Source: Candidatus Eiseniibacteriota bacterium (GTDB lineage Bacteria; Eisenbacteria; RBG-16-71-46; SZUA-252). Taken from it: a stretch of DNA of 64,000 nt. Shown in pieces: positions 1-64,000 of the stretch. The stretch is from positions 3,431 to 67,430 of the forward strand of contig JAYWED010000030.1 in assembly GCA_043779525.1 (NCBI GenBank), read 5' to 3'. The notes under the pieces were generated by a model. That model saw only the letters and a list, made by a program, of their open reading frames with translations. It did no database searches and was not told where the DNA came from. Each line of letters begins with the position of its first letter. Position 1 is the first letter of the stretch. The translations under genes were made by a program, and so were the position numbers.

Positions 1-503
1 TGGGCGTCGGGCCCTTTCCGTACGAGGGCGAGGAGGACGCCGACCTGATCAACGCGGGGAAGGAGACCGTGACGGTCCTCCCCGGCGCCTCGTTCTTCTC
101 GAGCGCCGATTCCTTCGCGATGGTGCGGGGCGGACACATCGACCTCACGATCCTGGGGGCGATGGAGGTGGACCAGGACGGAAACCTCGCCAACTGGATG
201 GTTCCGGGCAAGATGGTGAAGGGCATGGGAGGGGCCATGGATCTCGTGGCCGGCGCCAAGCGCGTCGTCGTCACCATGCTCCACACCGCCAAGGACGGAA
301 CCTCGAAAGTCTTGAAGAAGTGCGCGCTGCCGCTCACGGGGAAGAAAGTCGTCGATCTCGTCATCACCGATCTCGCCGTGATGGAGGTCACACCGCAGGG
401 GCTCAAGCTCAGGGAAACAGCTCCCGGCGTCACCGTGGATGATGTATTGAAATCGACCGAGGCGGAGCTCTTGGTCGAGGAAGTCTGCGAGATGCCGGTC
501 TGA
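1..503 (+). CDS. scoB: 3-oxoacid CoA-transferase subunit B (5' end outside window)
   Basis: Frame 3 is open from nt 3 ([32 protein letters not shown]...) and continues into track ORF 69..503. The sequence is typical of class I CoA-transferase beta subunits ([22 protein letters not shown]). TGA at 501-503. Confidence 0.85.
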
Positions 504-519
504 CCGGCGCGGGGACCGG

Positions 520-1728
520 ATGGAAACGATGACGGAGACACGCTCGAACGACCTCTACGAGCTGACCGAAGAGCAGAGCCGCTTGCGCGACATGCTCCGC
601 GAGTTCGCGGACCAGGAGATCGCGCCCAAGGCCTCCCGCTACGACGAGGCCAACGAATTTCCGTGGGAGAACATCAAGAAGATGCGCGATCTGGGCCTCT
701 TCGGGATGATCTTCCCCGAGGAATACGGCGGTCAGGGCCTGGACACGCTGTCCTACGTGATCGCGGTCGAGGAGATCTCGCGCGCGTGCGCGTCCACCGG
801 CATCACGCTGGCGGCCCACGTCTCGCTGGGCACTTCGCCGATCTTCAACTTCGGGACGGAAGCTCAGAAACGGAAGTACCTCCCCGCGCTCTGCAGCGGC
901 GAGAAGCTGGCCGCGTTCGGGCTGACCGAGCCCGAGGCTGGCTCGGACGCGGGCGGAACGAAGACCCGCGCGGTGCTGGAGGGCGGCCAGTACACGGTGA
1001 ACGGCCGGAAGATCTACATCACGAACGGCTCCGTGTGCGGCACGGCCGTCTTCACGGCGGTCACGACCCCGGGCCAGGGTGTCAAGGGGATCTCGGCATT
1101 CATCGTGGAGAAGGGCACGCCGGGCTTCAGCGCCGGCACCCGCGAGAAGAAGCTGGGGCACCGGGCCAGCGACACCGTGGAGCTGCTTTTCGAGAACGTC
1201 AAGCTCCCCAAGGAGAATCTGCTCGAGAAGGACGGCATGGAAGGCCAGGGCTTCAAGCAGTTCATGAAGACGCTGGACGGCGGCCGGATCTCGATCGGCG
1301 CGATGTCGGTCGGCATCGCGCAGGCCTCCTTCGACGCGGCGCTCCGGTATGCGCGCGAGCGGAGGCAATTCGGGAAGGCGATCGCCGAGTTCCAGGCGAT
1401 CCAGCTCCTGCTCGCGGACATGGCCACCGGGATCGAGGCGGCGCGTCTCCTGGTCTACCAGACCGCGCGGCTGAAAGATCGTGGGATCCCGTTCACGCGG
1501 CAGTCCGCGATGGCGAAGCTCCTGGCCTCGACCGTCGCGATGAAGGCGGCGGACACCGCGATCCAGATCCACGGCGGGGCGGGATACATGACCGACCATC
1601 CGGTGGAGCGGTATTTCCGCGACGCCAAGCTCATGGAAATCGGCGAAGGAACCTCTCAGATCCAGCGTCTCGTCATCGCGCGAGAGCTCATTCGGGAAGC
1701 GGAAGGAGAACGAAATGGAAGATCGTGA
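520..1728 (+). CDS. acyl-CoA dehydrogenase (short-chain/butyryl-CoA type)
   Basis: 402-aa ORF with ACAD hallmarks [14 protein letters not shown] and [17 protein letters not shown]. Overlaps the next gene by 14 nt. Confidence 0.9.
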
Positions 1729-2902
1729 CGCCTACATCGTGAGCGCCTGCCGGACCGCCATCGGCGAGTTCCTCGGCGGGCTCTCCTCGCTTGCGGCGCC
1801 CGAGCTGGGCGCCGTGGCCATCCGCGAAGCCGTGAGCCGCGCGGGCATCCAGCCGGGCGACGTCGAGGAAGTCCTCATGGGCAACGTGGTCCAGGCGGGG
1901 GTCGGCCAGGCGCCGGCGCGCCAGGCGGCCATCAAGGCCGGCATTCCAAACACCGTGGGCGCCACGACGGTGAACAAGGTGTGTGGCTCGGGGCTCAAGG
2001 CGGTCATGCTCGCGTCGCAGGCCATCAGGGCCGGCGATGGCGACATCATCGTCGCGGGTGGGATGGAATCCATGTCCAACGCCCCCTACTACCTGCCCAA
2101 GGCGCGCGTGGGCTACCGGCTGGGGAACGGAGAGCTTGTGGACGGCGTGATCCTGGACGGGCTCTGGGACTCCTTCAACAACTTCCACATGGGAAGCGCG
2201 GCCGAGTTGATCGCGCGGAAATTCAAGGTCACGCGCGAGGATCAGGACCGTTTTTCCGTGGAGAGCCATCAGAAGGCGGTCCGCGCGCAGAAGGAAGGCA
2301 AGTTCAAGGACGAGATCGTTCCGGTTCTCGTGCCGCAGCGGAAGGGCGAGCCCAAGTGCTTCTGCGTGGACGAGCGCCCTCGCGCGGACTCGACTCTGGA
2401 GTCCCTCGCGAAGCTCCGCCCCGCTTTCGAGAAGGACGGCACCGTCACAGCGGCGAACGCGCCGGGCCTGAACGACGGCGCCTCGGCGGTCGTCGTCATG
2501 TCGGGAGCGGCGGTGAAGCGCACGGGTATCAAGCCCATGGCGCGCGTCACCGGATACGCGACCGGCGGCACGGCGCCCGAGATGGTCTTCTACGCGCCCG
2601 TCGTCGCGGTCAAGAAGCTGGCGGAGAAGCTGCGCCGCAAACCCAACGACTGGGACCTGATCGAGGCGAACGAGGCCTTCGCGGCCCAGGCGATCGTGGA
2701 CGCGCGCGAGCTGGAGTGGGATTTCTCGAAGCTCAACGTGAACGGCGGCGCGGTCGCCCTCGGACATCCGATCGGGGCGAGCGGCGCCCGGGTGCTCACG
2801 ACCCTGCTCTACGCGATGCGGGACCGAAAGGCCAAGACCGGCCTCGCGACGCTGTGCCTCGGGGGCGGCAACGCGGTCGCCCTCAGCGTCGAGGCCGTGT
2901 AG
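1715..2902 (+). CDS. acetyl-CoA C-acetyltransferase (thiolase II)
   Basis: 395 aa with [10 protein letters not shown] active-site Cys, [17 protein letters not shown] and [17 protein letters not shown] Shine-Dalgarno sits before ATG 1715. Confidence 0.92.
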
Positions 2903-3771
2903 TGGGGGTCGCAACGGCCGCGCGCCCGGTCGCGGTGATCGGCGCCGGCACCATGGGAAGCGGGATCGCGCAGGTGTTCGCGGCGGCGGGACGCTCCGTC
3001 TATCTCAGGGATCAGGACGAGGCGGCCGTCCAGCGCGGCGTCGCCGCGATCGCCAAGAGCCTGGATCGCCTCATCAAGAAGGGAACTCTGGACGCCGCGG
3101 CGCGCGATCAGACGCTGGGACGGATCCGCGGCGCCGTCCAGGGACTGCCTCTCTCGGAATGCGCCTTCGCGGTGGAGGCGGTCCCCGAGCGGCTGGAGCT
3201 GAAAAAGGCGGTGCTCCGGGAGCTGGACTCGGTTCTTCCCAAGGACGCCGTCCTGGCCACCAACACTTCCTCGATTTCGATCACCGAGCTGGCCGCGGCC
3301 ACGGCACGCCCTTCGCGCGTCATCGGCATGCATTTCATGAACCCGGTCCCGTTGATGCCGCTCGTCGAGGTCGTGCGCGGGCTCGAGACGTCGGAGGAGA
3401 CCGTGAGCGCGACCATGGATCTGGCCCGCTCGCTCGGGAAGACGCCGGTGCTGGTGGAGGACCGGCCCGGATTCGTCTCGAACCGGGTCCTCCTCCCGAT
3501 GATCAACGAGGCGGTGTTCGCGTTGCAAGAAGGCGTCGCGACGCGCGAGGCGATCGACACGGTCATGAAGCTCGGCATGAATCACCCCATCGGCCCGCTG
3601 GCGCTGGCCGACCTCATCGGCCTCGACGTCTGCCTCGACATCCTGGAAGTGCTCCACCGCGGTTTCGGCGACGACAAGTACCGGCCGTGCCCTTTGTGGC
3701 GTCAGATGGTCTCGGCCGGAAGGCTGGGCCGGAAATCGGGTCGAGGATTTTACGAATACCCCGATTCCTAG
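2902..3771 (+). CDS. hbd: 3-hydroxybutyryl-CoA dehydrogenase
   Basis: GTG 2902 shares one nt with the thiolase TAG (2900-2902). VAVIGAGTMGSGIA Rossmann motif, HFMNPVPLMPLVEV, and a C-terminal 3HCDH-like region. The first ~300 aa of track ORF 1981..3771 are an alternate frame of the thiolase. Confidence 0.9.
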   Translation: MGVATAARPVAVIGAGTMGSGIAQVFAAAGRSVYLRDQDEAAVQRGVAAIAKSLDRLIKKGTLDAAARDQTLGRIRGAVQGLPLSECAFAVEAVPERLELKKAVLRELDSVLPKDAVLATNTSSISITELAAATARPSRVIGMHFMNPVPLMPLVEVVRGLETSEETVSATMDLARSLGKTPVLVEDRPGFVSNRVLLPMINEAVFALQEGVATREAIDTVMKLGMNHPIGPLALADLIGLDVCLDILEVLHRGFGDDKYRPCPLWRQMVSAGRLGRKSGRGFYEYPDS

Positions 3772-3777
3772 GCCCCG

Positions 3778-4938
3778 ATGAACTTCCAGCTCACGGAGCA
3801 GCAGGAAATGCTCCGCGCGGTCACCCGCTCCTTCGCGGAAGGGGAGATCGCGCCGATTGCCCGCCAGATCGACGCCACCGAGGAAATTCCCCAATCCCTG
3901 CGGAAGAAGCTGCGCGACAATAATTACTTCGCGCTCTCGATCCCCGAGGAGTACGGCGGGGCCGAAGTGGACGCGGTCGGCTACGTGCTCGTGATGGAGG
4001 AGCTGGCCCGCGCTTCCGCCGCCGTCGCGATCACCGTTTCGGTCCACAATTCCGTCGCCGCGGGGCCGATCAACCGCTTCGGAAGCGACGCGCAGAAGGC
4101 CCGCTGGCTTCCGAGCCTCGCCAAGGAGACGCTCGGCGCCTTCGCCCTCACCGAGCCGGGCTCAGGGTCCGATTCCGCCGCCCTCATCACCCGGGCGGAG
4201 CGCCGCGGAGAGGAATACATCCTCAACGGGACCAAGACCTTCGTGACCAACGGCCGGTACGCGGACGTGTTCGTGCTTTTGGCCCGGACGAGTCAGGAGT
4301 CGAAGCATCGCGGAATCAGCGCGTTCCTGGTCGAGCGCAACTCCCCCGGCCTCGGGATCGGAAAGAACATCGAGAAGATGGGCATTCGCGGTTCCGACAC
4401 GGTTGAATTGGTCCTGGAGAACTGCCGCGTGCCGGTCGCGAATCGTCTTCACGACGAGGGCCGCGGATTCCGCGTCGCCATGCAGACCCTGGACGGCGGT
4501 CGCATCGGAGTCGCCGCCCAGGCGCTGGGCATCGCCCAGGCCTCCCTCGACGCGGCGTCGCGCTACGCGCGCGAGCGCCACCAGTTCGGTCACGCCATCG
4601 GCGACTTCCAGGCCATCCAGTGGATGATCGCGGAGATGCGGACCGAGATCGAGGCGTCCCGGCTCCTCACCCTCCAGGCCGCGTGGATGAAGGACCAGGA
4701 CATTCCCTACGGACCCTTCGCGTCCATGGCCAAGCTCAAGGCCTCGGCGGTCGCGCGCATGGCCGCGGACCGCGCGGTACAGATCCATGGAGGATACGGG
4801 TACACCAAGGAGTACGCGGTGGAGCGGTATTATCGCGACGCCAAGGTTACGGAGCTGTACGAAGGAACCTCGGAAATCCAGCATATCGTGATCGCCAATT
4901 CGGTTCTCCATCCGAAAGACGGAAAGGTCTCGACGTGA
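3778..4938 (+). CDS. acyl-CoA dehydrogenase (second paralog)
   Basis: 386 aa with FALTEPGSGSDSAA and TELYEGTSEIQHIVIA. Confidence 0.9.
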   Translation: MNFQLTEQQEMLRAVTRSFAEGEIAPIARQIDATEEIPQSLRKKLRDNNYFALSIPEEYGGAEVDAVGYVLVMEELARASAAVAITVSVHNSVAAGPINRFGSDAQKARWLPSLAKETLGAFALTEPGSGSDSAALITRAERRGEEYILNGTKTFVTNGRYADVFVLLARTSQESKHRGISAFLVERNSPGLGIGKNIEKMGIRGSDTVELVLENCRVPVANRLHDEGRGFRVAMQTLDGGRIGVAAQALGIAQASLDAASRYARERHQFGHAIGDFQAIQWMIAEMRTEIEASRLLTLQAAWMKDQDIPYGPFASMAKLKASAVARMAADRAVQIHGGYGYTKEYAVERYYRDAKVTELYEGTSEIQHIVIANSVLHPKDGKVST

Positions 4939-6041
4939 AATCCAAAGTCGCTGTGCTTCGCACGACCGCGCGGACCGTGGTGGACGACATCGGCCGCTTG
5001 ATGGAGCTTGCCGATTGCAGCGCCGAGATCAAGCCCGACCGGACCACCCTCCTGAAAGTGAACATCTCCTGGCACGTCTACTATCCGGGGTGCTCCACCA
5101 GCCCCTGGCAGCTCGAAGGCGTCGTGCGCGCGCTCGAGAAGACGGGTTTTGCACGAGACCGCATCCTCGCCGCGCAAAATTCAACGGTGGTCGTGGACCC
5201 GCACGTGGGCATCCGGAACAACAAGCTCGAGCCGGTGTTGGATCAGTACGGGATACGGTCGATTTGGCTGAACGACAAGGAGAGCGAGGCCGATTGGATA
5301 CGGTACGAGCCGAAGGGGAAGATGCTCGTCCTGAACGACGTCTATCCGGACGGGCTCATGCTTCCGAAGACGCTCATGGGCGCGAACATCATCCATCTGC
5401 CCACGCTCAAGACGCACGTCTTCACGGAAATGACGGGCGCCATGAAGAACGCGTTCGGCGGCTTGCTCCACCTGAAGCGCCACTGGACCCACAGCGTGAT
5501 CCACGAGACGCTCGTGGACCTGCTCACGATCCAGAAGGAGATTCACCCGGGGATCTTCGCCGTCATGGACGGGGTGATCGCGGGAGACGGGCCCGGCCCC
5601 CGCGCCATGCGGCCTCACGTGGCGAACCTTCTGCTCGCTTCACGAGATCAGGTGGCCATCGACGCGACGGCGGCCATGCTGATGGGGTTCGATCCCATGA
5701 CGATCAAGTTCATACGCCTCGCGAACGACGCCAAGCTGGGGAACGGAGATCCGCGCTCGATCGAGCTTGTGGGGGACGACGTGTCGAACGTGAACCTGGG
5801 CTTCCACCGCAACGAGAACACGTTCGCCTCCAAGGGGCAGAAGCTCATCTATCACGGGCCCCTGAAGCCCCTGGAGAAGATTCTGCTTCGGAGTCCGCTC
5901 GTGCCGTGGTCCTATTTCGCGTCGCGTCTCTATCACGACGGATACTGGTATCCGTTCGTCGGGATTCCTCGAAAGAAGAAGGTCATGGAATCGGAATGGG
6001 GAAAGCTCTTCCGCGAGTACGAACCCAAAGGGCAGGAGTGA
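4935..6041 (+). CDS. DUF362 domain protein
   Basis: GTG 4935 overlaps the ACAD stop (GTGA). The protein from VKSKVAVLRT... has LLKVNISW, HLPTLKTH and AVMDGVIAGDGPGP, which resemble DUF362. The upstream part of track ORF 4620..6041 is an alternate frame of the ACAD. Confidence 0.6.
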   Translation: MKSKVAVLRTTARTVVDDIGRLMELADCSAEIKPDRTTLLKVNISWHVYYPGCSTSPWQLEGVVRALEKTGFARDRILAAQNSTVVVDPHVGIRNNKLEPVLDQYGIRSIWLNDKESEADWIRYEPKGKMLVLNDVYPDGLMLPKTLMGANIIHLPTLKTHVFTEMTGAMKNAFGGLLHLKRHWTHSVIHETLVDLLTIQKEIHPGIFAVMDGVIAGDGPGPRAMRPHVANLLLASRDQVAIDATAAMLMGFDPMTIKFIRLANDAKLGNGDPRSIELVGDDVSNVNLGFHRNENTFASKGQKLIYHGPLKPLEKILLRSPLVPWSYFASRLYHDGYWYPFVGIPRKKKVMESEWGKLFREYEPKGQE

Positions 6042-6072
6042 GGCGGGATCTGGTCCCGCCCGGGAGGAAGCG

Positions 6073-6846
6073 ATGAGATTCGATACCGGAATTCATCCGA
6101 GACAGTGGCACCGGGGAGCGTGGCTTCTGGCGTTCCTGCTTGCAGCGCTCGTGATGCTCTTGACCCACCGCCCGTCGGGCGGCCGCGCGTTCGCCATGGA
6201 GCCGGATCCGGTTTCTCCGCCTCCGGTCCAGGAATCGCCGCCTCCTCCCGACGACGCGGTGAAGGCCGCGCCCGTCGAGTCTCCCTCGGTCGCTGCCGAA
6301 CCGGCGCCCGGCTCCCCGGAGCGCCAGGGCGCGGGCTACGTCGCGGAGATCGTGGACTCGTCCTACACGGTTGGGCCGGCCGAGTTCTTCGCGCTGGACC
6401 TGCCGACGCATCCGGCGGGCGCCATGGCGGTTCATCTCTTCGGGACGGTGACCACGAAAGGGAAGAAGGACATCGTGGTCCGTCTGTTTCGCTCCGCGGA
6501 CTACGATCTCTGGCTGAAGCAGAAGAGCGGCAGAAAGCCCGGGGCATTCTGGACGTCGCCCCGCTCAGGAAACCTCACGCTGGACCAGGATCTTCCGGCC
6601 GGACAGCCGGTCGTGATGCTCCTCGACAACGGCTATTCCATCCGCACGGCCAAGCGGGTCACCTGCCAGCTCCAGCTGCGCTATCAGCGGAGCGGCACCG
6701 AGACGTTCGATACCGAGGGTGGAGGCGCGGCGGGATCCGCCACCGTGGCGAAGCCCGCGGAGCCGGACGACAATCTGCCGACGCCGCGGTCGAACGCAGA
6801 CGAGGAGATGCCCGCTCCGCCGCCGCCGCCGCCGAGCGGCTACTGA
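6073..6846 (+). CDS. hypothetical membrane-anchored protein with Pro-rich linker
   Basis: N-terminal TM helix AWLLAFLLAALVMLL, a Pro/Ala-rich spacer, a ~130-aa C-terminal globular part and a PPPPPP tail. No family recognised. Confidence 0.5.
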   Translation: MRFDTGIHPRQWHRGAWLLAFLLAALVMLLTHRPSGGRAFAMEPDPVSPPPVQESPPPPDDAVKAAPVESPSVAAEPAPGSPERQGAGYVAEIVDSSYTVGPAEFFALDLPTHPAGAMAVHLFGTVTTKGKKDIVVRLFRSADYDLWLKQKSGRKPGAFWTSPRSGNLTLDQDLPAGQPVVMLLDNGYSIRTAKRVTCQLQLRYQRSGTETFDTEGGGAAGSATVAKPAEPDDNLPTPRSNADEEMPAPPPPPPSGY

Positions 6847-8288
6847 CCGCCGCGGGCGGGAACGCGCTGATTACGGGGGCCGCGCAGAAGCAATAGCTGG
6901 CCGCCCTCGCCATACCTTCGCTGGTCTTGCGGCACCTCGACCGTGTGCGCCTGCACGGTCAGGAGCCAGCTGTCCTCGCCGAACAGGTCGCTCACGTTGG
7001 TGATCCCGCTCGTCTCCCACTCGCCGCCGATGCCCGCGGGCGCGGGACGGCCCCGTGTGTCCCGCTCCGCGCATTCGGCCACCGTCTCGAGCCGGTGCGC
7101 GCGCAGGTCATAGCGCAGAATCCGCGATGGATGGATTCCCCGGGAGCCCGGAAATTCCTGGATCATCACGCATTGGTCATCCGCGTCGATGCTGGATGGA
7201 CGGAACATGTCGTCCCCCTCGCTCGCATCGAGCACGACCGCCAGCTCGGTGACCTGCTTCGGGTCGAAGGCGTCGAGCGTCATGTGGTAGAGCCGCCCTC
7301 CGCCCGCAGCGGTCTGGATGATCGCCCCCTGCTCGTATCCTAGCCGGTCCGTGAAGTAGAAGGAGTTGAGCCGCTCCCGGTCCACCGCGAGACCCTCCAG
7401 CCGGACGAAATTGAGGCCGCCGAGATTCTGTACGAGGGGATCCAGCGTCATCGTCGAGCGGGCCGAGGCCGCGCTCACCGGGATGAACGCGCCGGTCACC
7501 GGCACTCCCCGGCGCAACCGTGAGGCGCTTCGCGAATCGAACGGAACGGCCCCGGGGTCGGCGCGAAACACGTAGAGCTGGCCGCGTCCGGACAGGACGT
7601 CGGTGTCCGAATTCGCGATGAAGAGGTAGATCTGGTCGACGCCGAGGGTCGAGCTGCCGCCGGTCAGCACTAAGATTGACTTGCCCCCCGTCGCCGGCAG
7701 GGAGATCGTGCTCTTGTGCGCCATCGCGCCGAGCCAGGGCAGATCCTGGACCGCGCCGCCCATGGCGTCGATCGCCGACACCAATGGATACCGCGTCCGG
7801 TGGCCGCGCTCGTTCACCAGGAACTCGGGTGTCAGGAATCCGACTCGCGAGTCCAGAAGGGCAGCGTGGCCCAGCGCCTGATATCCGCGGTCCGGACGGA
7901 GCAGGCATTCCGCGGCCAGCACGCCCGAATTCCTTAGATCCAGCACGATGCGCGAGACCATGCCTCCCTCGACGCCGTCCAGCCATGCGTCCGCGTGCGA
8001 GACGTACACCTCCGCGGTTCCATCGCCCCTGTTCCGCGCCCCCAATCCGGAGGCTTTTCCCGCGAACACGAAGGGAACCTGGCCCGGCTCGTCGGAGAAG
8101 AGTGTGTCGCCCGCGCTCAGGATCGGCGTGATCCGGACGTCGGGGCGAAGCGAGCGGACCATGGGGGCCGAGAGCGTGAGGAATCCCGAGCCCGGCCCAG
8201 TCGTGGAGCGCACGCGCGAGGAGCCGGCGCATCCCTGGCCGCCGAGCGTCGCCAGGATGAGCGCGATCGCGATTCGGGAACGATCCAC
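6840..8288 (-). CDS. secreted protein/lipoprotein, possibly PhoX/DUF839-like beta-propeller
   Basis: Signal peptide MDRSRIAIALILATLGGQGC. The C-terminal GGEWETSGITNV...WLLTVQAH resembles DUF839 C-termini. The functional call is weak. Confidence 0.5.
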   Translation of the reverse strand: MDRSRIAIALILATLGGQGCAGSSRVRSTTGPGSGFLTLSAPMVRSLRPDVRITPILSAGDTLFSDEPGQVPFVFAGKASGLGARNRGDGTAEVYVSHADAWLDGVEGGMVSRIVLDLRNSGVLAAECLLRPDRGYQALGHAALLDSRVGFLTPEFLVNERGHRTRYPLVSAIDAMGGAVQDLPWLGAMAHKSTISLPATGGKSILVLTGGSSTLGVDQIYLFIANSDTDVLSGRGQLYVFRADPGAVPFDSRSASRLRRGVPVTGAFIPVSAASARSTMTLDPLVQNLGGLNFVRLEGLAVDRERLNSFYFTDRLGYEQGAIIQTAAGGGRLYHMTLDAFDPKQVTELAVVLDASEGDDMFRPSSIDADDQCVMIQEFPGSRGIHPSRILRYDLRAHRLETVAECAERDTRGRPAPAGIGGEWETSGITNVSDLFGEDSWLLTVQAHTVEVPQDQRRYGEGGQLLLLRGPRNQRVPARGGQ

Positions 8289-8290
8289 CC

Positions 8291-8746
8291 TCAGTCGTTC
8301 TCCCCGGCTCCCGCCTTCGGCACCACGTATTGCCCCTTCTCGCGCCGGACGACCTCCACCGGCACGCCCTGGTCGCTGTCCACGTAGTAGATCAGCGTCA
8401 CGTCGTTGTCCGTGAGATCGAGATGATGCTGCCGCTTGGCGTAGTCCAGGACGTTCGCCCGGATTACGTCCACGATGGCCTCGATCTCGTGCTTCGCTCC
8501 TTCGACATTGTCGGTGCTGCCGATGATCTCCGCCACCACGTCCCTGTGGTCGCGGTCGTAATAGACGAGCGTCGGCTCCTCGATCCCCGCGGTGATTCTC
8601 AGGATGCTCGACGTGCGCTGCGCGATGTCGTCGCCGACCGTGTAGTCGTACTTGGCGTCCAGCTTGGGATTGTGGATGACGTTCGCGCAGGCTGCGATGG
8701 ACAGCCCGGCGAGCAGGGCCCCGGCGAGCAGCAGCTTCCCCCTCAT
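8291..8746 (-). CDS. hypothetical lipoprotein
   Basis: ATG at 8746 overlaps the epimerase stop as ATGA (8743-8746). Lipobox LSIAAC follows MRGKLLLAGALLAG. No family recognised. Confidence 0.6.
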   Translation of the reverse strand: MRGKLLLAGALLAGLSIAACANVIHNPKLDAKYDYTVGDDIAQRTSSILRITAGIEEPTLVYYDRDHRDVVAEIIGSTDNVEGAKHEIEAIVDVIRANVLDYAKRQHHLDLTDNDVTLIYYVDSDQGVPVEVVRREKGQYVVPKAGAGEND

Positions 8747-9159
8747 GTCTCCCTCCGTTGGCAAAGTTCGACGAGCACCCCGTTCAGGGTTCGGGGACTC
8801 AGGAACGCGATCTTCGTGTTGTGGCTGCCGTCCCGGGGCGCCCGGTCGATCAGGTCCAGGCCGGCGGCTTCCGCCTCGCGCAACGCGCGTTCGAGATCCG
8901 GGACCATAAACGAGAGATGGTGGATGCCCTCGCCCCGCTTCGCGAGAAAACGTCCCACGGGCGAATCCGCGGAGGTGGGCTCCAGAAGCTCGAGCTCCGC
9001 GCCGTCGCCGCCCCGCAGAAATGCGATCCGTAGATTCATGGACGTGAACTCGACTGTTTCAGTGTGCGCCCATCCGAGCGCCCCGACCCAGACCGGGATC
9101 GCCTGCTCCAGGGAGCGCACCGCGATTCCGACGTGGGCCAGGCCGAGCGTCCGGCTCAG
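8743..9159 (-). CDS. mce: methylmalonyl-CoA epimerase (VOC fold), probable CTG start
   Basis: LGLAHVGIAVRSLEQA...GEGIHHLSFMV...VLVELCQ is typical of MCE. There is no in-frame ATG/GTG/TTG between the uppP stop (9183-9185) and the essential N-terminal His strand. CTG 9157-9159 is preceded by GGAGGA. Confidence 0.75.
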   Translation of the reverse strand: MSRTLGLAHVGIAVRSLEQAIPVWVGALGWAHTETVEFTSMNLRIAFLRGGDGAELELLEPTSADSPVGRFLAKRGEGIHHLSFMVPDLERALREAEAAGLDLIDRAPRDGSHNTKIAFLSPRTLNGVLVELCQRRET

Positions 9160-9182
9160 GGCTCCTCCGTGGTCCCCGCGGC

Positions 9183-10016
9183 TCAGGGCGCGCCCCGCAT
9201 GCGGCCCCAGAGCAGCGCGAGTAGGACGAGGCCGAGAGCGATCCGGTACCAGCCGAATGGCGCAAGCCCGTGCCGTGTCAGCCAGCGGACGAAGGTCCGG
9301 ATGGCGATCGCGGCCACCAGGGCCGCCGCGGCGATCCCGACCAGCATGGCCGCGGGACCTACCGCCGCGCCGCCCAGGAGCGCCTCGTGGGATTTCAGAA
9401 AGCCATAGAGGGTGGCGGCTCCCAGGGTTGGGAGCGCGAGGAGGAAGGAAAACTCGGCGGCGGCCACGGCCGAGCAGCCGAACAGCAGGCCGGCCAGGAT
9501 GGTGACCATGGAGCGCGAGGTGCCCGGCCAGAGCGACGCGCACTGGAACAATCCGATCAGGAAGGCCACCCGGATCGGGATCGCGTCCACGCTCTCGTAG
9601 GCGGGGGCCGCGCCGCGTGCGCGGCGCCACCGCTCGAAGACCACCATCACCACGCCCCCGACAAAGAGCGCGGCCGCGACCGGGAGCGGTCCGAAGAGGT
9701 GCTCCTCGACGGCGTGGTGCAGCAGGAGGCCCAGCGCCGCCGCGGGCAGGAACGCGACGATCAACCCAAGGAGCAGCCTTCGCCCGGGGGTGCCGGGCTG
9801 CGCGATTCCCCGGAGCGCCTCGAGGACGCGGGCGCGGTAGAGCCAGAGGACCGCCAGAAGGGCCCCGCCCTGGATCACGATCTCGAAATCGTTCATGACC
9901 TGGCCGAAGAGTCCCATCGCGTGCCCCGCCAGGATGAGATGCCCCGTCGAGGACACGGGAAGAAATTCCGTGAGACCCTCCACAGCTCCCAGAACAGCCG
10001 CCTGCAATAGATTCAC
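9183..10016 (-). CDS. uppP: undecaprenyl-diphosphate phosphatase
   Basis: 277 aa, polytopic membrane protein with the EGLTEFLPVSSTGHL signature. Confidence 0.9.
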   Translation of the reverse strand: MNLLQAAVLGAVEGLTEFLPVSSTGHLILAGHAMGLFGQVMNDFEIVIQGGALLAVLWLYRARVLEALRGIAQPGTPGRRLLLGLIVAFLPAAALGLLLHHAVEEHLFGPLPVAAALFVGGVVMVVFERWRRARGAAPAYESVDAIPIRVAFLIGLFQCASLWPGTSRSMVTILAGLLFGCSAVAAAEFSFLLALPTLGAATLYGFLKSHEALLGGAAVGPAAMLVGIAAAALVAAIAIRTFVRWLTRHGLAPFGWYRIALGLVLLALLWGRMRGAP

Positions 10017-10022
10017 GTCGCC

Positions 10023-11576
10023 TCACGCATTGGGGTCATGTCCGCCGTAGACGCGCCGCAGGGCGTCGGAGATCTCGCCCAGGGTCGCTCCCGCCTTCAC
10101 CGCGTCGATCACGCCCGGCGTGAGGTTCATCTCGCGTCGGGCCGTTTCCTCCAGCCGTTGCAGCGCGTGTCTCGTTTGAGCATCGTCGCGCGAGACGCGG
10201 AACGCGCGTACGCGCTCGATCTGGGCGCCCTCCAGCGCGGGATCGATCACGAAGGCGGAGGAGGGCTCCTCGTCTAAATCCGCGAACCGGTTCACGCCCA
10301 CGATGACCCGCTCGCCCCGCTCCACGGCCATCTGATGGAGGTAGGCCGCCTGCTCGATGGCGCGCGTCTGGAGTCCCGACTCGATCGCGCGCACCGCGCC
10401 CCCCGAGGCGTCGATCGCCTCGATGAGCCCGCGCGCCTCGCGCTCGATCCGGTCCGTCATCGACTCGATGGCAGTAGCGCCGCCCACCGGATCGATGGTA
10501 AAGGAGACGTCGCTTTCGTAGGCGATGATCTGCTGGATGCGAAGCGCCACCGTCGCCGCCTCCTCGCTCGGCAGGGAGAGCGCCTCGTCGAAGGAGTTCG
10601 TGTGGAGCGACTGGCATCCGCCGAGCACCGCCGCGAGCGCCTGGATCGCGACGCGGGCGATGTTGTTGTGGGGCTGCTGCGCGGTGAGCGTCGAGCCGGC
10701 GGTCTGCGCGTGGAAGCGGAGCTTCAAGGAATTGGGATCCTTGGGATGATGGCGCTGTTCCAGGAGCCGCGACCAGAGCCGCCGCGCCGCCCGGAACTTC
10801 GCGATCTCCTCGAGGAGATCGTTGTGCGCGTTGAAGAAGAAGGAGAGCCGCGGCGCGAAGCGGTCCACCGGAAGCCCGCGGTCCACCGCGGCCCGCACGT
10901 ACTCGAGCCCGTTCGCGAGGGTGAAAGCCACCTCCTGAGCCGCGGTCGACCCCGCCTCGCGGATATGGTAGCCGCTCACCGAGATGGGGTTCCATTGCGG
11001 GACCTCATCGGCGCAGAACTCGATCAGGTCGGTGGCGATCTTGAGGGACGCCGCCGGCGGGTAGATGTAGGTGCCGCGGGCGATGTACTCCTTGAGCACG
11101 TCGTTCTGCACCGTGCCCGAGAGCTTCGCGCGCGGCGTGCCGCGCCGGTCCGCCACCGCGATGACGAGCGCGAGGAGGACCATCGCCGTGGCGTTGATCG
11201 TCATCGAGAGGCTCACGCGGTCGAGCGGGATTCCCTGGAGCAGCCGCTCCATGTCCTCGATCGTCGAGATGGCCACGCCGGACCGCCCCACCTCGCCCTG
11301 CGCTCGAGGATGGTCCGCGTCGTATCCCATCTGCGTGGGCAGGTCGAACGCGACCGAGAGGCCGGTCTGCCCGAGCGAGAGGAGGTAGTGGTAGCGGCGA
11401 TTGGAGGAAGCAGCGTCCCCGAAGCCGGCGTACTGGCGCATGGTCCAGAGGCGCGAGCGGTACATGAGCGGATGGATGCCGCGCAGGTAGGGAGGCACGC
11501 CGGGAAGGTTGCGGTCCGCGCCCGCCTCGCTTGCGGCGCCCGCGATACGCTTCCTGGCCAGATCGGCTCGCGCCAT
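10023..11576 (-). CDS. methylmalonyl-CoA mutase catalytic-domain protein (no B12-binding domain)
   Basis: From ATG 11576 ([10 protein letters not shown]...): [39 protein letters not shown]. About 517 aa, which is the barrel domain only. The upstream 197 aa of track ORF 10023..12167 are an RGP-rich artefact. Confidence 0.85.
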
Positions 11577-11581
11577 CGGCG

Positions 11582-12085
11582 TCAGGCCTCGTGGGGCGTG
11601 ATGGCGAGGAGAAGCTGCCCGCTCTCGACGACCGTCCCGGGCGCGACCGCGATCGCGCGAACGCGGCCTTTGAGCGGGGCCACCAGCGCGTTCTGCATCT
11701 TCATCGCCTCGACCACCACGAGCGGATGTCCCGCCTCGACATCCTCGCCCTCGTGGGTCAGCACCTGAACCACCAGCCCCGGCATGGGCGCGTGAAGCTC
11801 GCCCCGCGAGGAATCCTCCTGGGACGGGCGGCGGGCAAGCTTCGGCGCGCGAGGGTCCCGGACCCGGAAGCGAAATACCCGTCCGTCCCTCTCGACCGCC
11901 AGGAGGTCTCCCTGACGTGTGACCCATGCCTCGACCGGGCGCGCGTCGATGCGGATCCGCATCGCCTCTCCGACGACGCCGTCCACCTGGTAGGAGCGTC
12001 CTCCGAGCGTGACGCGATATCCGGCGCCATCGGCCTCGACGGTCGCCTCCAGATCCGTGGCTCCCTTCGAGAGAAGGATCTTCAT
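11582..12085 (-). CDS. biotinyl-domain (BCCP-like) subunit of acyl-CoA carboxylase
   Basis: 167 aa from MKILLSKG. Biotinylation motif EAMKMQN. The ATG overlaps the biotin carboxylase stop as ATGA (12082-12085). Confidence 0.8.
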
Positions 12086-13668
12086 CGCGCTCTCGGCGGC
12101 GTCCGGAGGGCGCGGGCGGCCGAGCGCCAGAGGCTCGGCGGCTCGCCGTTGGCCGCGGCTCCGGCATTGCCGGCTCCCGGCAAGGCGAAGCGTGGCCCGC
12201 GGGAGGCCGCGTGCGCGTAGAGCGCCGCGATCACGGCCGCGTCCTCCTCGTCGCGCGCATCCACCGCGCGTCCGACGCCCCGGAATTCGCTGGTCAGGTA
12301 CGCCGTGTCGTAGGTTCCGGAGAGAAACGCGGGCTGCTCGAGGAGCCAGCGATGGAAGAGGAGCGTGGTCGGAATCCCCGAGAGCGCGCATTCGCCGAGC
12401 GCGCGCGCCGAGCGGGCGAGCGCCTGCTCGCGCGTGTCGCCCCACACGATGATCTTCCCGATCAGGGGGTCGTAATGGATGGGGACGGATCCGCCGGGGC
12501 GAACCCCGAGATCGCACCGCACACCGGGTCCCTGAGGCGCCTCGAGACGGCGCACGGTCCCCGCCTGGGGAAGAAAGCCCGCCTCCGAATCCTCTGCGTA
12601 GATGCGGAATTCGATCGCGGCCCCGAGAGGGCGAACGTCCTCCTGCCGCATCCCGAGCGGCTCGCCGGCCGCGAGCCGGATCTGCTCGCGCACGAGATCG
12701 AGCCCCAGAACCATCTCGGTCACCGGGTGCTCCACTTGCAAGCGCGCGTTCACCTCGAGGAAGTAGAACTTCCCGGCACGGTCCATGAGGAATTCCGCGG
12801 TTCCCGCGTTCGCGTAGTTGCCCGCCTTCGCCACCCGGACCGCGAGGTCCCACAACTCGCGTCGCCGCGCCGGATCCAGGGCAGGGGAGGGAGTCTCCTC
12901 GACCAGCTTCTGATGCCTTCGCTGGATCGAGCAGTCCCGCTCGCCGAGCGCGATCACGTTCCCGTGGAGATCGCCCAGGAGCTGCACTTCGATGTGGCGC
13001 GGCTTCTCGAGCCAGCGCTCCAGGTAGATCCGGTCGTCCCCGAAGGCGTTTCGCGCCTCTCCCTGCGTGAGCCGGAGCGCCTGCTCGAACTCCTCGGCGG
13101 AGTTCACGCGGCGCATCCCCTTACCGCCTCCGCCCGCGGCCGCCTTGAGCGCCACCGGATACCCGATCCGCCCGGCGTCGCGCTTCAGCTCCGCCTCATC
13201 GCTCGTCGGCGTCTCGGTCCCGGGGAGCACCGGGACTGAGGCCCGAAGCGCCAGAGCGCGGGCGCTCAGCTTGTCGCCCAGCGACCGGATCGCGTCGGGC
13301 GAGGGGCCGATCCACACCAGGCCGGCCGCACGCACGCGCTCGGCGAAGGCCGCGGACTCCGAGAGGAACCCATAGCCCGGGTGCACGGCGTCGGCTCCCG
13401 AGCGCCGCGCGACATCCAGGACGCGCTCCATGTCGAGATAGCTCTGCGCCGCGGGCGCGGGCCCGACCGGGTGCGCCTCGTCGGCCGCGAACACGTGCGC
13501 CGCGTCCTGGTCCGCCTCGGAATAGAGGGCCACCGACGCGATGTTCATCTCGCGGAGCGTCCGGCAGATCCGGATCGCGATCTCGCCTCGGTTCGCGACC
13601 AGCACCTTCTGGATGGGCCGAGCGCGGCCGGATGTTTCGGGAACCGGTTTCACGGGAGCTGTCTTCAC
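12082..13668 (-). CDS. biotin carboxylase subunit of acyl-CoA (propionyl-CoA) carboxylase
   Basis: 528 aa with [24 protein letters not shown] and [14 protein letters not shown]. Has a ~80-aa C-terminal extension beyond a typical AccC. Confidence 0.9.
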
Positions 13669-13685
13669 CGGGGGATGCCTCGCGA

Positions 13686-15284
<1,599 letters not shown>

Positions 15285-15360
15285 CCTATCGCGCCCGGCT
15301 TCGATGTACAATGCCCTCCACCCCCTTGACGTCGTCGCACTCTCGCGTAGGAGCGATTTC

Positions 15361-16212
15361 ATGCCGCGCAGCAAGTCCCGCACGAAGTCTCTGGAACGCC
15401 GCATCGACCGCATCAACTGGATGGAATTCGCCGAGATCGTCCCGCGTCACGTCAACACGGTGCTCTTGCCGGTCGGGACGATCGAGGCGCACGGAATCAC
15501 GAGCCTGGGAACGGACAACGAGATCCCGACCCGGCTGAGCGAGGCCCTGGCGGAGCGGCTGAACGCGCTCGTGGCGCCGACGATTCCGTACGGGGTCACC
15601 GCGCACCTGGGCGCGCTGGCCGGGGGCACCCACGTGCCGGCACCCGCGTTCACCGAGTACGTCCTCGCCGTGATTGCCGCGCTGGTGCATCAGGGCGTCC
15701 AGAACGTGATCGTGATGAACGGCCACGGCGGCAACACGGAGGCGCTCCGCGAGGCCACGCGCCGCGCGCATGAGGAGACGGGCGTGTTCGTGGCCGTGTT
15801 CAACTGGTGGATCGAGATGAAGCCGTACGTCGAGGACTCGCTCGGCGCGCCCGGCGGCCACGCCGGAGTGGACGAGACGGCGGTGATGCTCGCCGTGGCA
15901 CCCGCCCAGGTGTTTCCCGACCTATGGGACCCCTCGCTCGCGTTCGAGCGCCGGGAGTCCATGACCGCGTTTCCAGAGCCCGGCTCCCTCCTTTATTACG
16001 GGGGAAAGCGAAGCGATCCGAGGCTCGACGCGCGCCTCGCCGCGCGATTCTGGGAACGCGTCGTGCAACACGTCGGGGAGGTGCTGGAGGACCTCGCCGC
16101 CCGATGGAACCGGGAGGCCATGCCGGCGACGCAGCGTCGCCGCGCTCCATCCGCGGCTCCGCGCGCCGCCTCGGGGCAGCGCGCCGCGAGAAAACCCCGG
16201 GGGAAGCCATGA
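15361..16212 (+). CDS. creatininase-family amidohydrolase
   Basis: From ATG 15361: [22 protein letters not shown] and [10 protein letters not shown] metal-site pattern. Basic Ala/Arg-rich tail. Confidence 0.75.
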
Positions 16213-16919
16213 GCGCGCGAACCCGCCCGACGGTCGAGGACGACGGCATGTGTTTCTGCTGCGGCGCCAAGAACCCGATCGGGCTCAAGCTCACCTTCGA
16301 GACCCTGCCGAACGGCCGGACGCGCACCTACTGGACCCCGCGTCACGAGCACCAGGGGTTCAAGGAGATCGTCCACGGCGGTCTGGTCTCCACCCTGATG
16401 GACGAAGTGATGATCCGGCACCTCTACGCGCTCGGCATCCGCGCCGTGACCGCGGAGCTATCCACGAGGTTCCTCAGACCGCTGCGAACGGGGAAGCGCT
16501 ACCGCTTCGAGGGCTGGCTCCTCGAGGACAGGGGGCGCGTCGTCACGGCGGAAGCCGAAGGGTTCGACGACGAATCCGCCGAGCGGGTGGCCTCCGGGAG
16601 CTTCAAGTGCGTCCGGGTGCGGGGGGGCGGAGGTCCCGGGCGGCAGTTGATGGTCCTAGGGGCGTTCCGGCGTCGTCCCGGGCGCAGCGGTACCGGTCCC
16701 GAGCGGCTTTCTCGCGATCGCCGCGATGTTGTTGGCGAGGTCGCATCCAAGGATGCGACGCTTCACGTAATCCGTGATCATCAGCCGCGCCGAAACGACC
16801 GGTCCGGGATGCTCATCGCGCAGCGCCACGCGGTAGAGATCGACCTCCAGCCCCTCGCATTTCAAGAAGGCCCAGAGATCGCCCGCGTTATAGATGTGAA
16901 GATGAGTCATGTCCCATGA
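16209..16919 (+). CDS. PaaI-type hotdog-fold thioesterase (3' end as assembled is suspect)
   Basis: ATGA overlap with the creatininase stop (16209-16212). CFCCGAKNPIGL and IVHGGLVSTLMDEV are typical. The domain is complete by ~16620, but the frame stays open to 16919 across a G7 run (16621-16627). Confidence 0.65.
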   Translation: MSARTRPTVEDDGMCFCCGAKNPIGLKLTFETLPNGRTRTYWTPRHEHQGFKEIVHGGLVSTLMDEVMIRHLYALGIRAVTAELSTRFLRPLRTGKRYRFEGWLLEDRGRVVTAEAEGFDDESAERVASGSFKCVRVRGGGGPGRQLMVLGAFRRRPGRSGTGPERLSRDRRDVVGEVASKDATLHVIRDHQPRRNDRSGMLIAQRHAVEIDLQPLAFQEGPEIARVIDVKMSHVP

Positions 16920-17282
16920 ACGGGGATCGGGAATGTAGGCCGCGTTCGGCGTCTGGAGGACCAGCGCGCCCCCGGGCTCGAGCAGGGAGACCATCGTTCG
17001 CACCAGCGTGAGGCCGTCTCCGAGCGTCAGGTGTTCGATCACGTCCAGGCAGAGAACCGCCCCGTAACGCCTCGACACCTCATCCAAGTCGCGATAGGTG
17101 TAGGCGCCTTCCGTCCCGACATCCTGAGTATGGTATTCGCCGCGAAATCCCGCGCGCTGGAACTTCTGCATAATACGGAGATCCCCCGCTCCGACGTCCA
17201 GCACGCTGGACGAGCCCCGGATCGCGTCCCAGTAGACCCGCTCGATGTCGCATAGATCGTCCGTCTCCCACCATCGGCGCAC
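16656..17282 (-). CDS. class I SAM-dependent methyltransferase (start uncertain)
   Basis: VLDVGAGDL motif I, LCLDVIEHL and LEPGGALVLQTPN. GTG 17282 is the first canonical start downstream of the etfA stop. Stop TAG at 16656-16658. Confidence 0.6.
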   Translation of the reverse strand: MRRWWETDDLCDIERVYWDAIRGSSSVLDVGAGDLRIMQKFQRAGFRGEYHTQDVGTEGAYTYRDLDEVSRRYGAVLCLDVIEHLTLGDGLTLVRTMVSLLEPGGALVLQTPNAAYIPDPRSWDMTHLHIYNAGDLWAFLKCEGLEVDLYRVALRDEHPGPVVSARLMITDYVKRRILGCDLANNIAAIARKPLGTGTAAPGTTPERP

Positions 17283-17356
17283 AGGGAACCGGGGCGGTCC
17301 CTTCCGGAGAAGCTCCTTCCGCTTCCAGTAGGTGTCGTACGCGGGATCCGTCGGCG

Positions 17357-18340
17357 TTACTCCCTGAGGGCCTTCTGGAATTCTTCCGTGAGGAGCGGCA
17401 CGACCTGATAGAGGTCGCCCACGATCCCGTAGCTCGCGACCTTGAATATGGGGGCGTCCTTGTCCTTGTTGATCGCCACGATCGTCCGGGATGAGGACAT
17501 CCCGGCGAGATGCTGGATCGCGCCCGAGATGCCGATCGCGAAATACACGCTTGGATTCACGACCTTGCCGGTCTGACCCACCTGATGGCTGTGATCGATC
17601 CATCCCGCGTCGACCGCCGCCCGGGAGGCGCCCAGGGTCGCCCCCAGCACCTTGCAGAGCCGACGTAAGATTTCGAAGTTCTCGGGGCCCTGCATCGCGC
17701 GTCCGCCACTCACGATGATGTTCGCCTCGGTGAGATCGAGCATCTCCCCTTCGGATTTCTCGAATCCGGTCACCCGCGCGCGGACGTTCACCGGGGGGAG
17801 CGTCACCTTCTCGACGGCTGCTTTGCGCGAGGGATCCGGAGTCAGCGGCGTAAACGTGTTCGGGCGGATCGTCGCCAGCCGCGGCCTCGCGCCGCTCCAC
17901 GCGACGCGGCCGAACGCCTTTCCGGCGAAGATGGGGCGCCGCGCGACGAGGTCGCCGTCCACCATATCGAACCCGGTGCAATCCGAGGCAAGACCCACGC
18001 GAAGCCGCCCCGAGAGCCGGGGCGCCAGATCCTTTCCGTGCGAGGTGGCGCCGATGAAGAGCGTCTCCGGAGTGATGCGCTCGATGGCGGCCTTGGCGCC
18101 CGCGGCGCGGGCCTCGGTGGCGTAGCCCGCGAGCGATTCTCCCTCGACGTGCACGATCCGGTCGGCCCCATGCGAGGCGAGCCGCTCGGCCTCACCCGCG
18201 GCGAGCGGGCCGAGCGCGATGAGGGCGACGGTCCCCGGTCCGGCGAGGTCCGAGAGACGCCGGGCCTCGGCGAGCATCTCGAGCGTGATCTTGCGCGCCG
18301 AGCCGTCGTTCAGCTCCGCGAGCACCGCGAAGGTCGCCAT
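17357..18340 (-). CDS. etfA: electron transfer flavoprotein alpha subunit
   Basis: From ATG 18340 ([10 protein letters not shown]...). C-terminal FAD-binding pattern [17 protein letters not shown]. Confidence 0.9.
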
Positions 18341-19128
18341 CAGAGGACCTTCGCCTCTTCGCGCAGGATCCGCACCAGCTCGTGCGCCGTGTCCTTGGGC
18401 TCTCCTTCGAGAATCCTGCCGGCCTGGCGGGGGGGCGGCAGCGAAAATCCCACGAAGCGGATCGAAGCAGCTCCCTCCGACACCGCACCCGGATCCACAC
18501 CGAGGTCGGACAGGGTCCACTCCGGAATGACCTTCTTCTTCACCGCCATGATGCCCTTGAGCGAGGCGTACCGCGGCTCGTTGAGACCCTTCTGCGCCGT
18601 GATCACGGCGGGAAGAGAAAATTCCACGGCCTCGGACCCGCCTTCGACTTCACGCTTCGCTTTGCCCTGTTTCGAAGCCGGATCGACCTCGAGACTCACG
18701 ACGACCGACACATGCGGCACGTCCAGCAGCTCGGCGAGGATGATCCCCGCCTGGGACCAATCGTGATCGACGCCCTGCTTTCCCGTGAGGATCAGGTCGA
18801 ACCCGGCCTTCTTCGCGGCCCCCGCGAGAACTGTCGCGACCGCGAGCGGATCCGACAGCGCGACACCCTCTCCCTTGATGTGAACTCCCTCGTCCGCGCC
18901 GAGCGAGAGGGCGTACTTGATGGCGTCCTTGACGCGGTCCGGGCCCAAGCTCAGGACCGTGACCTTGCCTTGACCGAGCCGCTCCTTGATTCGGAGCGCC
19001 TCCTCGATCGCGAACTCGTCGTAGGGGTTCGCGACCCACTTCACCCCCGACGTGTCCACGACTCCGTCCTTGAGCTGGATCCGGGTCTCGGTGTCGGGCA
19101 CCTGCTTTACGAATACCAGGATGTTCAT
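18340..19128 (-). CDS. etfB: electron transfer flavoprotein beta subunit
   Basis: From ATG 19128 (MNILVFVKQVPDTE...), typical EtfB. The stop overlaps the etfA start by 1 nt. Confidence 0.9.
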   Translation of the reverse strand: MNILVFVKQVPDTETRIQLKDGVVDTSGVKWVANPYDEFAIEEALRIKERLGQGKVTVLSLGPDRVKDAIKYALSLGADEGVHIKGEGVALSDPLAVATVLAGAAKKAGFDLILTGKQGVDHDWSQAGIILAELLDVPHVSVVVSLEVDPASKQGKAKREVEGGSEAVEFSLPAVITAQKGLNEPRYASLKGIMAVKKKVIPEWTLSDLGVDPGAVSEGAASIRFVGFSLPPPRQAGRILEGEPKDTAHELVRILREEAKVL

Positions 19129-19228
19129 TCGAAAGGTCTCTCCCTCATTTCGTCCACGGCAAGGGCGCGCAGTATAGTACGATGTCACCCGGCGATGGAA
19201 GAAGCGTTCCCGTGCGGAGAAACCCGAT

Positions 19229-21133
19229 GTGAGTCACCCCTTCCTGAAACGCCTCGAGCAGGGCGTCGTCCTGGCGGACGGCGCGATGGGAACGCTGCTG
19301 TACGACCGCGGCATCACGTTCGACCGCTCCTTCGATCTCCTGAATCTTCAAGAGCCGGCCCTCGTTCAGTCCATCCATCGCGACTACATCCGCGCCGGCG
19401 CCGAGCTGATCGAGACGAACACGTTCGGCGCGAACCGCGTCCGTCTGGCGTCCCACGGCGAGAGCCAGGACGCGCGCCGCGTGAACCGCGCGGGGGCGCA
19501 GCTCGCCCGGAACGCGCGCGAGGAGGTGGGTGAGGCGGTTTTCGTCGCGGGCGCGATCGGACCGCTCGGAAAACCGGTCGCTCCGCTCGGCACGATCGCC
19601 CGGGAAGAGGCGCTGGAGGCCTACGTCGAGCAGGTGGAGGGGCTGGTCGAGGGCGGGGTCGATCTCCTCATCATCGAGACCCAGACCGATCTCGAGGAGA
19701 TGAAGCTGGCCATCCAGGCGGTGCGCCGCGTCACGGATCTGCCGCTCGTCGCGGAGATGACCTTCACCGAGGACGAGCGCACTCTCTACGGCGCCTATCC
19801 CGAGGACGTGGCGCGCGCTACCCAGGACCTTGGCGTGAACGTGCTCGGAGCGAACTGCAGCGTGGGCCCGCAGAAGCTGCTCGAGATCGTGCAGCGGCTG
19901 AGACGTAAAACCCAGCTTCCGATTTCGGTGATGCCCAACGCCGGACTGCCGCGCTTCATGAACGGACGGTTCCTCTATCTCGCCTCGCCCGATTACTTCG
20001 CCGACTACGCGGTGCGCTTCAAGGCCGCGGGCGCGAGCCTGATCGGTGGTTGCTGTGGAACGACGCCGGCCCACATCCGGCGCATGCGCGACGCGCTCGC
20101 GCGCCCGCCCGCGGGAACGGCCGAAGAGGTGGCGGCCGACCGCGCCCTGGCCCCCTCCGCTCCGCCGCCGCAGTCGATCGCGACCGAGGAGCCCGGGTCC
20201 GCGGATCCGGCCTCGCGCTCGCTTCTCGCGCGCAAGCTCGCCAATGGCGAGTTCGTGGTCAGCGTCGAGGTGGATCCTCCGCGAGGGGCTCGACCCAAGA
20301 AGATGATCGAGGGGGCGCAATTCCTGAAAGCCTCCGGCGTGGACACGATCAACGTCGCCGACAGCCCGATGGCGCGGGTCCGGATGTCCTCGCTCGCGCT
20401 CGCGTCCATGATCACGCAGCAGGTCGGCGTGGAAACCATCCTCCACTTCACCTGCCGCGACCGGAATCTCATGGGGATCCAGTCGGATCTCATGGGGGCG
20501 CACGCGCTCGGCATCCGGAACATCCTCGCGCTCACGGGGGACCCGCCGCGCGCCGGCGACTATCCCAACGCGACCGCCGTGTTCGACGTGGACTCGATCG
20601 GATTGATCCGCGTCTTGAAGCAGTTGAACGCCGGGACCGATCTCGCGGGAAATTCCATCGGGGAGCCGACCCGCTTTTTCATCGGCTGCGCGGTGAATCC
20701 CGCATCCGAGGACATCGACGCCGAGCTCACGCGGTTCCGGAAGAAGCTCGAGGCGGGTGCCGAATTCACAATGACCCAGCCGCTCTACGAGATCGAGCCC
20801 TTGACGCGCTTCCTGAAGGCCGTGGGCAAGAGCCGCGTTCCAGTGCTCCTGGGGCTCCTCCCGCTCCAGAGCCATCGCCATGCTGAGTTTCTTCACAACG
20901 AGGTTCCCGGAATCAATATTCCCGACCACGCGCGGGAGGCGATGCGGACGGCGGGGGACAAGGGAATCGAGGTCGGTATCGAGATGTGCCGAGCCCTCCT
21001 CCTCAAGGCCAAGGACATGGTCGAGGGGGCCTACCTCATGCCTTCGTTCGGGCGTTACGAGGTGGTCGCCAGGGTCGCCGAGGTGGTCCGGACCGGGGCC
21101 AAGGACGCGCCCAAAGCCGCCACGCCGGCCTGA
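19229..21133 (+). CDS. bifunctional homocysteine S-methyltransferase / 5,10-methylenetetrahydrofolate reductase (YitJ-like)
   Basis: 634 aa with a GTG start. The N-terminal Hcy-binding domain has GADLIETNTF-like GAELIETNTF and GGCCGTTP. The C-terminal half is MTHFR-like (FVVSVEVDPP, HFTCRDRN). Confidence 0.85.
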   Translation: MSHPFLKRLEQGVVLADGAMGTLLYDRGITFDRSFDLLNLQEPALVQSIHRDYIRAGAELIETNTFGANRVRLASHGESQDARRVNRAGAQLARNAREEVGEAVFVAGAIGPLGKPVAPLGTIAREEALEAYVEQVEGLVEGGVDLLIIETQTDLEEMKLAIQAVRRVTDLPLVAEMTFTEDERTLYGAYPEDVARATQDLGVNVLGANCSVGPQKLLEIVQRLRRKTQLPISVMPNAGLPRFMNGRFLYLASPDYFADYAVRFKAAGASLIGGCCGTTPAHIRRMRDALARPPAGTAEEVAADRALAPSAPPPQSIATEEPGSADPASRSLLARKLANGEFVVSVEVDPPRGARPKKMIEGAQFLKASGVDTINVADSPMARVRMSSLALASMITQQVGVETILHFTCRDRNLMGIQSDLMGAHALGIRNILALTGDPPRAGDYPNATAVFDVDSIGLIRVLKQLNAGTDLAGNSIGEPTRFFIGCAVNPASEDIDAELTRFRKKLEAGAEFTMTQPLYEIEPLTRFLKAVGKSRVPVLLGLLPLQSHRHAEFLHNEVPGINIPDHAREAMRTAGDKGIEVGIEMCRALLLKAKDMVEGAYLMPSFGRYEVVARVAEVVRTGAKDAPKAATPA

Positions 21134-21178
21134 GCGGCGCCTTCGGAGCCCGGCTCGGTCCCTTTCGGGGCAATGTTC

Positions 21179-21207
21179 TTGAACCACAACCACTTCGCTG
21201 CTAGAAT
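21179..21207 (+). promoter_or_regulatory. sigma70-type promoter for tRNA-Leu
   Basis: TTGAAC (21179-21184), a 17-nt spacer, then TAGAAT (21202-21207), 13 nt before the mature tRNA 5' end. Confidence 0.6.
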
Positions 21208-21216
21208 CGGCGTTGC

Positions 21217-21305
<89 letters not shown>

Positions 21306-21324
21306 GACTGCCCGGAGGCTGTGA

Positions 21325-22593
21325 TTGAAAGTCGACATTCGCGACCACGGATCCCCTTGGCGAAAGCTCCTCGTGATCGAGGTGCCTCCCGACGAGTTGG
21401 AGAGCGCCTTCCAGGACGTCGTCAAGGAGTTCCGCAGTCGTGTCCAGCTACCCGGCTTCAGGAAGGGGCACGCTCCGCGGAACGTGATCGAGCTCCAGTT
21501 CGGTCATTCCATGGAGCATGAGGTATTGGAGCGAGTGGTCAAACGCTCCTACGAGGCCGTCGTCCGCGACCAGAAGCTGGAGCCGATCTCCTACCCGACC
21601 ATCGAGAAGATCGAGTTCGCGCGCGGCAAGCCCCTCACGTATGAGGCGCAAATCGAAATCAAACCACAAGTTATCGCCAAGGATTACTTCGGCCTCGACG
21701 TGGACACCAAGGAAACCGAGGTCCAGGACGCCGACGTGGACAAAGCGCTGGAGGAGCTTCGCGAGCGCACCGCCGAGTGGACTCCGGTGGATCGCGAGGC
21801 GGGTGACTCGGATGCGGTCCTGGTCGATTACGTCAGGCTGAACGCGAAGGGAAAGCCGATCAGAAAGACCGAGCAGAAGGACGCGCTCGTGGAGCTTGGC
21901 GCGGGTGGTCTCCTGCCCGAGTTCCGGACGAATCTCGCAGGCGCCAAGGCTGGGGACCATCGCGACTTCCAGGTCACCTATCCGGCCGACTTCGGAAACG
22001 AGGAGCTCCGGGGGCAATCCTCGACTTTCTCCGTAGACGTGAGGGGTGTGCGGGAGCGGCGGATCCGCCCGCTCGATGACGAGTTCGCGAAGGAGATCGC
22101 CGGGATGAGGGATCTGGCCGAGCTTCGGGCCAGGGTCCGGCTGAACATGGAGAGCGAGGCCCGGGTCAAGGTCCAGCGGGAGCAGGAAGAGGCCCTGGCC
22201 GACCAGGTCATCGCCAAGAACCCGATGGAGCTGCCGGAATCGATGGTCCGCGAGTATCTGGAAGAGCTCCTCCAGCGTCTAAAGGGGGAAGGCCGGGAGT
22301 GGACCCCCGAAGAGGAGGAACGCTTCCGCGGCGAATATCGCCCTCTGGCGGAGCGACGCATCAAGAGGGACATACTCCTGGATTCCATCGCACGCGCCGA
22401 GTCGGTTGCCGTTACGGACGAGGAAATAGACCAAGCTTTGCGCGGCGCAGCGGAAGGGGAAGGGGCCCCACCGGAAACGGAGCGGGTGCTCCGGAGCCCC
22501 GAGCACCGGGACCGGGCGCGCGCGCATCTCACGGAGCGGAAGGTGTTCGGACTGCTCCGCGAGAAGGCCCGGCTTAAGATGGCCGTCGCCTAA
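21325..22593 (+). CDS. tig: trigger factor
   Basis: 422 aa, TTG start preceded by GGAGG. GFRKGHAPRNVIE motif and the conserved tig-clpP-clpX-lon order. Confidence 0.9.
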   Translation: MKVDIRDHGSPWRKLLVIEVPPDELESAFQDVVKEFRSRVQLPGFRKGHAPRNVIELQFGHSMEHEVLERVVKRSYEAVVRDQKLEPISYPTIEKIEFARGKPLTYEAQIEIKPQVIAKDYFGLDVDTKETEVQDADVDKALEELRERTAEWTPVDREAGDSDAVLVDYVRLNAKGKPIRKTEQKDALVELGAGGLLPEFRTNLAGAKAGDHRDFQVTYPADFGNEELRGQSSTFSVDVRGVRERRIRPLDDEFAKEIAGMRDLAELRARVRLNMESEARVKVQREQEEALADQVIAKNPMELPESMVREYLEELLQRLKGEGREWTPEEEERFRGEYRPLAERRIKRDILLDSIARAESVAVTDEEIDQALRGAAEGEGAPPETERVLRSPEHRDRARAHLTERKVFGLLREKARLKMAVA

Positions 22594-22626
22594 CCCGATA
22601 TAGGAACTCAAGGAGGGACGGAACGC

Positions 22627-23250
22627 ATGGGCTTGGTACCGATGGTGGTCGAGCAGAGCGGGCGAGGGGAGCGGGCCTATGACATCTATTCACGTCTTCT
22701 AAAAGATCGGATCGTCTTCATCGGGCAGCCGATCGACGACTTCGTGGGCAACCTGGTCATCGCTCAGCTCCTCTTTCTCGAGGCGGAGGATCCCGACCGG
22801 GACATCAATCTCTACATCAACTCGCCCGGCGGCATCGTGTCGGCGGGGCTCGCGATCTACGACACGATGCAGTTCATCCGGCCCGACGTCGCGACCATCT
22901 GCATGGGGCAGGCGGCCAGCATGGCCGCGCTCCTCCTCGCGGCTGGCGCGAACGGCAAGCGCTCCGCGCTTCCGCACTCGCGTATCATGATCCATCAGCC
23001 TCTGGGCGGGAGCCAGGGTCAGGCGACCGACATCGAGATCTACACGAAGGAAATCCTGGCGCTGCGCACGGTCTTGAACGACATCCTCGTCAAGCATACC
23101 GGGCAGCCGCTGGCCAAGATCGAGAAGGACACGGATCGGAACTTCTTCATGTCGTCCGAGGAAGCCAAGGCCTATCGGATCGTGGACAAGGTCATCGCCA
23201 AACTCGAACCCAGCAAGGAGAAAAAGCCCGAGCCGGCTCCGGTCGGCTAG
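22627..23250 (+). CDS. clpP: ATP-dependent Clp protease proteolytic subunit
   Basis: [15 protein letters not shown], catalytic GQAASMAA Ser and IMIHQP His. Confidence 0.95.
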
Positions 23251-23262
23251 GGTTCACCGGGC

Positions 23263-24516
23263 ATGAAGAAACGGGTCAATTCGCCTCACCCCATCCGGTG
23301 CAGCTTCTGCGGCCGTGGCCAGGACGAGGTTTCGCGCCTCGTCTCCGGCCCGTCGGTTTACATCTGCAGCGAGTGCGTCAAGCTCTGCAACGATATTTTG
23401 GAGGGGGAGACGGATCGCGGTGCGGGAGCGCCCAAGGGAGCCCTTCCCAAGCCTGCCGAGATCAAGAAGGTCCTGGACGACTACGTGATCGGCCAAGATC
23501 GCGCCAAGAAGACGATGAGCGTCGCGGTCTACAACCACTACAAGCGGATCTATTCCGGCGGCGCGGTCGAGGACGTCGAGCTCGAGAAGTCGAACATCCT
23601 CCTCATCGGCCCGACCGGTACCGGCAAGACGCTGCTCGCGCGCACGCTCGCGCGGACCCTCAAGGTCCCGTTCGCGATCGTGGACGCGACGTGTCTCACC
23701 GAAGCGGGCTACGTCGGCGAGGACGTCGAGAACATCCTCGTCCGGCTGCTCCAGGCCACAGACTTCAACGTGGTGAACGCCGAGCACGGAATCGTCTACG
23801 TGGACGAGCTGGACAAGATCTCGCGCAAGTCGGAGAACCCTTCGATCACGCGCGATGTCTCCGGCGAGGGCGTGCAGCAGGCGCTCCTCAAGATCCTCGA
23901 GGGCACCATCGCCAACGTCCCGCCCCAGGGCGGACGGAAGCATCCGCAGCAGAAGTACATCGAGGTCAACACGAAGGACATTCTCTTCATCTGCGGCGGC
24001 GCGTTCGAGGGTCTGGAGAAGATCGTGGAGCGCCGCGTGAGCCAGAAGTCCATGGGCTTCGGGGCGGACATCCGGAGCCGCAAGGACCGGAACATCGGGG
24101 AGCTTCTCTCCCTGGTGGAGCCCGAGGATCTGCTGCGGTACGGACTGATTCCGGAGCTGGTCGGGCGCCTTCCGGTCATCGGGGCGCTGGATTCCCTGAA
24201 CAAGCAGTCCCTGATCGAGATCCTGACCAAGCCAAAGAACGCCATCATCAAGCAGTACCAGAAATTCTTCGACATGGAGGGCGTCAAGCTGGAGTTCACC
24301 GAGGACGGGCTGGAAGCCGTCGCCGATCTCGCGCTGAAGCGGGGCACCGGCGCGCGGGGACTGAGGGCCGTGCTCGAGGAGGCCATGATGGATCTCATGT
24401 ACGAGATCCCGTCCCGGCTCGAAGTCGTCGGCTGCACGCTCACCCGCGATGTGATCAACCGCAAAGCCGAACCGATCTTGACCTTCCGCGGCGATCGTCG
24501 CCGCAAAGAGGCATAA
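23263..24516 (+). CDS. clpX: ATP-dependent Clp protease ATP-binding subunit ClpX
   Basis: Zinc ribbon CSFCG...CSEC, Walker A GPTGTGKT and Walker B VYVDELDK. Confidence 0.95.
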
Positions 24517-24535
24517 CCGAAACGAGGCAACTGGG

Positions 24536-26944
24536 ATGATTCGACTCGAGCGCGACGGAGAGGTATTCGAGATCCGCGACCGGATCCCGCTGCTCCCGCT
24601 TCGCGATGTCGTTATTTATCCGTACATGACGATTCCGCTTCTCGTCGGCCGCATTCCGTCCGTGAACGCCATCGAGGCCGCGGTGCAGAAAGACCGCGTG
24701 CTCTTCGTCCTCGCGCAGCGGCGCCCCGATGTGCCGGACCCGGTGGCCAAGGACCTCTACCGCGTCGGGACCGTGGTCCGCGTGCTGCAGCTCTTCCGCT
24801 TGCCGGACGGGACGATGCGCGTGCTGGTCGAGGGGATCTGCCGCGCCCGCGCGAAGAAGTTCTTCCGCGGCGCCGACTACATGTCCACGTCGGTCGCGAT
24901 CATCGACGACAAGCTGAAGCAGGATGCCCAGCTCGAAGCGATGACGCGGAACGTGCTGGCGTCCTTCAACGACTACGTGCACCTGAACCGGCGCGTCCCG
25001 GACGAGGTGCTCTCGACCGCCAACAACATCGTGAATCCGGTCCTTCTCTCCTACACGGTGGCGTCGCATCTGATTCTCAAGGTCGCGGTGAAGCAGGCCG
25101 TGCTGGAAGAGGACGACATCACGGAGCGGTTCCGCCAGCTCAGCAAGACGCTGGCGAACGAGCTCGAGATCTTGAAATTGGAGCGGAAAATCGAGGGCCA
25201 GGTCCGGAGCCAGGTCCACAAGAATCAGAAGGAGTTCTATCTCAACGAGCAGCTGAAGGCGATCCGCAAGGAGCTGGGCTACCAGAACGAATTCAGCAAC
25301 GAGATCGACGAGCTGGTTCAGGCGGTCAAGAAGGCGAAGATGCCTCCCGACGTGCACGAGAAGGCCGTGAAGGAGATCGACAAGCTCGGAAAGATGTCGT
25401 TCATGTCGCCGGAAGCGACCGTGGTGCGGAACTATGTCGATTGGCTGCTCTCGCTGCCCTGGAGCGTCAAGACCGACGACAATCCGGATATCTCGAGCGT
25501 GGAGAAGATCCTCGACGAGGATCACTACGGGCTCAAGAAGATCAAGGAACGGATCATCGAGTACCTGGCCGTGCTCAAGCTGTCGGGGAGCCTGAAGGGA
25601 CCGATCCTGTGCTTCGTCGGCCCTCCCGGAGTGGGTAAGACCTCCCTCGGCAAGTCGATCGCGCGCGCGCTCGGACGGAAGTTCGTGCGCATGTCGCTCG
25701 GCGGCGTGCGGGACGAGGCGGAGATCCGCGGGCACCGGCGCACGTACATCGGCTCCATGCCCGGACGAATCGTGCAGGCCATGAAGCGGGCCGGCTCCAT
25801 GAACCCGGTACTCCTCCTGGATGAGATCGACAAGCTGGGGACCGACTTCCGGGGCGACCCGGCTTCGGCGCTCCTCGAGGTGCTGGATCCCGAGCAGAAC
25901 CATACCTTCAACGACCATTACCTCGAGGTGGACTTCGACCTCTCGCAGGTGATGTTCCTGACGACGAGCAATTCGCTCTATTCGATCCCGCCGGCGCTCC
26001 TCGACCGCATGGAGATCATCCGCCTGCCGGGATATCTCGAGTTCGAGAAGGTCGAGATCGCGAAGAGCTTCCTCCTGCCGAAGGAGCTGAAGGCGAACGG
26101 GATCCTGCCCAAGGACCTCCAGATGACCGACGGCGCGATCAAGGCCGTGATCAACGCCTATACGCGCGAGGCCGGGGTCCGGAGCCTCGAGCGCGAGATC
26201 GCCGCGATCTGCCGCAAGGTCGCCCGCAAGAAGGCGACGCTGAAGAAGGCGCGCACGTTCCGGGTCGTGGAGAAGCAGATCTCGAAGTACCTGGGCGTGC
26301 CCAAGTACCTGGATAGCCAGATCGAGCGCCGCTCGCGCCTGGGCGTGGCGACCGGACTCGCGTGGACCGAGGCGGGTGGGGACCTTCTCAACATCGAGGT
26401 CAGCATCCTGGTGGGCACGGGTATCCTCATGCTGACCGGAAAGCTCGGCGAGACGATGCGCGAATCGGGGCAGGCGGCCCTTTCCTACGCGCGCTCGCGG
26501 GCCACCTCGCTCGGTCTCGACAAGAACTTCTACAAGGGGATCGACGTCCACGTGCACCTGCCTGAAGGTGCGATACCCAAAGATGGGCCCTCGGCGGGAA
26601 TCGCCATGGCGACCGCCCTGGTCTCGGCCCTGACCGGCGTTCCCACGCGTGAAGACGTGGCGATGACCGGAGAGATCACCCTCCTGGGGAACGTTCTCCC
26701 CATCGGGGGCCTGAACGAGAAGGTCGTGGCGGCCAAGCGGGCGGGTGTGAAGACCGTGATCATCCCCAAGCTGAACGAGAAGGACCTGCAAGAGCTGCCG
26801 GAGCACGTCCGGAACGCCGTCGAGTTCAAGCTGGTCGAGACCATGGACGAGGTTCTGGAAGTGGCCTTGAAACCGGGCGAGTCCACCACGTATCTTCGCC
26901 GCAATCAGGAAGAGCCGCCGCCGCCGCAACCGTACACGCACTGA
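24536..26944 (+). CDS. lon: Lon protease
   Basis: 802 aa with Walker [10 protein letters not shown] and catalytic [10 protein letters not shown]. Confidence 0.95.
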
Positions 26945-26975
26945 TTCAACCCGCGAGCCTCGGTCCAGGAGAGCG

Positions 26976-28127
26976 ATGAAGCGCGTGCTGTTTACCCCGG
27001 GGCCCACCGAGGTCCCCTCCGAAGTGCTTCAGGCGATGGCGAAGCCGCTCATCCATCACCGGACCGACGAATACCGGCAGTACTTCCTCGAGACGACGCG
27101 CCTCATGCAGGAGCACCTGGGAACCCAGGAGCCGGCGCTGACGCTTTCCTGCTCGGGCTCCGGCGCCATGGAAGCCGTGGTGGTGAATCTCCTCTCGGCG
27201 GGAGACGAAGCGATCGTGGTCGAGGGAGGCAAGTTCGGCGACCGGTGGCGGGCCATCTGCCAGGCGTATGGGGTCACGGCGCATACCGTCAGCGTGGAGT
27301 GGGGCCGGGTCGCGACGGTGGAGGAAGCGGAGTCCGCGCTCGCGGCGCACCCCAAGGCCAAGGTCATGTTCCTGACCCACAGCGAGACTTCCACGGGCGC
27401 GCTCTTCCCGGTGCACGACATGGCGCGCGCGGCCAAGGCGCGCGGCGTGGCGACGGTCGTCGACGCGATCACGAGCTACGGCGTCTATGATCTTCATTTC
27501 GACCGCTCGGATCTGGACGCGGTCGTGTGGGGATCCCAGAAGGGGATGATGATCCCGCCGGGGCTCGGCTTCGTGTGTTTAAGCCCGCGCGCATGGGATC
27601 TCGTCAAGGCTTCCAAGCTCCCCAAGTTCTACTGGAATCTCGCCAAGGCCAGAACCGTCCTCGAGGCGGGAGACACGCCCTTCACGCCGGCGATCAGCCT
27701 GGTTCTCGCGGCGCGCGCGGCGATGCTCCTGCTCCAGCAGGAGGGACGGGAGCAGGTGTTCGAGCGCCACCAGCGGAACGCGGACGCCACACGGCAGGCG
27801 GTATCGGCGCTCGGGCTCTCGCTCTTCGCCGAGGTTCCCTCGAACACCCTGACCGCGGTCCACGTTTCCAAGGGTCTGGACTCCGGCGGGGTGCTCCGCA
27901 CCATGGAGACGCGCTACGGCGTGAAGATCGCGGGCGGGCAGGATCGGCTCAAGGGAAAGATCTTCCGACTGGGACACATCGGCGACTACGACGAAGGAGA
28001 CATCCTCCGCCTCGTGGGAGCCTTCGAGTCCGCGCTCATCGACCACGGCGCCCAGGTCCCTCCGGGCGCCGGAGTCAGCGCCGCGCAGCAGTCCTTCCGA
28101 GCCTCCTCCGCGGCGCGTGTCGGCTAA
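26976..28127 (+). CDS. class V aminotransferase (phosphoserine or serine-glyoxylate/pyruvate aminotransferase type)
   Basis: 383 aa. FTPGPTEVP and the SQKGMMIPPGLG PLP-lysine region. Context with SerA and a phosphoserine phosphatase suggests the phosphoserine step. Confidence 0.8.
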   Translation: MKRVLFTPGPTEVPSEVLQAMAKPLIHHRTDEYRQYFLETTRLMQEHLGTQEPALTLSCSGSGAMEAVVVNLLSAGDEAIVVEGGKFGDRWRAICQAYGVTAHTVSVEWGRVATVEEAESALAAHPKAKVMFLTHSETSTGALFPVHDMARAAKARGVATVVDAITSYGVYDLHFDRSDLDAVVWGSQKGMMIPPGLGFVCLSPRAWDLVKASKLPKFYWNLAKARTVLEAGDTPFTPAISLVLAARAAMLLLQQEGREQVFERHQRNADATRQAVSALGLSLFAEVPSNTLTAVHVSKGLDSGGVLRTMETRYGVKIAGGQDRLKGKIFRLGHIGDYDEGDILRLVGAFESALIDHGAQVPPGAGVSAAQQSFRASSAARVG

Positions 28128-29052
28128 GGTCCTAGTCAGCGACCCGCTGTCCGAGCAAGCCATGGCCATCCTTCGCGCGACGCCGGGGATCTCCGTCGAA
28201 GAACGCCGCGGCCTCTCCGAGGCGGAGCTCCTCCCGCTCGTCCAGGATATCGACGCGTGGGTGGTCCGCGGCGCCACGAAGGTGACGCGGCGGCTGATCG
28301 AGGGAGCACCGAAGCTGCGCTGGGTGGCGCGCGCCGGAGCGGGCATCGACAATATCGACGCGGTCGCCGCTCGCGAGCGGGGGATCGGCGTGCTCAACGT
28401 CCCCGGAGCGAACGCGGTCGCGGTGGCCGAGCTCGTGTTCGGGCTCCTGCTCGGTCTCTTCCGCCATATACCCGCCGCGGACGGGGCGCTGAAGCGCGGG
28501 GAGTGGGACAAGTCGCGCTACAAGGGGCGGGAGCTTCGGGGCAAGACGATCGGAATCGTCGGACTCGGGCAGATCGGTCGGGCGGTCGCGCGGCGCGCGC
28601 TCGCCTTCCAGATGAAGTGTGTCGGCTACGATCCGCTTCTTACCGCCGACACGATGCGGGCGCTCGAGGTGGAACCCCTTGCGCTGAAGGAGCTGCTCGC
28701 GCGCTCGGACATCCTCACGCTCCACGTACCGCTCACGCCCCAGACGAAGTCCATGATCGGCGCTCCTGAGATCGCACTGATGCCGCGCGGGGCCGTCCTG
28801 GTCAACGCCGCGCGAGGCGGTCTGGTGGACGAGGCCGCCGTTTCGGAGGCGCTGGAGCAGGGGCGTCTGAGCGGCGCCTGCTTCGACGTGTTCAGCGAGG
28901 AGCCGCCGCGCGGCTCGGCACTCCCGAAAAGAGCCGACGTGGTCGGCACGCCCCACATCGGAGCGGCGACCATGGAGGCCCAGGAGGCCGTGGGGGAGGA
29001 GATCGTGAAGCTCCTCCTCGGGAAACTCCGGGAATCCGGGGCGCTCGCCTAG
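28117..29052 (+). CDS. serA: D-3-phosphoglycerate dehydrogenase, short form without ACT domain
   Basis: GTG start with an 11-nt overlap upstream. GIVGLGQIGRAVA NAD motif, VNAARGGLVDE and TPHIGAAT. Confidence 0.8.
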   Translation: MSAKVLVSDPLSEQAMAILRATPGISVEERRGLSEAELLPLVQDIDAWVVRGATKVTRRLIEGAPKLRWVARAGAGIDNIDAVAARERGIGVLNVPGANAVAVAELVFGLLLGLFRHIPAADGALKRGEWDKSRYKGRELRGKTIGIVGLGQIGRAVARRALAFQMKCVGYDPLLTADTMRALEVEPLALKELLARSDILTLHVPLTPQTKSMIGAPEIALMPRGAVLVNAARGGLVDEAAVSEALEQGRLSGACFDVFSEEPPRGSALPKRADVVGTPHIGAATMEAQEAVGEEIVKLLLGKLRESGALA

Positions 29053-29099
29053 GCGGTCCTAGCCTTCAGATTTCGCCGGGGCGGAGCCAAGAATATCCG

Positions 29100-29310
29100 T
29101 TGACAGACCCGGCGTGCCGGCGCGAGCATTCCCGGATCGCGGAAAGGAGGTGGTCCAGTGCACATTGGTTTATCGGCTGTACTGAACTGCGGAGGTGGCT
29201 GCAGCTAGCGGCACCTAAGAGCGCCCTAGCCTGGTGCCTGCTGGCCAATCCCAACAGTTCACCGGAGGCTTCGAGGGGGGGCGGCAACGCTCCCCCTCCC
29301 TCTTTTTGTT
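29100..29310 (+). ncRNA. candidate orphan transcription unit (sRNA or leader with a 16-codon sORF)
   Basis: TTGACA at 29100-29105. Perfect SD AAGGAGGTG at 29144-29152, then GTG 29158 opening MHIGLSAVLNCGGGCS with stop at 29206-29208. Hairpin GGCACC(29210-15)/GGTGCC(29233-38). Intrinsic terminator at 29273-29310. No known RNA family recognised. Confidence 0.3.
29273..29310 (+). terminator. Rho-independent terminator
   Basis: GAGGGGGGGC (29273-29282) pairs with GCTCCCCCTC (29289-29298) around loop GGCAAC, followed by CCTCTTTTTGTT. Confidence 0.6.
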
Positions 29311-29368
29311 ATGATCCCTCCCTCATGTTCGCCAACCACGTGACTCCCGCTTCCACGATCCCTTCTCC

Positions 29369-29986
29369 ATGATCGCCGCCATCGACCTGGAAGGCGTCCT
29401 GGCACCGGAGATCTGGCCCCACCTGGGGGACCACTTCGGGGTGGACGACCTCCACCTCACGACTCGTGACGTCGGCGACTTCGAGGAGCTGATGGGGCGC
29501 CGAGTGGCGGCCGTGAACCGCGCCGGGCTCACCCTCGCTCGGCTACAGGAGGTCGCGCGTGAGGTGCGGCCCTATCTGGGCGCGCACGAATTCCTGGATC
29601 GGATCCGGCGTCACTGCCAGGTGATGATCATCTCCGACACCTTCCATGAGTTCGCCGAGCCGATCATGGAGCGGCTCGGTGGATACAACCTGTTCGCGAA
29701 TCAGTTCGAGATCGACGAGCGGGGAGTCATCGTGGGATGGAAGCTTCGGATCCGTGGCCAGAAGGCACGCGTCGTCCAGGGAATGAAGAGCGCGGGATTC
29801 AAGGTCATCGGAATGGGAGACAGTCTGAACGACCTCACCCTCCTCGAATCCGCCGACTATCCCATCCTGTTCCGGCCGGTGGCGGCTCTGCGCGAGCGGC
29901 TGCCGGAGGCGCCCGTCGCGGACGGACTGGACGCGGCGCTCGAGCTATTCGTCCGGATCTTTCGCTCCAACGGAGGGCGAGTCTAG
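29369..29986 (+). CDS. thrH: ThrH-like HAD phosphoserine phosphatase
   Basis: 205 aa. AAIDLEGVLAPEIW, ISDTFHEF and GMGDSLNDLTLL closely parallel Pseudomonas ThrH as I recall it. A possible extended -10 TGTTATGAT lies at 29307-29315. Confidence 0.75.
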   Translation: MIAAIDLEGVLAPEIWPHLGDHFGVDDLHLTTRDVGDFEELMGRRVAAVNRAGLTLARLQEVAREVRPYLGAHEFLDRIRRHCQVMIISDTFHEFAEPIMERLGGYNLFANQFEIDERGVIVGWKLRIRGQKARVVQGMKSAGFKVIGMGDSLNDLTLLESADYPILFRPVAALRERLPEAPVADGLDAALELFVRIFRSNGGRV

Positions 29987-30013
29987 AGCCGAGGCGAGCG
30001 CCTCGAGCATCCC

Positions 30014-30043
30014 TTGTCAAGCGCCTGCCCGTTCTGATAATCT
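30014..30043 (+). promoter_or_regulatory. putative purA promoter
   Basis: TTGTCA (30014-30019), 17-18 nt spacer, then TGATAATCT (30035-30043). Confidence 0.4.
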
Positions 30044-30069
30044 CTTCCGCTTGTCCGTAGACGTCTTCG

Positions 30070-30101
30070 CCGCGAGGGCGGATCTCGCGGTCTTTTCGTT
30101 T
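30070..30101 (+). terminator. terminator-like hairpin in the purA leader (or thrH terminator)
   Basis: CCGCGAG (30070-76) / CTCGCGG (30084-90) with a 7-nt loop, then TCTTTTCGTTT, immediately before the purA SD GGAGGGA. Confidence 0.5.
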
Positions 30102-30117
30102 GGAGGGAGATTCTTCC

Positions 30118-31422
30118 ATGTCGTGCCGCGTCGTGGTCGGCGCCCAGTGGGGCGACGAGGGTAAAGGAAAGATCGTGGATCTCCTGAGCGATGAAGCCGA
30201 CGTCGTCGCGCGGTATCAGGGCGGCCCCAACGCCGGCCACACGGTCGTGATCGGGGATCAGACGTTCATCCTCCACCTGATCCCTTCTGGAATCCTGCGC
30301 CCGAACACCGTGTGCTACATCGGAAACGGCGTCGTGGTGGATTGCGACGCGCTGCGCCAGGAGCGGGATACGCTGCGGAAGCAGGGCGTGAACGTGGACG
30401 GGCGGCTCTTCGTGTCGCTCTCGGCCCACATCATCCTGCCGGATCATCGCGCGCTCGAGCAGCTCACCGAGGGCGGCCCCGAGAGCGCCCGGATCGGGAC
30501 GACAGGACGCGGGATCGGCCCGGCATACACCGACAAGGCGGGCCGCGTGGGGCTCCGCGTCGCCGACCTCCTGGATCCCGAGATCCGCGAGGAGCGCGTG
30601 CGGGGTTTGCGCGCGCGCACGCTCCGGCTCCTGGGTCCGAACCCCAACCTCGTTCCCATCGAGGAGGTCCTGGCGCGCTGCGCCAAGGACGACGAGCTGC
30701 TCCGCTCCATGGCGGTCAATGTCTCGCACGCCGTCGACGCCGCGATCCGCGGCGGAAAGCGCGTCCTGCTCGAGGGAGCGCAGGGCACGCATCTGGACCT
30801 GGATCACGGGACCTATCCCTACGTGACGTCCTCGAGTGCGGTCTCGGGCGGCGCGTGCACCGGCGTCGGGATCGGGCCCACCAAGATCACGGACGTGATC
30901 GGCGTCGCGAAGGCCTACGCCACGCGCGTCGGGAATGGACCGTTTCCATCGGAGCTTCAGGGGGAGCTTGCCGAGAAGCTGCGCGAGGAGGGGCACGAGT
31001 ACGGGGCCACCACGGGCCGGCCGCGCCGCTGCGGGTGGTTCGACGTCGTGGCCATCCGTCATGCGGTGCGCGTGAACGGCCTCACGCAGCTCGTCATCAC
31101 CAAGCTCGACGTGCTCGACACGATGCCCGAGATCAAGATCGTCGTGGAATACGAGATCGGCACGCGGCGCGTCGCCGAGATGCCTGAGTCGCTGGCCGAT
31201 CTCGAGGCGGCACGGCCCATCTGCGAGGCCTTCTCGGGATGGAACGCGCCCACCAGCAGCGCGCGCCAGTGGGACGATCTGCCTCGCGAGGCGCGGCGGT
31301 ACCTGGATCGCCTCGAGGAGCTTGCGGGGGTGCCGGTCCGCCTGGTCTCGGTCGGCTCCGGCCGGGAGGAAAACGTGCGCAGGCACGTGAATCCGCGCGA
31401 GAAGCAAACCGTAGCGCGCTGA
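30118..31422 (+). CDS. purA: adenylosuccinate synthetase
   Basis: ATG 30118 lies behind GGAGGGA. GAQWGDEGKGKIVD P-loop, GPNAGHTV and TTGRGIGPAY. Confidence 0.95.
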   Translation: MSCRVVVGAQWGDEGKGKIVDLLSDEADVVARYQGGPNAGHTVVIGDQTFILHLIPSGILRPNTVCYIGNGVVVDCDALRQERDTLRKQGVNVDGRLFVSLSAHIILPDHRALEQLTEGGPESARIGTTGRGIGPAYTDKAGRVGLRVADLLDPEIREERVRGLRARTLRLLGPNPNLVPIEEVLARCAKDDELLRSMAVNVSHAVDAAIRGGKRVLLEGAQGTHLDLDHGTYPYVTSSSAVSGGACTGVGIGPTKITDVIGVAKAYATRVGNGPFPSELQGELAEKLREEGHEYGATTGRPRRCGWFDVVAIRHAVRVNGLTQLVITKLDVLDTMPEIKIVVEYEIGTRRVAEMPESLADLEAARPICEAFSGWNAPTSSARQWDDLPREARRYLDRLEELAGVPVRLVSVGSGREENVRRHVNPREKQTVAR

Positions 31423-31554
31423 GGCGCTGCCGTATCGTATGGCCCCTAGACGAAAATCGGCGCGATTGGGCCCCTTCAAGGTGCGGCTCACGGTGAAGAC
31501 GAAGGAGCGGAAGCAGGCGTAGCCAAGGCAGGACCGCAGTATAGTAACCCCGCG

Positions 31555-32349
31555 ATGGATTCCTCACCCCGGCCCAGCCTTCCAACCGTGATTGCCGTGG
31601 CCGTCGTGGCCTATGCGGCCTGCGACATGATCCACGAGGCGCTCGGACACGGTCTCGCCTGCGCATTGACTCCCGGAGTGCGCGTCCTGTCGATCTCCAC
31701 GGTGGCGCTCCAGACCTCGGCCGAGAGCCGGATGGTCGCGGCCGCGGGCTCGATCGCGAACGTCGTCGCCGGAGCGCTCCTCTTTGCTCTGCTCCGCACA
31801 AGAAAGAAATTCGGGCCCGCCGTCTACTTCCTGTGGCTTCTCGCCACCCTCAGTCTGCTCAACGGCACCGGGTACCTATTCTTCTCGGGCCTCTTTGACG
31901 TCGGAGACTGGTCGGTCGTCATCGCCGGCCTCAAGCCCCACGGGGTCTGGCGCGCGGGGATGGCGGTGCTTGGCATGGTCGCGTACAGGCATTCCATCGC
32001 TCTGTCCGCCTCGTCCCTGACCTCGTTCGTCCGGAGCGGAAGCCCCGCCCGCCGGGATGTGGTCCGCCTCGTGATCCCCTCCTATGTCGCCGGCGGTCTG
32101 CTCCTCGTCGCGGGCGCCGCGCGGAACCGGATCAGCCCGGACCTGATCTGGCTCTCCGGCGTGAGCAGCGGGTTCGGCGCCATGGCGGGCCTTCTGGTCG
32201 TCCCGCGCATCGTGCTGGGGGCCACGCAGGACTCCGCGGTCGTGGCCCCGGCGCTCCGCGCCAGCCTTTTCTGGCTCATCCTCGGGGTCCTGACCCTGGC
32301 CTTCTTCGTCGGGGTTCTGGGTCCCGGGGTGCCGATCCCGCACCGCTGA
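31555..32349 (+). CDS. polytopic membrane protein with HExxH motif (peptidase M50B-like)
   Basis: 264 aa with about 7 hydrophobic helices. HEALGH sits inside the first helix. A TATAGT -10 box ends 9 nt before the ATG. Confidence 0.45.
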   Translation: MDSSPRPSLPTVIAVAVVAYAACDMIHEALGHGLACALTPGVRVLSISTVALQTSAESRMVAAAGSIANVVAGALLFALLRTRKKFGPAVYFLWLLATLSLLNGTGYLFFSGLFDVGDWSVVIAGLKPHGVWRAGMAVLGMVAYRHSIALSASSLTSFVRSGSPARRDVVRLVIPSYVAGGLLLVAGAARNRISPDLIWLSGVSSGFGAMAGLLVVPRIVLGATQDSAVVAPALRASLFWLILGVLTLAFFVGVLGPGVPIPHR

Positions 32350-32415
32350 AGTTTCTGCAACCCCCGGGGCCCCTCGAAGCGTCTCCGGTGTGGGTACCCG
32401 AACCGGAAGGGAACA

Positions 32416-33018
32416 ATGGCTCAAAGCGCAGACCCGGCACGCTGGGACAGGCTGATCCGGCTACTGAAGCCGATCCACGGGCAGGCTGTGGCCACGGCCC
32501 GGAGGCTCAGCCGGTCGGCTCACGACGGCGACGATCTCTATCAGGAAGCCGTGCTGCGCGCGTACGACAAGCTGAACGGCCTGCGCGACGAATCCCGGTT
32601 CCGGTCCTGGTTCTTCGCGACCCTTCTTTCCCGGCATCGCTCCCACGTGAGGCGTCCACGTCGCGAGTCGGTGCCGATCGAGGACGCCCTTGGTCGCCGG
32701 GATGAGCCGGTCGGGGAAGACGGGACCACGTGGGAGGAGGAGCGCCGGCGGGCGGACCGCGCCGCGCAAGCCCTCTCGGGGCTAAAGCCGGTCCAGCGCG
32801 AGGCGGTCGTGCTGCACGAGATCGAAGGATTCTCCGTGGATGAAATCGCGGAAATGCAGGGTGTCACCACCTCGGCCGTGAAGTCGCGCCTGACCCGCGG
32901 CCGGGAGAAACTGCGGCGCTTCTATCTTCGATGCGCGCTGGAGAGCGAAGCGCCGCGACTCGAGACGCTGACGGCCGGGACCATGGCCTGGCCGGCAAAG
33001 GAGAGATCCCATGAATGA
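32416..33018 (+). CDS. ECF-type RNA polymerase sigma factor
   Basis: Region 2 (DLYQEAVLRAYDKL, FRSWFFATL) and region 4 (QREAVVLHEIEGFSVDEIAEMQGVTTSAVKSRLTRGR). Confidence 0.85.
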   Translation: MAQSADPARWDRLIRLLKPIHGQAVATARRLSRSAHDGDDLYQEAVLRAYDKLNGLRDESRFRSWFFATLLSRHRSHVRRPRRESVPIEDALGRRDEPVGEDGTTWEEERRRADRAAQALSGLKPVQREAVVLHEIEGFSVDEIAEMQGVTTSAVKSRLTRGREKLRRFYLRCALESEAPRLETLTAGTMAWPAKERSHE

Positions 33019-34033
33019 GAGATCGCAGATGGACCGGGATCTCGAGGCTCTGCGAAAGACCAGCGCTCGAGACATACCGGAACTGGAATCCACCATCCAA
33101 ACCATTCGCCGGCGCGGGATCCAAGCGGACCCGTCGCTCTGGAACTTCAGGAGGAAGGTCATGGCTCTGCTTCATTCGGTTCGCACACGCCCCGCGGTCG
33201 CGGCGGCTCTCGTTGGAGCGCTCGCCGTGCTGGTCGCCATGGTTGTGCCGGTTTCATACGACCGCGTGACGGGACAGGACGTCGCGTTGACGGTTGCTGG
33301 AAAGGGAATTGGGAGGCAGGAAATCGCAGGGGTCGCTCAGGGTCTCAAGAGCGCTCTCGGCGTGAAGGGCGGCGTCATGGTAGAGGCGGTCTCGGAGGAT
33401 GCCGGCCCGCGTTTCGTGCTCCACACGACGCTGCCCAGGCGCTCGGGCGCCGACGTGCAGCGCGCCACGATGGGCTTCGCGCGGGATCTGGCCTCCAAGG
33501 GCTACGCGGCATCGGTCGAGGTGACGCCGCACCGGGAGCGCGTGCGGTACCCGGCCGTCGCCTACGCCTTCGACCAGATCATCAGCATCAGCGTCGATGG
33601 GAAATCCTCGGCCGCGCTGGAGCAGGAGATAAGGGACCGTCTCGCCGAGGCGGGAGTACCCGACGCGCAGGTCTCGGTGACCGACGCCCCTCAGGGAGGG
33701 CACGAGATCCGGATGACGGTGGAGCGCCAGGGAGACGCCTCGACCGTGCCCCCCGAGCCCATGCCCCAGGTGGTCCTCACGAAGGCTGGCGCTCCGCTCA
33801 CGGGCGGAGAAGGGCTGAGCGTCAAGGTGAAGAAGCTGAAGAGCGACGCGGGCATCTCACTGGTCGTGGAGGTGACGTCGAACGGGAAGACCGCCAAGGC
33901 GGAGGTGGCGAACTCCGATACGATGAGCGATGCCGCGCTCGCGGAGGCGATCTCCTCGCAGCTCAAGCAGCAGGGGATCGATGCCACGGTAACCGTGCTG
34001 GCCGGGAAGATCTCGATCGAGCCTGTGAAGTAG
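33011..34033 (+). CDS. putative single-pass anti-sigma factor with a ~250-aa extracytoplasmic domain
   Basis: 8-nt overlap with the sigma gene. About 60 aa cytoplasmic, then TM helix AVAAALVGALAVLVAMVV. No zinc-binding anti-sigma motif and no family recognised for the outer domain. Confidence 0.45.
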   Translation: MNERSQMDRDLEALRKTSARDIPELESTIQTIRRRGIQADPSLWNFRRKVMALLHSVRTRPAVAAALVGALAVLVAMVVPVSYDRVTGQDVALTVAGKGIGRQEIAGVAQGLKSALGVKGGVMVEAVSEDAGPRFVLHTTLPRRSGADVQRATMGFARDLASKGYAASVEVTPHRERVRYPAVAYAFDQIISISVDGKSSAALEQEIRDRLAEAGVPDAQVSVTDAPQGGHEIRMTVERQGDASTVPPEPMPQVVLTKAGAPLTGGEGLSVKVKKLKSDAGISLVVEVTSNGKTAKAEVANSDTMSDAALAEAISSQLKQQGIDATVTVLAGKISIEPVK

Positions 34034-34048
34034 CGCTCGCAGGGGCGA

Positions 34049-34100
34049 GCGGAGCGAAATCGCGGGCGGGGCGGCGAGTCGGCCGCTCCGCTTGTTTATC
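34049..34100 (+). terminator. possible terminator after the anti-sigma gene
   Basis: GCGGAGCG (34049-56) / CGCTCCGC (34084-91) enclose a structured GC-rich loop and are followed by TTGTTTAT. Confidence 0.35.
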
Positions 34101-34130
34101 CTCTCCATCCCGCGTAAACTCGCCGCTCCC

Positions 34131-35318
34131 ATGCTCAAAACATCCCCCTTCCATCCCAGGACCGCGCCTCTGGTGCGGACCCAGACGTGGCGCCGCTGGT
34201 CGGGATACCAGATGGCGAGCGCGTACGATCCGCATCCCGATCGCGAGTACGCCGCGATCCGGAGCGCGGCCGCGCTCATCGACATCTCGCCACTCTACAA
34301 GTACCGGATCGCGGGTCGCGATGCCTCACGGCTCCTCGACCGGATGATCACGCGGGACATGTCGAAGTTGAAGCCCGGGCAGGTCTACTACACACCCTGG
34401 TGCGACGGCGCCGGCAAGGTGGTCGACGATGGAACCGTGACGAACCTGGGCGGTGGAGCGTACCGCCTCACGAGCGCGGATTCCTCCCTGCGCTGGCTCC
34501 ACATGAACGCGGTCGGCATGGAGGTTTCGATCGAGGACATATCGGAGCGTGTCGGCGCGCTCTCGCTCCAGGGCCCGCTCTCCCGCGACATCCTCTCGCG
34601 GGCCGCCTCGGTCGATCTCTCCTCGCTCAAGTACTTCCGTATGATCGAGGGCGCGGTCCGGGGCATTCCGGTTGCCATTTCCCGCACGGGGTACACCGGC
34701 GATCTGGGGTACGAGATCTGGGTGGACGCCGCTCAGGCCGTGCCGCTCTGGGACGCGCTGATGGAAGAGGGGAAACCCTTCGGCCTGACGCCTACCGGTG
34801 TCTGGGCAATGGACATCGCGAGGATCGAGGCGGGGCTGATCATGCTGGACGTGGATTACTACTCGGCGCACCACGCGCTCATCGAGGCGCGCACGTCCAC
34901 GCCGCTGGAGATCAATCTCGGATGGGCGGTGAGCGCGGGGAAGGGACCCTTCAACGGCCGGCAGGCGCTTGCCGCGGAACGCGCGCGCGGCGCCGCGTGG
35001 GGCTTCGTGGGCCTCGAGGTGGATTGGGATTCCTTCGAGCGTCTCTTCCGCGCGCACGGACTGCCTCCACAGATTCCAAATATCGCGTGGCGCATGAGCG
35101 CACCCGTGTATCGTGAAGGTAAACAAATAGGTTACGCCACCAGCGGATGCTGGTCGCCGATCCTCAAGAAGTCCCTCGCGCTGGCGCACGTGCGCGCGCC
35201 GCACTTCGCGGCGGGCACCGCGGTGAAGCTCGAGGTGACGGTGGAGCATCGCCGCGAGGTCGCGGACGCGACGGTGCGGAAGCTTCCCTTCTTCGAGCCC
35301 GAGCGGAAGAAAGCATGA
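34131..35318 (+). CDS. GcvT-family aminomethyltransferase (folate-dependent C1 transferase)
   Basis: From ATG 34131 (MLKTSPFHPRT...). DISPLYKYRIAG, ISRTGYTGDLGYEIW and GLIMLDVDY are characteristic of the GcvT/DmdA family. Confidence 0.8.
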   Translation: MLKTSPFHPRTAPLVRTQTWRRWSGYQMASAYDPHPDREYAAIRSAAALIDISPLYKYRIAGRDASRLLDRMITRDMSKLKPGQVYYTPWCDGAGKVVDDGTVTNLGGGAYRLTSADSSLRWLHMNAVGMEVSIEDISERVGALSLQGPLSRDILSRAASVDLSSLKYFRMIEGAVRGIPVAISRTGYTGDLGYEIWVDAAQAVPLWDALMEEGKPFGLTPTGVWAMDIARIEAGLIMLDVDYYSAHHALIEARTSTPLEINLGWAVSAGKGPFNGRQALAAERARGAAWGFVGLEVDWDSFERLFRAHGLPPQIPNIAWRMSAPVYREGKQIGYATSGCWSPILKKSLALAHVRAPHFAAGTAVKLEVTVEHRREVADATVRKLPFFEPERKKA

Positions 35319-36901
35319 GCGCTGAGAAGCGTTACGACGCGATCGTGGTAGGCGGCGGGCACAACGGGCTCGTGGCCGCGGCCTATCTCGCGCGTGCGGG
35401 CCGGAAGACGCTGGTGCTCGAGCGCCGGCCGCTTCTCGGCGGCGCGGCCGTGACCGAGGAGGTGTTCCCGGGATTCAAGTTCTCGGTCTTCTCCTACGTC
35501 GTGAGTCTCCTCCGTCCGGAGATCATCCGGGACCTCGACTTGCCGAAGCACGGCCTCCAGATCCTGCCGTTCGAGAGCACGGTGACCCCGCTTAACAATG
35601 GCGACTACCTCGCGTCCTGGTCCGATCCCGACGAGACGCGCCGCGAGCTGTGCCGGCATTCCACGCGCGACGCCGACGCCTCGGCCGTGTTCGGGCGGCT
35701 CATGCATCACATGGCGATGGCGGTGAAACCCATCATCGGCATGGTGCCGCCGGACCCGACTTCGCTGTCGCTGGGCGATCTCGCGGGGCTCCTCAAACTG
35801 GGAGGGCATTTCCGCTCGCTCGGGCCGGAGCGGTTCCACGCGCTCCACAAGCTCATGACCATGAGCAGCGCGGACTATCTCGACGAGTGGTTCGAGTTCG
35901 ACGCCCTCAAGGCCACGAAATCGGCGAGCGGGATCATCGGCACGTTCCTGGGGCCGCGCTCGCCTGGGTCCGCCTACGTGCTCCTCCACCACTACATGGG
36001 CGAGATCGACGGGGCGTTCCGCGCCTGGGGATTCCAGAAGGGCGGCACCGGCGCCATCAGCGAGACCATCGCGAGCGCGGCTCGCGCCCACGGCGCCGAG
36101 CTCCGGACCGGCGCGGGGGTGGAGCGCGTGCTCGTGCGCGACGGCCGCGTGACCGGCGTGGCGCTCTCGACCGGCGAGGAGATCGCGGTCGGGCTCGTCA
36201 TCTCGGGCCTCGACCCGCGCCTCACCTTCACGCGCCTCGTGGACACCAAGGATCTTCCGGGTGATCTGGTCGAGGGCATCCGCCGCTACAAGTTCCGAGG
36301 CTCTTCGGGGAAGGTGAATCTCGCCCTCTCCGGCCTGCCCAGCTTCACCTGCATGCCGGGCGAGGGCCCGCACCTGCGCGGCGCGATGTCGATCAGCCCG
36401 AGCATCGAATATCTCGAGCGCGCGTACGACGACGCCAAGTACGGCGAGTTCTCCAAGAATCCGTACATGGACATCGTGATCCCCTCGATGATCGATCCAC
36501 AGATGGCGCCGCCGGGGAAACACGTCATGAGCATCTTCGTCCAGTACGCGCCCTATCACCTGAACGGCGGCTGGACCGACGCCAAGCGGGAGGCCTTCGG
36601 GGACGCGGTCGTGAATACGCTCGCCCGCTACGCGCCCAACATCAAGTCCCTGATCCTGCACCGGCAGGTGCTCACCCCCGACGACATCGAGCGGATCACC
36701 GGACTCTCCGAGGGGAACATCTTCCAGGGCGAGCTGGCGCTCCAGCAGCTCTTCTTCCTGCGCCCGGTGCCGGAGTGGGCCAAGTACCGCACACCCATCC
36801 ACGGCTACTGGCAGTGCGGCGCGGGGACCCATCCGGGTGGTGGGATCATGGGCGCCTCGGGAAGGCTCGCCGCGCTCGAGATCTTGAAGGCGGCCGCGTG
36901 A
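35315..36901 (+). CDS. FAD-dependent oxidoreductase, phytoene-desaturase-like (COG1233), paralog 1
   Basis: ATGA overlap with the upstream stop. YDAIVVGGGHNGLVAAAYLARAG dinucleotide fold and C-terminal GNIFQGEL...GAGTHPGGGIMG. Confidence 0.8.
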   Translation: MSAEKRYDAIVVGGGHNGLVAAAYLARAGRKTLVLERRPLLGGAAVTEEVFPGFKFSVFSYVVSLLRPEIIRDLDLPKHGLQILPFESTVTPLNNGDYLASWSDPDETRRELCRHSTRDADASAVFGRLMHHMAMAVKPIIGMVPPDPTSLSLGDLAGLLKLGGHFRSLGPERFHALHKLMTMSSADYLDEWFEFDALKATKSASGIIGTFLGPRSPGSAYVLLHHYMGEIDGAFRAWGFQKGGTGAISETIASAARAHGAELRTGAGVERVLVRDGRVTGVALSTGEEIAVGLVISGLDPRLTFTRLVDTKDLPGDLVEGIRRYKFRGSSGKVNLALSGLPSFTCMPGEGPHLRGAMSISPSIEYLERAYDDAKYGEFSKNPYMDIVIPSMIDPQMAPPGKHVMSIFVQYAPYHLNGGWTDAKREAFGDAVVNTLARYAPNIKSLILHRQVLTPDDIERITGLSEGNIFQGELALQQLFFLRPVPEWAKYRTPIHGYWQCGAGTHPGGGIMGASGRLAALEILKAAA

Positions 36902-38487
36902 GCGCGACGATCTACGACGCCATCGTCATCGGCGCGGGCGCCAACGGCCTCGTGGCCGCGGCGGGTCTCGCGCGCGCGGGCCAGCGCGTGCTCCTGCTGG
37001 AGCGCGACGCGGCGCTGGGGGGCCAGGGCCGCCTCGTCGAGTTCGCGCCCGGATTCCGCGCGGCGCCGCTGGGGCTGGATCCGGGCTGGCTGCCCGATTC
37101 CATCGCGACGGCCTTGGGGCTCACGGGACTGGCGCGCGCGACGACGGATGCCGGCGTCGCCGTCGTGACGGAGCCCGGCTTAGCACTCGCGCTCTCGCGC
37201 GACGCCGGTCGCGCCGCCGAGGCGATCGCGGTCCACTCGCGCGCCGATGCCGCGAAGTGGCCCGAGTTCACCGGGCGCATGAGAAAGCTCGCGGGATTCC
37301 TCGAGGCGCTTTACCAGACGCCGGCTCCAGACATCAGCGCGTCGTCCCTGAGCGAGCTAATCCCGCTCCTCGGCCTCGGAAAGAAATTCCGCGCGTTGGG
37401 CCGGCGCGACATGGTCGAGTTCCTGCGCACACTGCCCCTCTCGATATGGGAGCTTCTGGACGACTGGTTCGAGAGCGCGGCGTTGAAGGCCGCGGTCGCG
37501 CCGGGCGGCATCCAGGATCATCAGCAGGGGCCGCGCTCGGGCGGCACCGGCTTCGTGTTCCTGCACTATCTCGTCGGCGCCCCCGCGGGCGCCGTGCGCG
37601 GGCGCGCTCCGTGGCGGGACGGTCCGGAGGCCTTCACCCTCGCGGCCGAGGGCGCGGCCCGGCGGTTGGGCGTCACCATCCGCGCGGGCGCGACGGTGAA
37701 GCAGATCGCGGTCAAGGACGACGCGGTCGCGGGCGTGGTGCTGGAGGACGGCGAGGAGATCGTGGCGCGCGCGGTGCTATCGACCGCGAACCCGGCCCGC
37801 ACGCTTCTCGACTGGGTGGATCCGGTGTGGCTCGATCCCGAGTTCCTCCGCGAGGTCGGGAACATCCGCCATCGCGGGTGCGCCGCGGTGGTGGCGTATG
37901 CGCTGGAGCGGCTGCCCGACATCCCGGGGCTCCCGAGTGCCGACACGCTGGCGGGCATGATCTCGCTCACGCCCAGCATCCCCGCGCTCGAGAAGGCCGC
38001 CGATGCCGCCAAGTACGGCACGGTCTCGGAGCGCCCTCACGTGGAGTTCACGGTGCCCACGATCGTGGCGCCACAGCTGGCGACCAAGGGCCGGCACGTT
38101 CTCGTGGCGCGCGCGCAGTACGCGCCCTACCGGCTCCGCGAGGGCGCCGTCTGGGATGGCGCGCGCCGCGACGCGCTGGCGAAATCCGTGACCGCCGCGA
38201 TCGAGGCGGTCTCGCCATGCTTTTCCTCGCGAATCCTCCATCAGACGTCGTGGTCGCCGAGAGACCTCGAGGAGCAGTTCGGTCTACGCGAAGGGGCGGC
38301 GTCCCAGGGAGAGCTGGGGCTCGATCAGATTCTCTTCATGCGCCCGGTGGCCGGATGGGGAGGCCACACCACGCCGATCGCGGGCTTATACTTGGGGGGC
38401 GCGGGCAACCACCCCGGGCCCGGCGTTCTCGGCGGAGCGGGCTGGCTTGCCGCGCAGCGAATTCTCGGCGACCGCCGCCGCAAGTAG
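36898..38487 (+). CDS. FAD-dependent oxidoreductase, phytoene-desaturase-like (COG1233), paralog 2
   Basis: GTGA overlap with paralog 1. YDAIVIGAGANGLVAAAGLARAG and C-terminal SQGELGL...GAGNHPGPGVLG. Ends at TAG 38485-38487. Confidence 0.8.
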   Translation: MSATIYDAIVIGAGANGLVAAAGLARAGQRVLLLERDAALGGQGRLVEFAPGFRAAPLGLDPGWLPDSIATALGLTGLARATTDAGVAVVTEPGLALALSRDAGRAAEAIAVHSRADAAKWPEFTGRMRKLAGFLEALYQTPAPDISASSLSELIPLLGLGKKFRALGRRDMVEFLRTLPLSIWELLDDWFESAALKAAVAPGGIQDHQQGPRSGGTGFVFLHYLVGAPAGAVRGRAPWRDGPEAFTLAAEGAARRLGVTIRAGATVKQIAVKDDAVAGVVLEDGEEIVARAVLSTANPARTLLDWVDPVWLDPEFLREVGNIRHRGCAAVVAYALERLPDIPGLPSADTLAGMISLTPSIPALEKAADAAKYGTVSERPHVEFTVPTIVAPQLATKGRHVLVARAQYAPYRLREGAVWDGARRDALAKSVTAAIEAVSPCFSSRILHQTSWSPRDLEEQFGLREGAASQGELGLDQILFMRPVAGWGGHTTPIAGLYLGGAGNHPGPGVLGGAGWLAAQRILGDRRRK

Positions 38488-38496
38488 GGAAGGGCC

Positions 38497-39621
38497 ATCA
38501 CGACCTTTCACCGCACCACGACCAGCTACCAGCCGGGAGCGAGAACGCTTCCGCGCGAGCGCTACACTTCGGAGGCGATCCTGGCCGAGGAGCGCGAGCG
38601 CATCTTCGCGCGCGGGTGGAACTGCGTCGGCCGTGCCTCGGGGCTCGCGAATCCCGGCGATTTCATCACGCGCGAGATCGCCGGCGAATCGATCATCATC
38701 CTTCGCGACCGCGCGGAAGAGCTCCGCGCGTTCTTCAACGTCTGCCGCCACCGCGGCACGCGGCTCTGCCGCGAGGAGTCCGGGCGCTTCGGCGAGACCA
38801 TCCAGTGCTCCTACCACGCCTGGACCTACTCCATCGACGGCCGCCTCGTGGGCGCGCCCTCGATGCAGGAGGTCCCGGATTTCGACAAGGCGGATTATCC
38901 GCTCCACGAAGCCGGGCTCGCGGAGTGGGAGGGATTTCTCTTCGTCAACGTGGGGGAGAACCCGCCGCCGTTCGAGCAGGCATGGCGCCCGGTCCTGGAT
39001 CGATTCGCGCGGTACGACCTTCCGGGGCTTGCGGTGGGGCATCGCGTCGTCTACGACGTCCACGCCAACTGGAAGCTGGTGTTCCAGAATTACTCCGAGT
39101 GCCTTCATTGCCCCACGATCCATCCCAAGCTGGCGTCGGTGCTTCCGTACCAGAGCGGCGCGAACGATCTGACGGACGGGCCGTTCCTGGGCGGCTACAT
39201 GGAGATCAAGCCCCCGAACGAGAGCGCGACCATGAGCGGGCGCGCGTGCGGCAGGCTCGTGAGCGGCGCGCTGCCAGAGGAGGATCGGCACCGCGGGTTC
39301 TACTACACGCTGATGCCGAATCTGCTGCTGAGTCTCCACCCCGACTACGTGAACTACTACATGCTGACCCCGGTCGCCGTGGACCGGACGCTCGTCGAAT
39401 CCGAATGGCTCTTTCACCCCGACACGCTGGCGGATCCCAAGAACAACATCGCCGACGGGATCGAGTTCTGGGACCTCACGAACCGCCAGGACTGGGACAT
39501 CGTGGCGCAGAGCCAGCTCGGGATCGGCTCGCGCCGCTACGTCCCCGGCCCCTACTCGCCGCGCGAGAGCGTGCCCGCCGCGTGGGATCGGGAATATCTG
39601 AGGCTGATGGGGCGGGAGTGA
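38497..39621 (+). CDS. Rieske [2Fe-2S] non-haem-iron oxygenase alpha subunit (start non-canonical or unresolved)
   Basis: Same frame as the upstream gene. YTSEAILAEERERIFARGW, the Rieske motif CRHRG...CSYHAW (38743-38823) and the iron site NYSECLHCPTIHP. The first ATG/GTG/TTG in frame is GTG 38848, which lies after the Rieske ligands. ATC 38497 is the only near-cognate codon upstream of the conserved N-terminus. Confidence 0.7.
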   Translation: MTTFHRTTTSYQPGARTLPRERYTSEAILAEERERIFARGWNCVGRASGLANPGDFITREIAGESIIILRDRAEELRAFFNVCRHRGTRLCREESGRFGETIQCSYHAWTYSIDGRLVGAPSMQEVPDFDKADYPLHEAGLAEWEGFLFVNVGENPPPFEQAWRPVLDRFARYDLPGLAVGHRVVYDVHANWKLVFQNYSECLHCPTIHPKLASVLPYQSGANDLTDGPFLGGYMEIKPPNESATMSGRACGRLVSGALPEEDRHRGFYYTLMPNLLLSLHPDYVNYYMLTPVAVDRTLVESEWLFHPDTLADPKNNIADGIEFWDLTNRQDWDIVAQSQLGIGSRRYVPGPYSPRESVPAAWDREYLRLMGRE

Positions 39622-39718
39622 GGCGCCGGGGGTCGGCCCGGTTCCGGGGCTTCTTGACCTCGCCTCGCCGAAAGCGGACGATCAAGGGAAGCAGCATGAG
39701 TCCCTGTTCACGAACCTC

Positions 39719-40234
39719 ATGAGGATCGCAATGAACCGATATGCCGGAATGAAGCCCGCTCCAGCCAGCCGCCGCTCTCTCTTGCTGGCGTTTCTGATCG
39801 CCGCGTCGGCGGTCTCACTCGTTTCCTGCTCGCGCTCGAAGACCGTGCCCGAGAGCCAAACCACGACGGACTCCACTACCACGGTGACGCGAACGCGCAC
39901 GGTTCGGGTCAGCCACATCGATCTCGGACGCGGCCTCTCGTCGGATCGCAGAGTCGTCACGACGGACCAGCCGTTCACGCCGGGGGACACGGTCTACGCG
40001 GCAGTGGTCCTGACCGGCCCGGTTCCCGCGTCCCAGGTGACGGCGCGCTGGACGGCAGCCGACGGCGCGGTCGTCGCGGAAGAGACCCAGGCGGTGGCGG
40101 CAAGTGACGCCGAAGAGGTGGTGCAGTTTCACATGGCGAAGCCGGCGGGTCTGCCACCGGGCGAGTACCGGGTGGACGTTCTTGTCGACGGCCAGGTGGT
40201 GAGCACGAAGAACTTCATGATCGCGGCGCCCTAG
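39719..40234 (+). CDS. hypothetical lipoprotein
   Basis: Lipobox LVSC after a hydrophobic stretch, a Thr-rich linker and a ~100-aa C-terminal beta-rich domain. No family recognised. Confidence 0.55.
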   Translation: MRIAMNRYAGMKPAPASRRSLLLAFLIAASAVSLVSCSRSKTVPESQTTTDSTTTVTRTRTVRVSHIDLGRGLSSDRRVVTTDQPFTPGDTVYAAVVLTGPVPASQVTARWTAADGAVVAEETQAVAASDAEEVVQFHMAKPAGLPPGEYRVDVLVDGQVVSTKNFMIAAP

Positions 40235-40254
40235 AGCGGAGAGCGCGGAGGCTC

Positions 40255-41565
40255 CTACGGACCTCCCTGGAGCCTTCGCGCGACGTCGCGGCCGAAATCC
40301 ACCGCCTGGGCGAATTCGCGGGACTCGCGCATCCACTGCGCGGTCCAGGTGCTCGCGCTCATCGTCCCGTTGCTGCGCCGCAGCCACTCGCGCCATCCGA
40401 GCGGGCAACCCACGCCGGTCAACGGGATGTCGTCGGCCACGAACCCTTCCATGTCCCCTTCGCGCACCAGGAGCCGGGGCCCCATCCAGATTCTTCGCTC
40501 GCTGGGCGGCGCGGGGTCCAGCCCGTACCAGGTGAGCGTTCCCAGGTAGCGCATGCGGTCTTCGCGCGCAACCGGAGTCGCTCCAGCAGCCCAGTGGCCG
40601 CGCCGGTCGAGGAGGCTGGCCCAGCCCTCGATCGCGCGGAAGTCGCCGCTCGTAAGATCGCAGGTATCCTGGGCCGCGCGGCGAACGGATTCCGCGAACG
40701 CGAGCATCGTGCGCGCATCGCGTTCCCGTCCGATCGAGTCCAGCCGCGCCGCTTCCTGAGGGATGAACCGGTCGCTGTCGCTCAGCGCGAGCCGGAAGAA
40801 GTTCGCGTAGACCCGCTGCATGCCGCGGACCGAGGCGAACCGGTCCGCGTCGCTCTCTCGCGCCATGATCACCGGTTCGAGCAGGACGCGGCGCCAGGCC
40901 TCGCGCGCGATCATGTGGCCGATCCCCGGGATGGCGAGCACGTGCTGTTGCACCGCAGGGTTGGCGAGAGAGGTGGTCCAGGTCGCCGCTCGATAGCCCA
41001 CCGAATATCCCGAGAGCGTTCCGAGGATGGCGCTCACGGCATTGACCGGTTTCACGAAGTCCAGGGTCGTGCGGTACAGCTCGTCGAACTGGTCGGGGAG
41101 CAGGGCGTGCGCGGAGGAATCGGGAAGCTCGAGCCAGAAGCCTCGATCCACGTGGCCGCGGATCTTCAGCGCGCCATAACGCGTTCCGCTGATCGAGCGC
41201 CCGTAGTCGTGCCCGCGAAGCGGCGGCAGGAACCGGTGCGTGTCGATATCGTACTGGCTGAATGTCCTGCCGCGCGCCGAGAGCTCGACGACGAAGCGCG
41301 CCGTGGTGTCGGAGGGCGACTCCCGGTACGACAGGACGCTCAGGTTCTCGAAAAGCTCCTCGAAGGGGATTGCCGTGGAATCGCGAATCGAGTGCTTGCC
41401 CGCCCAGAAGCCGAACGCCGCCAGGGCGAGCAGGATCATGAGGAGCTTGCTGCGAAGCAAGTATCTGGCGACCGGCACCGCGTGCTTGACGACATGGGCG
41501 CCGAGACTTTTCTTCTTACCCAAGTTGGCTCCGTGTCGTTGAATGCGGGCTCGCGTCGCTTGCAC
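40255..41565 (-). CDS. hypothetical membrane-anchored protein (436 aa)
   Basis: Basic N-terminus followed by TM helix LLMILLALAAFGFWA. The remainder has no recognisable motif. Coding-like composition. The start could lie further downstream. Confidence 0.5.
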   Translation of the reverse strand: MQATRARIQRHGANLGKKKSLGAHVVKHAVPVARYLLRSKLLMILLALAAFGFWAGKHSIRDSTAIPFEELFENLSVLSYRESPSDTTARFVVELSARGRTFSQYDIDTHRFLPPLRGHDYGRSISGTRYGALKIRGHVDRGFWLELPDSSAHALLPDQFDELYRTTLDFVKPVNAVSAILGTLSGYSVGYRAATWTTSLANPAVQQHVLAIPGIGHMIAREAWRRVLLEPVIMARESDADRFASVRGMQRVYANFFRLALSDSDRFIPQEAARLDSIGRERDARTMLAFAESVRRAAQDTCDLTSGDFRAIEGWASLLDRRGHWAAGATPVAREDRMRYLGTLTWYGLDPAPPSERRIWMGPRLLVREGDMEGFVADDIPLTGVGCPLGWREWLRRSNGTMSASTWTAQWMRESREFAQAVDFGRDVARRLQGGP

Positions 41566-41685
41566 GCCGCGAGGTGTCGCGGTGGGGACGACGCATAGGG
41601 GTTATCGGCGGAAACGGGAGGATTCTTCAGGCCGGGGCCAAGTCAATTATTTACAGGTGGTTGACAGATCGCCTTGATGTGAAAG

Positions 41686-42597
41686 CTACGGGCTCGTCTC
41701 TCCGTAGAGCCTGCGTGCTGCCATCAGATGCCGCATCGCGTCGTCGCGCCGCCCTCGAGCCTCCAGGAGGAGGCCCAGGTTGTAGTGGGCATCGGCGCCG
41801 CCGTCAGGGTCGCGAGCGATCGCCTGCGTGTAGGCCTGGATCGCCTCGTCGGGGCGCCCGCGGTCCTCGAGCAGCACCGCGAGATTGAAGTGCGCGGTTG
41901 CGTCCCCGGGGTCGCATTGCACGGCCCGCTGGTATTCCGCTTCTGCCTTTCCCAGCTCGCCGGCCTCGTGGTAGAGCCTGCCCAGGTTCAGGTGCGCGTC
42001 GGCGAGACCCGGGTCCGCGGTGATCGCCTGCATGTAGGCCTGACGCGCTTCCAGGGGCGAGGTCTCTTCCAGCTCGCTCGCCAGCTCGAACCAATGCTCG
42101 GCCGAGGGCGCGGTGGCTTCACCGACCGAGGTCGGCGCGGAGATTTCCGCGCCCGGCTCTCTCGCGGAGCGTGAGCCGATCACCGTCAGCGTTGTGGGAA
42201 TCTCGGCGCGCCCGGCGATCTCCCCGGCGTTGAAATCCAGGAGGAACTGACCGGAGTCGGGCTGCCAGGAAGCGTTCTCGTCCCACGCGACCGCGCGCGC
42301 TCCGTCCGCCAGGATCCTGACGCTGGTCAACGGAAGATCGGCGGCGAGCTGGCGGCGCAGGGAGGACCAGACGCGCTTGACGCGGCGCGCGGGAATCCCG
42401 GCCTCGAGCAGGCCGCGGGTCGTGCGGAGGAGCAGGAGCTGCTGGAAGGTGAATTCGGAGTGCCCGCCGGGGCCCGGCTCCGCGAGGAGCCCGCCGAGGC
42501 GCGCCCAGTTCCGCACGCTGGCCTCGGTGGCCTGGAGAATTCGTGCCGCGTCGCTCGTGGAGAAATGCTTCGTCGCGTCCATGCCCACAATGTCCAT
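41686..42597 (-). CDS. MerR/excisionase-type HTH protein with C-terminal TPR repeats
   Basis: From ATG 42597. FSTSDAARILQATEASVRNWARLG is the HTH. There are three or four TPR-like repeats (AHLNLGRLYHEAGELGKAEAEYQRAV..., AHFNLAVLLED..., AHYNLGLLLEA...). Lies 17 nt downstream of ku. Confidence 0.65.
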   Translation of the reverse strand: MDIVGMDATKHFSTSDAARILQATEASVRNWARLGGLLAEPGPGGHSEFTFQQLLLLRTTRGLLEAGIPARRVKRVWSSLRRQLAADLPLTSVRILADGARAVAWDENASWQPDSGQFLLDFNAGEIAGRAEIPTTLTVIGSRSAREPGAEISAPTSVGEATAPSAEHWFELASELEETSPLEARQAYMQAITADPGLADAHLNLGRLYHEAGELGKAEAEYQRAVQCDPGDATAHFNLAVLLEDRGRPDEAIQAYTQAIARDPDGGADAHYNLGLLLEARGRRDDAMRHLMAARRLYGETSP

Positions 42598-42614
42598 TCC
42601 CACCCACTCCCCTG

Positions 42615-43478
42615 CTATCGCGACGCTCTCTTCTTCTCCTTCGCCGGCTGCGCCGCGCGACTCGCTTTGGCTGCGGGCTTCTTCGCGGCGGTCCGGCCAT
42701 CCTTGACCCTGCTCTCGAGGCTCTGTTTCAGCGCGTCCATGAGGTCGATGACCTGCGTACGCTGGACTTGCTCGCCGACGGATGTGATCTCCTTGCCTTC
42801 GACCTTCGCCTCCACCACCGAGAGGAGCCGATCGCGGTACTCGTCGTGGTACTGGGCGGGTTTGAATTCCTTGCTCGATAGCTCCTCGATCAGACGCAAG
42901 GCCAGGTCCAGCTCTCCCGGCTTGACCGCGGCGTCCTGGCCCTTGTCGATCTCGCCGAAATCCCGGACCTCGTCGGTGAAATACATCGTGTGCAGCATGA
43001 GGCCGTCCTGGCTCGCGCGGATCAGGACCAGGTTTTCCTTGCCGCGCATGACGTACTTCGCCAGCGCGACGCGGTCCGTCTTGGCCATGGCGTCGCAGAG
43101 CAGCCGGTACGCCTTGTCTCCGCCCTTGTCGGGGCCGAGATAATAGGTCTTCTCGAAGTAGATGGGATCCACCTGATCGAGCGGAACGAACTCCGCGATG
43201 TCGATCATCCGGGAGGCCTCGGTCTCGAGCTTCTTCAGCTCCTCCTCGGTGAAGCGCACGTATTGTTCCTTCGCGAACTCGTACCCCTTGACCAGGGACG
43301 CGCGCTCCAGCACTTCGTTGCAGGCGGGGCAGATCTGCTGCTGCTTGATCCGACCGCCGCATTTCTCGTGGAGCAGATTGAAGGACAGGCCCGCCGAGGA
43401 GGCGGCCGTGAACATCTTGACCGGTATCGAGACCAGCCCGAACGAGAGGGTGCCTGATCCGATCGAATGTGGGGGCAT
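42615..43478 (-). CDS. ku: Ku protein (NHEJ)
   Basis: GTLSFGLVSIPVKMF and IDIAEFVPLDQVDPIYFEKTYYLGP, with a basic Lys/Ala tail. The second ATG (43478) has a GGAGGAA SD; the track start 43493 has none. Confidence 0.9.
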   Translation of the reverse strand: MPPHSIGSGTLSFGLVSIPVKMFTAASSAGLSFNLLHEKCGGRIKQQQICPACNEVLERASLVKGYEFAKEQYVRFTEEELKKLETEASRMIDIAEFVPLDQVDPIYFEKTYYLGPDKGGDKAYRLLCDAMAKTDRVALAKYVMRGKENLVLIRASQDGLMLHTMYFTDEVRDFGEIDKGQDAAVKPGELDLALRLIEELSSKEFKPAQYHDEYRDRLLSVVEAKVEGKEITSVGEQVQRTQVIDLMDALKQSLESRVKDGRTAAKKPAAKASRAAQPAKEKKRASR

Positions 43479-43523
43479 CTTGGTTTCCTCCATGGAGACT
43501 GCCGCGAGGCTAACACCATGCTT

Positions 43524-43532
43524 TGCTATACT
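43524..43532 (+). promoter_or_regulatory. extended -10 element TGCTATACT upstream of ligD
   Basis: The identical 9-mer recurs at 61863-61871 upstream of the BNR gene. It lies in the ku-ligD divergent intergenic region. Confidence 0.4.
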
Positions 43533-43610
43533 TCAACCCCGAGTCGATTTATCGGACCATTGGCGCCCCGGCTTTAGCGCCGCAGGGCCTGTCCCGAGAC
43601 CAACATAGCC

Positions 43611-46238
43611 GTGAGCACTACCCGGAAACCCCAGCTCGAACCATACCGCCGGAAGCGGGATCCCGCCCGCACCCCGGAGCCCTTCGGGGGCGTAGCGCCA
43701 CCCGCAGACCGCCCCGTGCCCGGAGCCCCTCCCCGGTTCGTGGTCCAGAAGCACTGGGCGCGCAACATGCATTACGACCTCCGTCTCGAGCTGGACGGCA
43801 CGCTCAAGAGCTGGGCGGTCCCCAAGGGGCCATCCACGCGGGTGGAGGAGAAGCGGCTGGCGGTCCACGTGGAGGATCATCCGCTCGAATACGGCGGCTT
43901 CGAGGGCGTGATCCCGTCGGGCAATTACGGGGCCGGATCGGTGATCGTGTGGGACCGGGGCTGGTTTCGCTCCTTCAAGCCTGAGGATCCGCTCGAGCAG
44001 TACGAGCGGGGCAAGCTGGAGCTGGAGCTGTTCGGGTTCAAGCTGCGCGGCCGGTGGACGCTCGTCCGCATGGGGAAGAAGGAGAAGGAGTGGCTCCTCC
44101 TCAAGAAGGCGGACGGAGCCGCGACCCTGGTCGAGGCGATCGACCGCTATCCGGAATCGGTCGTCACGGGGCTCACGGTCGAGGAGATGCGCGATGTGCC
44201 GGGCATGCTCGCCGCGCTGCGCGAGCGGATCGTGTCGCTGGAGGCGCCCAGGGGCGCTCTCTCCTGGCGCGACATCCCGCTCACGCTCGCCACGCTCGCG
44301 GAGCGTCCGCCGTCGGGGCCGGACTGGTGCTTCGAGATCAAGTACGACGGGGTGCGCGTGATTGCCGTGCGCGACGGCGAGGACATCCGCCTCGTCGGAC
44401 GGAGCGGGGAGGAGATCACGAAGCGCTATCCCGAGATCGCGTCCGCGCTGCGGAGCCTTCCCACGCCGCGCTTCGCGCTCGATGGCGAGATCATCGCCGA
44501 GGACGAGAGCGGGCGGCCCAGCTTCCAGAGACTCCAGGCACGGATGGGCCTCAAGCGGCCGCGCGACGTGGAGGCCATGATGGCGCGCGTGCCGGTGCGC
44601 GGGGCCTTCTTCGACTGCCTCGGACTCGAGGGCCATGATCTCCGGACGCTGGCGCTGGTGGACCGCAAGGAGCTTCTCGCCCGCGTCGCGCCCCCGCTCG
44701 GGACCGTGCAGCGCTGCGACCACGTGCTCGAGCATGGCGAGGCCTTCTTCGAGGCGGCGTCGGAGATGGGGCTGGAGGGGATCGTGGCGAAGCGGCTGAA
44801 GAGCCGCTACACGGGCCGCCGCTCGCAGGATTGGATCAAGGTGAAGTGTGACCATCGGCAGGAGTTCGTGATCGGCGGCTACACCGAGCCACAGGGCTCC
44901 CGCGCCCGATTCGGGGCGCTCCACGTAGGGCTCTACGAGGGCGCGAAGCTCGTCTACGTGACTAAGGTCGGCACCGGTTTCGATGGGGATGCCCTCGACA
45001 GCATCGCGCGGGCCCTCCAGCCTCTCCCGCGCGCGAAATCACCGTTCGACGTCGGGAGCCCCGCCGGTCGTGGAAACCGCTGGGTGGAGCCGCGCCTGGT
45101 CTGCGAGGTCCGCTTCACGGAATGGACCCGCGAAGGGGGGCTCCGGCACCCTACCTTCCTCGGAATGCGCGCCGACAAGCGCCCCAAGGATTGCCGCCGC
45201 GAGGAGCCGGTCTCGATCGAGGCGAGCGCGCAAGAGGGCGCCGCGCCTGGCGCCGAGGACGCCGCGCCCGCCGACGCGCGCGCCAAGGCTCCGCATTCCT
45301 CCGCGCGGCCCGACGTTCGTCTGACGAACGTGAAGAAGGTCTTCTGGCCCGAGGGCTACACGAAGGGCGATCTGATCCGGTACTACGAGTCGGTGGCGCC
45401 CTTGCTCCTGCCTTATCTTCGCGACCGCCCCGTGGTGCTCACGCGCTACCCGGACGGCATCACCGGAAAATCCTTCTTCCAGAAGGACGCGCCCGTGTAC
45501 GTGCCCGACTGGCTTCGGACCGAGACCGTGCACTCAAGCGACGGCGAGCGCGACATCCGCTACTTCGTGATCGAGGATACGGAATCGCTCCGCTACATCG
45601 CCAACCTCGGCACCATCCCCATCCACGTCTGGAGCGCGCGGGTCAACACGCTCGAGCATCCCGACTGGCTCGTATTGGATCTGGATCCAAAGGAGGCGCC
45701 CTTCACGCACGTGGTGCAGGTGGCGCGTGCGCTGAAGACCATCCTCGACGAGGTGGCCCTGCCCAGCTACATCAAGACCTCCGGAGCGACCGGGTTGCAC
45801 GTCCTGATCCCGATGGGGCGGAGATACAGCCACGAGGAGACCCGCACGTTTGCTCGCCTGCTCGCGATGCTGACGGTCGAGTCGGTGCCCGAGATCTCGA
45901 CCGTGACCCGCTCGATCAAGGGGCGCGGCGGAAAGGTCTACGTGGACTTCAGGCAGAACGGGCGCGGGAACACCATCGTGGGCCCTTACTCGGTGCGTCC
46001 TCTCCCCGGGGCGCCGGCTTCATGCCCGCTGCGCTGGGACGAGGTGACGGCGCGGCTGAATCCGGCGAGGTTCACGATCCAGACGATCCCGGAGCGGTTC
46101 GAGAGCATGCCCGACCCGATGACAGACGTGCTCGGGCCGGGCGTGGACATGGGCTCGGCGATCGCGGCCATCGGGCGGCGCCTGGATCCCGGCTCGGGCG
46201 GGAAAGGCTCCGGCCGGAAAGGCGGCGCCAGGAAATGA
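43611..46238 (+). CDS. ligD: multidomain ATP-dependent DNA ligase LigD (phosphoesterase-ligase-polymerase)
   Basis: 875 aa. PE domain (FVVQKHWARNMHYDLRLE), ligase motif I EIKYDGVR, and a C-terminal primase-polymerase domain (YPDGITGKSFFQK, SGATGLHVLIP). Confidence 0.92.
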   Translation: MSTTRKPQLEPYRRKRDPARTPEPFGGVAPPADRPVPGAPPRFVVQKHWARNMHYDLRLELDGTLKSWAVPKGPSTRVEEKRLAVHVEDHPLEYGGFEGVIPSGNYGAGSVIVWDRGWFRSFKPEDPLEQYERGKLELELFGFKLRGRWTLVRMGKKEKEWLLLKKADGAATLVEAIDRYPESVVTGLTVEEMRDVPGMLAALRERIVSLEAPRGALSWRDIPLTLATLAERPPSGPDWCFEIKYDGVRVIAVRDGEDIRLVGRSGEEITKRYPEIASALRSLPTPRFALDGEIIAEDESGRPSFQRLQARMGLKRPRDVEAMMARVPVRGAFFDCLGLEGHDLRTLALVDRKELLARVAPPLGTVQRCDHVLEHGEAFFEAASEMGLEGIVAKRLKSRYTGRRSQDWIKVKCDHRQEFVIGGYTEPQGSRARFGALHVGLYEGAKLVYVTKVGTGFDGDALDSIARALQPLPRAKSPFDVGSPAGRGNRWVEPRLVCEVRFTEWTREGGLRHPTFLGMRADKRPKDCRREEPVSIEASAQEGAAPGAEDAAPADARAKAPHSSARPDVRLTNVKKVFWPEGYTKGDLIRYYESVAPLLLPYLRDRPVVLTRYPDGITGKSFFQKDAPVYVPDWLRTETVHSSDGERDIRYFVIEDTESLRYIANLGTIPIHVWSARVNTLEHPDWLVLDLDPKEAPFTHVVQVARALKTILDEVALPSYIKTSGATGLHVLIPMGRRYSHEETRTFARLLAMLTVESVPEISTVTRSIKGRGGKVYVDFRQNGRGNTIVGPYSVRPLPGAPASCPLRWDEVTARLNPARFTIQTIPERFESMPDPMTDVLGPGVDMGSAIAAIGRRLDPGSGGKGSGRKGGARK

Positions 46239-46924
46239 CGGACGCGGTGGCCACGGAACTCAAGTTCCAGGCGAGCCGCTCCGTGGGCGAAGTCTCGGCC
46301 CTCCTGATGCGTCCGGGGGACGCGCGCTGGCTGATGGTGCTGGGCCATGGAGCCGGCGCGGGGATGCGGCACCATTTCATGGAGGACGTCGCCGCCGCGC
46401 TCGCGGGCCATGGGATCGCGACGTTTCGTTACCAGTTTCCCTATGTGGAGAAGGGCCTGTCGCGTCCGGACCCGCAGCCGGTTCTTCTCGCCACCGTGCG
46501 GTCGGCGGTGGCGGCAGGGCGCGCCGCCGCGGGCAAGCTGCCCCTTCTCGCGGGCGGGAAGTCCATGGGCGGGCGCATGACCTCGCTCGCCTCGTCGAAG
46601 GAGGCGCTGGAGGGCGCGCGGGGCCTCGTGTTCTTCGGCTTCCCCCTCCATCCGGCGGGAGCGCCAGCCGTCGCGCGGGGCGAGCATCTCGCGGCAGTCA
46701 CGACCCCGATGCTGTTCCTGCAGGGCACTCGGGATAAACTCGCGGATCTCGATCTCCTCCGGCCCGTGGTCGAGCGGCTGGGTAGCCGGGCGACGCTCCA
46801 CGTCGTCGAGGGAGCCGACCACTCGTTCGAGGTGCTCAAGCGCTCGGGGCGGACTCCGGGGGACGTGCTCGAGGAGCTGGCCCGGACGGTCGCGGGGTGG
46901 GCGGAGCAGATCACGAACCACTAA
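46235..46924 (+). CDS. alpha/beta hydrolase (KANL3/Tex30-like)
   Basis: ATGA overlap with the ligD stop. LGHGAGAGM, GGKSMGGR nucleophile elbow and GADHSF. Confidence 0.7.
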   Translation: MTDAVATELKFQASRSVGEVSALLMRPGDARWLMVLGHGAGAGMRHHFMEDVAAALAGHGIATFRYQFPYVEKGLSRPDPQPVLLATVRSAVAAGRAAAGKLPLLAGGKSMGGRMTSLASSKEALEGARGLVFFGFPLHPAGAPAVARGEHLAAVTTPMLFLQGTRDKLADLDLLRPVVERLGSRATLHVVEGADHSFEVLKRSGRTPGDVLEELARTVAGWAEQITNH

Positions 46925-46935
46925 GAGGAGCGCGC

Positions 46936-47637
46936 ATGCGAATCCGGTCCGGCACGAGCGGATGGTCCTACAAGGAGTGGAAGGGGTACTTCTATCCCGA
47001 GAAGCTGGCGGCGAAGGACATGCTGCGCTACTACAGCGAGCGCTTCGCGAGTGTCGAGGTGAACAACACGTTCTACCGGATGCCCAACGCGGCGACGCTT
47101 ACGGGCTGGGCGTCGCAGACGCCCGAGGACTTCACGTTCGTGCTCAAGGCCTCGAAGCGGATCACCCACGACAAGCGCCTCAAGGAGGTCGAGGATTCCG
47201 TTCAGTACCTCCTTCCGACCGCCGCGGCGCTCGGGACCAAGCTGGGACCGTTCCTGGTCCAGCTACCACCGAACATGAAGAAGGATGTCCCGAGGCTACG
47301 CGATTTTCTCGCCATCTTTCCCGCCCGCGCGGCGTTCGAGTTCCGCCACACCTCCTGGTTCGACGACGAGGTCTACGCGGCGCTGAGCGAGCGAAACGCC
47401 GCGTGGTGCATCGCCGATACAGGCGAAGAAGGGGACCCTCCGTTCGTCTCGACCGCGGACTGGGGCTACCTGCGTTTGCGTCGCGTGGTCTACGAGGAGA
47501 CGGACCTCAGGGACTGGGCGGAGCGGATTCGCGGGCAGAACTGGAGCGAGGCCTATGCCTTCTTCAAGCACGAGGAGGCTGGAACCGGCCCCAAGCTCGC
47601 CGCGCGCTTCATGGAGATTTGCGGGGTGGCTCGCTAG
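46936..47637 (+). CDS. DUF72 (YecE-like) protein
   Basis: ATG 46936 lies behind AGAGGAG. GTSGWSYKEWKGYFYP, VEVNNTFY and LVQLPPN are the DUF72 signature. Confidence 0.8.
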   Translation: MRIRSGTSGWSYKEWKGYFYPEKLAAKDMLRYYSERFASVEVNNTFYRMPNAATLTGWASQTPEDFTFVLKASKRITHDKRLKEVEDSVQYLLPTAAALGTKLGPFLVQLPPNMKKDVPRLRDFLAIFPARAAFEFRHTSWFDDEVYAALSERNAAWCIADTGEEGDPPFVSTADWGYLRLRRVVYEETDLRDWAERIRGQNWSEAYAFFKHEEAGTGPKLAARFMEICGVAR

Positions 47638-48289
47638 CGCCGCCGAGCCACTGGCCGACCGCCTGGATCTCCCGGGGCTCGAGCGCGTGTCCCCCTTCGG
47701 TCCATCGCAGTTCCACCGCCGCGCCCGCGCTCGCGAGCCTCTCCCGTAATGCCTCGACGCGCTCGACCGGCGCGTACGGATCGCTGCGGCCGGCAGCGAT
47801 CAGCGCCCGCTTCCCGCTGAGGTCGGGCGCGCGTTGCGGCTCGAGCGGCAGCACCGCCCGGAGGAGGGCCGCCGCCGAGAAGAGTTCCGGGTCCAGGAGG
47901 AGCAGCGCCGCCGCCATGTTCGCGCCGTTGGAATACCCGAGCGTTCGCACCCGCTCGAGGTCGAATCCGTAGTGCTTTCCCGCCGCCCGAACGAACGCTC
48001 CCAGATCTCCCGCGCGCCGGATCAGGTCGGCCTCGTCGAAGACGCCCACGTCGAGCCGGCGGAAGAACCGCGGCATTCCGTTCTCCAGCGTTTGCCCGCG
48101 AGGGGAGAGCAGGTTGTCCCGCGGGGCCACGAGCTGCCCGAGGGAGATGAGATCGTTTTCGTCGCCGCCGGTGCCGTGGAGCAAGAGAAGAGTGTCTCCG
48201 CCGGAGCCTGCCTCGAAGCGGTGCGTGAATCCCAGGTCCCCCGTTCCAGCTCGCGCGCTCGCGCGTCGAGCCGGAGAGTCCGCGCTCAC
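47609..48289 (-). CDS. phospholipase/carboxylesterase-family hydrolase (MhqD-like)
   Basis: GTGA overlap with the upstream dioxygenase. LLLLHGTGGDENDL and GYSNGAN nucleophile elbow. Confidence 0.75.
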   Translation of the reverse strand: MSADSPARRASARAGTGDLGFTHRFEAGSGGDTLLLLHGTGGDENDLISLGQLVAPRDNLLSPRGQTLENGMPRFFRRLDVGVFDEADLIRRAGDLGAFVRAAGKHYGFDLERVRTLGYSNGANMAAALLLLDPELFSAAALLRAVLPLEPQRAPDLSGKRALIAAGRSDPYAPVERVEALRERLASAGAAVELRWTEGGHALEPREIQAVGQWLGGASEPPRKSP

Positions 48290-49257
48290 GTCCCACCCGA
48301 GACCGGCGCGGGACGCGGTCCCGACAGCCGGGGAAGGGCGGCTTCGATGGCCTTTCGCCGAGGCTCCAGCCAGGGAGGCAGCACCAGCGACTCGCCTAGG
48401 TGCGCCGGATCTTCGTCCACGGCGAATCCCGGACCGTCGGTCGCCAGTTCGAACAAGACGCCGCCGGGCTCGGTGAAGTAGACCGACTTGAACCAGAACC
48501 GGTCGATGACTGGCGTGGGACGCCGCGCCGCGGCCTCCACCCGCTTCCGCACCGTCGCCTGGTGGGCCTCGTCATCCACGCGCCACGCGAGGTGGTGGAC
48601 CGAACCGACTCCCCAGAACCCGCGCGGTGAATCCGGAGCCTCCGCCAGGTCGACGAACGCTCCCGAGCCGCCGCTCGCGAGGGCATAGCGGTGCCATTCG
48701 CCCTCGGTTCCCGCGTGATGGAACCCCATGACTTCGATCAGGAACGCCGCCGTGGCCGCGAGCTTCTGCTCGCGCAGCCGCGCGCCGTGGAGTCCCCGGA
48801 TCTGCCGCTCGCCGGGAACGGAGCTGGACTCCGAGGGCGTGAACGACCGGCCCGGCGCCGCCTGTGTCTCGACGAGCGCGACGTCGAGCCCGTGCGGATC
48901 CCGGAGGCGCATGGCCTTCTCGCCGAACCTTGTCTCCGCAGAGCCGATCGGGACTCCAAATCGCTCGAGCCGGGGCCCCCACCATGCGAGGCTCCCCGCC
49001 GGGACCGCCAGAGCCACCTCGTTCGCGAGGCCGTGGCCCGGCCTGGCCGGGGCCGCCTGGGCCCAGGGGAAAAACGTGAGGTCCGTGCCCGGGTGTCCCT
49101 CGGCGTCGGCGTAGAAGAGGTGATAGGTGCCGGGGTCGTCCTGGTTGACGCTCTTCTTGACGAGCGTCATCCCGAGAACGCCGGCGTAGAAGTCGAGATT
49201 TTCCTGCGCGGAACCCGCGATGGCGGTGACGTGGTGAAGCCCGGTGACGTTGTTCAT
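48286..49257 (-). CDS. ring-cleaving extradiol dioxygenase, VOC superfamily (MhqO/MhqA-like)
   Basis: 323 aa with two VOC modules. GLHHVTAIAGSAQENLDFYAGVLGM and GSVHHLAWRV. Confidence 0.75.
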   Translation of the reverse strand: MNNVTGLHHVTAIAGSAQENLDFYAGVLGMTLVKKSVNQDDPGTYHLFYADAEGHPGTDLTFFPWAQAAPARPGHGLANEVALAVPAGSLAWWGPRLERFGVPIGSAETRFGEKAMRLRDPHGLDVALVETQAAPGRSFTPSESSSVPGERQIRGLHGARLREQKLAATAAFLIEVMGFHHAGTEGEWHRYALASGGSGAFVDLAEAPDSPRGFWGVGSVHHLAWRVDDEAHQATVRKRVEAAARRPTPVIDRFWFKSVYFTEPGGVLFELATDGPGFAVDEDPAHLGESLVLPPWLEPRRKAIEAALPRLSGPRPAPVSGGT

Positions 49258-49301
49258 CCATTTACGATGCCGGAGCGGGGAATCTGATTCAAGCGCGTGT
49301 T

Positions 49302-50219
49302 ATGCTCCGCGCCATGCCTGCATTCGTGGAGACGGAGGCCTGGCCGGCCCTGCCGCTCGAGAAGTGGAACGACACGCGCGCGACGCTTCACATGTGGACG
49401 CAGGTCGTGGGAAAGATTTGCCTCGCACTCACCCCGCGGACGAATCACTTCTGGAATATCGCGCTCCACGTCACCCCGCGCGGCCTGACGACCAAGCCCA
49501 TGATCGCCGCCGGGAAGACCTTCACGATCTCGTTCGACTTCGTGGAGCATCAGCTCGTATTCCAGTGCTCGGACGGCAGGACGAAGCTGAATCCGCTCCG
49601 CCCGCAGACGGTGGCCGACTTCTATCGTGAGACGATGGCAACCCTGGATGCCATGGGCGTCCAGGTTCGCATCTGGCCCATGCCTGTCGAGATCCTGGAC
49701 CCGGTGCGTTTCGACGCGGACGTCGTCCATCGCTCCTACGATCCCGTCTTCGCGAATGCGTTCTGGCGGGCGCTTCTCGCGATGAAGCCCGTCTTCGAAA
49801 GCTTCCGGTGCGGCTTCGTGGGAAAGTGCAGCCCCGTGCACTTCTTCTGGGGGAGCTTCGACCTCGCGGTGACCCGCTTCTCCGGGCGCCGCGCGCCCGA
49901 GCGGCCGGACGCCGACGCGATCACTCGCGAGTCGTACTCGCACGAGGTCATCAGCCACGGATTCTGGCCGGGCAACAGCCCGGGGATCGACGCCGCGTTC
50001 TACGCGTACGCCGCGCCCGAGCCGCCGGGTTTCAAGGAGGCGCCGATGTCGCCCGCCGCCGCGTACTACAGCAAGGAACTCTCCATATTCATTCTTCCCT
50101 ATGAGGCCGTGCGAGCATCGAAGTCCCCGGCCGACGATCTTACGTCGTTCCTGAATACGACCTATGACGCCAGCGCGAAACTGGCGGAGTGGGACCGGGA
50201 CGAACTGGAGCGGAGGTAG
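49302..50219 (+). CDS. DUF5996 family protein
   Basis: WNDTRATLHMWTQVVGKI, GKCSPVHFFWGSFDLAVTRFSGRRAP. The start may be ATG 49314. Confidence 0.65.
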   Translation: MLRAMPAFVETEAWPALPLEKWNDTRATLHMWTQVVGKICLALTPRTNHFWNIALHVTPRGLTTKPMIAAGKTFTISFDFVEHQLVFQCSDGRTKLNPLRPQTVADFYRETMATLDAMGVQVRIWPMPVEILDPVRFDADVVHRSYDPVFANAFWRALLAMKPVFESFRCGFVGKCSPVHFFWGSFDLAVTRFSGRRAPERPDADAITRESYSHEVISHGFWPGNSPGIDAAFYAYAAPEPPGFKEAPMSPAAAYYSKELSIFILPYEAVRASKSPADDLTSFLNTTYDASAKLAEWDRDELERR

Positions 50220-50222
50220 CGG

Positions 50223-50492
50223 ATGGAAGGGCAGACGTGCGCCCATTTGAAGGGTATCAAGGAGATCAAGCGGCCGAAGAAGCGCGAGTGCGAGGAGTGC
50301 GTCCGCATCGGCTCGGACTGGATGCATCTTCGCACCTGCCAGACGTGCGGCTCGACGCTCTGCTGCGATTCCTCGCCGAACAAGCACGCGAGCAAGCATG
50401 CCCGCGCCCACGCCCATCCCGTCGTTGCCTCCGCGGAGCCGGGCGAGAAGTGGCTCTATTGCTATCCCGATGACGCGATCGCCGAGTACTAG
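50223..50492 (+). CDS. UBP-type zinc-finger protein
   Basis: 89 aa. CxH...CxxC...WMHLRTCQTCG..CCDSS..KHA..H...HP matches the zf-UBP Cys/His pattern. Starts 3 nt after the DUF5996 stop. Confidence 0.75.
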   Translation: MEGQTCAHLKGIKEIKRPKKRECEECVRIGSDWMHLRTCQTCGSTLCCDSSPNKHASKHARAHAHPVVASAEPGEKWLYCYPDDAIAEY

Positions 50493-51984
50493 GGGCGAGG
50501 GAGCGACCACGGCCGCAGGCGCGGCCGAGAGCGCGCTCCTGGGTCGCCTCCGCGCGCTCGAGCCCCTCACGCGTGCGCTCACTCCCTCCGCGGCCGAGCG
50601 GGCGAGACTGACGAGCGCCGTCCTTTCCCACGCGGAGTCGATTCTCGAGTGGCTCGACAAGGCGCCGGGGTTCTCCCCCGATCTGGGATCGGATTCCGCG
50701 ATCGCCGCCGCTCCGATCGGGCGCAACCCGATCGGAATGGAGCGCGCCCTCGCGCTGCTCTCGGAGCACGTGCACCGGAACGGACATAACACGACTTCAT
50801 CGGGATTCTTTGCGTACATCCCGGTGGGGAACAGCTATCACGCTGTGCTGGGCGAATATCTCGCCGCCGTGTCCAACCGCTTCTCGGGCAATTTCCTCGC
50901 GGGTCCCGGAGCGGTGCGCATCGAGAATCAGGTTTGGCGATGGCTTGCGTCCGTGGTCGGGTATCCCGCGACCGCGGCGGGGAATTTCACATCGGGCGGC
51001 AGCATGGCCAACCTCAGCGCGATCGTGGTGGCGCGGGAGGCCGCCGGGCTCAAGGCGCGCGACTTCGAGCGGACGGTCGTCTATCTGACCGAGCAAGCCC
51101 ACCACTGCACGACCAAGGGGTTGCGCGTCGCCGGCCTGGGCGAGTGCATCGTCCGTACAATTCCGATCGACGATCGGTTCCGCATGATTCCCTCCCGATT
51201 GGACGCCGCGATGTCCGAGGATTCCCGCGCCGGCCGGAAGCCCTGGCTCGTCGTCGGGACGGCGGGGACGACGGACACGGGAGCCGTCGATCCGCTGGGC
51301 GAGATCGCGGACGTTGCCGAGCGTCACGGCGCGTGGTTCCACTGCGACGCGGCATATGGCGGGCCGTTCGCCCTCTGCGCCGAGGGGAAGAGAATCCTTG
51401 GCGGCATCGAGCGCTCCGATTCGGTCGCCCTCGATCCCCACAAGGGTCTGTTCGTTCCGTTCGGCATGGGCGTGGTGCTGGTGAGAGACGCGGACGCGAT
51501 GCGGAGCGCGTACTCCTTCACCGCGAGGTACATTGCGCGCGGGGGAGATACCCTCGAGGAGCCGTCGCCGATGGATCTCTCGCCCGAGCTGTCCCGTCCG
51601 TTCCGGGCTCTGCGATTGTGGCTGCCTCTTCAGATCCTGGGCACGGCGCCCTACGAGGCGGCTCTGGAGGAGAAGCTCCTCCTCGCGCGGTATGCGCACG
51701 CGCGGCTTCGCGAGGTCGAAGGAGTCGAGGTGGGTCCGGAGCCGGACCTCTCGGTCGTCGTGTTCCGGGCGCTACCGCATCACGGGGATCCCGACGATTT
51801 CAACGTGCGGCTCGAGCGCGCGATCCAGGACGACGGGCGCGTGTCCCTGTCCTCCACCACGCTGGGCGGCGCGCGCTACCTGCGTCTGGCGGTCCTATCC
51901 CCGCGCACGCACCGGGACGACATCGACCTCGCGATCCAGGTGACCCGCGAGCGGATGGCGTTGCTCACCTCCACCGCTTCGTAA
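50470..51984 (+). CDS. group II PLP-dependent amino-acid decarboxylase
   Basis: ATG 50470 overlaps the zf-UBP gene by 23 nt. FTSGGSMANL, HCDAAYGG and the DPHKGLFVPFG PLP lysine. Confidence 0.8.
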   Translation: MTRSPSTRGEGATTAAGAAESALLGRLRALEPLTRALTPSAAERARLTSAVLSHAESILEWLDKAPGFSPDLGSDSAIAAAPIGRNPIGMERALALLSEHVHRNGHNTTSSGFFAYIPVGNSYHAVLGEYLAAVSNRFSGNFLAGPGAVRIENQVWRWLASVVGYPATAAGNFTSGGSMANLSAIVVAREAAGLKARDFERTVVYLTEQAHHCTTKGLRVAGLGECIVRTIPIDDRFRMIPSRLDAAMSEDSRAGRKPWLVVGTAGTTDTGAVDPLGEIADVAERHGAWFHCDAAYGGPFALCAEGKRILGGIERSDSVALDPHKGLFVPFGMGVVLVRDADAMRSAYSFTARYIARGGDTLEEPSPMDLSPELSRPFRALRLWLPLQILGTAPYEAALEEKLLLARYAHARLREVEGVEVGPEPDLSVVVFRALPHHGDPDDFNVRLERAIQDDGRVSLSSTTLGGARYLRLAVLSPRTHRDDIDLAIQVTRERMALLTSTAS

Positions 51985-52019
51985 AGTTACGCGGCGGCGC
52001 ATCCCAGGCGCGACGTAAA

Positions 52020-52052
52020 GGATCCGCTAACAATCCGCTAAGGATCCGCCGG
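52020..52052 (+). repeat. three tandem 11-bp repeats with core ATCCGC
   Basis: GGATCCGCTAA / CAATCCGCTAA / GGATCCGCCGG. The array ends 2 nt before GTG 52055. Confidence 0.7.
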
Positions 52053-52054
52053 CA

Positions 52055-52852
52055 GTGGCCGATATCAGCCATGTGCCTGGAATCCAAGCGTTCATCGAGA
52101 GTCTGGTCGGCGACGACATGCAGCGGAGCATCACCCGCGAGTACAAGCGCGCGCTCCAATCGGACCGGCATCGTTTCCCGACCACGGTGAGCCTCCCGGC
52201 CCGCTGCGGCGAGAACCTTCCCGAGCGCGTCGTGGAGCTCTTGCTCGCTCGCCTGTCCTACTGGCCCGGAGCCTCCGTCCTCGACGTCGGCCACGCGAAC
52301 AGCATGCTCTGTCACCGGGACATGATCCGATCGCTTCCGGCCCCCCGCGAAGTCACGGGGATCGACATGGCCGAACCGGTGTTCGACGTCTCGGAACTCT
52401 ACGCCGCATCCGTTCGCCGCGACGTCTGTGACACCGGAATCCCGGACGATACGTTCGACCTGGTCTGGTGTATCTCGTCGCTGGAGCACATCGGCATGGA
52501 CAACTCGGGATACGGGGAACCCCGCTCCGACGATGCCACGGCGGAACGGGCGCTGTCGGAGATGCTGCGGGTCACGCGTCCGGGCGGCTCCATGCTGGTG
52601 ACGGTCCCCTACGGCAAGGCCGAGAACCACGGCTGGTTCCGGAACTTCGATGAGGAAAGCCTCCAGGAGCTCCTGGAGACGGTGCGTCCGCACGCAACGG
52701 TGCATGAGCTGTACTTCGGGCACGCGCACGGCGGAGGATGGTCACGACTCCATCCGGAGGATCTTCGCGCGACGGGCTATCTGGACCAGAGCAACGCGGG
52801 CGCCGCGGGCCTGGCGGCCGTGATCATCGAAAAGGACTCCCGACTCCTCTAG
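52055..52852 (+). CDS. putative SAM-dependent methyltransferase (degenerate motif I; start uncertain)
   Basis: VLDVGHANS, DLVWCISSLEHIG and RPGGSMLVTVPYG resemble the class I methyltransferase fold. The alternative start is ATG 52118. Confidence 0.5.
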   Translation: MADISHVPGIQAFIESLVGDDMQRSITREYKRALQSDRHRFPTTVSLPARCGENLPERVVELLLARLSYWPGASVLDVGHANSMLCHRDMIRSLPAPREVTGIDMAEPVFDVSELYAASVRRDVCDTGIPDDTFDLVWCISSLEHIGMDNSGYGEPRSDDATAERALSEMLRVTRPGGSMLVTVPYGKAENHGWFRNFDEESLQELLETVRPHATVHELYFGHAHGGGWSRLHPEDLRATGYLDQSNAGAAGLAAVIIEKDSRLL

Positions 52853-53271
52853 CGGCCGCCCTCGGAGGCCTCGCGGGACAATGCTTCGATCGCCTTCCAC
52901 TGGGCGTCGGTGACCGGCATGACCGAGAGGCGTGAGATCCGGGTGAGCGCGAAGTCGGCGAAACGTCCGTCGGCCTTGATCTCCGCCAGCGTCACCGGCC
53001 GCTTGAGCGCCTTCACGGGCTCGACGTCCACCGCGTAGAGTTTCCCCGCCCGGTCCGCCGGATCCGGGTAGGCGTCGCCGGACGCCTTCATGACGCCCAC
53101 CACCGACTTCTCGTCTCCCGTGTGGTAATAGAAGACGAGGTCGCCCTTTCGAACCGAGCGCAGGTGCTTCTGGGCGAGCGGGTTCTTCACGCCCGACCAC
53201 GAGGTTTTCTTGTCCTTCATGAGGCTCTCGAAGCTGTAGTGCGTCGGCTCTTCCTTGAACAGCCAGTTCAT
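52849..53271 (-). CDS. EVE (PUA-like) domain protein
   Basis: 140 aa from ATG 53271. MNWLFKEEP, WSGVKNPLAQKHLRSVRKGDLVFYYHTG and VVGVMKA are typical EVE. Confidence 0.8.
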   Translation of the reverse strand: MNWLFKEEPTHYSFESLMKDKKTSWSGVKNPLAQKHLRSVRKGDLVFYYHTGDEKSVVGVMKASGDAYPDPADRAGKLYAVDVEPVKALKRPVTLAEIKADGRFADFALTRISRLSVMPVTDAQWKAIEALSREASEGGR

Positions 53272-53795
53272 CAGGCAAACCGCGGGTCGTCGGCGGTCGG
53301 TCCGTAGACCGAAGGCACCGGAACGTTGTTGAGACGTAGGTAGACGGTCAGCTGGCCGCGATGATGCGAGAGGTGCATCAGGGTGTCGCGAAGCACGATG
53401 TGTCTCGGGTCCTCGCTCATCACCGTTCCTCCGGCGAGAAGCTTCCAGGGCTTCATCAACTGCTCGTCGGTGGCGCCACGCAGGATTTCGCGCGCCTCTT
53501 TCATTGCCTTGTCGTGCGCCTCCACCAATTCGGCGGGCGTGCGCGGCGGCCTCTGACCCGCGTTCGAACCTCCCGGCGGGCTCACGTCCAACTCGTCCTT
53601 GTTGACGATAAACGCGATCCAGGACGGCATGGTGGCGACGAGCATTGCCAACCGCCCGAGGGCCATGGACTTCTCGTGAGGCTTCCAATCATCGCGTCCC
53701 TCCGGCACGCCTTCCAGCACGCGGCGCGTGCGCGGCGCTTCGCTCTCCAGTTGGTCGAGGATCCGGTCCGCCAGCTTTACTTCGGTCGTTTTCAT
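53271..53795 (-). CDS. DinB-family protein
   Basis: 174 aa. The four-helix DinB pattern includes LMHLSHHRGQLTVYLR. The stop overlaps the EVE start by 1 nt. Confidence 0.75.
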   Translation of the reverse strand: MKTTEVKLADRILDQLESEAPRTRRVLEGVPEGRDDWKPHEKSMALGRLAMLVATMPSWIAFIVNKDELDVSPPGGSNAGQRPPRTPAELVEAHDKAMKEAREILRGATDEQLMKPWKLLAGGTVMSEDPRHIVLRDTLMHLSHHRGQLTVYLRLNNVPVPSVYGPTADDPRFA

Positions 53796-53890
53796 GGAAC
53801 TCCTCCAGTGTCGAGTGTCCTTTCCCCGCGAAAAGTCTACTCCCCCGAGCCGGTTACCTGCACGCCCTCCGTTTGGGATAGACTGCGTCC

Positions 53891-56302
53891 ATGAACCTCG
53901 CGCCGGGCACCCGAATCGGGAATTACGAGATTGTCACTCCCCAGGGCGCCGGAGGCATGGGCGAAGTCTACCGCGCGCGTGACACCCGGCTCGACCGGAC
54001 GGTGGCCATCAAGTCGCTTCCCCGGGTGGTCGCCACCGATCCGGGACGTCTCGCGCGCTTCGAGCGCGAGGCGAAGCTGCTCGCCTCCCTCAACCACCCG
54101 AACATCGCCGCCATCTACGGGCTCGAGGACGTGGACGGCTCGCCGTACCTCGTGCTCGAGTTCGTGGAGGGGGAGACTCTGGCGCAGCGCCTCTCGCGGG
54201 GACCGCTTGCGATCCGCGAGACGCTCGAGGTCGCCGTGCAAGTCGCGTCGGCCATCGAGGCCGCCCATGCGCGGGGAATCGTCCATCGCGACTTGAAGCC
54301 CGGCAACGTCATGCTGAATTCGTCAGGGACCGTGAAGGTCCTGGACTTCGGCCTCGCGAAGGGCGGGGTCGCGGAGGACGGCGCGACGGGGGACGGAGAC
54401 ATCCCCGATCTCTCCTCTTCGCCCACGATGGCCATCTCGGCAACCGGCCAGGGAATCATCCTCGGGACCGCGCCCTACATGAGTCCGGAGCAAGCGCGAG
54501 GCAAGGCCGTGGACCGGCGCACCGACGTCTGGGCGTTCGGGTGCCTCCTGTTCGAATGCATCACCGGTCGCCAGACCTTCGAAGGAGAGACGGTCTCCGA
54601 CGTGGTCGCGCGCATTCTCGAGCGCGAGCCGGACTGGAGCGCCATTCCCACCTCGGTCCCGACGCGTCTGCGAGAGTTGATGCAGCGTTGCCTCATCAAG
54701 GACCTCGCGGAGCGGCCCCGGGACATCGGCGACTTGCGTCGCGAGCTGAGCCAGATCGCGCTCCAGATGTCTCCCGCGGCGAGCGGACGTTCGGCCGTGG
54801 CCTCTGCGGCCTCCGACCTGCCGTCGCTCGCGGTGCTCTACTTCGAGAATCTGTCGAGCGACTCCGAGAGCGAGTACTTCTGCGCCGGAATCACCGAAGA
54901 CATCCTTACCGACCTCTCGAAGATCAAGGGTCTGCGTGTGGCCTCGCGGAACGCGGTAGCGCGCTACCGGGGCGCTCCCGCGGACCTGCCCAAGGTGGCC
55001 GCGGATCTGGGCGTGAAGGCGGTGCTGGAGGGCAGCGTCCGGCGCTCCCGCGACCGCGTGCGCATCACGGCCCAGCTCATCAACGCTTCGGACGGCTTCC
55101 ATCTATGGGCCGAGCGCTACGATCGGACGCTCGAGGACGTCTTCGCGGTCCAGGAGGAGATCGCCAAGTCCATCGCCGAGGCCCTGCGCGTCGCGCTGAC
55201 ACCCTTGGAGTCCAGAAGCCTCGTGCAGAACCGGCCCGACGACGTTCGCGCGTACGATCTCTACCTGCGTGGCCGCCAGAGGTACTCCAGCTACACGGCC
55301 GAATCTCTCCGGGAGGCGCTCGATCTGTTCCAGCAAGCCATCGCGATCGATTCCGAGTACGCGCTGGCCTGGGCGGGCGTTGCCGACTGCTATGGGCAGA
55401 TGTTGCAGTACGAGTCCGCGAAGGACACGCAGGAAGCCGCCCGGCTGGGGATCCAGGCCGCGCGGCGCGCCATCGCGCTCAACCCCCGGCTCGCCGAGGC
55501 CCACAAGGCGGAGGCGCTGGTCCTGAGATTCACCGGGGACGCCGAAGGGGAGAAGAAGGCTCTCTCTCGGGCGATTGAGGTGAATCCCCGTTTCACGCCC
55601 GCGATCACCAACCTCGCGGTCGACGCTTTTAGCAACGCCGACGTGGCCGGTTCGGAGCGTCTTTTCCGGCGGTGCATCGAGATCGATCCGCAGGATCCCT
55701 TTGCGATGACGTGGCTGGGGTTCGTCCAGAGGCTCACGAGCCGGGAGGACCTGGCGATCGTCACGACGCATCGCCTGAGGCAGCTTTCGTCCGACCTCCG
55801 CTACATCACCGGGGCCCATGTCATGCGCGCCTGGATTCACGTAGGCCGTGGCGATCTCCGGGCGGCCGAGGAAGCGCTCCGGGAAGGCATTGCTGATGGC
55901 GCGGACCCGGCCGGCATGCGCGGCATCGAGGCCGCGATCGCGGTGCGCACCGGCCGCGAGGAGGAGGCAAGGCGCATGGCGCACGAGGCGGAAAGCGCCC
56001 CCTTCCTCGGCCCCGGCAGCCTGGCGATGTTCGCCTCGGTCTGCGCGCGCCTCGGAGAGTTCGACCGCGCCGCTCGCTTCCTGGGCCGTAAGGTCACGCT
56101 CGAAGTCAGGCCGCTCCTGGCGCGGCTGGATCCCGAGCTGCATCTGCTCCTCGACCGCGAACCGTTTGCGCCGCGCCGGGCGGCGGCTACGCTTGTATGG
56201 CCGCTCGAGGCTCCGATGATCGATGCTTCCCGCCACGCGCTCTTCCGCGAGGTGCGCATCGAGTCCGGGCTTCCGCAGGGGAGCGGCGTTTCCCTGAAGT
56301 AG
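53891..56302 (+). CDS. Ser/Thr protein kinase with central regulatory domain and C-terminal TPR-like repeats
   Basis: GAGGMGEVYRARD, VAIK, HRDLKPGNVM, DFGLA and APYMSPEQ. The middle region LAVLYFENLS...GSVRRS...ITAQLINA is followed by TPR-like helices. Confidence 0.88.
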   Translation: MNLAPGTRIGNYEIVTPQGAGGMGEVYRARDTRLDRTVAIKSLPRVVATDPGRLARFEREAKLLASLNHPNIAAIYGLEDVDGSPYLVLEFVEGETLAQRLSRGPLAIRETLEVAVQVASAIEAAHARGIVHRDLKPGNVMLNSSGTVKVLDFGLAKGGVAEDGATGDGDIPDLSSSPTMAISATGQGIILGTAPYMSPEQARGKAVDRRTDVWAFGCLLFECITGRQTFEGETVSDVVARILEREPDWSAIPTSVPTRLRELMQRCLIKDLAERPRDIGDLRRELSQIALQMSPAASGRSAVASAASDLPSLAVLYFENLSSDSESEYFCAGITEDILTDLSKIKGLRVASRNAVARYRGAPADLPKVAADLGVKAVLEGSVRRSRDRVRITAQLINASDGFHLWAERYDRTLEDVFAVQEEIAKSIAEALRVALTPLESRSLVQNRPDDVRAYDLYLRGRQRYSSYTAESLREALDLFQQAIAIDSEYALAWAGVADCYGQMLQYESAKDTQEAARLGIQAARRAIALNPRLAEAHKAEALVLRFTGDAEGEKKALSRAIEVNPRFTPAITNLAVDAFSNADVAGSERLFRRCIEIDPQDPFAMTWLGFVQRLTSREDLAIVTTHRLRQLSSDLRYITGAHVMRAWIHVGRGDLRAAEEALREGIADGADPAGMRGIEAAIAVRTGREEEARRMAHEAESAPFLGPGSLAMFASVCARLGEFDRAARFLGRKVTLEVRPLLARLDPELHLLLDREPFAPRRAAATLVWPLEAPMIDASRHALFREVRIESGLPQGSGVSLK

Positions 56303-56332
56303 GCACCGACAATCGGATCGCGGAGGCCCACC

Positions 56333-56463
56333 ATGAAAGGAATCAGCCCATTCCTGTGGTTCGACGACAAGCCAGGAGTTCCTCGCGCTGAACGGTCATG
56401 ATGGCCATGCTTCAGATGAACAAGCTCGACATCGCGGCTCTGAAGCGCGCGCACGAGCAATGA
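56333..56463 (+). pseudogene. collapsed remnant of a PhnB-like VOC gene (3-demethylubiquinone-9 3-methyltransferase domain family)
   Basis: Three family-typical pieces lie in three frames within 131 nt: MKGISPFLWFDDK (from ATG 56333, behind GCGGAGG), QEFLALNG (56373-56396) and VMMAMLQMNKLDIAALKRAHEQ-stop (56395-56463). Confidence 0.6.
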
Positions 56464-56516
56464 TGTGGCTCCCGACGTCAGAAGGATCGCACGTGAGAGA
56501 TACAAGGAGGAGTGTA

Positions 56517-57371
56517 ATGAGTAGAATCACCGTCGGTCAGGAAAACTCCACGCCCATCGAGCTCTACTATGAGGATCACGGGACCGGCACGCCCGTCGTG
56601 CTGATTCATGGATGGCCGCTGAGCGGCGCGTCGTGGGAGAAGCAGACCTCCGCCCTGCTGGCTGCGGGACATCGGGTCATCACATACGATCGGAGAGGGT
56701 TCGGGCACTCCGGCAAGCCCACCTCGGGCTACGACTACGACACGCTTGCCGAAGACCTTCACCAGCTTCTTACGAAGCTGGATCTTCGCGATTCCGCCTT
56801 GGTGGGCTTCTCGATGGGTGGCGGGGAAGTTGCGCGCTACCTGGGCAAGTACGGGTCCGATCGCGTGAGCAAAGCTGTTTTTATCTCCGCGATTCCGCCG
56901 TTCCTGTTGAAAACCGTCGACAACCCGGGGGGCGTGGACGCGGCGGTCTTCGAGGGAATCAAGAAGGCGATCGTGGCGGACCGGCCAGCGTTTCTCTCCG
57001 GTTTCCTCGCGAATTTCTACAATGTCGACACGCTTGGCGGCAAGATTGTGAGCGACCAGGTCGTGCAGTACAGTTGGAACGTCGCGGTCGGCGCATCGCC
57101 CAAGGGCACGCTTGACTGCGTATCGGCGTGGCTGACCGATTTCCGCAAGGACCTGACGCGCATCGACGTGCCGACATTGGTCATACACGGCGATACCGAC
57201 CGGATTCTTCCCATCGCCGCGACCGGGACACCGCTCTCCAAGGCCATCAAGGGAGCCCGACTGCTGGTGGTCGAGGGCGGACCGCACGGGATCCTCTGGA
57301 CCCACGCGGACAAAGTGAACCCGGAGCTCGTAAACTTCCTCAGGCAGCAATCCAAGGTGCGCGCCGCCTGA
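56517..57371 (+). CDS. alpha/beta hydrolase, non-haem haloperoxidase/arylesterase type
   Basis: ATG 56517 lies behind AAGGAGG. VVLIHGWPLSG, the GFSMGGG elbow and IHGDTDRILP. Confidence 0.85.
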   Translation: MSRITVGQENSTPIELYYEDHGTGTPVVLIHGWPLSGASWEKQTSALLAAGHRVITYDRRGFGHSGKPTSGYDYDTLAEDLHQLLTKLDLRDSALVGFSMGGGEVARYLGKYGSDRVSKAVFISAIPPFLLKTVDNPGGVDAAVFEGIKKAIVADRPAFLSGFLANFYNVDTLGGKIVSDQVVQYSWNVAVGASPKGTLDCVSAWLTDFRKDLTRIDVPTLVIHGDTDRILPIAATGTPLSKAIKGARLLVVEGGPHGILWTHADKVNPELVNFLRQQSKVRAA

Positions 57372-57446
57372 TTCATTCCGAAGACCAAGAGACGCCGCGG
57401 CGGCAACTAGACATGCCCGCGACACCATCACACCGCGGTTAACATG

Positions 57447-57483
57447 AGGCGGGCGCAGCGATCAGGCGCCCGCCTTCGATTTA
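57447..57483 (+). terminator. Rho-independent terminator (weak U tract)
   Basis: AGGCGGGCGC (57447-56) / GCGCCCGCCT (57466-75) form a 10-bp stem with a 9-nt loop, followed by TCGATTTA. Confidence 0.5.
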
Positions 57484-57859
57484 CCTTGACGGCGCCGACC
57501 GCGCGAGATAGGTTCGTTCTTGCAGCAAGAAGCAAGACGCGCCCAGCACCGGGTTATCGCCTCGACCCGCTGGAACGCGCCTCCAGGCCACCTCGAAGTT
57601 TGCCCATGAAGTGGTCGAACCCCGCGTCGGCGGAGAATCCGCGCGCGGGTCCGAACGGTGGAGCGCCTACGATTCGGGGACCAAGTGTCCCGAGCCGTCC
57701 GCAGTCGAATCGGTTCCCACCGCATCCCCACTCAAACTGGTCCGAGCGCCTCCGGGGAATCACCCCGTCAGAGGCCATTCGCACGGTTTTCACGATGGGC
57801 TACTGCCCGTCGCGATCAATCGCGCGCGCGGTGGCGATGGACTGGGAAGGATCAGCAAC

Positions 57860-58264
57860 ATGACTTACAAGATGAGCGAGTTCTCGGGTATCGGTCAGGA
57901 TCACGTCTCGAAGCTCCTCGATGCCGGCATCGAGAACACCGACGACATGCTTCGTATTTGGGCCGATCAGCCCAATCGCGAATCGCTGGCGACGAAAACC
58001 GGCATCGACATCAAGCAGTTCGCGGGATTCGCGTCGATGGCTCGCCTGGCGCGCGTGAAGAACGTCGGACCGAAGTACGTCGACGTGCTCATGGCCGCGG
58101 GTATCGATGGGCCGAAGAGCCTCTTCGAGTACACGGCCGAGTCCCTCATGAAGCGCCTGGGCGAAGTGACGGCCGAGAAGAAGCTGACGAGCCCGATGCC
58201 AACGCTTGCGGAAATCGGCACATGGTTCGTGGACGCGAAGCCCGTGGTCGCCGCCGCGGTCTAG
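57860..58264 (+). CDS. DUF4332 (helix-hairpin-helix) protein
   Basis: From ATG 57860. GIGQDHVSKLLDAGIENTDDML and VKNVGPKYVDVLMAAGIDGPKSL are repeated HhH-like units. Confidence 0.65.
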   Translation: MTYKMSEFSGIGQDHVSKLLDAGIENTDDMLRIWADQPNRESLATKTGIDIKQFAGFASMARLARVKNVGPKYVDVLMAAGIDGPKSLFEYTAESLMKRLGEVTAEKKLTSPMPTLAEIGTWFVDAKPVVAAAV

Positions 58265-58334
58265 CGAACGCAGGACAGTGAAGGGGGGCGGGACCCTCCG
58301 ACATCTCGGCATACTGAACGCCTCCCGTTCCGAG

Positions 58335-58373
58335 CCGGTCACGATCGCAAGGTCGTGGCCGGTTTCGTTTCTT
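58335..58373 (+). terminator. Rho-independent terminator
   Basis: CCGGTCACGA (58335-44) / TCGTGGCCGG (58353-62) form a stem with one G-U pair, followed by TTTCGTTTCTT. Confidence 0.6.
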
Positions 58374-58510
58374 CAACACCGCCGACGACTTCGAAAGCAC
58401 TGCGTTGATCCGGATTCCAATCCCCCCGAGGTCGCGATTTGTGGCATGATTTTGCGGACGCTCCTGCTGCGCCCTGCAAAGACAATCAGGCGAAAAGGAG
58501 AACGACTCCA

Positions 58511-59101
58511 ATGCCCAAGACACGTGACGCCGATGAGATCATGCAGCGAGCAACTCCACTGCAGAACCAGCGCGCCCCGGAGATCCAGCCGTACGGACAC
58601 TTGGTGAAGATGCCGATAGCCCTGGAAGAATCAGCGTGCGAGGAAAGCGTCGAAAACCTGAACCAGATCCTCGTCGACACGATGACGCTGCGGGACCTCT
58701 ACAAGAAGCACCACTGGCAGGTGGCCGGGCCGACGTTCTATTCCCTTCACCTGCTCTTTGACAAGCACTTCGAGGAGCAGGGGGCGCTCGTGGACGCCAT
58801 CGCGGAGCGGATTCAGACACTGGGCGGAGTGAGCCTCGCCATGGCTCACGACGTAGCCGAAGCCACCCTGATCCCTCGCCCGCCCAAGGGCCGCGAGGCC
58901 GCGCCGGCGCAGATATCCCGGCTTCTTCACGCGCATCAGATCGTCCTCAAGGAGGCTCGTGCGATGGCGCGGCTGGCCGATGATCGCGGCGACGATGGCA
59001 CGAACGATCTCCTCGTGAGCTCCGTCATTCGCACGAACGAAGCCCAGGTGTGGTTCGTCGCGGAGCACGTCGTCGACGTTCCCTTGGTTCGCGCGAAGTA
59101 A
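58511..59101 (+). CDS. dps: Dps-family DNA-binding ferritin-like protein
   Basis: ATG 58511 lies behind AAAGGAGA. Ferroxidase-site pattern HWQVAGPTFYSLHLLFDKHFEEQ. Confidence 0.88.
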   Translation: MPKTRDADEIMQRATPLQNQRAPEIQPYGHLVKMPIALEESACEESVENLNQILVDTMTLRDLYKKHHWQVAGPTFYSLHLLFDKHFEEQGALVDAIAERIQTLGGVSLAMAHDVAEATLIPRPPKGREAAPAQISRLLHAHQIVLKEARAMARLADDRGDDGTNDLLVSSVIRTNEAQVWFVAEHVVDVPLVRAK

Positions 59102-59606
59102 CCTCGACGGAAGGTACGCCCAAGTCTGAAGCGCGACGCCCGCGCGCGGAGCGCCAGCGACGCATCCGGCCCCCAGGGGCCGCGCGGCCGCGAAGGTCCC
59201 GCCGGGGATGAGCGCGATCGGTGCCGACACGCTCGTCAAGTTTTACGCCAAGGACCGCGCCGACACGAAAAAGCGGCTGAAGAGCGCTCCGACTTCCTAC
59301 CTGGCGACGATCTTGCGGCGCGATTCTGAATCTCTTTCCTGTTGTGTTGCTGCTTTCATTCCCGCTCGACCAATACCCGCCTCACATATGAAACGACTCT
59401 AGCTCTCCACGCCACAACGCACTACCACAGGAGCAAAGGCTGTTTCCGATTAATGGCATCGTTCCGGCCCTACCGCGTGGACTTACGGAATTTGTCGGGA
59501 TGGGCGTTACCGTCCCCCCGAAGTAGAGCAAGTACGGTTAGACTCTGCTGGTTCGGAGGTCTTCCACTGGAAGCTCTAGCCGAGCGGCAATCAGGAGGGG
59601 TTCATA

Positions 59607-60332
59607 ATGCGTATAGGCATGAGAGTCACATGGGTTGCGGCATCGGTGCTCGCGATTGCCATGGCCGGATGCTGCGACAGTAATCGAGTGCTCGGGGTTC
59701 GGGAAGGCGGCGCCGGAGGCCCGGCAGCGGTTGCGCTCGGATCGACATCAACGTTCGGCGTTCTCGCGGGCTCAACGGTGACGAACACAGGCGCCACCGC
59801 GATCACCGGAGCCCTTGGAGTCTGGCCCGGCTCTGCCGTGACCGGATTCCCGCCCGGAACCGTTAGCGGAGGCATTCACGCGGCCGATCCCGCCGCTGCG
59901 ACTGCACAGACCGACTTGACGGCCGCCTACAACGATGCCATGGGACGCACCACGGGCGCCATCACCGTGTCCGGAGACTTGACCGGGCTGACGCTCGCGC
60001 CTGGTCTCTACAAGTCCACTTCCTCACTCGCGATAACTGGGACGCTCACGCTCGACGGTCTTGGTCACTCGGACGCGGTCTTCATCTTCCAGGTGGCGTC
60101 CACTCTAACGACGGGTCCCGGGGGCCAGATCATCCTGATCGGCGGCGCGAATGCGTCCAATATCGTCTGGCAGGTCGGATCTTCGGCGACCCTCGGCACC
60201 AACTCCGTGTTCAAGGGAACCATCATGGCTCAACAGTCCATCACGTTGAAGACCGGGGCGCGGCTGGACGGCAGAGCGTTGGCTCGGACAGGGGCGGTGA
60301 CATTGGATACCAATGCCATCGTGACCCAATGA
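59607..60332 (+). CDS. DUF3494 ice-binding-like family lipoprotein
   Basis: GGAGGGG SD. Lipobox AMAGC. LGSTSTFGVLAGSTVTNTG, LTLAPGLYK, AVFIFQVASTL, IVWQVGSSATLGT, LDGRALARTGAVTLDTN match the type-1 IBP beta-helix family. Confidence 0.8.
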   Translation: MRIGMRVTWVAASVLAIAMAGCCDSNRVLGVREGGAGGPAAVALGSTSTFGVLAGSTVTNTGATAITGALGVWPGSAVTGFPPGTVSGGIHAADPAAATAQTDLTAAYNDAMGRTTGAITVSGDLTGLTLAPGLYKSTSSLAITGTLTLDGLGHSDAVFIFQVASTLTTGPGGQIILIGGANASNIVWQVGSSATLGTNSVFKGTIMAQQSITLKTGARLDGRALARTGAVTLDTNAIVTQ

Positions 60333-60397
60333 GGTCCGCCCGTCGTGGTGACTGGGTGCTCGAGCGTGACGCTGCGTCAAACAGGAAAGGGCATTCA

Positions 60398-61639
60398 ATG
60401 CGAAGCACGATCTTGGCACTTGTCGCCGTACTGCTTGTGGCTGCGGGACCTGCCTTCGCAGGTGGCGGTGAGAAGGGCGACCTGGAGCTGGGCATCTATG
60501 GCGGCTACGGATGGCTGGACGACTACGGCATATTCCAGCCGAAGAACCACGCGCTCTTCGGGGGGCGAATCGGGTATTTCTTCTCCCCGCGGTGGAATGC
60601 GGAAGTCTCTGCGCAACGCCTCGCCACGCACACGGACTTCGCCATTGTCGGCGCGCAGAACGTGGACGTGCATCTCAGCGCCTATCGCTTCAACCTCCTG
60701 TACAACTTCGCGCCCGGCAAATCGTTCCGGCCGTTCTTGACCGCCGGGATTGGCAAAGAGAAAATCGATGTCGATAACTACGGCGAGTCTTGCGACATTG
60801 GCTGGAACGCAGGCTTGGGCACCCGCATCTTCATGTCGCCCCACGTCAATCTCCGGCTGGACGGCCGCTACGTCCACACGAAAGTGGGCGGCGTGGTTGA
60901 CGATACCGAGAAGAACATCGAGGCCACTCTAGGTCTCGGCCTGATGTTCGGCGGAGGCCACAAGGAGGAGCACGTCGAAGAAGCGCCGCCTCCCGCTCCC
61001 GCTCCGGCTCCCAATCAATCGCCGACAGTGACCTGCGCGGCCGAACGGACGGAGATCCTGCCCGGCGAGACCGTGAACGTCCATGCCACCGCAAGCGATC
61101 CCGAGGGTGGTCCATTGACCTACGCCTGGAGCACCACGGCCGGCAGGGTGAGCGGCACCGCCGCCACCGGATCGCTCGATTTCACCGGCGCGACGCCGCC
61201 GGCGACCGCCAACATCACGGTTCGCGTCACCGACGACCACGGCAATACGGCGACGTCCGACTGCTCGGTGCGCCTGCTCGAGCCGGTCAAGCCCGCTGAA
61301 GCGGTTTCTTGTATCGCCGGCGGGTTCCCACGGAACCTCGCGCGCCTCAGCAACGTCGACAAGGCTTGCCTCGACGACGTGGCGCAGCGGCTGACCACGG
61401 ATCCGCGGGCGCACGTGGTCGTCATCGGTCATTCCGACTCGAAGGAAACCTCCACGACGGTCGCTCAGAAGCGCGCCGACGCGGTGAAGGCCTACCTTTC
61501 GAAGGAGCGGAGCATCGAGGAGTCGCGCATTACGACTCGCTCGGCGCGGCCGGGCAAGGGCGCGGATGTCACCGCCCAGGCGGCCAATCGTCGCGTGGAG
61601 GTCTGGTTCGTGCCCAATGGCGCGACCGAGCCGAAGTAG
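60398..61639 (+). CDS. OmpA-family outer-membrane protein: beta-barrel + PKD/Ig-like insert + OmpA C-terminal domain
   Basis: Signal peptide MRSTILALVAVLLVAAGPAFA and alternating-pattern barrel strands. PKD-like ASDPEGGPLTYAW...VRVTDDHGN. OmpA_C region VVVIGHSDS...RRVEVWFVP. Confidence 0.8.
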   Translation: MRSTILALVAVLLVAAGPAFAGGGEKGDLELGIYGGYGWLDDYGIFQPKNHALFGGRIGYFFSPRWNAEVSAQRLATHTDFAIVGAQNVDVHLSAYRFNLLYNFAPGKSFRPFLTAGIGKEKIDVDNYGESCDIGWNAGLGTRIFMSPHVNLRLDGRYVHTKVGGVVDDTEKNIEATLGLGLMFGGGHKEEHVEEAPPPAPAPAPNQSPTVTCAAERTEILPGETVNVHATASDPEGGPLTYAWSTTAGRVSGTAATGSLDFTGATPPATANITVRVTDDHGNTATSDCSVRLLEPVKPAEAVSCIAGGFPRNLARLSNVDKACLDDVAQRLTTDPRAHVVVIGHSDSKETSTTVAQKRADAVKAYLSKERSIEESRITTRSARPGKGADVTAQAANRRVEVWFVPNGATEPK

Positions 61640-61686
61640 GACGGCTGGATGTAGGGCAACGACGGAAGCTGAAAGTTGTTATCGCA

Positions 61687-61730
61687 AATCGGGGCGAGTC
61701 CGAAAGGGCCCGCCCCGATTGTTTAATTTG
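61687..61730 (+). terminator. Rho-independent terminator
   Basis: AATCGGGGCG (61687-96) / CGCCCCGATT (61711-20), followed by GTTTAATTTG. Confidence 0.65.
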
Positions 61731-61862
61731 CCGCGCGGCCGGCGAGGGTGTCCGTACCGCGCAATCGGCACGGGCATTGCAGTATGCGAGATCAGTGATG
61801 TCTTGATCGTGTGCCAAAAAGGGCCCCACTGCGCGGGATATCTATATGAATCAATGGTTTAA

Positions 61863-61889
61863 TGCTATACTGAAGCACTTGAAGCACTT
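61863..61889 (+). promoter_or_regulatory. extended -10 TGCTATACT followed by a tandem 9-bp duplication
   Basis: TGCTATACT at 61863-61871, then GAAGCACTT twice (61872-61880 and 61881-61889). Confidence 0.4.
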
Positions 61890-61908
61890 GCAAGTTTGTC
61901 GAAAGCGG

Positions 61909-63891
61909 ATGGTAGAAGCGTGTCATTCCTTCCTCGTCCCCCTCGTCTTGGCCCTCGCACTCCATGCGACATCTGTTGAAGCACGGAGCTGGGTCCCGGT
62001 GGGGGCGCCGGGTGGAAATGTCCGTGCCCTCACTACAGACCCACGAGGCCCGCAGCGCATTTACCTCGGTACCGCCGAAGGCATCCTCTATCGCTCGAAT
62101 GACGGAGGACTCCATTGGAAACGGCTGGATCCAGGATTCCCGCTACGCGACTGCAGCCTGGACGAGGTCGTCGTCGATCCGCGCGGAGTCGTGTTCGTCG
62201 GATACTGGGAGGTTCATGGCCAGGGCGGCGGTGTCGCCCGGAGCGTCGACGGCGGGCAGACATTCACGGTTCTAAAGGGCATCCAGGGCGAATCGGTGCG
62301 GGCGCTCGCGCTCGCGCCATCGGACTCGAAGCTCATTGCGGCGGGGACGCTCACCGGAGTGTTCCTCTCGCGCGACGCGGGACAAACCTGGACTCGTATC
62401 ACCCCCAAGGGCCATCCCGACCTGCGTTACATCGAGTCGCTGGCGTTCGACCCGACCGATTCGAAAGCCATCTATGCCGGAACGTGGCATCTGGCCTGGA
62501 AGACGCTCGACAGCGGCGGCTCATGGATGCCGGTGCACCGCGGCATGATCGAGGACTCCGATGTGATGACGCTGACCATCGATTCCCGGCATTCACAAAC
62601 CGTTTACGCCACGGCATGCAGCGGCATCTACCGCTCCACGGAGGCCGACCCGCAGTGGACCAAGCTGCCGGGAATCCCGTTCTCGAGCCGGCGGACGCGG
62701 GCGTTCGCCCAGGGCATCGACGACGCAAGCATGCTGCTGGCCGGTACGACGGAAGGACTCTGGATCAGCGAAGACAGCGGTGGGACCTGGCGCAGGGTGA
62801 CGCCCAAGGGGCTGGTTGTGAACGCCGTGATCGCGCAGCCCGACGGTGCCATCCTTCTCGGAACCGAGGAGGCTGGCGTTCTGCGCAGCCCGGATCGCGG
62901 CCGGACCTGGTTCTCGAGCAATAGCGGCTTCTCGGAGCGGTTCGTCTCCAAGATTCTGTTCGGGGACGATGGCAAACGTCTGATCGTCGCCGTATGGGGC
63001 ACCCCCCGCTACGGCGGGATTTTCGTCTCGTCGGGCGTGGGAGAATCCTGGACCCACGTCGGGAAGGGCATGGGCGGGCGCCAAGCGCTGTCGGTGGCTC
63101 TTCTGGGCAACACCATCCTCGCCGGGACCGACGATGGAATCTTCACGCGGTCGCTCGAGGCGACAGCTTGGACGCGCGCGCCGATTCTTTTCGACGGCCA
63201 GGAGACGCACTGCCGCGTGACCGAGCTGCTCGCCCTTCCGTCGGGTCGGGTCCTTGCCGCGACGTCGAAAGGATTGATACGCAGCGCCGATGGAGGCCTG
63301 ACCTGGACGAAGCCGACGCTCGGGGATGACCAGCCCCAAGTCCTCGATCTCGCCGTGTCCCGCGAGGACTCCGATTTGGTCGTGGCCGCGACGCGTTCCG
63401 GATTCTTCCGGAGCAAGGACGGCGGCGAAACATGGCGCCAGATATCATCCGCGCCGGGCATGACACCGCACACCGTCGCCTTTCTGCCGACCGACGATCG
63501 CGTGCTTTTCGCCACGACTTCGGGAGGGCTCTACCGCTCCGGCGACCTGGGCGCTTCCTGGCGGCGCGTGAGTGGAGGGCTTCCGCGCTCCGACCTCACA
63601 GGGATCGCGATCAATCCAGACGGCCGCACGATCTACGTGAGCGACTTTACCTGGGGCGGAATCTTCCGGAGCGTTGACGGCGGATCGACATGGGACCGGA
63701 TGCCCACAGACGGCCTGGGCTCCGATCGCGTGTGGACGCTGTGCATCGATCCCTTAGCACCCGAACGGCTCCTGGCCGGATCGTCAGCCGGCGGCTTGCA
63801 TCTGCTCACGCCGGGGCCGGTCACTACGGATGGGGGCGGGAAGGCGGTCGCGGGAGGGAAGACGGCCGCGGGGGTGAAAGTCTCCGACTAG
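61909..63891 (+). CDS. secreted BNR/Asp-box repeat protein, probable double beta-propeller (GH74/sortilin-like fold)
   Basis: At least 10 SxDxGxTW-type Asp boxes (SNDGGLHW, SVDGGQTF, SRDAGQTW, SEDSGGTW, SADGGLTW, SKDGGETW, SVDGGSTW...). Signal peptide starts at MVEACHSFLVPLVLALALHA. Track start 61846 lies upstream of the putative -10 box. Confidence 0.75.
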   Translation: MVEACHSFLVPLVLALALHATSVEARSWVPVGAPGGNVRALTTDPRGPQRIYLGTAEGILYRSNDGGLHWKRLDPGFPLRDCSLDEVVVDPRGVVFVGYWEVHGQGGGVARSVDGGQTFTVLKGIQGESVRALALAPSDSKLIAAGTLTGVFLSRDAGQTWTRITPKGHPDLRYIESLAFDPTDSKAIYAGTWHLAWKTLDSGGSWMPVHRGMIEDSDVMTLTIDSRHSQTVYATACSGIYRSTEADPQWTKLPGIPFSSRRTRAFAQGIDDASMLLAGTTEGLWISEDSGGTWRRVTPKGLVVNAVIAQPDGAILLGTEEAGVLRSPDRGRTWFSSNSGFSERFVSKILFGDDGKRLIVAVWGTPRYGGIFVSSGVGESWTHVGKGMGGRQALSVALLGNTILAGTDDGIFTRSLEATAWTRAPILFDGQETHCRVTELLALPSGRVLAATSKGLIRSADGGLTWTKPTLGDDQPQVLDLAVSREDSDLVVAATRSGFFRSKDGGETWRQISSAPGMTPHTVAFLPTDDRVLFATTSGGLYRSGDLGASWRRVSGGLPRSDLTGIAINPDGRTIYVSDFTWGGIFRSVDGGSTWDRMPTDGLGSDRVWTLCIDPLAPERLLAGSSAGGLHLLTPGPVTTDGGGKAVAGGKTAAGVKVSD

Positions 63892-63893
63892 GG

Positions 63894-64000
63894 CTACCCG
63901 CGCGAGATTCTTGGCCGTCGTCTCGCTCTGCGCGAGCGACCCAGCTCGGCGAGGAACGCCGCATAGCCATTCGGATGCCCCTCGCGCAGGCTCCATTTCC
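63894..64000 (-). CDS. 3' end of an unidentified convergent gene (truncated by window edge)
   Basis: The minus-strand frame reads ...KWSLREGHPNGYAAFLAELGRSRRARRRPRISRG and stops at TAG (63894-63896). Too short to assign. Confidence 0.3.
   Translation of the reverse strand, partial: KWSLREGHPNGYAAFLAELGRSRRARRRPRISRG

Follow-up and report, generated by a model that had tools for sequence, protein, structure and literature searches.

Four same-strand genes at positions 34131–39621 of the window (the whole 64,000-nucleotide stretch of DNA that was analyzed) are likely to form one operon that oxidatively N-demethylates an amino-acid-like amine (a betaine or an N-methyl amino acid) and passes the methyl carbon to tetrahydrofolate (THF). 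The genes encode a GcvT-family protein (P1), two flavoproteins (P2 and P3) and a Rieske oxygenase (P4). A sequence-only reading of this DNA had suggested that it encodes a route for demethylation or C1 salvage, acting on a methylated amine or a methoxylated compound. This suggestion is supported by the synteny of the genes and by the non-carotenoid character of the flavoproteins. The amine branch is favored over the methoxy branch, because P1 is nearer to the C-domain of trimethylamine N-oxide (TMAO) demethylase (Tdm) and to GcvT than to LigM and DesA, and P4 is nearer to Stc2, CntA and GbcA than to VanA. The identification of P2 as a PYROXD2-family protein is new here and was not seen in the earlier reading; it is the main added value of the analysis. 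No published description of the operon was found.

Organization of the gene cluster

The features of the cluster are as follows.

34131–35318, + strand: P1, stand-alone GcvT-family tetrahydrofolate-binding protein, 395 aa (Pfam, NCBIfam and PDB matches)
35315–36901, + strand: P2, PYROXD2-family FAD flavoprotein, 528 aa (full-length similarity to oyster PYROXD2)
36898–38487, + strand: P3, diverged paralog of P2, 529 aa, GTG start (38% identity to P2)
38488–38493, + strand: GGAAGG, hexamer resembling a Shine-Dalgarno sequence, after the P3 stop and before the P4 start (read from the sequence)
38497–39621, + strand: P4, Rieske non-haem-iron oxygenase alpha subunit, 374 aa, Stc2/CntA/GbcA type (Pfam, NCBIfam and PDB matches, ligand motifs)

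The stop codon of P1 overlaps the start of P2 in the sequence ATGA (35315–35318), and the stop codon of P2 overlaps the GTG start of P3 in the sequence GTGA (36898–36901). The P3 frame ends in a single TAG (38485–38487) and P4 ends in a TGA (39619–39621). A base-by-base check placed both overlaps and the single TAG exactly where the sequence-only reading had put them, and Pfam and NCBIfam profile searches agreed with its domain identities for the four genes. The two flavoproteins, whose mutual similarity was also claimed there, are 38% identical across 521 residues (E 1e-99). The close spacing seen in the window is not accidental: in other genomes, 33 complete quartets have intergenic gaps estimated mostly at −13 to +30 nt.

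Conservation of the gene cluster

The order P1–P2–P3–P4 on the same strand is kept in 30 of the 39 informative genome loci, defined as those with at least 5.5 kb of sequence upstream of the Rieske gene. Among the shorter, partial loci, a flavoprotein gene adjoins the Rieske gene in 27 of 32. The Rieske gene stands alone in 14/71 informative loci. Eisenbacteria, Gemmatimonadota, Limnocylindrales, Dormiibacterota and other groups carry the quartet loci. Locus L081 holds a far more divergent version, whose Rieske, GcvT, P2-like and P3-like proteins are 38%, 41%, 51% and 33% identical, respectively.

No carotenoid, reductase, ferredoxin, transporter or regulator gene is conserved beside the quartets. 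In the absence of a conserved transporter or regulator, these loci give no direct clue to the substrate. Pfam scanning of 44 ORFs of the window detected no reductase or ferredoxin; the regions 4938–6073, 15416–18340 and 58264–60329 were outside the scan. Within these limits, the earlier claim that the window holds no ferredoxin or reductase partner for the Rieske protein stands. Two outcomes had been named in advance as refuting, namely a lack of synteny in other genomes and the placement of the flavoproteins in carotenoid clades. Neither occurred: the counts given above speak for synteny, the flavoproteins score below the CrtO and crtI_fam cut-offs, and no carotenoid genes were found in 160 related loci.

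The GcvT-family protein P1

P1 matches the Pfam domains GCV_T (212 bits) and GCV_T_C (52 bits). Its top NCBIfam match is the C-terminal half of Tdm (263 bits), and it remains under the cut-off of every GcvT equivalog model, with a GcvT score of 220 bits. The DmdA, LigM and DesA models give 129, 50 and 45 bits, respectively. In the PDB, P1 matches the Tdm C-domain best (9q5a, 172 bits), followed by GcvT (1yx2, 161 bits). P1 also aligns with the GcvT domains of the amine-oxidizing enzymes dimethylglycine oxidase (1pj5, 108 bits), dimethylglycine dehydrogenase (5l46, 104 bits) and SoxA (1vrq, 98 bits). The folate-site DD motif and the GYE motif are retained. An alternative start codon, TTG at 34092, is present; the alignments of relatives begin at the ATG. 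We propose that P1 captures a one-carbon unit, in the form of formaldehyde or an iminium.

Of Tdm, P1 resembles only the C-terminal domain, its closest match; the catalytic N-terminal half has no counterpart. DmmD offers a precedent: it is a separate GcvT protein, its gene is the first of a demethylase operon, and its presumed task is the conjugation of formaldehyde to THF (PMC5520151). P1 occupies the equivalent operon position and the same role is proposed for it, without a sequence comparison of the two proteins. The quartet differs from the DmmDABC and Tdm systems in its catalytic partners, which are PYROXD2-like flavoproteins and a Rieske protein instead of DmmABC.

The flavoproteins P2 and P3

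P2 shares 45% identity with oyster PYROXD2 over its full length (456 bits; 43% by BLASTP), and both proteins carry an N-terminal GxGxxG and a C-terminal HPGGG motif. Orthologs of P2 from Eisenbacteria bear the name PYROXD2 in UniRef. Judged by sequence similarity, P2 is a member of the PYROXD2 family. Animal PYROXD2, which is mitochondrial, differs from P2 in that it carries a targeting extension and is encoded by one gene outside any operon. P2 is the best-conserved gene of the cluster, with 75–95% identity across the quartet loci. Its AF2 model (pLDDT 95.3) adopts a fold shared with CrtD, CrtI and flavin amine oxidases. Among solved structures, the carotenoid C–C desaturase CrtD (4rep, TM 0.78) is closest and amine oxidases follow, so the fold leaves the chemistry of P2 undecided; identity to solved structures does not exceed 18%. 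Both P2 and P3 contain the Pfam domains Amino_oxidase and NAD_binding_8, and match CrtO-like only below the cut-off. We propose that P2 is a catalytic N-methyl amine dehydrogenase or oxidase. In the literature searched, no assay of any PYROXD2-family enzyme, including the animal proteins, was found, and C–N bond oxidation by the flavoproteins is therefore inferred from their context.

P3 is 32% identical to oyster PYROXD2 and is the least conserved member of the quartet (48–86% across loci). Its orthologs carry substitutions at positions that do not vary among P2, PYROXD2 and the other GcvT-linked homologs, namely L65W, W238R, G243/G246, D394W, N468A and G509P. With several family-invariant residues lost, P3 fits less well into a scheme of one enzyme for each methyl group. 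By inference, P3 is either a second demethylase or a partner subunit that is non-catalytic or altered.

The Rieske oxygenase P4

P4 contains the Pfam domains Rieske (66 bits) and Ring_hydroxyl_A (138 bits). Among NCBIfam models GbcA scores highest (205 bits, cut-off 670), and the top PDB matches of P4 are 3n0q, Stc2 (3vca) and CntA (6y8j), at 155–170 bits. P4 has C83/H85/C104/H107 as Rieske ligands, H204/H209/D332 as iron ligands and, within the motif ECxHCxxxHP, the bridging E201; none of these positions varies in 26 homologs. This iron motif is common to Stc2 and CntA, and D332 aligns with D360 of Stc2. By these matches, P4 resembles Stc2, CntA and GbcA rather than VanA: the Rieske CxH...CxxH motif, ECxHCxxxHP, the glutamate at the bridging position and the aspartate serving as third ligand all align. 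P4 differs from these enzymes in being about 35–60 residues shorter and in a C-terminal half that aligns weakly (41–51 bits). Also unlike the GbcA, CntA and Stc2 systems, the quartet has no GbcB-, CntB- or Stc3/4-like reductase encoded nearby, and the electron donor of P4 can only be inferred.

The P4 frame of the window has no ATG, GTG or TTG between the TAG and position 38848. Homologs of P4 are 374 aa long and begin with MTTFHRTT, which aligns with the ATC at 38497, the site at which 20 relatives have ATG or GTG. The relative in L002 has an identical GGAAGG upstream of its P4 ATG. Without a canonical start, P4 of the window may be poorly expressed or newly inactivated.

Association of PYROXD2-like genes with one-carbon metabolism

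In a second bacterial clade with a single flavoprotein, a GcvT gene lies directly upstream in 68 of 69 loci (58/59 with at least 1300 nt of upstream sequence and 10/10 partial ones). The neighboring genes encode BetI-type TetR regulators, polar-amino-acid ABC transporters (SBP_bac_3) and peptidases, which indicates an amino-acid-like substrate. In L083 and L084, PurU, FAD1, FAD2 and GcvT genes occur together; purU also accompanies sox operons, to which the L083 module is alike in this respect. A formate–THF ligase gene is found directly downstream of the PYROXD2-like gene in L127 and L128. In at least 21 protist clusters, Perkinsus and transcriptome sequences among them, PYROXD2-like proteins are preceded in the same polypeptide by a GFA domain (glutathione-dependent formaldehyde-activating enzyme). 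What GFA domains do catalytically is itself a matter of debate. GcvT genes are missing from four of nine informative contexts (L085, L087, L088 and L089) of P2-like homologs that are 38–70% identical to P2. The PYROXD2 family pairs recurrently, and in independent ways, with genes for one-carbon capture or one-carbon–THF metabolism.

In humans, the share of plasma variance that PYROXD2 variants account for is about 50% for N6-methyllysine, 48% for N6,N6-dimethyllysine and 21% for N-methylpipecolate (PMC8109053). Lower PYROXD2 expression is associated with higher urinary trimethylamine and plasma dimethylamine (PMC3169529). This human evidence for N-methyl amines is genetic association only.

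Proposed pathway and alternative explanations

In the proposed pathway, P4 would act as a Rieske monooxygenase and hydroxylate a methyl group on a quaternary nitrogen, releasing formaldehyde and a tertiary amine. P2 would oxidize the N-methyl C–N bond of the tertiary amine, of the secondary amine or of both to an iminium, and P3 would do likewise or partner P2. P1 would then trap the iminium or formaldehyde carbon as 5,10-methylene-THF, in analogy to the GcvT domains of dimethylglycine and sarcosine dehydrogenases and Tdm and to the separate DmmD protein. This division of labor among P4, P2 and P3 is inferred, as are the substrate and the electron acceptor of the flavoproteins. Similar chemistry is known from dimethylglycine dehydrogenase/oxidase, sarcosine dehydrogenase and the heterotetrameric sarcosine oxidase SoxABDG, in which a flavoprotein oxidizes the N-methyl C–N bond and a GcvT-type domain moves the carbon to THF. 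In these enzymes the GcvT domain shares a polypeptide, or forms a tight complex, with a flavin domain of the DAO family, whereas the quartet encodes PYROXD2/CrtI-like flavoproteins as separate polypeptides, in a paralogous pair and with a Rieske oxygenase in the operon.

The methyl group might instead come from sulfur or oxygen. A sulfonium compound resembling DMSP, demethylated by GcvT-family proteins and the oxygenase while the flavoproteins act on the thioether or carbon-chain product, is brought to mind by an additional GcvT-family gene, which immediately precedes the Rieske gene in some Gemmatimonadales loci (L059, L052) and lies about 2.6 kb downstream in L035. This extra gene reaches 384–388 bits on the DMSP demethylase DmdA model, just below its 410-bit cut-off. 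P1 of the window reaches only 129 bits there against 263 on the Tdm C-domain, the closest relatives of P4 are N-demethylating or C–N-cleaving enzymes, and the PYROXD2-linked metabolites are all N-methyl compounds; moreover, the operon is carried by soil bacteria, whereas DMSP is mainly marine. We regard a sulfonium substrate as improbable. The soil habitat of the hosts would suit O-demethylation of methoxylated, lignin-derived aromatics, the second option of the earlier reading, with P1 transferring methyl groups to THF in the manner of LigM and DesA, P4 acting as a VanA-like enzyme and the flavoproteins processing the ring product; O-demethylases do occur among both GcvT-family and Rieske enzymes. 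The weak LigM and DesA scores of P1 (50 and 45 bits against 263 for the Tdm C-domain and 220 for GcvT), the top matches of P4 to GbcA, Stc2 and CntA instead of VanA, the lack of ring-cleavage or aromatic-catabolism genes in 160 related loci, and the amino-acid transporters, peptidases and BetI-type regulators near the second-clade genes leave little room for this possibility.

P2 and P3 could also be mainly a new kind of reductase for the Rieske oxygenase, with P1 only clearing the formaldehyde made by P4. An FNR-type reductase or ferredoxin gene was neither found in the scanned part of the window nor conserved beside the quartets, and the close spacing of the genes would permit translational coupling. 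A redox role of this kind is nonetheless improbable, as GcvT and P2-like genes form a module without any Rieske gene in 68/69 second-clade loci and in L083, no Rieske partner domain accompanies the PYROXD2 proteins of protists and animals, some loci have the Rieske gene on its own, and the fold has no separate reductase-type NAD(P)H-binding domain. Least credible is that the flavoproteins are true CrtO/CrtI-type C–C desaturases or ketolases acting on an isoprenoid or lipid, in a GcvT and Rieske neighborhood without functional meaning. They share the overall fold of CrtO, CrtI and CrtD and a weak full-length profile similarity, CrtO being the top NCBIfam match and CrtD the top structural one. 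Their CrtO scores of 303 and 155 bits are far from the cut-off of 1000, and crtI_fam gives 100 against 238; carotenoid and isoprenoid genes are absent nearby in every locus, and the one-carbon linkage is instead conserved across several phyla and extends to a eukaryotic domain fusion.

Folate-coupled oxidative N-demethylation remains the preferred explanation of the quartet. Human PYROXD2 is a mitochondrial disease gene of unknown function. Since P2 is a close bacterial relative of this protein, the operon suggests a testable function for PYROXD2.

Organization of the operon

The four genes are located on the forward strand and are referred to below as the quartet:

34131–35318 (+): P1, GcvT-family protein, 395 aa; Pfam GCV_T and GCV_T_C
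35315–36901 (+): P2, FAD flavoprotein, 528 aa; Pfam Amino_oxidase/NAD_binding_8
36898–38487 (+): P3, FAD flavoprotein, 529 aa, GTG start; Pfam Amino_oxidase/NAD_binding_8
38497 (ATC)–39621 (+): P4, Rieske oxygenase; Pfam Rieske and Ring_hydroxyl_A

The ATGA (35315–35318) and GTGA (36898–36901) overlaps and the TAG at 38485–38487 are found in the sequence exactly where the sequence-only reading placed them. The Pfam matches agree with its assignment of P1 to the GcvT type and of P4 to the Rieske oxygenases. The two flavoproteins, which it described as mutually similar, are full-length paralogs (38% identity, E 1e-99). The GC content of the window is about 67%.

The P4 start was left unresolved by the sequence-only reading. 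The P4 frame contains no ATG, GTG or TTG codon from the TAG up to position 38848, which is already past the Rieske cluster motifs. The homologs of P4 are 374 aa long with the N-terminus MTTFHRTT. The window reads ATC ACG ACC TTT CAC at 38497, and an ATG or GTG is present at or beside the aligned position in all 20 relatives examined. From the lack of a canonical codon before 38848, the N-termini of the homologs and the aligned codons of the relatives, the start of P4 is inferred to be the ATC at 38497. This codon lies 9 nt past the P3 stop, just 3′ of a GGAAGG hexamer, and the closest relative has a similar GGAAGG. The ATC may be a rare non-canonical start aided by re-initiation, a very recent loss of the start codon, or a base-call error. 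The remainder of P4 is intact, and its nearest relative is 92% identical. Read-through of the TAG or a P3–P4 fusion was rejected: all 120 P4 homologs listed are separate proteins of 357–383 aa, mostly 373–376 aa, and the relatives' own ATG or GTG downstream of the stop also contradicts a fusion. The scan of 33800–39900 returned no promoter and two terminator-like sites, which equals the chance expectation, and no glycine or THF riboswitch was found by an Rfam scan of 31–41 kb.

Conservation of the quartet and its surroundings

Scanning with the Rieske alignment, limited to one genome per species, gave 80 loci from 588 confirmed matches. The majority belong to Candidatus Eisenbacteria (up to 93% identical, which makes this phylum the probable source of the window) and Gemmatimonadota; minor carriers are Limnocylindrales, Dormiibacterota, Acidobacteria, Acidimicrobiia and Gammaproteobacteria. 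Where 5.5 kb or more precedes the Rieske gene (39 loci), P1, P2 and P3 are found in unchanged order and orientation in 30 loci. A flavoprotein gene adjoins the Rieske gene in 27 of the 32 loci with 0.7–5.5 kb upstream, and a solitary Rieske gene is found in 14 loci of these two sets. The sequence-only reading was to be regarded as refuted if the four genes were not syntenic elsewhere; the conserved order in 30 of 39 informative loci shows that this is not the case. The intergenic gaps within the quartets are estimated to be mostly −13 to +30 nt. Identity across the loci is highest for P2 (75–95%) and lowest for P3 (48–86%).

When the neighbours of the 80 quartet-type loci were clustered, with antisense shadow ORFs inside the four genes excluded, no further ORF family was present in more than nine loci. 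The recurring neighbours checked encode an M24 peptidase, FKBP, a cupredoxin-like protein, a fatty-acid desaturase, NlpC/P60, a CAAX protease, CitMHS, a Na/H exchanger and YchF. These are unrelated housekeeping genes, and their recurrence reflects local synteny, not function.

The neighbours of the quartet in the window are likewise unrelated and not kept with it elsewhere, and they were rejected as operon partners. Upstream lie SerC/SerA/SerB-like genes, PurA and an ECF sigma factor with a putative anti-sigma factor; Ku and LigD lie downstream. Further features of the region are:

520–15416: acyl-CoA dehydrogenase, thiolase, methylmalonyl-CoA mutase and carboxylase genes, near the ETF gene
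18343–19188 (−): ETF domain gene, with unscanned ORFs just below it (region 16200–19188, −)
19229–21130 (+): single ORF with homocysteine S-methyltransferase and methylenetetrahydrofolate reductase domains
39719–41565: two ORFs directly downstream of the operon, 171 aa (+) and 436 aa (−)
41689–43362 (−): long MerR and TPR ORF, overlapping Ku in a different frame
42618–43493 (−): Ku
43611–46235 (+): full-length LigD, facing Ku as a non-homologous end-joining pair

The two ORFs at 39719–41565 have no Pfam match; they show coding-like GC3 and are kept only in the closest relatives. The true start of the MerR/TPR ORF is probably further downstream, since the ORF overlaps Ku in another frame. The ORF at 19229–21130, a YitJ-like fusion, belongs to folate and one-carbon metabolism; it lies upstream of the operon at a distance of 13 kb, and other loci show no linkage between the two. 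ETF is the acceptor of the mitochondrial dimethylglycine and sarcosine dehydrogenases. The ETF genes of the window (about 16–19 kb) were set aside as an electron acceptor for the quartet, given their distance of 15 kb, their position next to acyl-CoA dehydrogenase genes and their lack of linkage to the quartet elsewhere.

P1 and P4

P1 scores 212 bits on GCV_T and 52 bits on GCV_T_C. In an alignment with the T. maritima T protein it keeps the folate-site DD and GYE motifs, which align with D96 and E195 of that protein; the position of R227 is occupied by Met in P1 and by Ala in the TMAO demethylase Tdm. P1 misses all of the GcvT equivalog cut-offs (166 vs 236, 220 vs 300 and 143 vs 459 bits), and neither the window nor the related loci contain GcvH or GcvP genes. 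P1 is thus a member of the GcvT superfamily and not a glycine-cleavage T protein. It matches best the C-terminal half of Tdm, which traps formaldehyde (263 bits with the NCBIfam model, 172 bits with PDB 9q5a). Since the match is confined to positions 386–760 of the 763-position profile, P1 corresponds to the Tdm C-domain alone; the N-terminal catalytic half is absent, and P1 does not qualify as a Tdm. The matches to LigM and DesA are weak (50 and 45 bits).

The P4 residues C83, H85, C104, H107, E201, H204, H209 and D332 recur unchanged in all of 26 homologs. According to the alignment, P4 shares the Rieske and iron ligands and the ECxHCxxxHP motif with Stc2, CntA and 3n0q, and D332 aligns with the Stc2 aspartate. 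P4 does not reach the GbcA equivalog level, which would imply the same substrate; with 205 bits against a cut-off of 670, it is placed in a distinct subfamily within the quaternary-amine oxygenase group. The dedicated reductase gene that would be expected alongside an oxygenase of the GbcA, Stc2 and CntA type does not accompany P4 among the window ORFs scanned. The earlier observation that the window holds no reductase or ferredoxin partner is borne out, as none of the 44 window ORFs scanned carries an FNR-type or ferredoxin domain. Nor did the clustering around the 80 quartet-type loci bring up a reductase, ferredoxin, transporter, regulator or carotenoid gene that is conserved there.

P2 as a PYROXD2-family flavoprotein

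An exhaustive HMMER search of 1.84 billion representatives yielded 2930 relatives of P2 at E up to 1e-30. The 120 best P2 matches listed are all at least 86% identical, and the Eisenbacteria orthologs carry the UniRef label PYROXD2. Full-length matches at 42–45% include two proteins named PYROXD2 by the source databases, from oyster (XP_011443058) and the mayfly Cloeon, and a choanoflagellate homolog without a name. The oyster protein matches P2 residues 5–524 with 456 bits and 45% identity; its identity to P3 is 32%. In the reverse BLASTP from oyster PYROXD2, the window P2 is among the closest bacterial relatives (43%). By sequence similarity P2 belongs to the PYROXD2 family, and no characterised family comes as close. 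The FAD Rossmann motif GGGHNGL (residues 11–19) and the C-terminal THPGGG (505–510, within a G-x-G-T-H-P-G-G-G motif) occupy columns that are invariant or nearly so among 83 aligned family members. At several positions where P2, PYROXD2 and other GcvT-linked homologs share an invariant residue, P3 orthologs have a different one (L65W, W238R, G243/G246, D394W, N468A in the GGNIF motif, and G509P).

The AlphaFold model of P2 is of high confidence, with a pLDDT of 95.3. In the fold search carotenoid desaturases came first (4rep, TM 0.78), followed by nicotine oxidoreductase, monoamine oxidases and putrescine oxidase, with identities of no more than 18% for all matches. No PYROXD2-family structure has been solved. 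Because the fold is common to carotenoid desaturases and amine oxidases, it leaves undecided whether the chemistry is C–C or C–N oxidation.

One-carbon partners of PYROXD2-like genes

Loci of more distant homologs in several cases link PYROXD2-like genes to one-carbon functions. L081 is a divergent full quartet in which an IclR-type HTH domain is fused to GcvT; the protein (L081:6433-8004, 523 aa) has an N-terminal IclR/Rrf2-type helix-turn-helix, and in it a regulator may be joined to a folate-binding or ligand-sensing domain. In L082 (Nocardioides caldifontis) GcvT overlaps a single P2-like gene, and an Opp-type transporter and an S9 peptidase adjoin. L083 and L084 contain an AraC-family regulator, PurU (formyl-THF deformylase), two paralogous flavoproteins and GcvT. 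A P2-like/P3-like pair (L090:917-3415) adjoins a convergent DDAH/ADI-family gene. Dimethylarginine dimethylaminohydrolase (DDAH) releases dimethylamine, so this neighbour is a weak hint of a methylated arginine or dimethylamine substrate. The P2-like gene occurs without GcvT in L085, L087, L088 and L089.

A metagenome scan with the Nocardioides protein as seed returned 80 loci of a second clade, in which a single flavoprotein gene follows GcvT without a Rieske gene. Among the 59 loci that extend 1300 nt or more upstream, 58 have GcvT as the immediately preceding gene, and the 10 loci whose upstream region is partial all have it too. A divergent BetI-type TetR regulator accompanies the pair in 14 loci, a polar-amino-acid ABC transporter (SBP_bac_3, permease and ATPase) is nearby in several arrangements, and M14 or S9 peptidases repeatedly flank the pair. 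In two loci, L127 and L128, formate-THF ligase is directly downstream.

Many protists have PYROXD2-like proteins (P0445-P0482, P0542) with a fused N-terminal GFA domain (PF04828), seen in at least 21 clusters. The carriers include Perkinsus olseni and MMETSP/EukProt transcripts, and one locus encodes GFA and the PYROXD2-like protein in a single ORF (L171:1437-3887). GFA is the glutathione-dependent formaldehyde-activating enzyme. The attachment of two unrelated carbon-capture devices is hard to explain unless the flavoprotein family releases formaldehyde-level carbon.

Human PYROXD2

Human PYROXD2 is a mitochondrial disease gene (PMC8777681). The missense variant rs2147896 explains about 50% of the plasma variance of N6-methyllysine, 48% of that of N6,N6-dimethyllysine and 21% of that of N-methylpipecolate (PMC8109053), and PYROXD2 ranks with the strongest known loci for metabolites. 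When PYROXD2 expression is lower, urinary trimethylamine and plasma dimethylamine are higher (PMC3169529). No enzymology or defined activity of PYROXD2 was found in the literature searched, and the titles and abstracts of the best-ranked PYROXD2 papers since 2022 report none. An 'epsilon-alkyllysinase' demethylating N-methyl-lysine was described from rat kidney in 1963–64 and later equated with LSD1 by its discoverers (PMC3936616). Searches for the gene combination (COG1233 with Rieske; aminomethyltransferase with phytoene dehydrogenase and betaine, sarcosine or Rieske) gave nothing relevant, and no description of the quartet system was found in the searchable literature, which does not cover subscription journals.

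Proposed role of the quartet

The quartet most likely performs folate-coupled N-demethylation, using flavoproteins of an uncharacterised family to which a human disease gene also belongs. The demethylation or C1-salvage route suggested by the sequence-only reading is thereby supported and takes a sharper form. Folate-coupled N-demethylation is already known with DAO-type flavoproteins; the quartet would use a PYROXD2-family flavoprotein instead. In the proposed scheme, modelled on the conversion of glycine betaine through dimethylglycine and sarcosine to glycine, P4 would demethylate a quaternary ammonium group. P2 would oxidise the remaining N-methyl groups, with P3 as a further demethylase or an altered partner, and P1 would pass the carbon to THF. 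We propose the last role by analogy with DmmD, which is thought to transfer carbon to THF for dimethylamine monooxygenase (PMC5520151). By inference, one oxygenase and two flavoproteins fit three methyl groups; without the Rieske gene, two flavoproteins would suit a dimethyl and one flavoprotein a monomethyl substrate. The replacement of family-invariant residues in the P3 orthologs weakens this assignment of one enzyme per methyl group. Clues to the substrate come from the amino-acid transporters, peptidases and BetI-type regulator and from the human metabolites; they suggest N-methylated amino acids or the corresponding betaines, such as methylated lysines, glycine betaine or proline betaine.

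Other roles have to be considered. The profile scores and the gene contexts speak against a carotenoid-type role for the flavoproteins. P2 and P3 reach 303 and 155 bits on the CrtO model (cut-off 1000) and 100 and 70 bits on crtI_fam (cut-off 238), P2 matches CrtI in the PDB with 46 bits, and no carotenoid biosynthesis neighbours were present among the clustered ORFs of the 80 + 80 loci. Placement of the flavoproteins in carotenoid desaturase clades with carotenoid genes nearby would have refuted the sequence-only reading, and this did not occur. Profile scores and gene contexts also disfavour O-demethylation of aromatics. Conservation of the module in the absence of a Rieske gene argues against P2 and P3 serving purely as a reductase. 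Demethylation of a sulfonium substrate is suggested by a near-threshold DmdA-like gene beside the Rieske gene in some Gemmatimonadales. DmdA is the DMSP demethylase. Extra GcvT-family genes of some Gemmatimonadales and Longimicrobiales score 384–388 bits on the DmdA model, below the cut-off of 410; they lie directly upstream of the Rieske gene (L059:8838-9983, L052:1311-2456) or about 2.6 kb downstream of it (L035:3704-5026). A DmdA-like gene in soil bacteria is unexpected.

Beyond the quartet, we raise, only tentatively, a wider hypothesis. The PYROXD2 family may form a hitherto unrecognised class of demethylases for N-methyl amines, paired with an acceptor of the one-carbon unit, namely THF via GcvT in bacteria and glutathione via the fused GFA domain in protists, and P2/P3 of the quartet may also hand the amine electrons straight to P4. 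Since a reductase gene is consistently missing, the flavoproteins as electron donor of P4 are possible, but this is unsupported. If P2 and P3 do feed P4, a trimethylammonium compound would be fully demethylated without a separate reductase. If the hypothesis holds for the family, human PYROXD2 would clear free N6-methyl- and dimethyl-lysine and related N-methyl amines, and it would be a candidate for the rat-kidney 'epsilon-alkyllysinase' activity (PMC3936616). The operon offers a concrete and cheap test of PYROXD2-family function. It is abundant in soil metagenomes, in Eisenbacteria and Gemmatimonadota, and may therefore represent a sizeable, unrecognised soil sink for methylated nitrogen compounds.

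Follow-up and report, generated by a model that had tools for sequence, protein, structure and literature searches.

An ATG-to-ATC substitution at the start of an otherwise intact Rieske oxygenase gene

How can a Rieske oxygenase be translated from a reading frame that offers no ordinary start codon ahead of its iron-sulphur ligands? This question is raised by a locus in a stretch of 64,000 nucleotides of DNA, referred to here as the window. According to an earlier sequence-only reading, the frame downstream of the TAG at 38485-38487 is free of ATG, GTG, TTG and stop codons up to the GTG at 38848, is shared with the FAD protein upstream, and yet encodes the conserved N-terminus and both Rieske ligand pairs, such that a fragment of 257 aa started at the GTG would lack the [2Fe-2S] centre. 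Re-reading of the coordinates bears out each of these points. The 120 codons that follow the TAG in the same frame contain none of the three start codons and no stop, ITTFHRTTTSYQPGARTLPRERYTSEAILAEERERIFARGW is read within them, the CRH and CSYH motifs are both situated upstream of 38848, and the flavoprotein gene (36898..38487) and the Rieske ORF are indeed in the same frame. Among the likely genes of the window, solely the Rieske ORF has more than 64 codons between its upstream stop and its first canonical start, and a naive estimate based on the codon usage of the window puts the chance of such a start-free N-terminal stretch at ~6e-4. Among 162 orthologues, in-frame ATG, GTG or TTG codons within codons 2-117 are absent from 6 and number a single one in 19, and by this comparison a start-free N-terminal stretch is not exceptional for the Rieske family. 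What is truly anomalous therefore comes down to a single base, the C at position 38499 where the relatives read G.

The protein encoded by the start-free frame contains a Pfam Rieske domain (PF00355, residues 41-129, 2.4e-18), in which the CXH...CXXH ligands are represented by CRH (residues 83-85) and CSYH (residues 104-107), and a C-terminal Ring_hydroxyl_A/SRPBCC catalytic domain with its His ligands (PF00848, residues 178-371, 4.5e-40); the segment ECLHCPTIHP is invariant in 24 sequences. The combination of Rieske and Ring_hydroxyl_A domains is shared with GbcA, the stachydrine demethylase Stc2 (PDB entry 3vca), PDB entry 4qup and the carnitine monooxygenase CntA (PDB entry 6y8j), and the nearest PDB entries are 3n0q, 3vca, 4qup and 6y8j. 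The NCBIfam model of GbcA (NF058607) is matched with 1.5e-60. Because the score of 204.8 bits is far under the curated equivalog cut-off of 670, the protein appears to be related to GbcA without being GbcA itself, and it can be assigned to a GbcA/Stc2/CntA-like group, with matches to these proteins mainly over the N-terminal ~200 residues of the window protein.

By its gene order, the Rieske oxygenase is encoded by the last gene of a conserved four-gene cassette, following a GcvT-like gene and two genes for CrtI-like flavoproteins (Table 1). The synteny of the cassette is shared with three related loci (L001, L002 and L004). The TGA of the GcvT-like gene overlaps the ATG of the next gene (ATGA, 35315-35318), and the TGA of the first flavoprotein gene overlaps the GTG of the second (GTGA, 36898-36901). 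The first flavoprotein matches the NCBIfam crtI_fam model below its cut-off, and its orthologue in L002 is 528 aa long. The oxygenase is of the alpha-only type, with no beta-subunit gene adjacent to it and a folate-dependent GcvT-like protein among its neighbours, and its two CrtI-like flavoprotein partners differ from the known GbcAB or CntAB arrangement.

Table 1. Features of the cassette and of the flavoprotein-Rieske junction (positions in the window).
Feature	Position	Strand	Details	Basis
GcvT-like aminomethyltransferase	34092..35318	+	first cassette gene	Pfam GCV_T 1.1e-62, GCV_T_C
First CrtI/phytoene-desaturase-like FAD oxidoreductase	35315..36901	+	528 aa if from ATG 35315	Pfam Amino_oxidase, NAD_binding_8
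Second CrtI-like FAD oxidoreductase	36898..38487	+	529 aa, GTG 36898 start	Pfam/NCBIfam
TAG	38485..38487	+	ordinary flavoprotein stop	relatives' stops; TAG usage in window
Purine-rich SD-like tract GGGAAGGG	38487..38494	+	in 9-nt spacer	predicted duplex
ATC in place of ancestral ATG	38497..38499	+	G->C at 38499; proposed weak start	orthologue alignment
Rieske non-haem-iron oxygenase alpha-subunit gene	38497..39621	+	374 codons + TGA	Pfam Rieske + Ring_hydroxyl_A
GGAGG (38571-38575) then near-cognate CTG 38581	38571..38583	+	possible minor internal start	predicted duplex
Rieske [2Fe-2S] ligand motifs	38743..38817	+	CRH 38743-38751, CSYH 38806-38817	columns invariant in alignment A1
GTG, first canonical start of Rieske frame	38848..38850	+	ORF-finder choice, not real start	

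Alignment of the orthologous loci places the near-cognate ATC at 38497 exactly at the orthologous start position. In 23 aligned homologues a methionine, replaced by valine in one of them, is located precisely at the isoleucine of the window protein. The codon at this position in 146 distinct related junctions is ATG in 128 and GTG in 18, with no near-cognate codon in any of them, and the ATC is a singleton among the 147 junctions that include the window. The nearest relative, L002, reads TAG-GGAAGCGAC-ATG where the window reads TAG-GGAAGGGCC-ATC, with an identical TAG and a 9-nt spacer in both. The comparison indicates that a single G->C change at 38499 turned an ancestral ATG start into ATC. 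The alignment had been proposed as a check on whether the orthologous genes are fused, separated by a stop or provided with a normal start; it reveals no fusion, and separate genes that start with ATG or GTG. Four explanations had been put forward, namely initiation at the ATC after termination, read-through of the TAG, a nonsense mutation in an ancestral fusion and a base-call error, and they fare unequally. Initiation at the ATC is best supported, by the exact orthologous start position, the purine tract and the stop 9 nt upstream, while the two explanations that involve a fusion find no support and an error is disfavoured. The simplest description, an ATG->ATC point substitution with recent start-loss as its natural rival, is missing from these four.

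Apart from its start codon, the Rieske gene is intact and shows no decay. Neither disabling lesions nor relaxed selection are observed in it; the ORF has no frameshift or stop, and none of the 117 alignment columns with at least 97% conservation is violated in the window protein. Comparison with L002 yields a dN/dS of 0.046 at a dS of 0.37, and the polarised synonymous and non-synonymous changes are in a ratio of 19:4 on the window branch and 25:4 on the L002 branch. Strong purifying selection acts on the 5' 351 nt of the gene, and the 6 changes that separate codons 2-28 from those of L002 are all synonymous. These selection figures fit a functional gene and a freshly lost gene alike.

To what extent the ATC may be used as a start depends on the signals that surround it. 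The SD-like tract in the spacer is predicted to form a duplex of -8.5 kcal/mol with the canonical anti-SD, which is assumed for this organism, and is situated ~2-3 nt from the ATC, a distance below the usual optimum. The equivalent duplexes in close relatives range from -0.8 to -8.3 kcal/mol, that of the window being the strongest, and a GGGAA/GGAAGG motif recurs 5' of the start in the relatives. The RNA at the junction has no significant fold (z = -0.63), and a search for RNA runs containing the Rieske gene found none. The stop-to-start distance of 9 nt is short enough for translational coupling, in which termination-reinitiation needs an overlap or a very short spacer and is nearly lost at ~20 nt (PMC10666635). 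Initiation at AUC in E. coli reaches 1-2% of that at AUG and yields a protein with an N-terminal Met (bioRxiv 10.1101/063800). The cassette resembles the coupled gene pairs described by Huber et al. in 2019 and 2023 (PMC6728339, PMC10666635) in its -4 overlaps (ATGA and GTGA), the spacer in the window is within the working range, and 65/105 orthologous flavoprotein-Rieske junctions have the 4-nt (-4) overlap. The described cases of coupling restart at canonical codons, whereas the start in the window is AUC, for which a rescue by coupling is putative.

From these comparisons, it is reasonably probable that a single G->C start change in a separate and intact gene is accompanied by weak initiation at the ATC, giving a protein of 374 aa. 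The initiator tRNA would start inefficiently at the near-cognate AUC, aided by the SD-like tract and by ribosomes that terminate 9 nt upstream, through translational coupling or re-initiation. In this way the normal 374-aa product would still be made, and the allele would be a hypomorph; neither a fusion nor recoding would be involved, and the gene would not be dead. The oxygenase is probably still produced at a low level. We tentatively put forward the possibility that this uncultured Eisenbacteria-like lineage uses AUC as a working start, with useful expression via re-initiation 9 nt after the stop.

The main rival to weak initiation at the ATC is a recent start-loss, in which the ATG->ATC change effectively abolishes the oxygenase and leaves a nascent pseudogene or null allele that is too young for decay. 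This would agree with the uniqueness of the ATC among the 147 junctions, the low yield from AUC in E. coli and the suboptimal SD spacing; in addition, all ATC-bearing contigs are identical in sequence, such that the allele may be very young. As in bacterial start-loss variants and nascent pseudogenes, a non-essential catabolic gene has lost its canonical start through one substitution. Unlike start-loss pseudogenes, however, the window gene has no accompanying lesions or relaxed selection on its branch: no second lesion is present, the highly conserved columns are free of violations, and the excess of synonymous changes is similar to that of the sister branch. The ATC is, moreover, the consensus in three metagenome runs from two studies, and the remaining operon is intact. 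On balance we regard a complete loss of expression as somewhat unlikely, although it is to be taken seriously. Some of these observations also count against initiation at the ATC: E. coli initiates very poorly at AUC, the ATC is not conserved by selection, with no near-cognate codon at any related junction, and it could be very recent, mildly deleterious or inactivating.

Internal initiation at the near-cognate CTG 38581 would yield a protein of 346 aa that lacks the first 28 residues and keeps the Rieske centre. The GGAGG ahead of it forms a predicted duplex of -9.5 kcal/mol with the canonical anti-SD, again assumed, at a spacer of 4-5 nt, a better geometry than that of ATC 38497, and CUG belongs to the same 1-2% initiation class as AUC in E. 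coli (bioRxiv 10.1101/063800). The first 28 residues are, however, strongly conserved in the orthologues and show no non-synonymous difference from L002, and are therefore part of the functional protein. Furthermore, the GGAGG and the CTG appear as by-products of the S-E-A-I-L codons, which vary at synonymous sites in the relatives. As the origin of the product, this internal start is quite improbable.

A single-base departure from all relatives resembles an error of sequencing or assembly, with G as the true base at 38499. To judge the authenticity of the base, the contigs of 8 metagenome runs were compared at the junction. The exact ATC junction is found in independent Logan contigs of 3 runs (X1, X2 and X5) from two studies. 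The contigs of X1 (13.7x k-mer depth) and X2 (12.5x) have 0 differences from the window over 38200-38800, and in X5, which belongs to a different study, a 151-nt unitig at 2.7x k-mer depth is identical over 38393-38543. Two further runs (X6 and X7) contain more distant relatives that span the site, and both read G at 38499. A search of X3, X4 and X5 for diverged strains with the ATC yielded just window-identical unitigs at 2-3x, and those of X3 and X4 miss the junction. The C at 38499 is real, not an error, because independent contigs of three runs and two studies reproduce the junction with flanks free of differences, and the base-call error considered in the sequence-only reading is very improbable.

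Still more remote is a flavoprotein-Rieske protein of ~907 aa, produced by read-through of the TAG or, as another of the earlier proposals had it, recently broken as an ancestral fusion by a nonsense mutation. Such a protein would be in keeping with the shared frame, the absence of a stop from the TAG to the body of the Rieske protein and the CAG that L001 has at the position of the TAG; in L001, however, the flavoprotein and Rieske genes overlap by ATGA and are read in different frames. The position aligned with the TAG is occupied by TAG in L002 and L003/L006 and by TAA in L004, and L008 has a TAG one codon earlier; the spacers between the flavoprotein and Rieske genes of the nearest relatives measure 8, 9, 12 and 13 nt. 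The in-frame arrangement is not conserved, being found in just 9/105 junctions. The exact 529-aa flavoprotein is present in the public protein collection, and a protein with 92% identity to it (P0121) is likewise 529 aa long and ends at a TAG. The 907-aa read-through protein, with the TAG read as Q, was used as a query against 5.8 billion proteins, with 8000 candidates scored, and no fused homologue is found in the best 120 matches, which are all flavoproteins of 519-557 aa. No sign of TAG reassignment is seen within the window, where TAG is frequent as a stop and ends many likely genes, nor is a suppressor or Pyl tRNA, the sole tRNA there being Leu(tag). In the light of the relatives, the TAG is the normal stop of the flavoprotein, the shared frame is incidental to the 9-nt spacer, and the Rieske oxygenase is encoded by a separate gene, not by a fusion or a recoding event.

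Initiation at GTG 38848, the first canonical start of the frame, which would give the 257-aa catalytic-domain fragment reported by ORF finders, is rejected as practically negligible, since its product lacks both Rieske ligand pairs, it has essentially no SD (-2.1 kcal/mol, canonical anti-SD assumed), the homologues listed are 357-383 aa and nearly all 373-380 aa long, and purifying selection on the 5' 351 nt is strong.

Natural near-cognate starts in bacteria include AUU, from which infC and pcnB are initiated in E. coli, besides rare annotated ATC, ATT, ATA and CTG codons. In infC, the AUU is a conserved element of the autoregulation exerted through IF3. In common with infC and pcnB, the window has a near-cognate AUH codon at the start of a conserved gene, with an SD-like tract upstream. 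In contrast to the AUU of infC, the ATC is confined to one of the 147 junctions and has no evident regulatory role, and initiation at it is putative. If the ATC start is functional, the very short list of genes naturally initiated at AUC would gain a member, and the locus would allow the tolerance of translational coupling for near-cognate starts to be tested; if it is not, the locus simply captures a gene just as its start is lost. The understanding of translation and of Rieske oxygenases is unchanged by either outcome, and the ATC start is a small, ordinary oddity.

The chief value of the locus lies in annotation, as standard gene callers cannot place the Rieske gene. They miss its start, and a complete, conserved oxygenase therefore drops out of the protein catalogues; coupled AUC initiation, if true, would be a natural example that standard gene callers miss systematically. 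Neither the Met-started 374-aa version nor the 257-aa version of the Rieske protein is present in the public protein collection. On the matching public contig, the callers give a spurious antisense ORF of 79 aa and a truncated fragment.

The Rieske oxygenase gene of the window is a normal operon gene with a single-nucleotide substitution in its start codon. The junction with the upstream gene reads ...CGC CGC AAG TAG GGA AGG GCC ATC ACG ACC TTT CAC..., in which TAG (38485-38487) ends the flavoprotein FAD2, a CrtI/phytoene-desaturase-like FAD protein of 529 aa whose frame (GTG 36898 to TAG 38487) is also that of the Rieske ORF. From this TAG up to GTG 38848 the Rieske frame contains no ATG, GTG, TTG or stop codon, and near-cognate codons occur there only as ATC (at 38497 and ten other sites) and as CTG 38581. 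The frame translates to ITTFHRTTTSYQPGARTLPRERYTSEAILAEERERIFARGW and includes the ligand motifs CRH (38743-38751) and CSYH (38806-38817); Pfam assigns Rieske and Ring_hydroxyl_A domains to the frame. The sequence-only reading had described this start-free frame correctly throughout. In no other likely gene of the window does the distance from the upstream stop to the first canonical start exceed 64 codons.

The gene closes a conserved four-gene cassette encoding a GcvT-like aminomethyltransferase, two paralogous CrtI/phytoene-desaturase-like FAD oxidoreductases (FAD1 and FAD2) and a GbcA/Stc2/CntA-like Rieske oxygenase, joined mainly by 4-nt overlaps. The full gene order of the window (34092-39621) is found in three Eisenbacteria-like loci (L001, 1636-7125; L002, 1234-6433; L004, 572-6063), and the flavoprotein-Rieske pair recurs in MAGs labelled Eisenbacteria, Gemmatimonadota and others. 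The protein is a Rieske alpha subunit, and the group closest to it is that of the N-demethylases or quaternary-amine monooxygenases GbcA, Stc2 and CntA, though it scores well below the GbcA equivalog cut-off; the nearest PDB entries are 3n0q, 3vca, 4qup and 6y8j. The gene content points to an oxidative, folate-linked route for demethylating a methylated amine.

Genes of the cassette and their junctions (window coordinates)
Gene	Position	Order and junction
GcvT-like gene	34092-35318	first gene
FAD1	35315-36901	second gene; joined to GcvT-like gene by ATGA overlap
FAD2	36898-38487	third gene; joined to FAD1 by GTGA overlap
Rieske gene	38497-39621	fourth gene; last junction a 9-nt spacer containing GGGAAGGG

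Related loci (n=160) were fetched from genome and metagenome contigs, mainly MAGs labelled Candidatus Eisenbacteria and next Gemmatimonadota, and the codon aligned to residue 1 was read in 146 distinct junctions. It is ATG in 128 and GTG in 18, at the residue-1 position or within a few codons, and a near-cognate codon in none of the 146. Homologue N-termini coincide with the window's Ile in all 23 aligned cases (MTTFHRTTT, once VTSFHRTTE, versus ITTFHRTTT), and a start at 38497 gives 374 aa, the commonest length among the best 120 homologues (357-383 aa, the majority exactly 374). In the nearest locus, L002 (flavoprotein 92% and partial Rieske protein 97% identical), the junction is CGG TAG GGAAGCGAC ATG ACG ACC TTT CAC; TAG, the 9-nt spacer and frame equal those of the window, with ATG in place of ATC. 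Since relatives carry ATG or GTG at this codon, the anomaly is one base, G to C at 38499. Canonical codons do not protect this family from start mis-calls: in L003 (3818-3882) the gene caller starts at an internal ATG (3882), with the orthologous ATG 3832 present.

The C at 38499 is a real base, as observed in assembled contigs of three runs; the check rests on Logan per-run contigs and unitigs. Contigs of X1 (13.7x) and X2 (12.5x), two samples of one sediment study, show zero differences from window 38200-38800, and X5, from freshwater sediment in another study, contributes a unitig of 151 nt that is identical over 38393-38543. A junction-only query matched the same three runs again, and the public contig L166 reads AAGTAGGGAAGGGCCATCACG at the junction. 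The soil runs X6 and X7 have G at 38499, in more distant relatives. The agreement of assemblies from two studies disfavours a base-call error.

Read-through of the TAG and a broken ancestral fusion, also proposed from sequence, were not borne out. Among 105 distinct flavoprotein-Rieske junctions, 65 have a -4 overlap, about 25 a spacer of 1-16 nt, and only nine are in frame; the flavoprotein stops are TGA (81), TAG (19) and TAA (5). Related loci have TAG plus 12 nt (L003/L006), TAG plus 8 nt (L008) or TAA plus 13 nt (L004), and L001 has CAG at the TAG position, its flavoprotein ending five codons later in an ATGA overlap. The best 120 matches to the 907-aa read-through product include no fused homologue, all being separate flavoproteins of 519-557 aa, which counts against a fusion because a true one would outscore them. 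TAG is also the stop of many likely genes within the window, and with the varied stops and spacing this leaves both proposals unsupported; TAG 38485-38487 is an ordinary stop codon. The window has a single tRNA gene (21221-21305), a tRNA-Leu whose anticodon is TAG, directly upstream of a 422-codon ORF (21325-22593).

The coding sequence itself is intact. Of the alignment columns, 117 show at least 97% conservation across 82 other orthologues, and the window protein violates none of them (family median 0, maximum 4). Against L002, dN/dS is 0.046 (dS 0.37), as low as for any relative pair, and polarisation with five outgroups places 19 synonymous and 4 non-synonymous changes on the window branch and 25 and 4 on that of L002. 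These substitution patterns indicate that purifying selection acted on the gene throughout essentially its whole separate history; the start change is either very recent or one that does not abolish function.

Of the explanations offered by the sequence-only reading, initiation at ATC 38497 fares best: its position is that of the orthologous start, and initiation there is what we infer, which makes this codon a candidate for a natural AUC start. Initiation in E. coli from AUC, AUA, AUU or CUG runs at 1-2% of the AUG level, and an AUC-started product bears N-terminal Met by mass spectrometry (10.1101/063800); termination-reinitiation coupling operates where genes overlap or are separated by a very short spacer, and little of it is left at ~20 nt (PMC10666635). 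AUC 38497 would be used, with fMet, either by ribosomes that have just completed the flavoprotein at the TAG or by 30S subunits that the purine tract brings in, and the usual 374-aa oxygenase would be made in smaller amounts. The tract lies 2-3 nt from the ATC, a short spacer, and its predicted duplex with the canonical anti-SD, assumed for this organism, is the strongest among close relatives (-8.5 kcal/mol); no significant local RNA structure was found at the junction.

The main rival is that the ATC allele is in effect a null one that arose only recently, with which the sequence identity of all ATC-carrying strains agrees; owing to this identity the allele cannot be dated. A minor one places initiation at CTG 38581, in frame and 5 nt downstream of a perfect in-coding GGAGG (codons S-E-A; the two together span 38571-38583), with a predicted duplex of -9.5 kcal/mol and a 4-5 nt spacer; however, residues 1-28 are conserved, and the 27 codons from ATC 38497 to this CTG differ from L002 by six synonymous and no non-synonymous changes. 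The GGAGG varies at synonymous sites in relatives, and the element could be an internal ribosome pause or weak start site. The rare natural near-cognate starts include the AUU codons of infC and pcnB. Like these, the window ATC occupies the start position; unlike regulatory non-canonical starts it is not conserved, and it compares equally with ordinary start-loss variants.

The import of the start-codon substitution is mainly for annotation, as gene callers lose the gene. A 15-billion-protein collection contains this organism's Rieske protein in neither its 374-aa nor its 257-aa form. In L166, which is identical to this region of the window, a 79-aa antisense ORF, which is spurious, was called within the Rieske N-terminal region (1851-2090, window 38562-38801, - strand), followed by a truncated + strand ORF. 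The CRHRG Rieske-motif codons (38725-38769) are nearly exactly common to many other Rieske genes of the community; k-mer depth there rises from ~13x to 200-350x in sediment metagenomes and many contigs diverge to either side, making this segment a likely hotspot for chimeric assembly.
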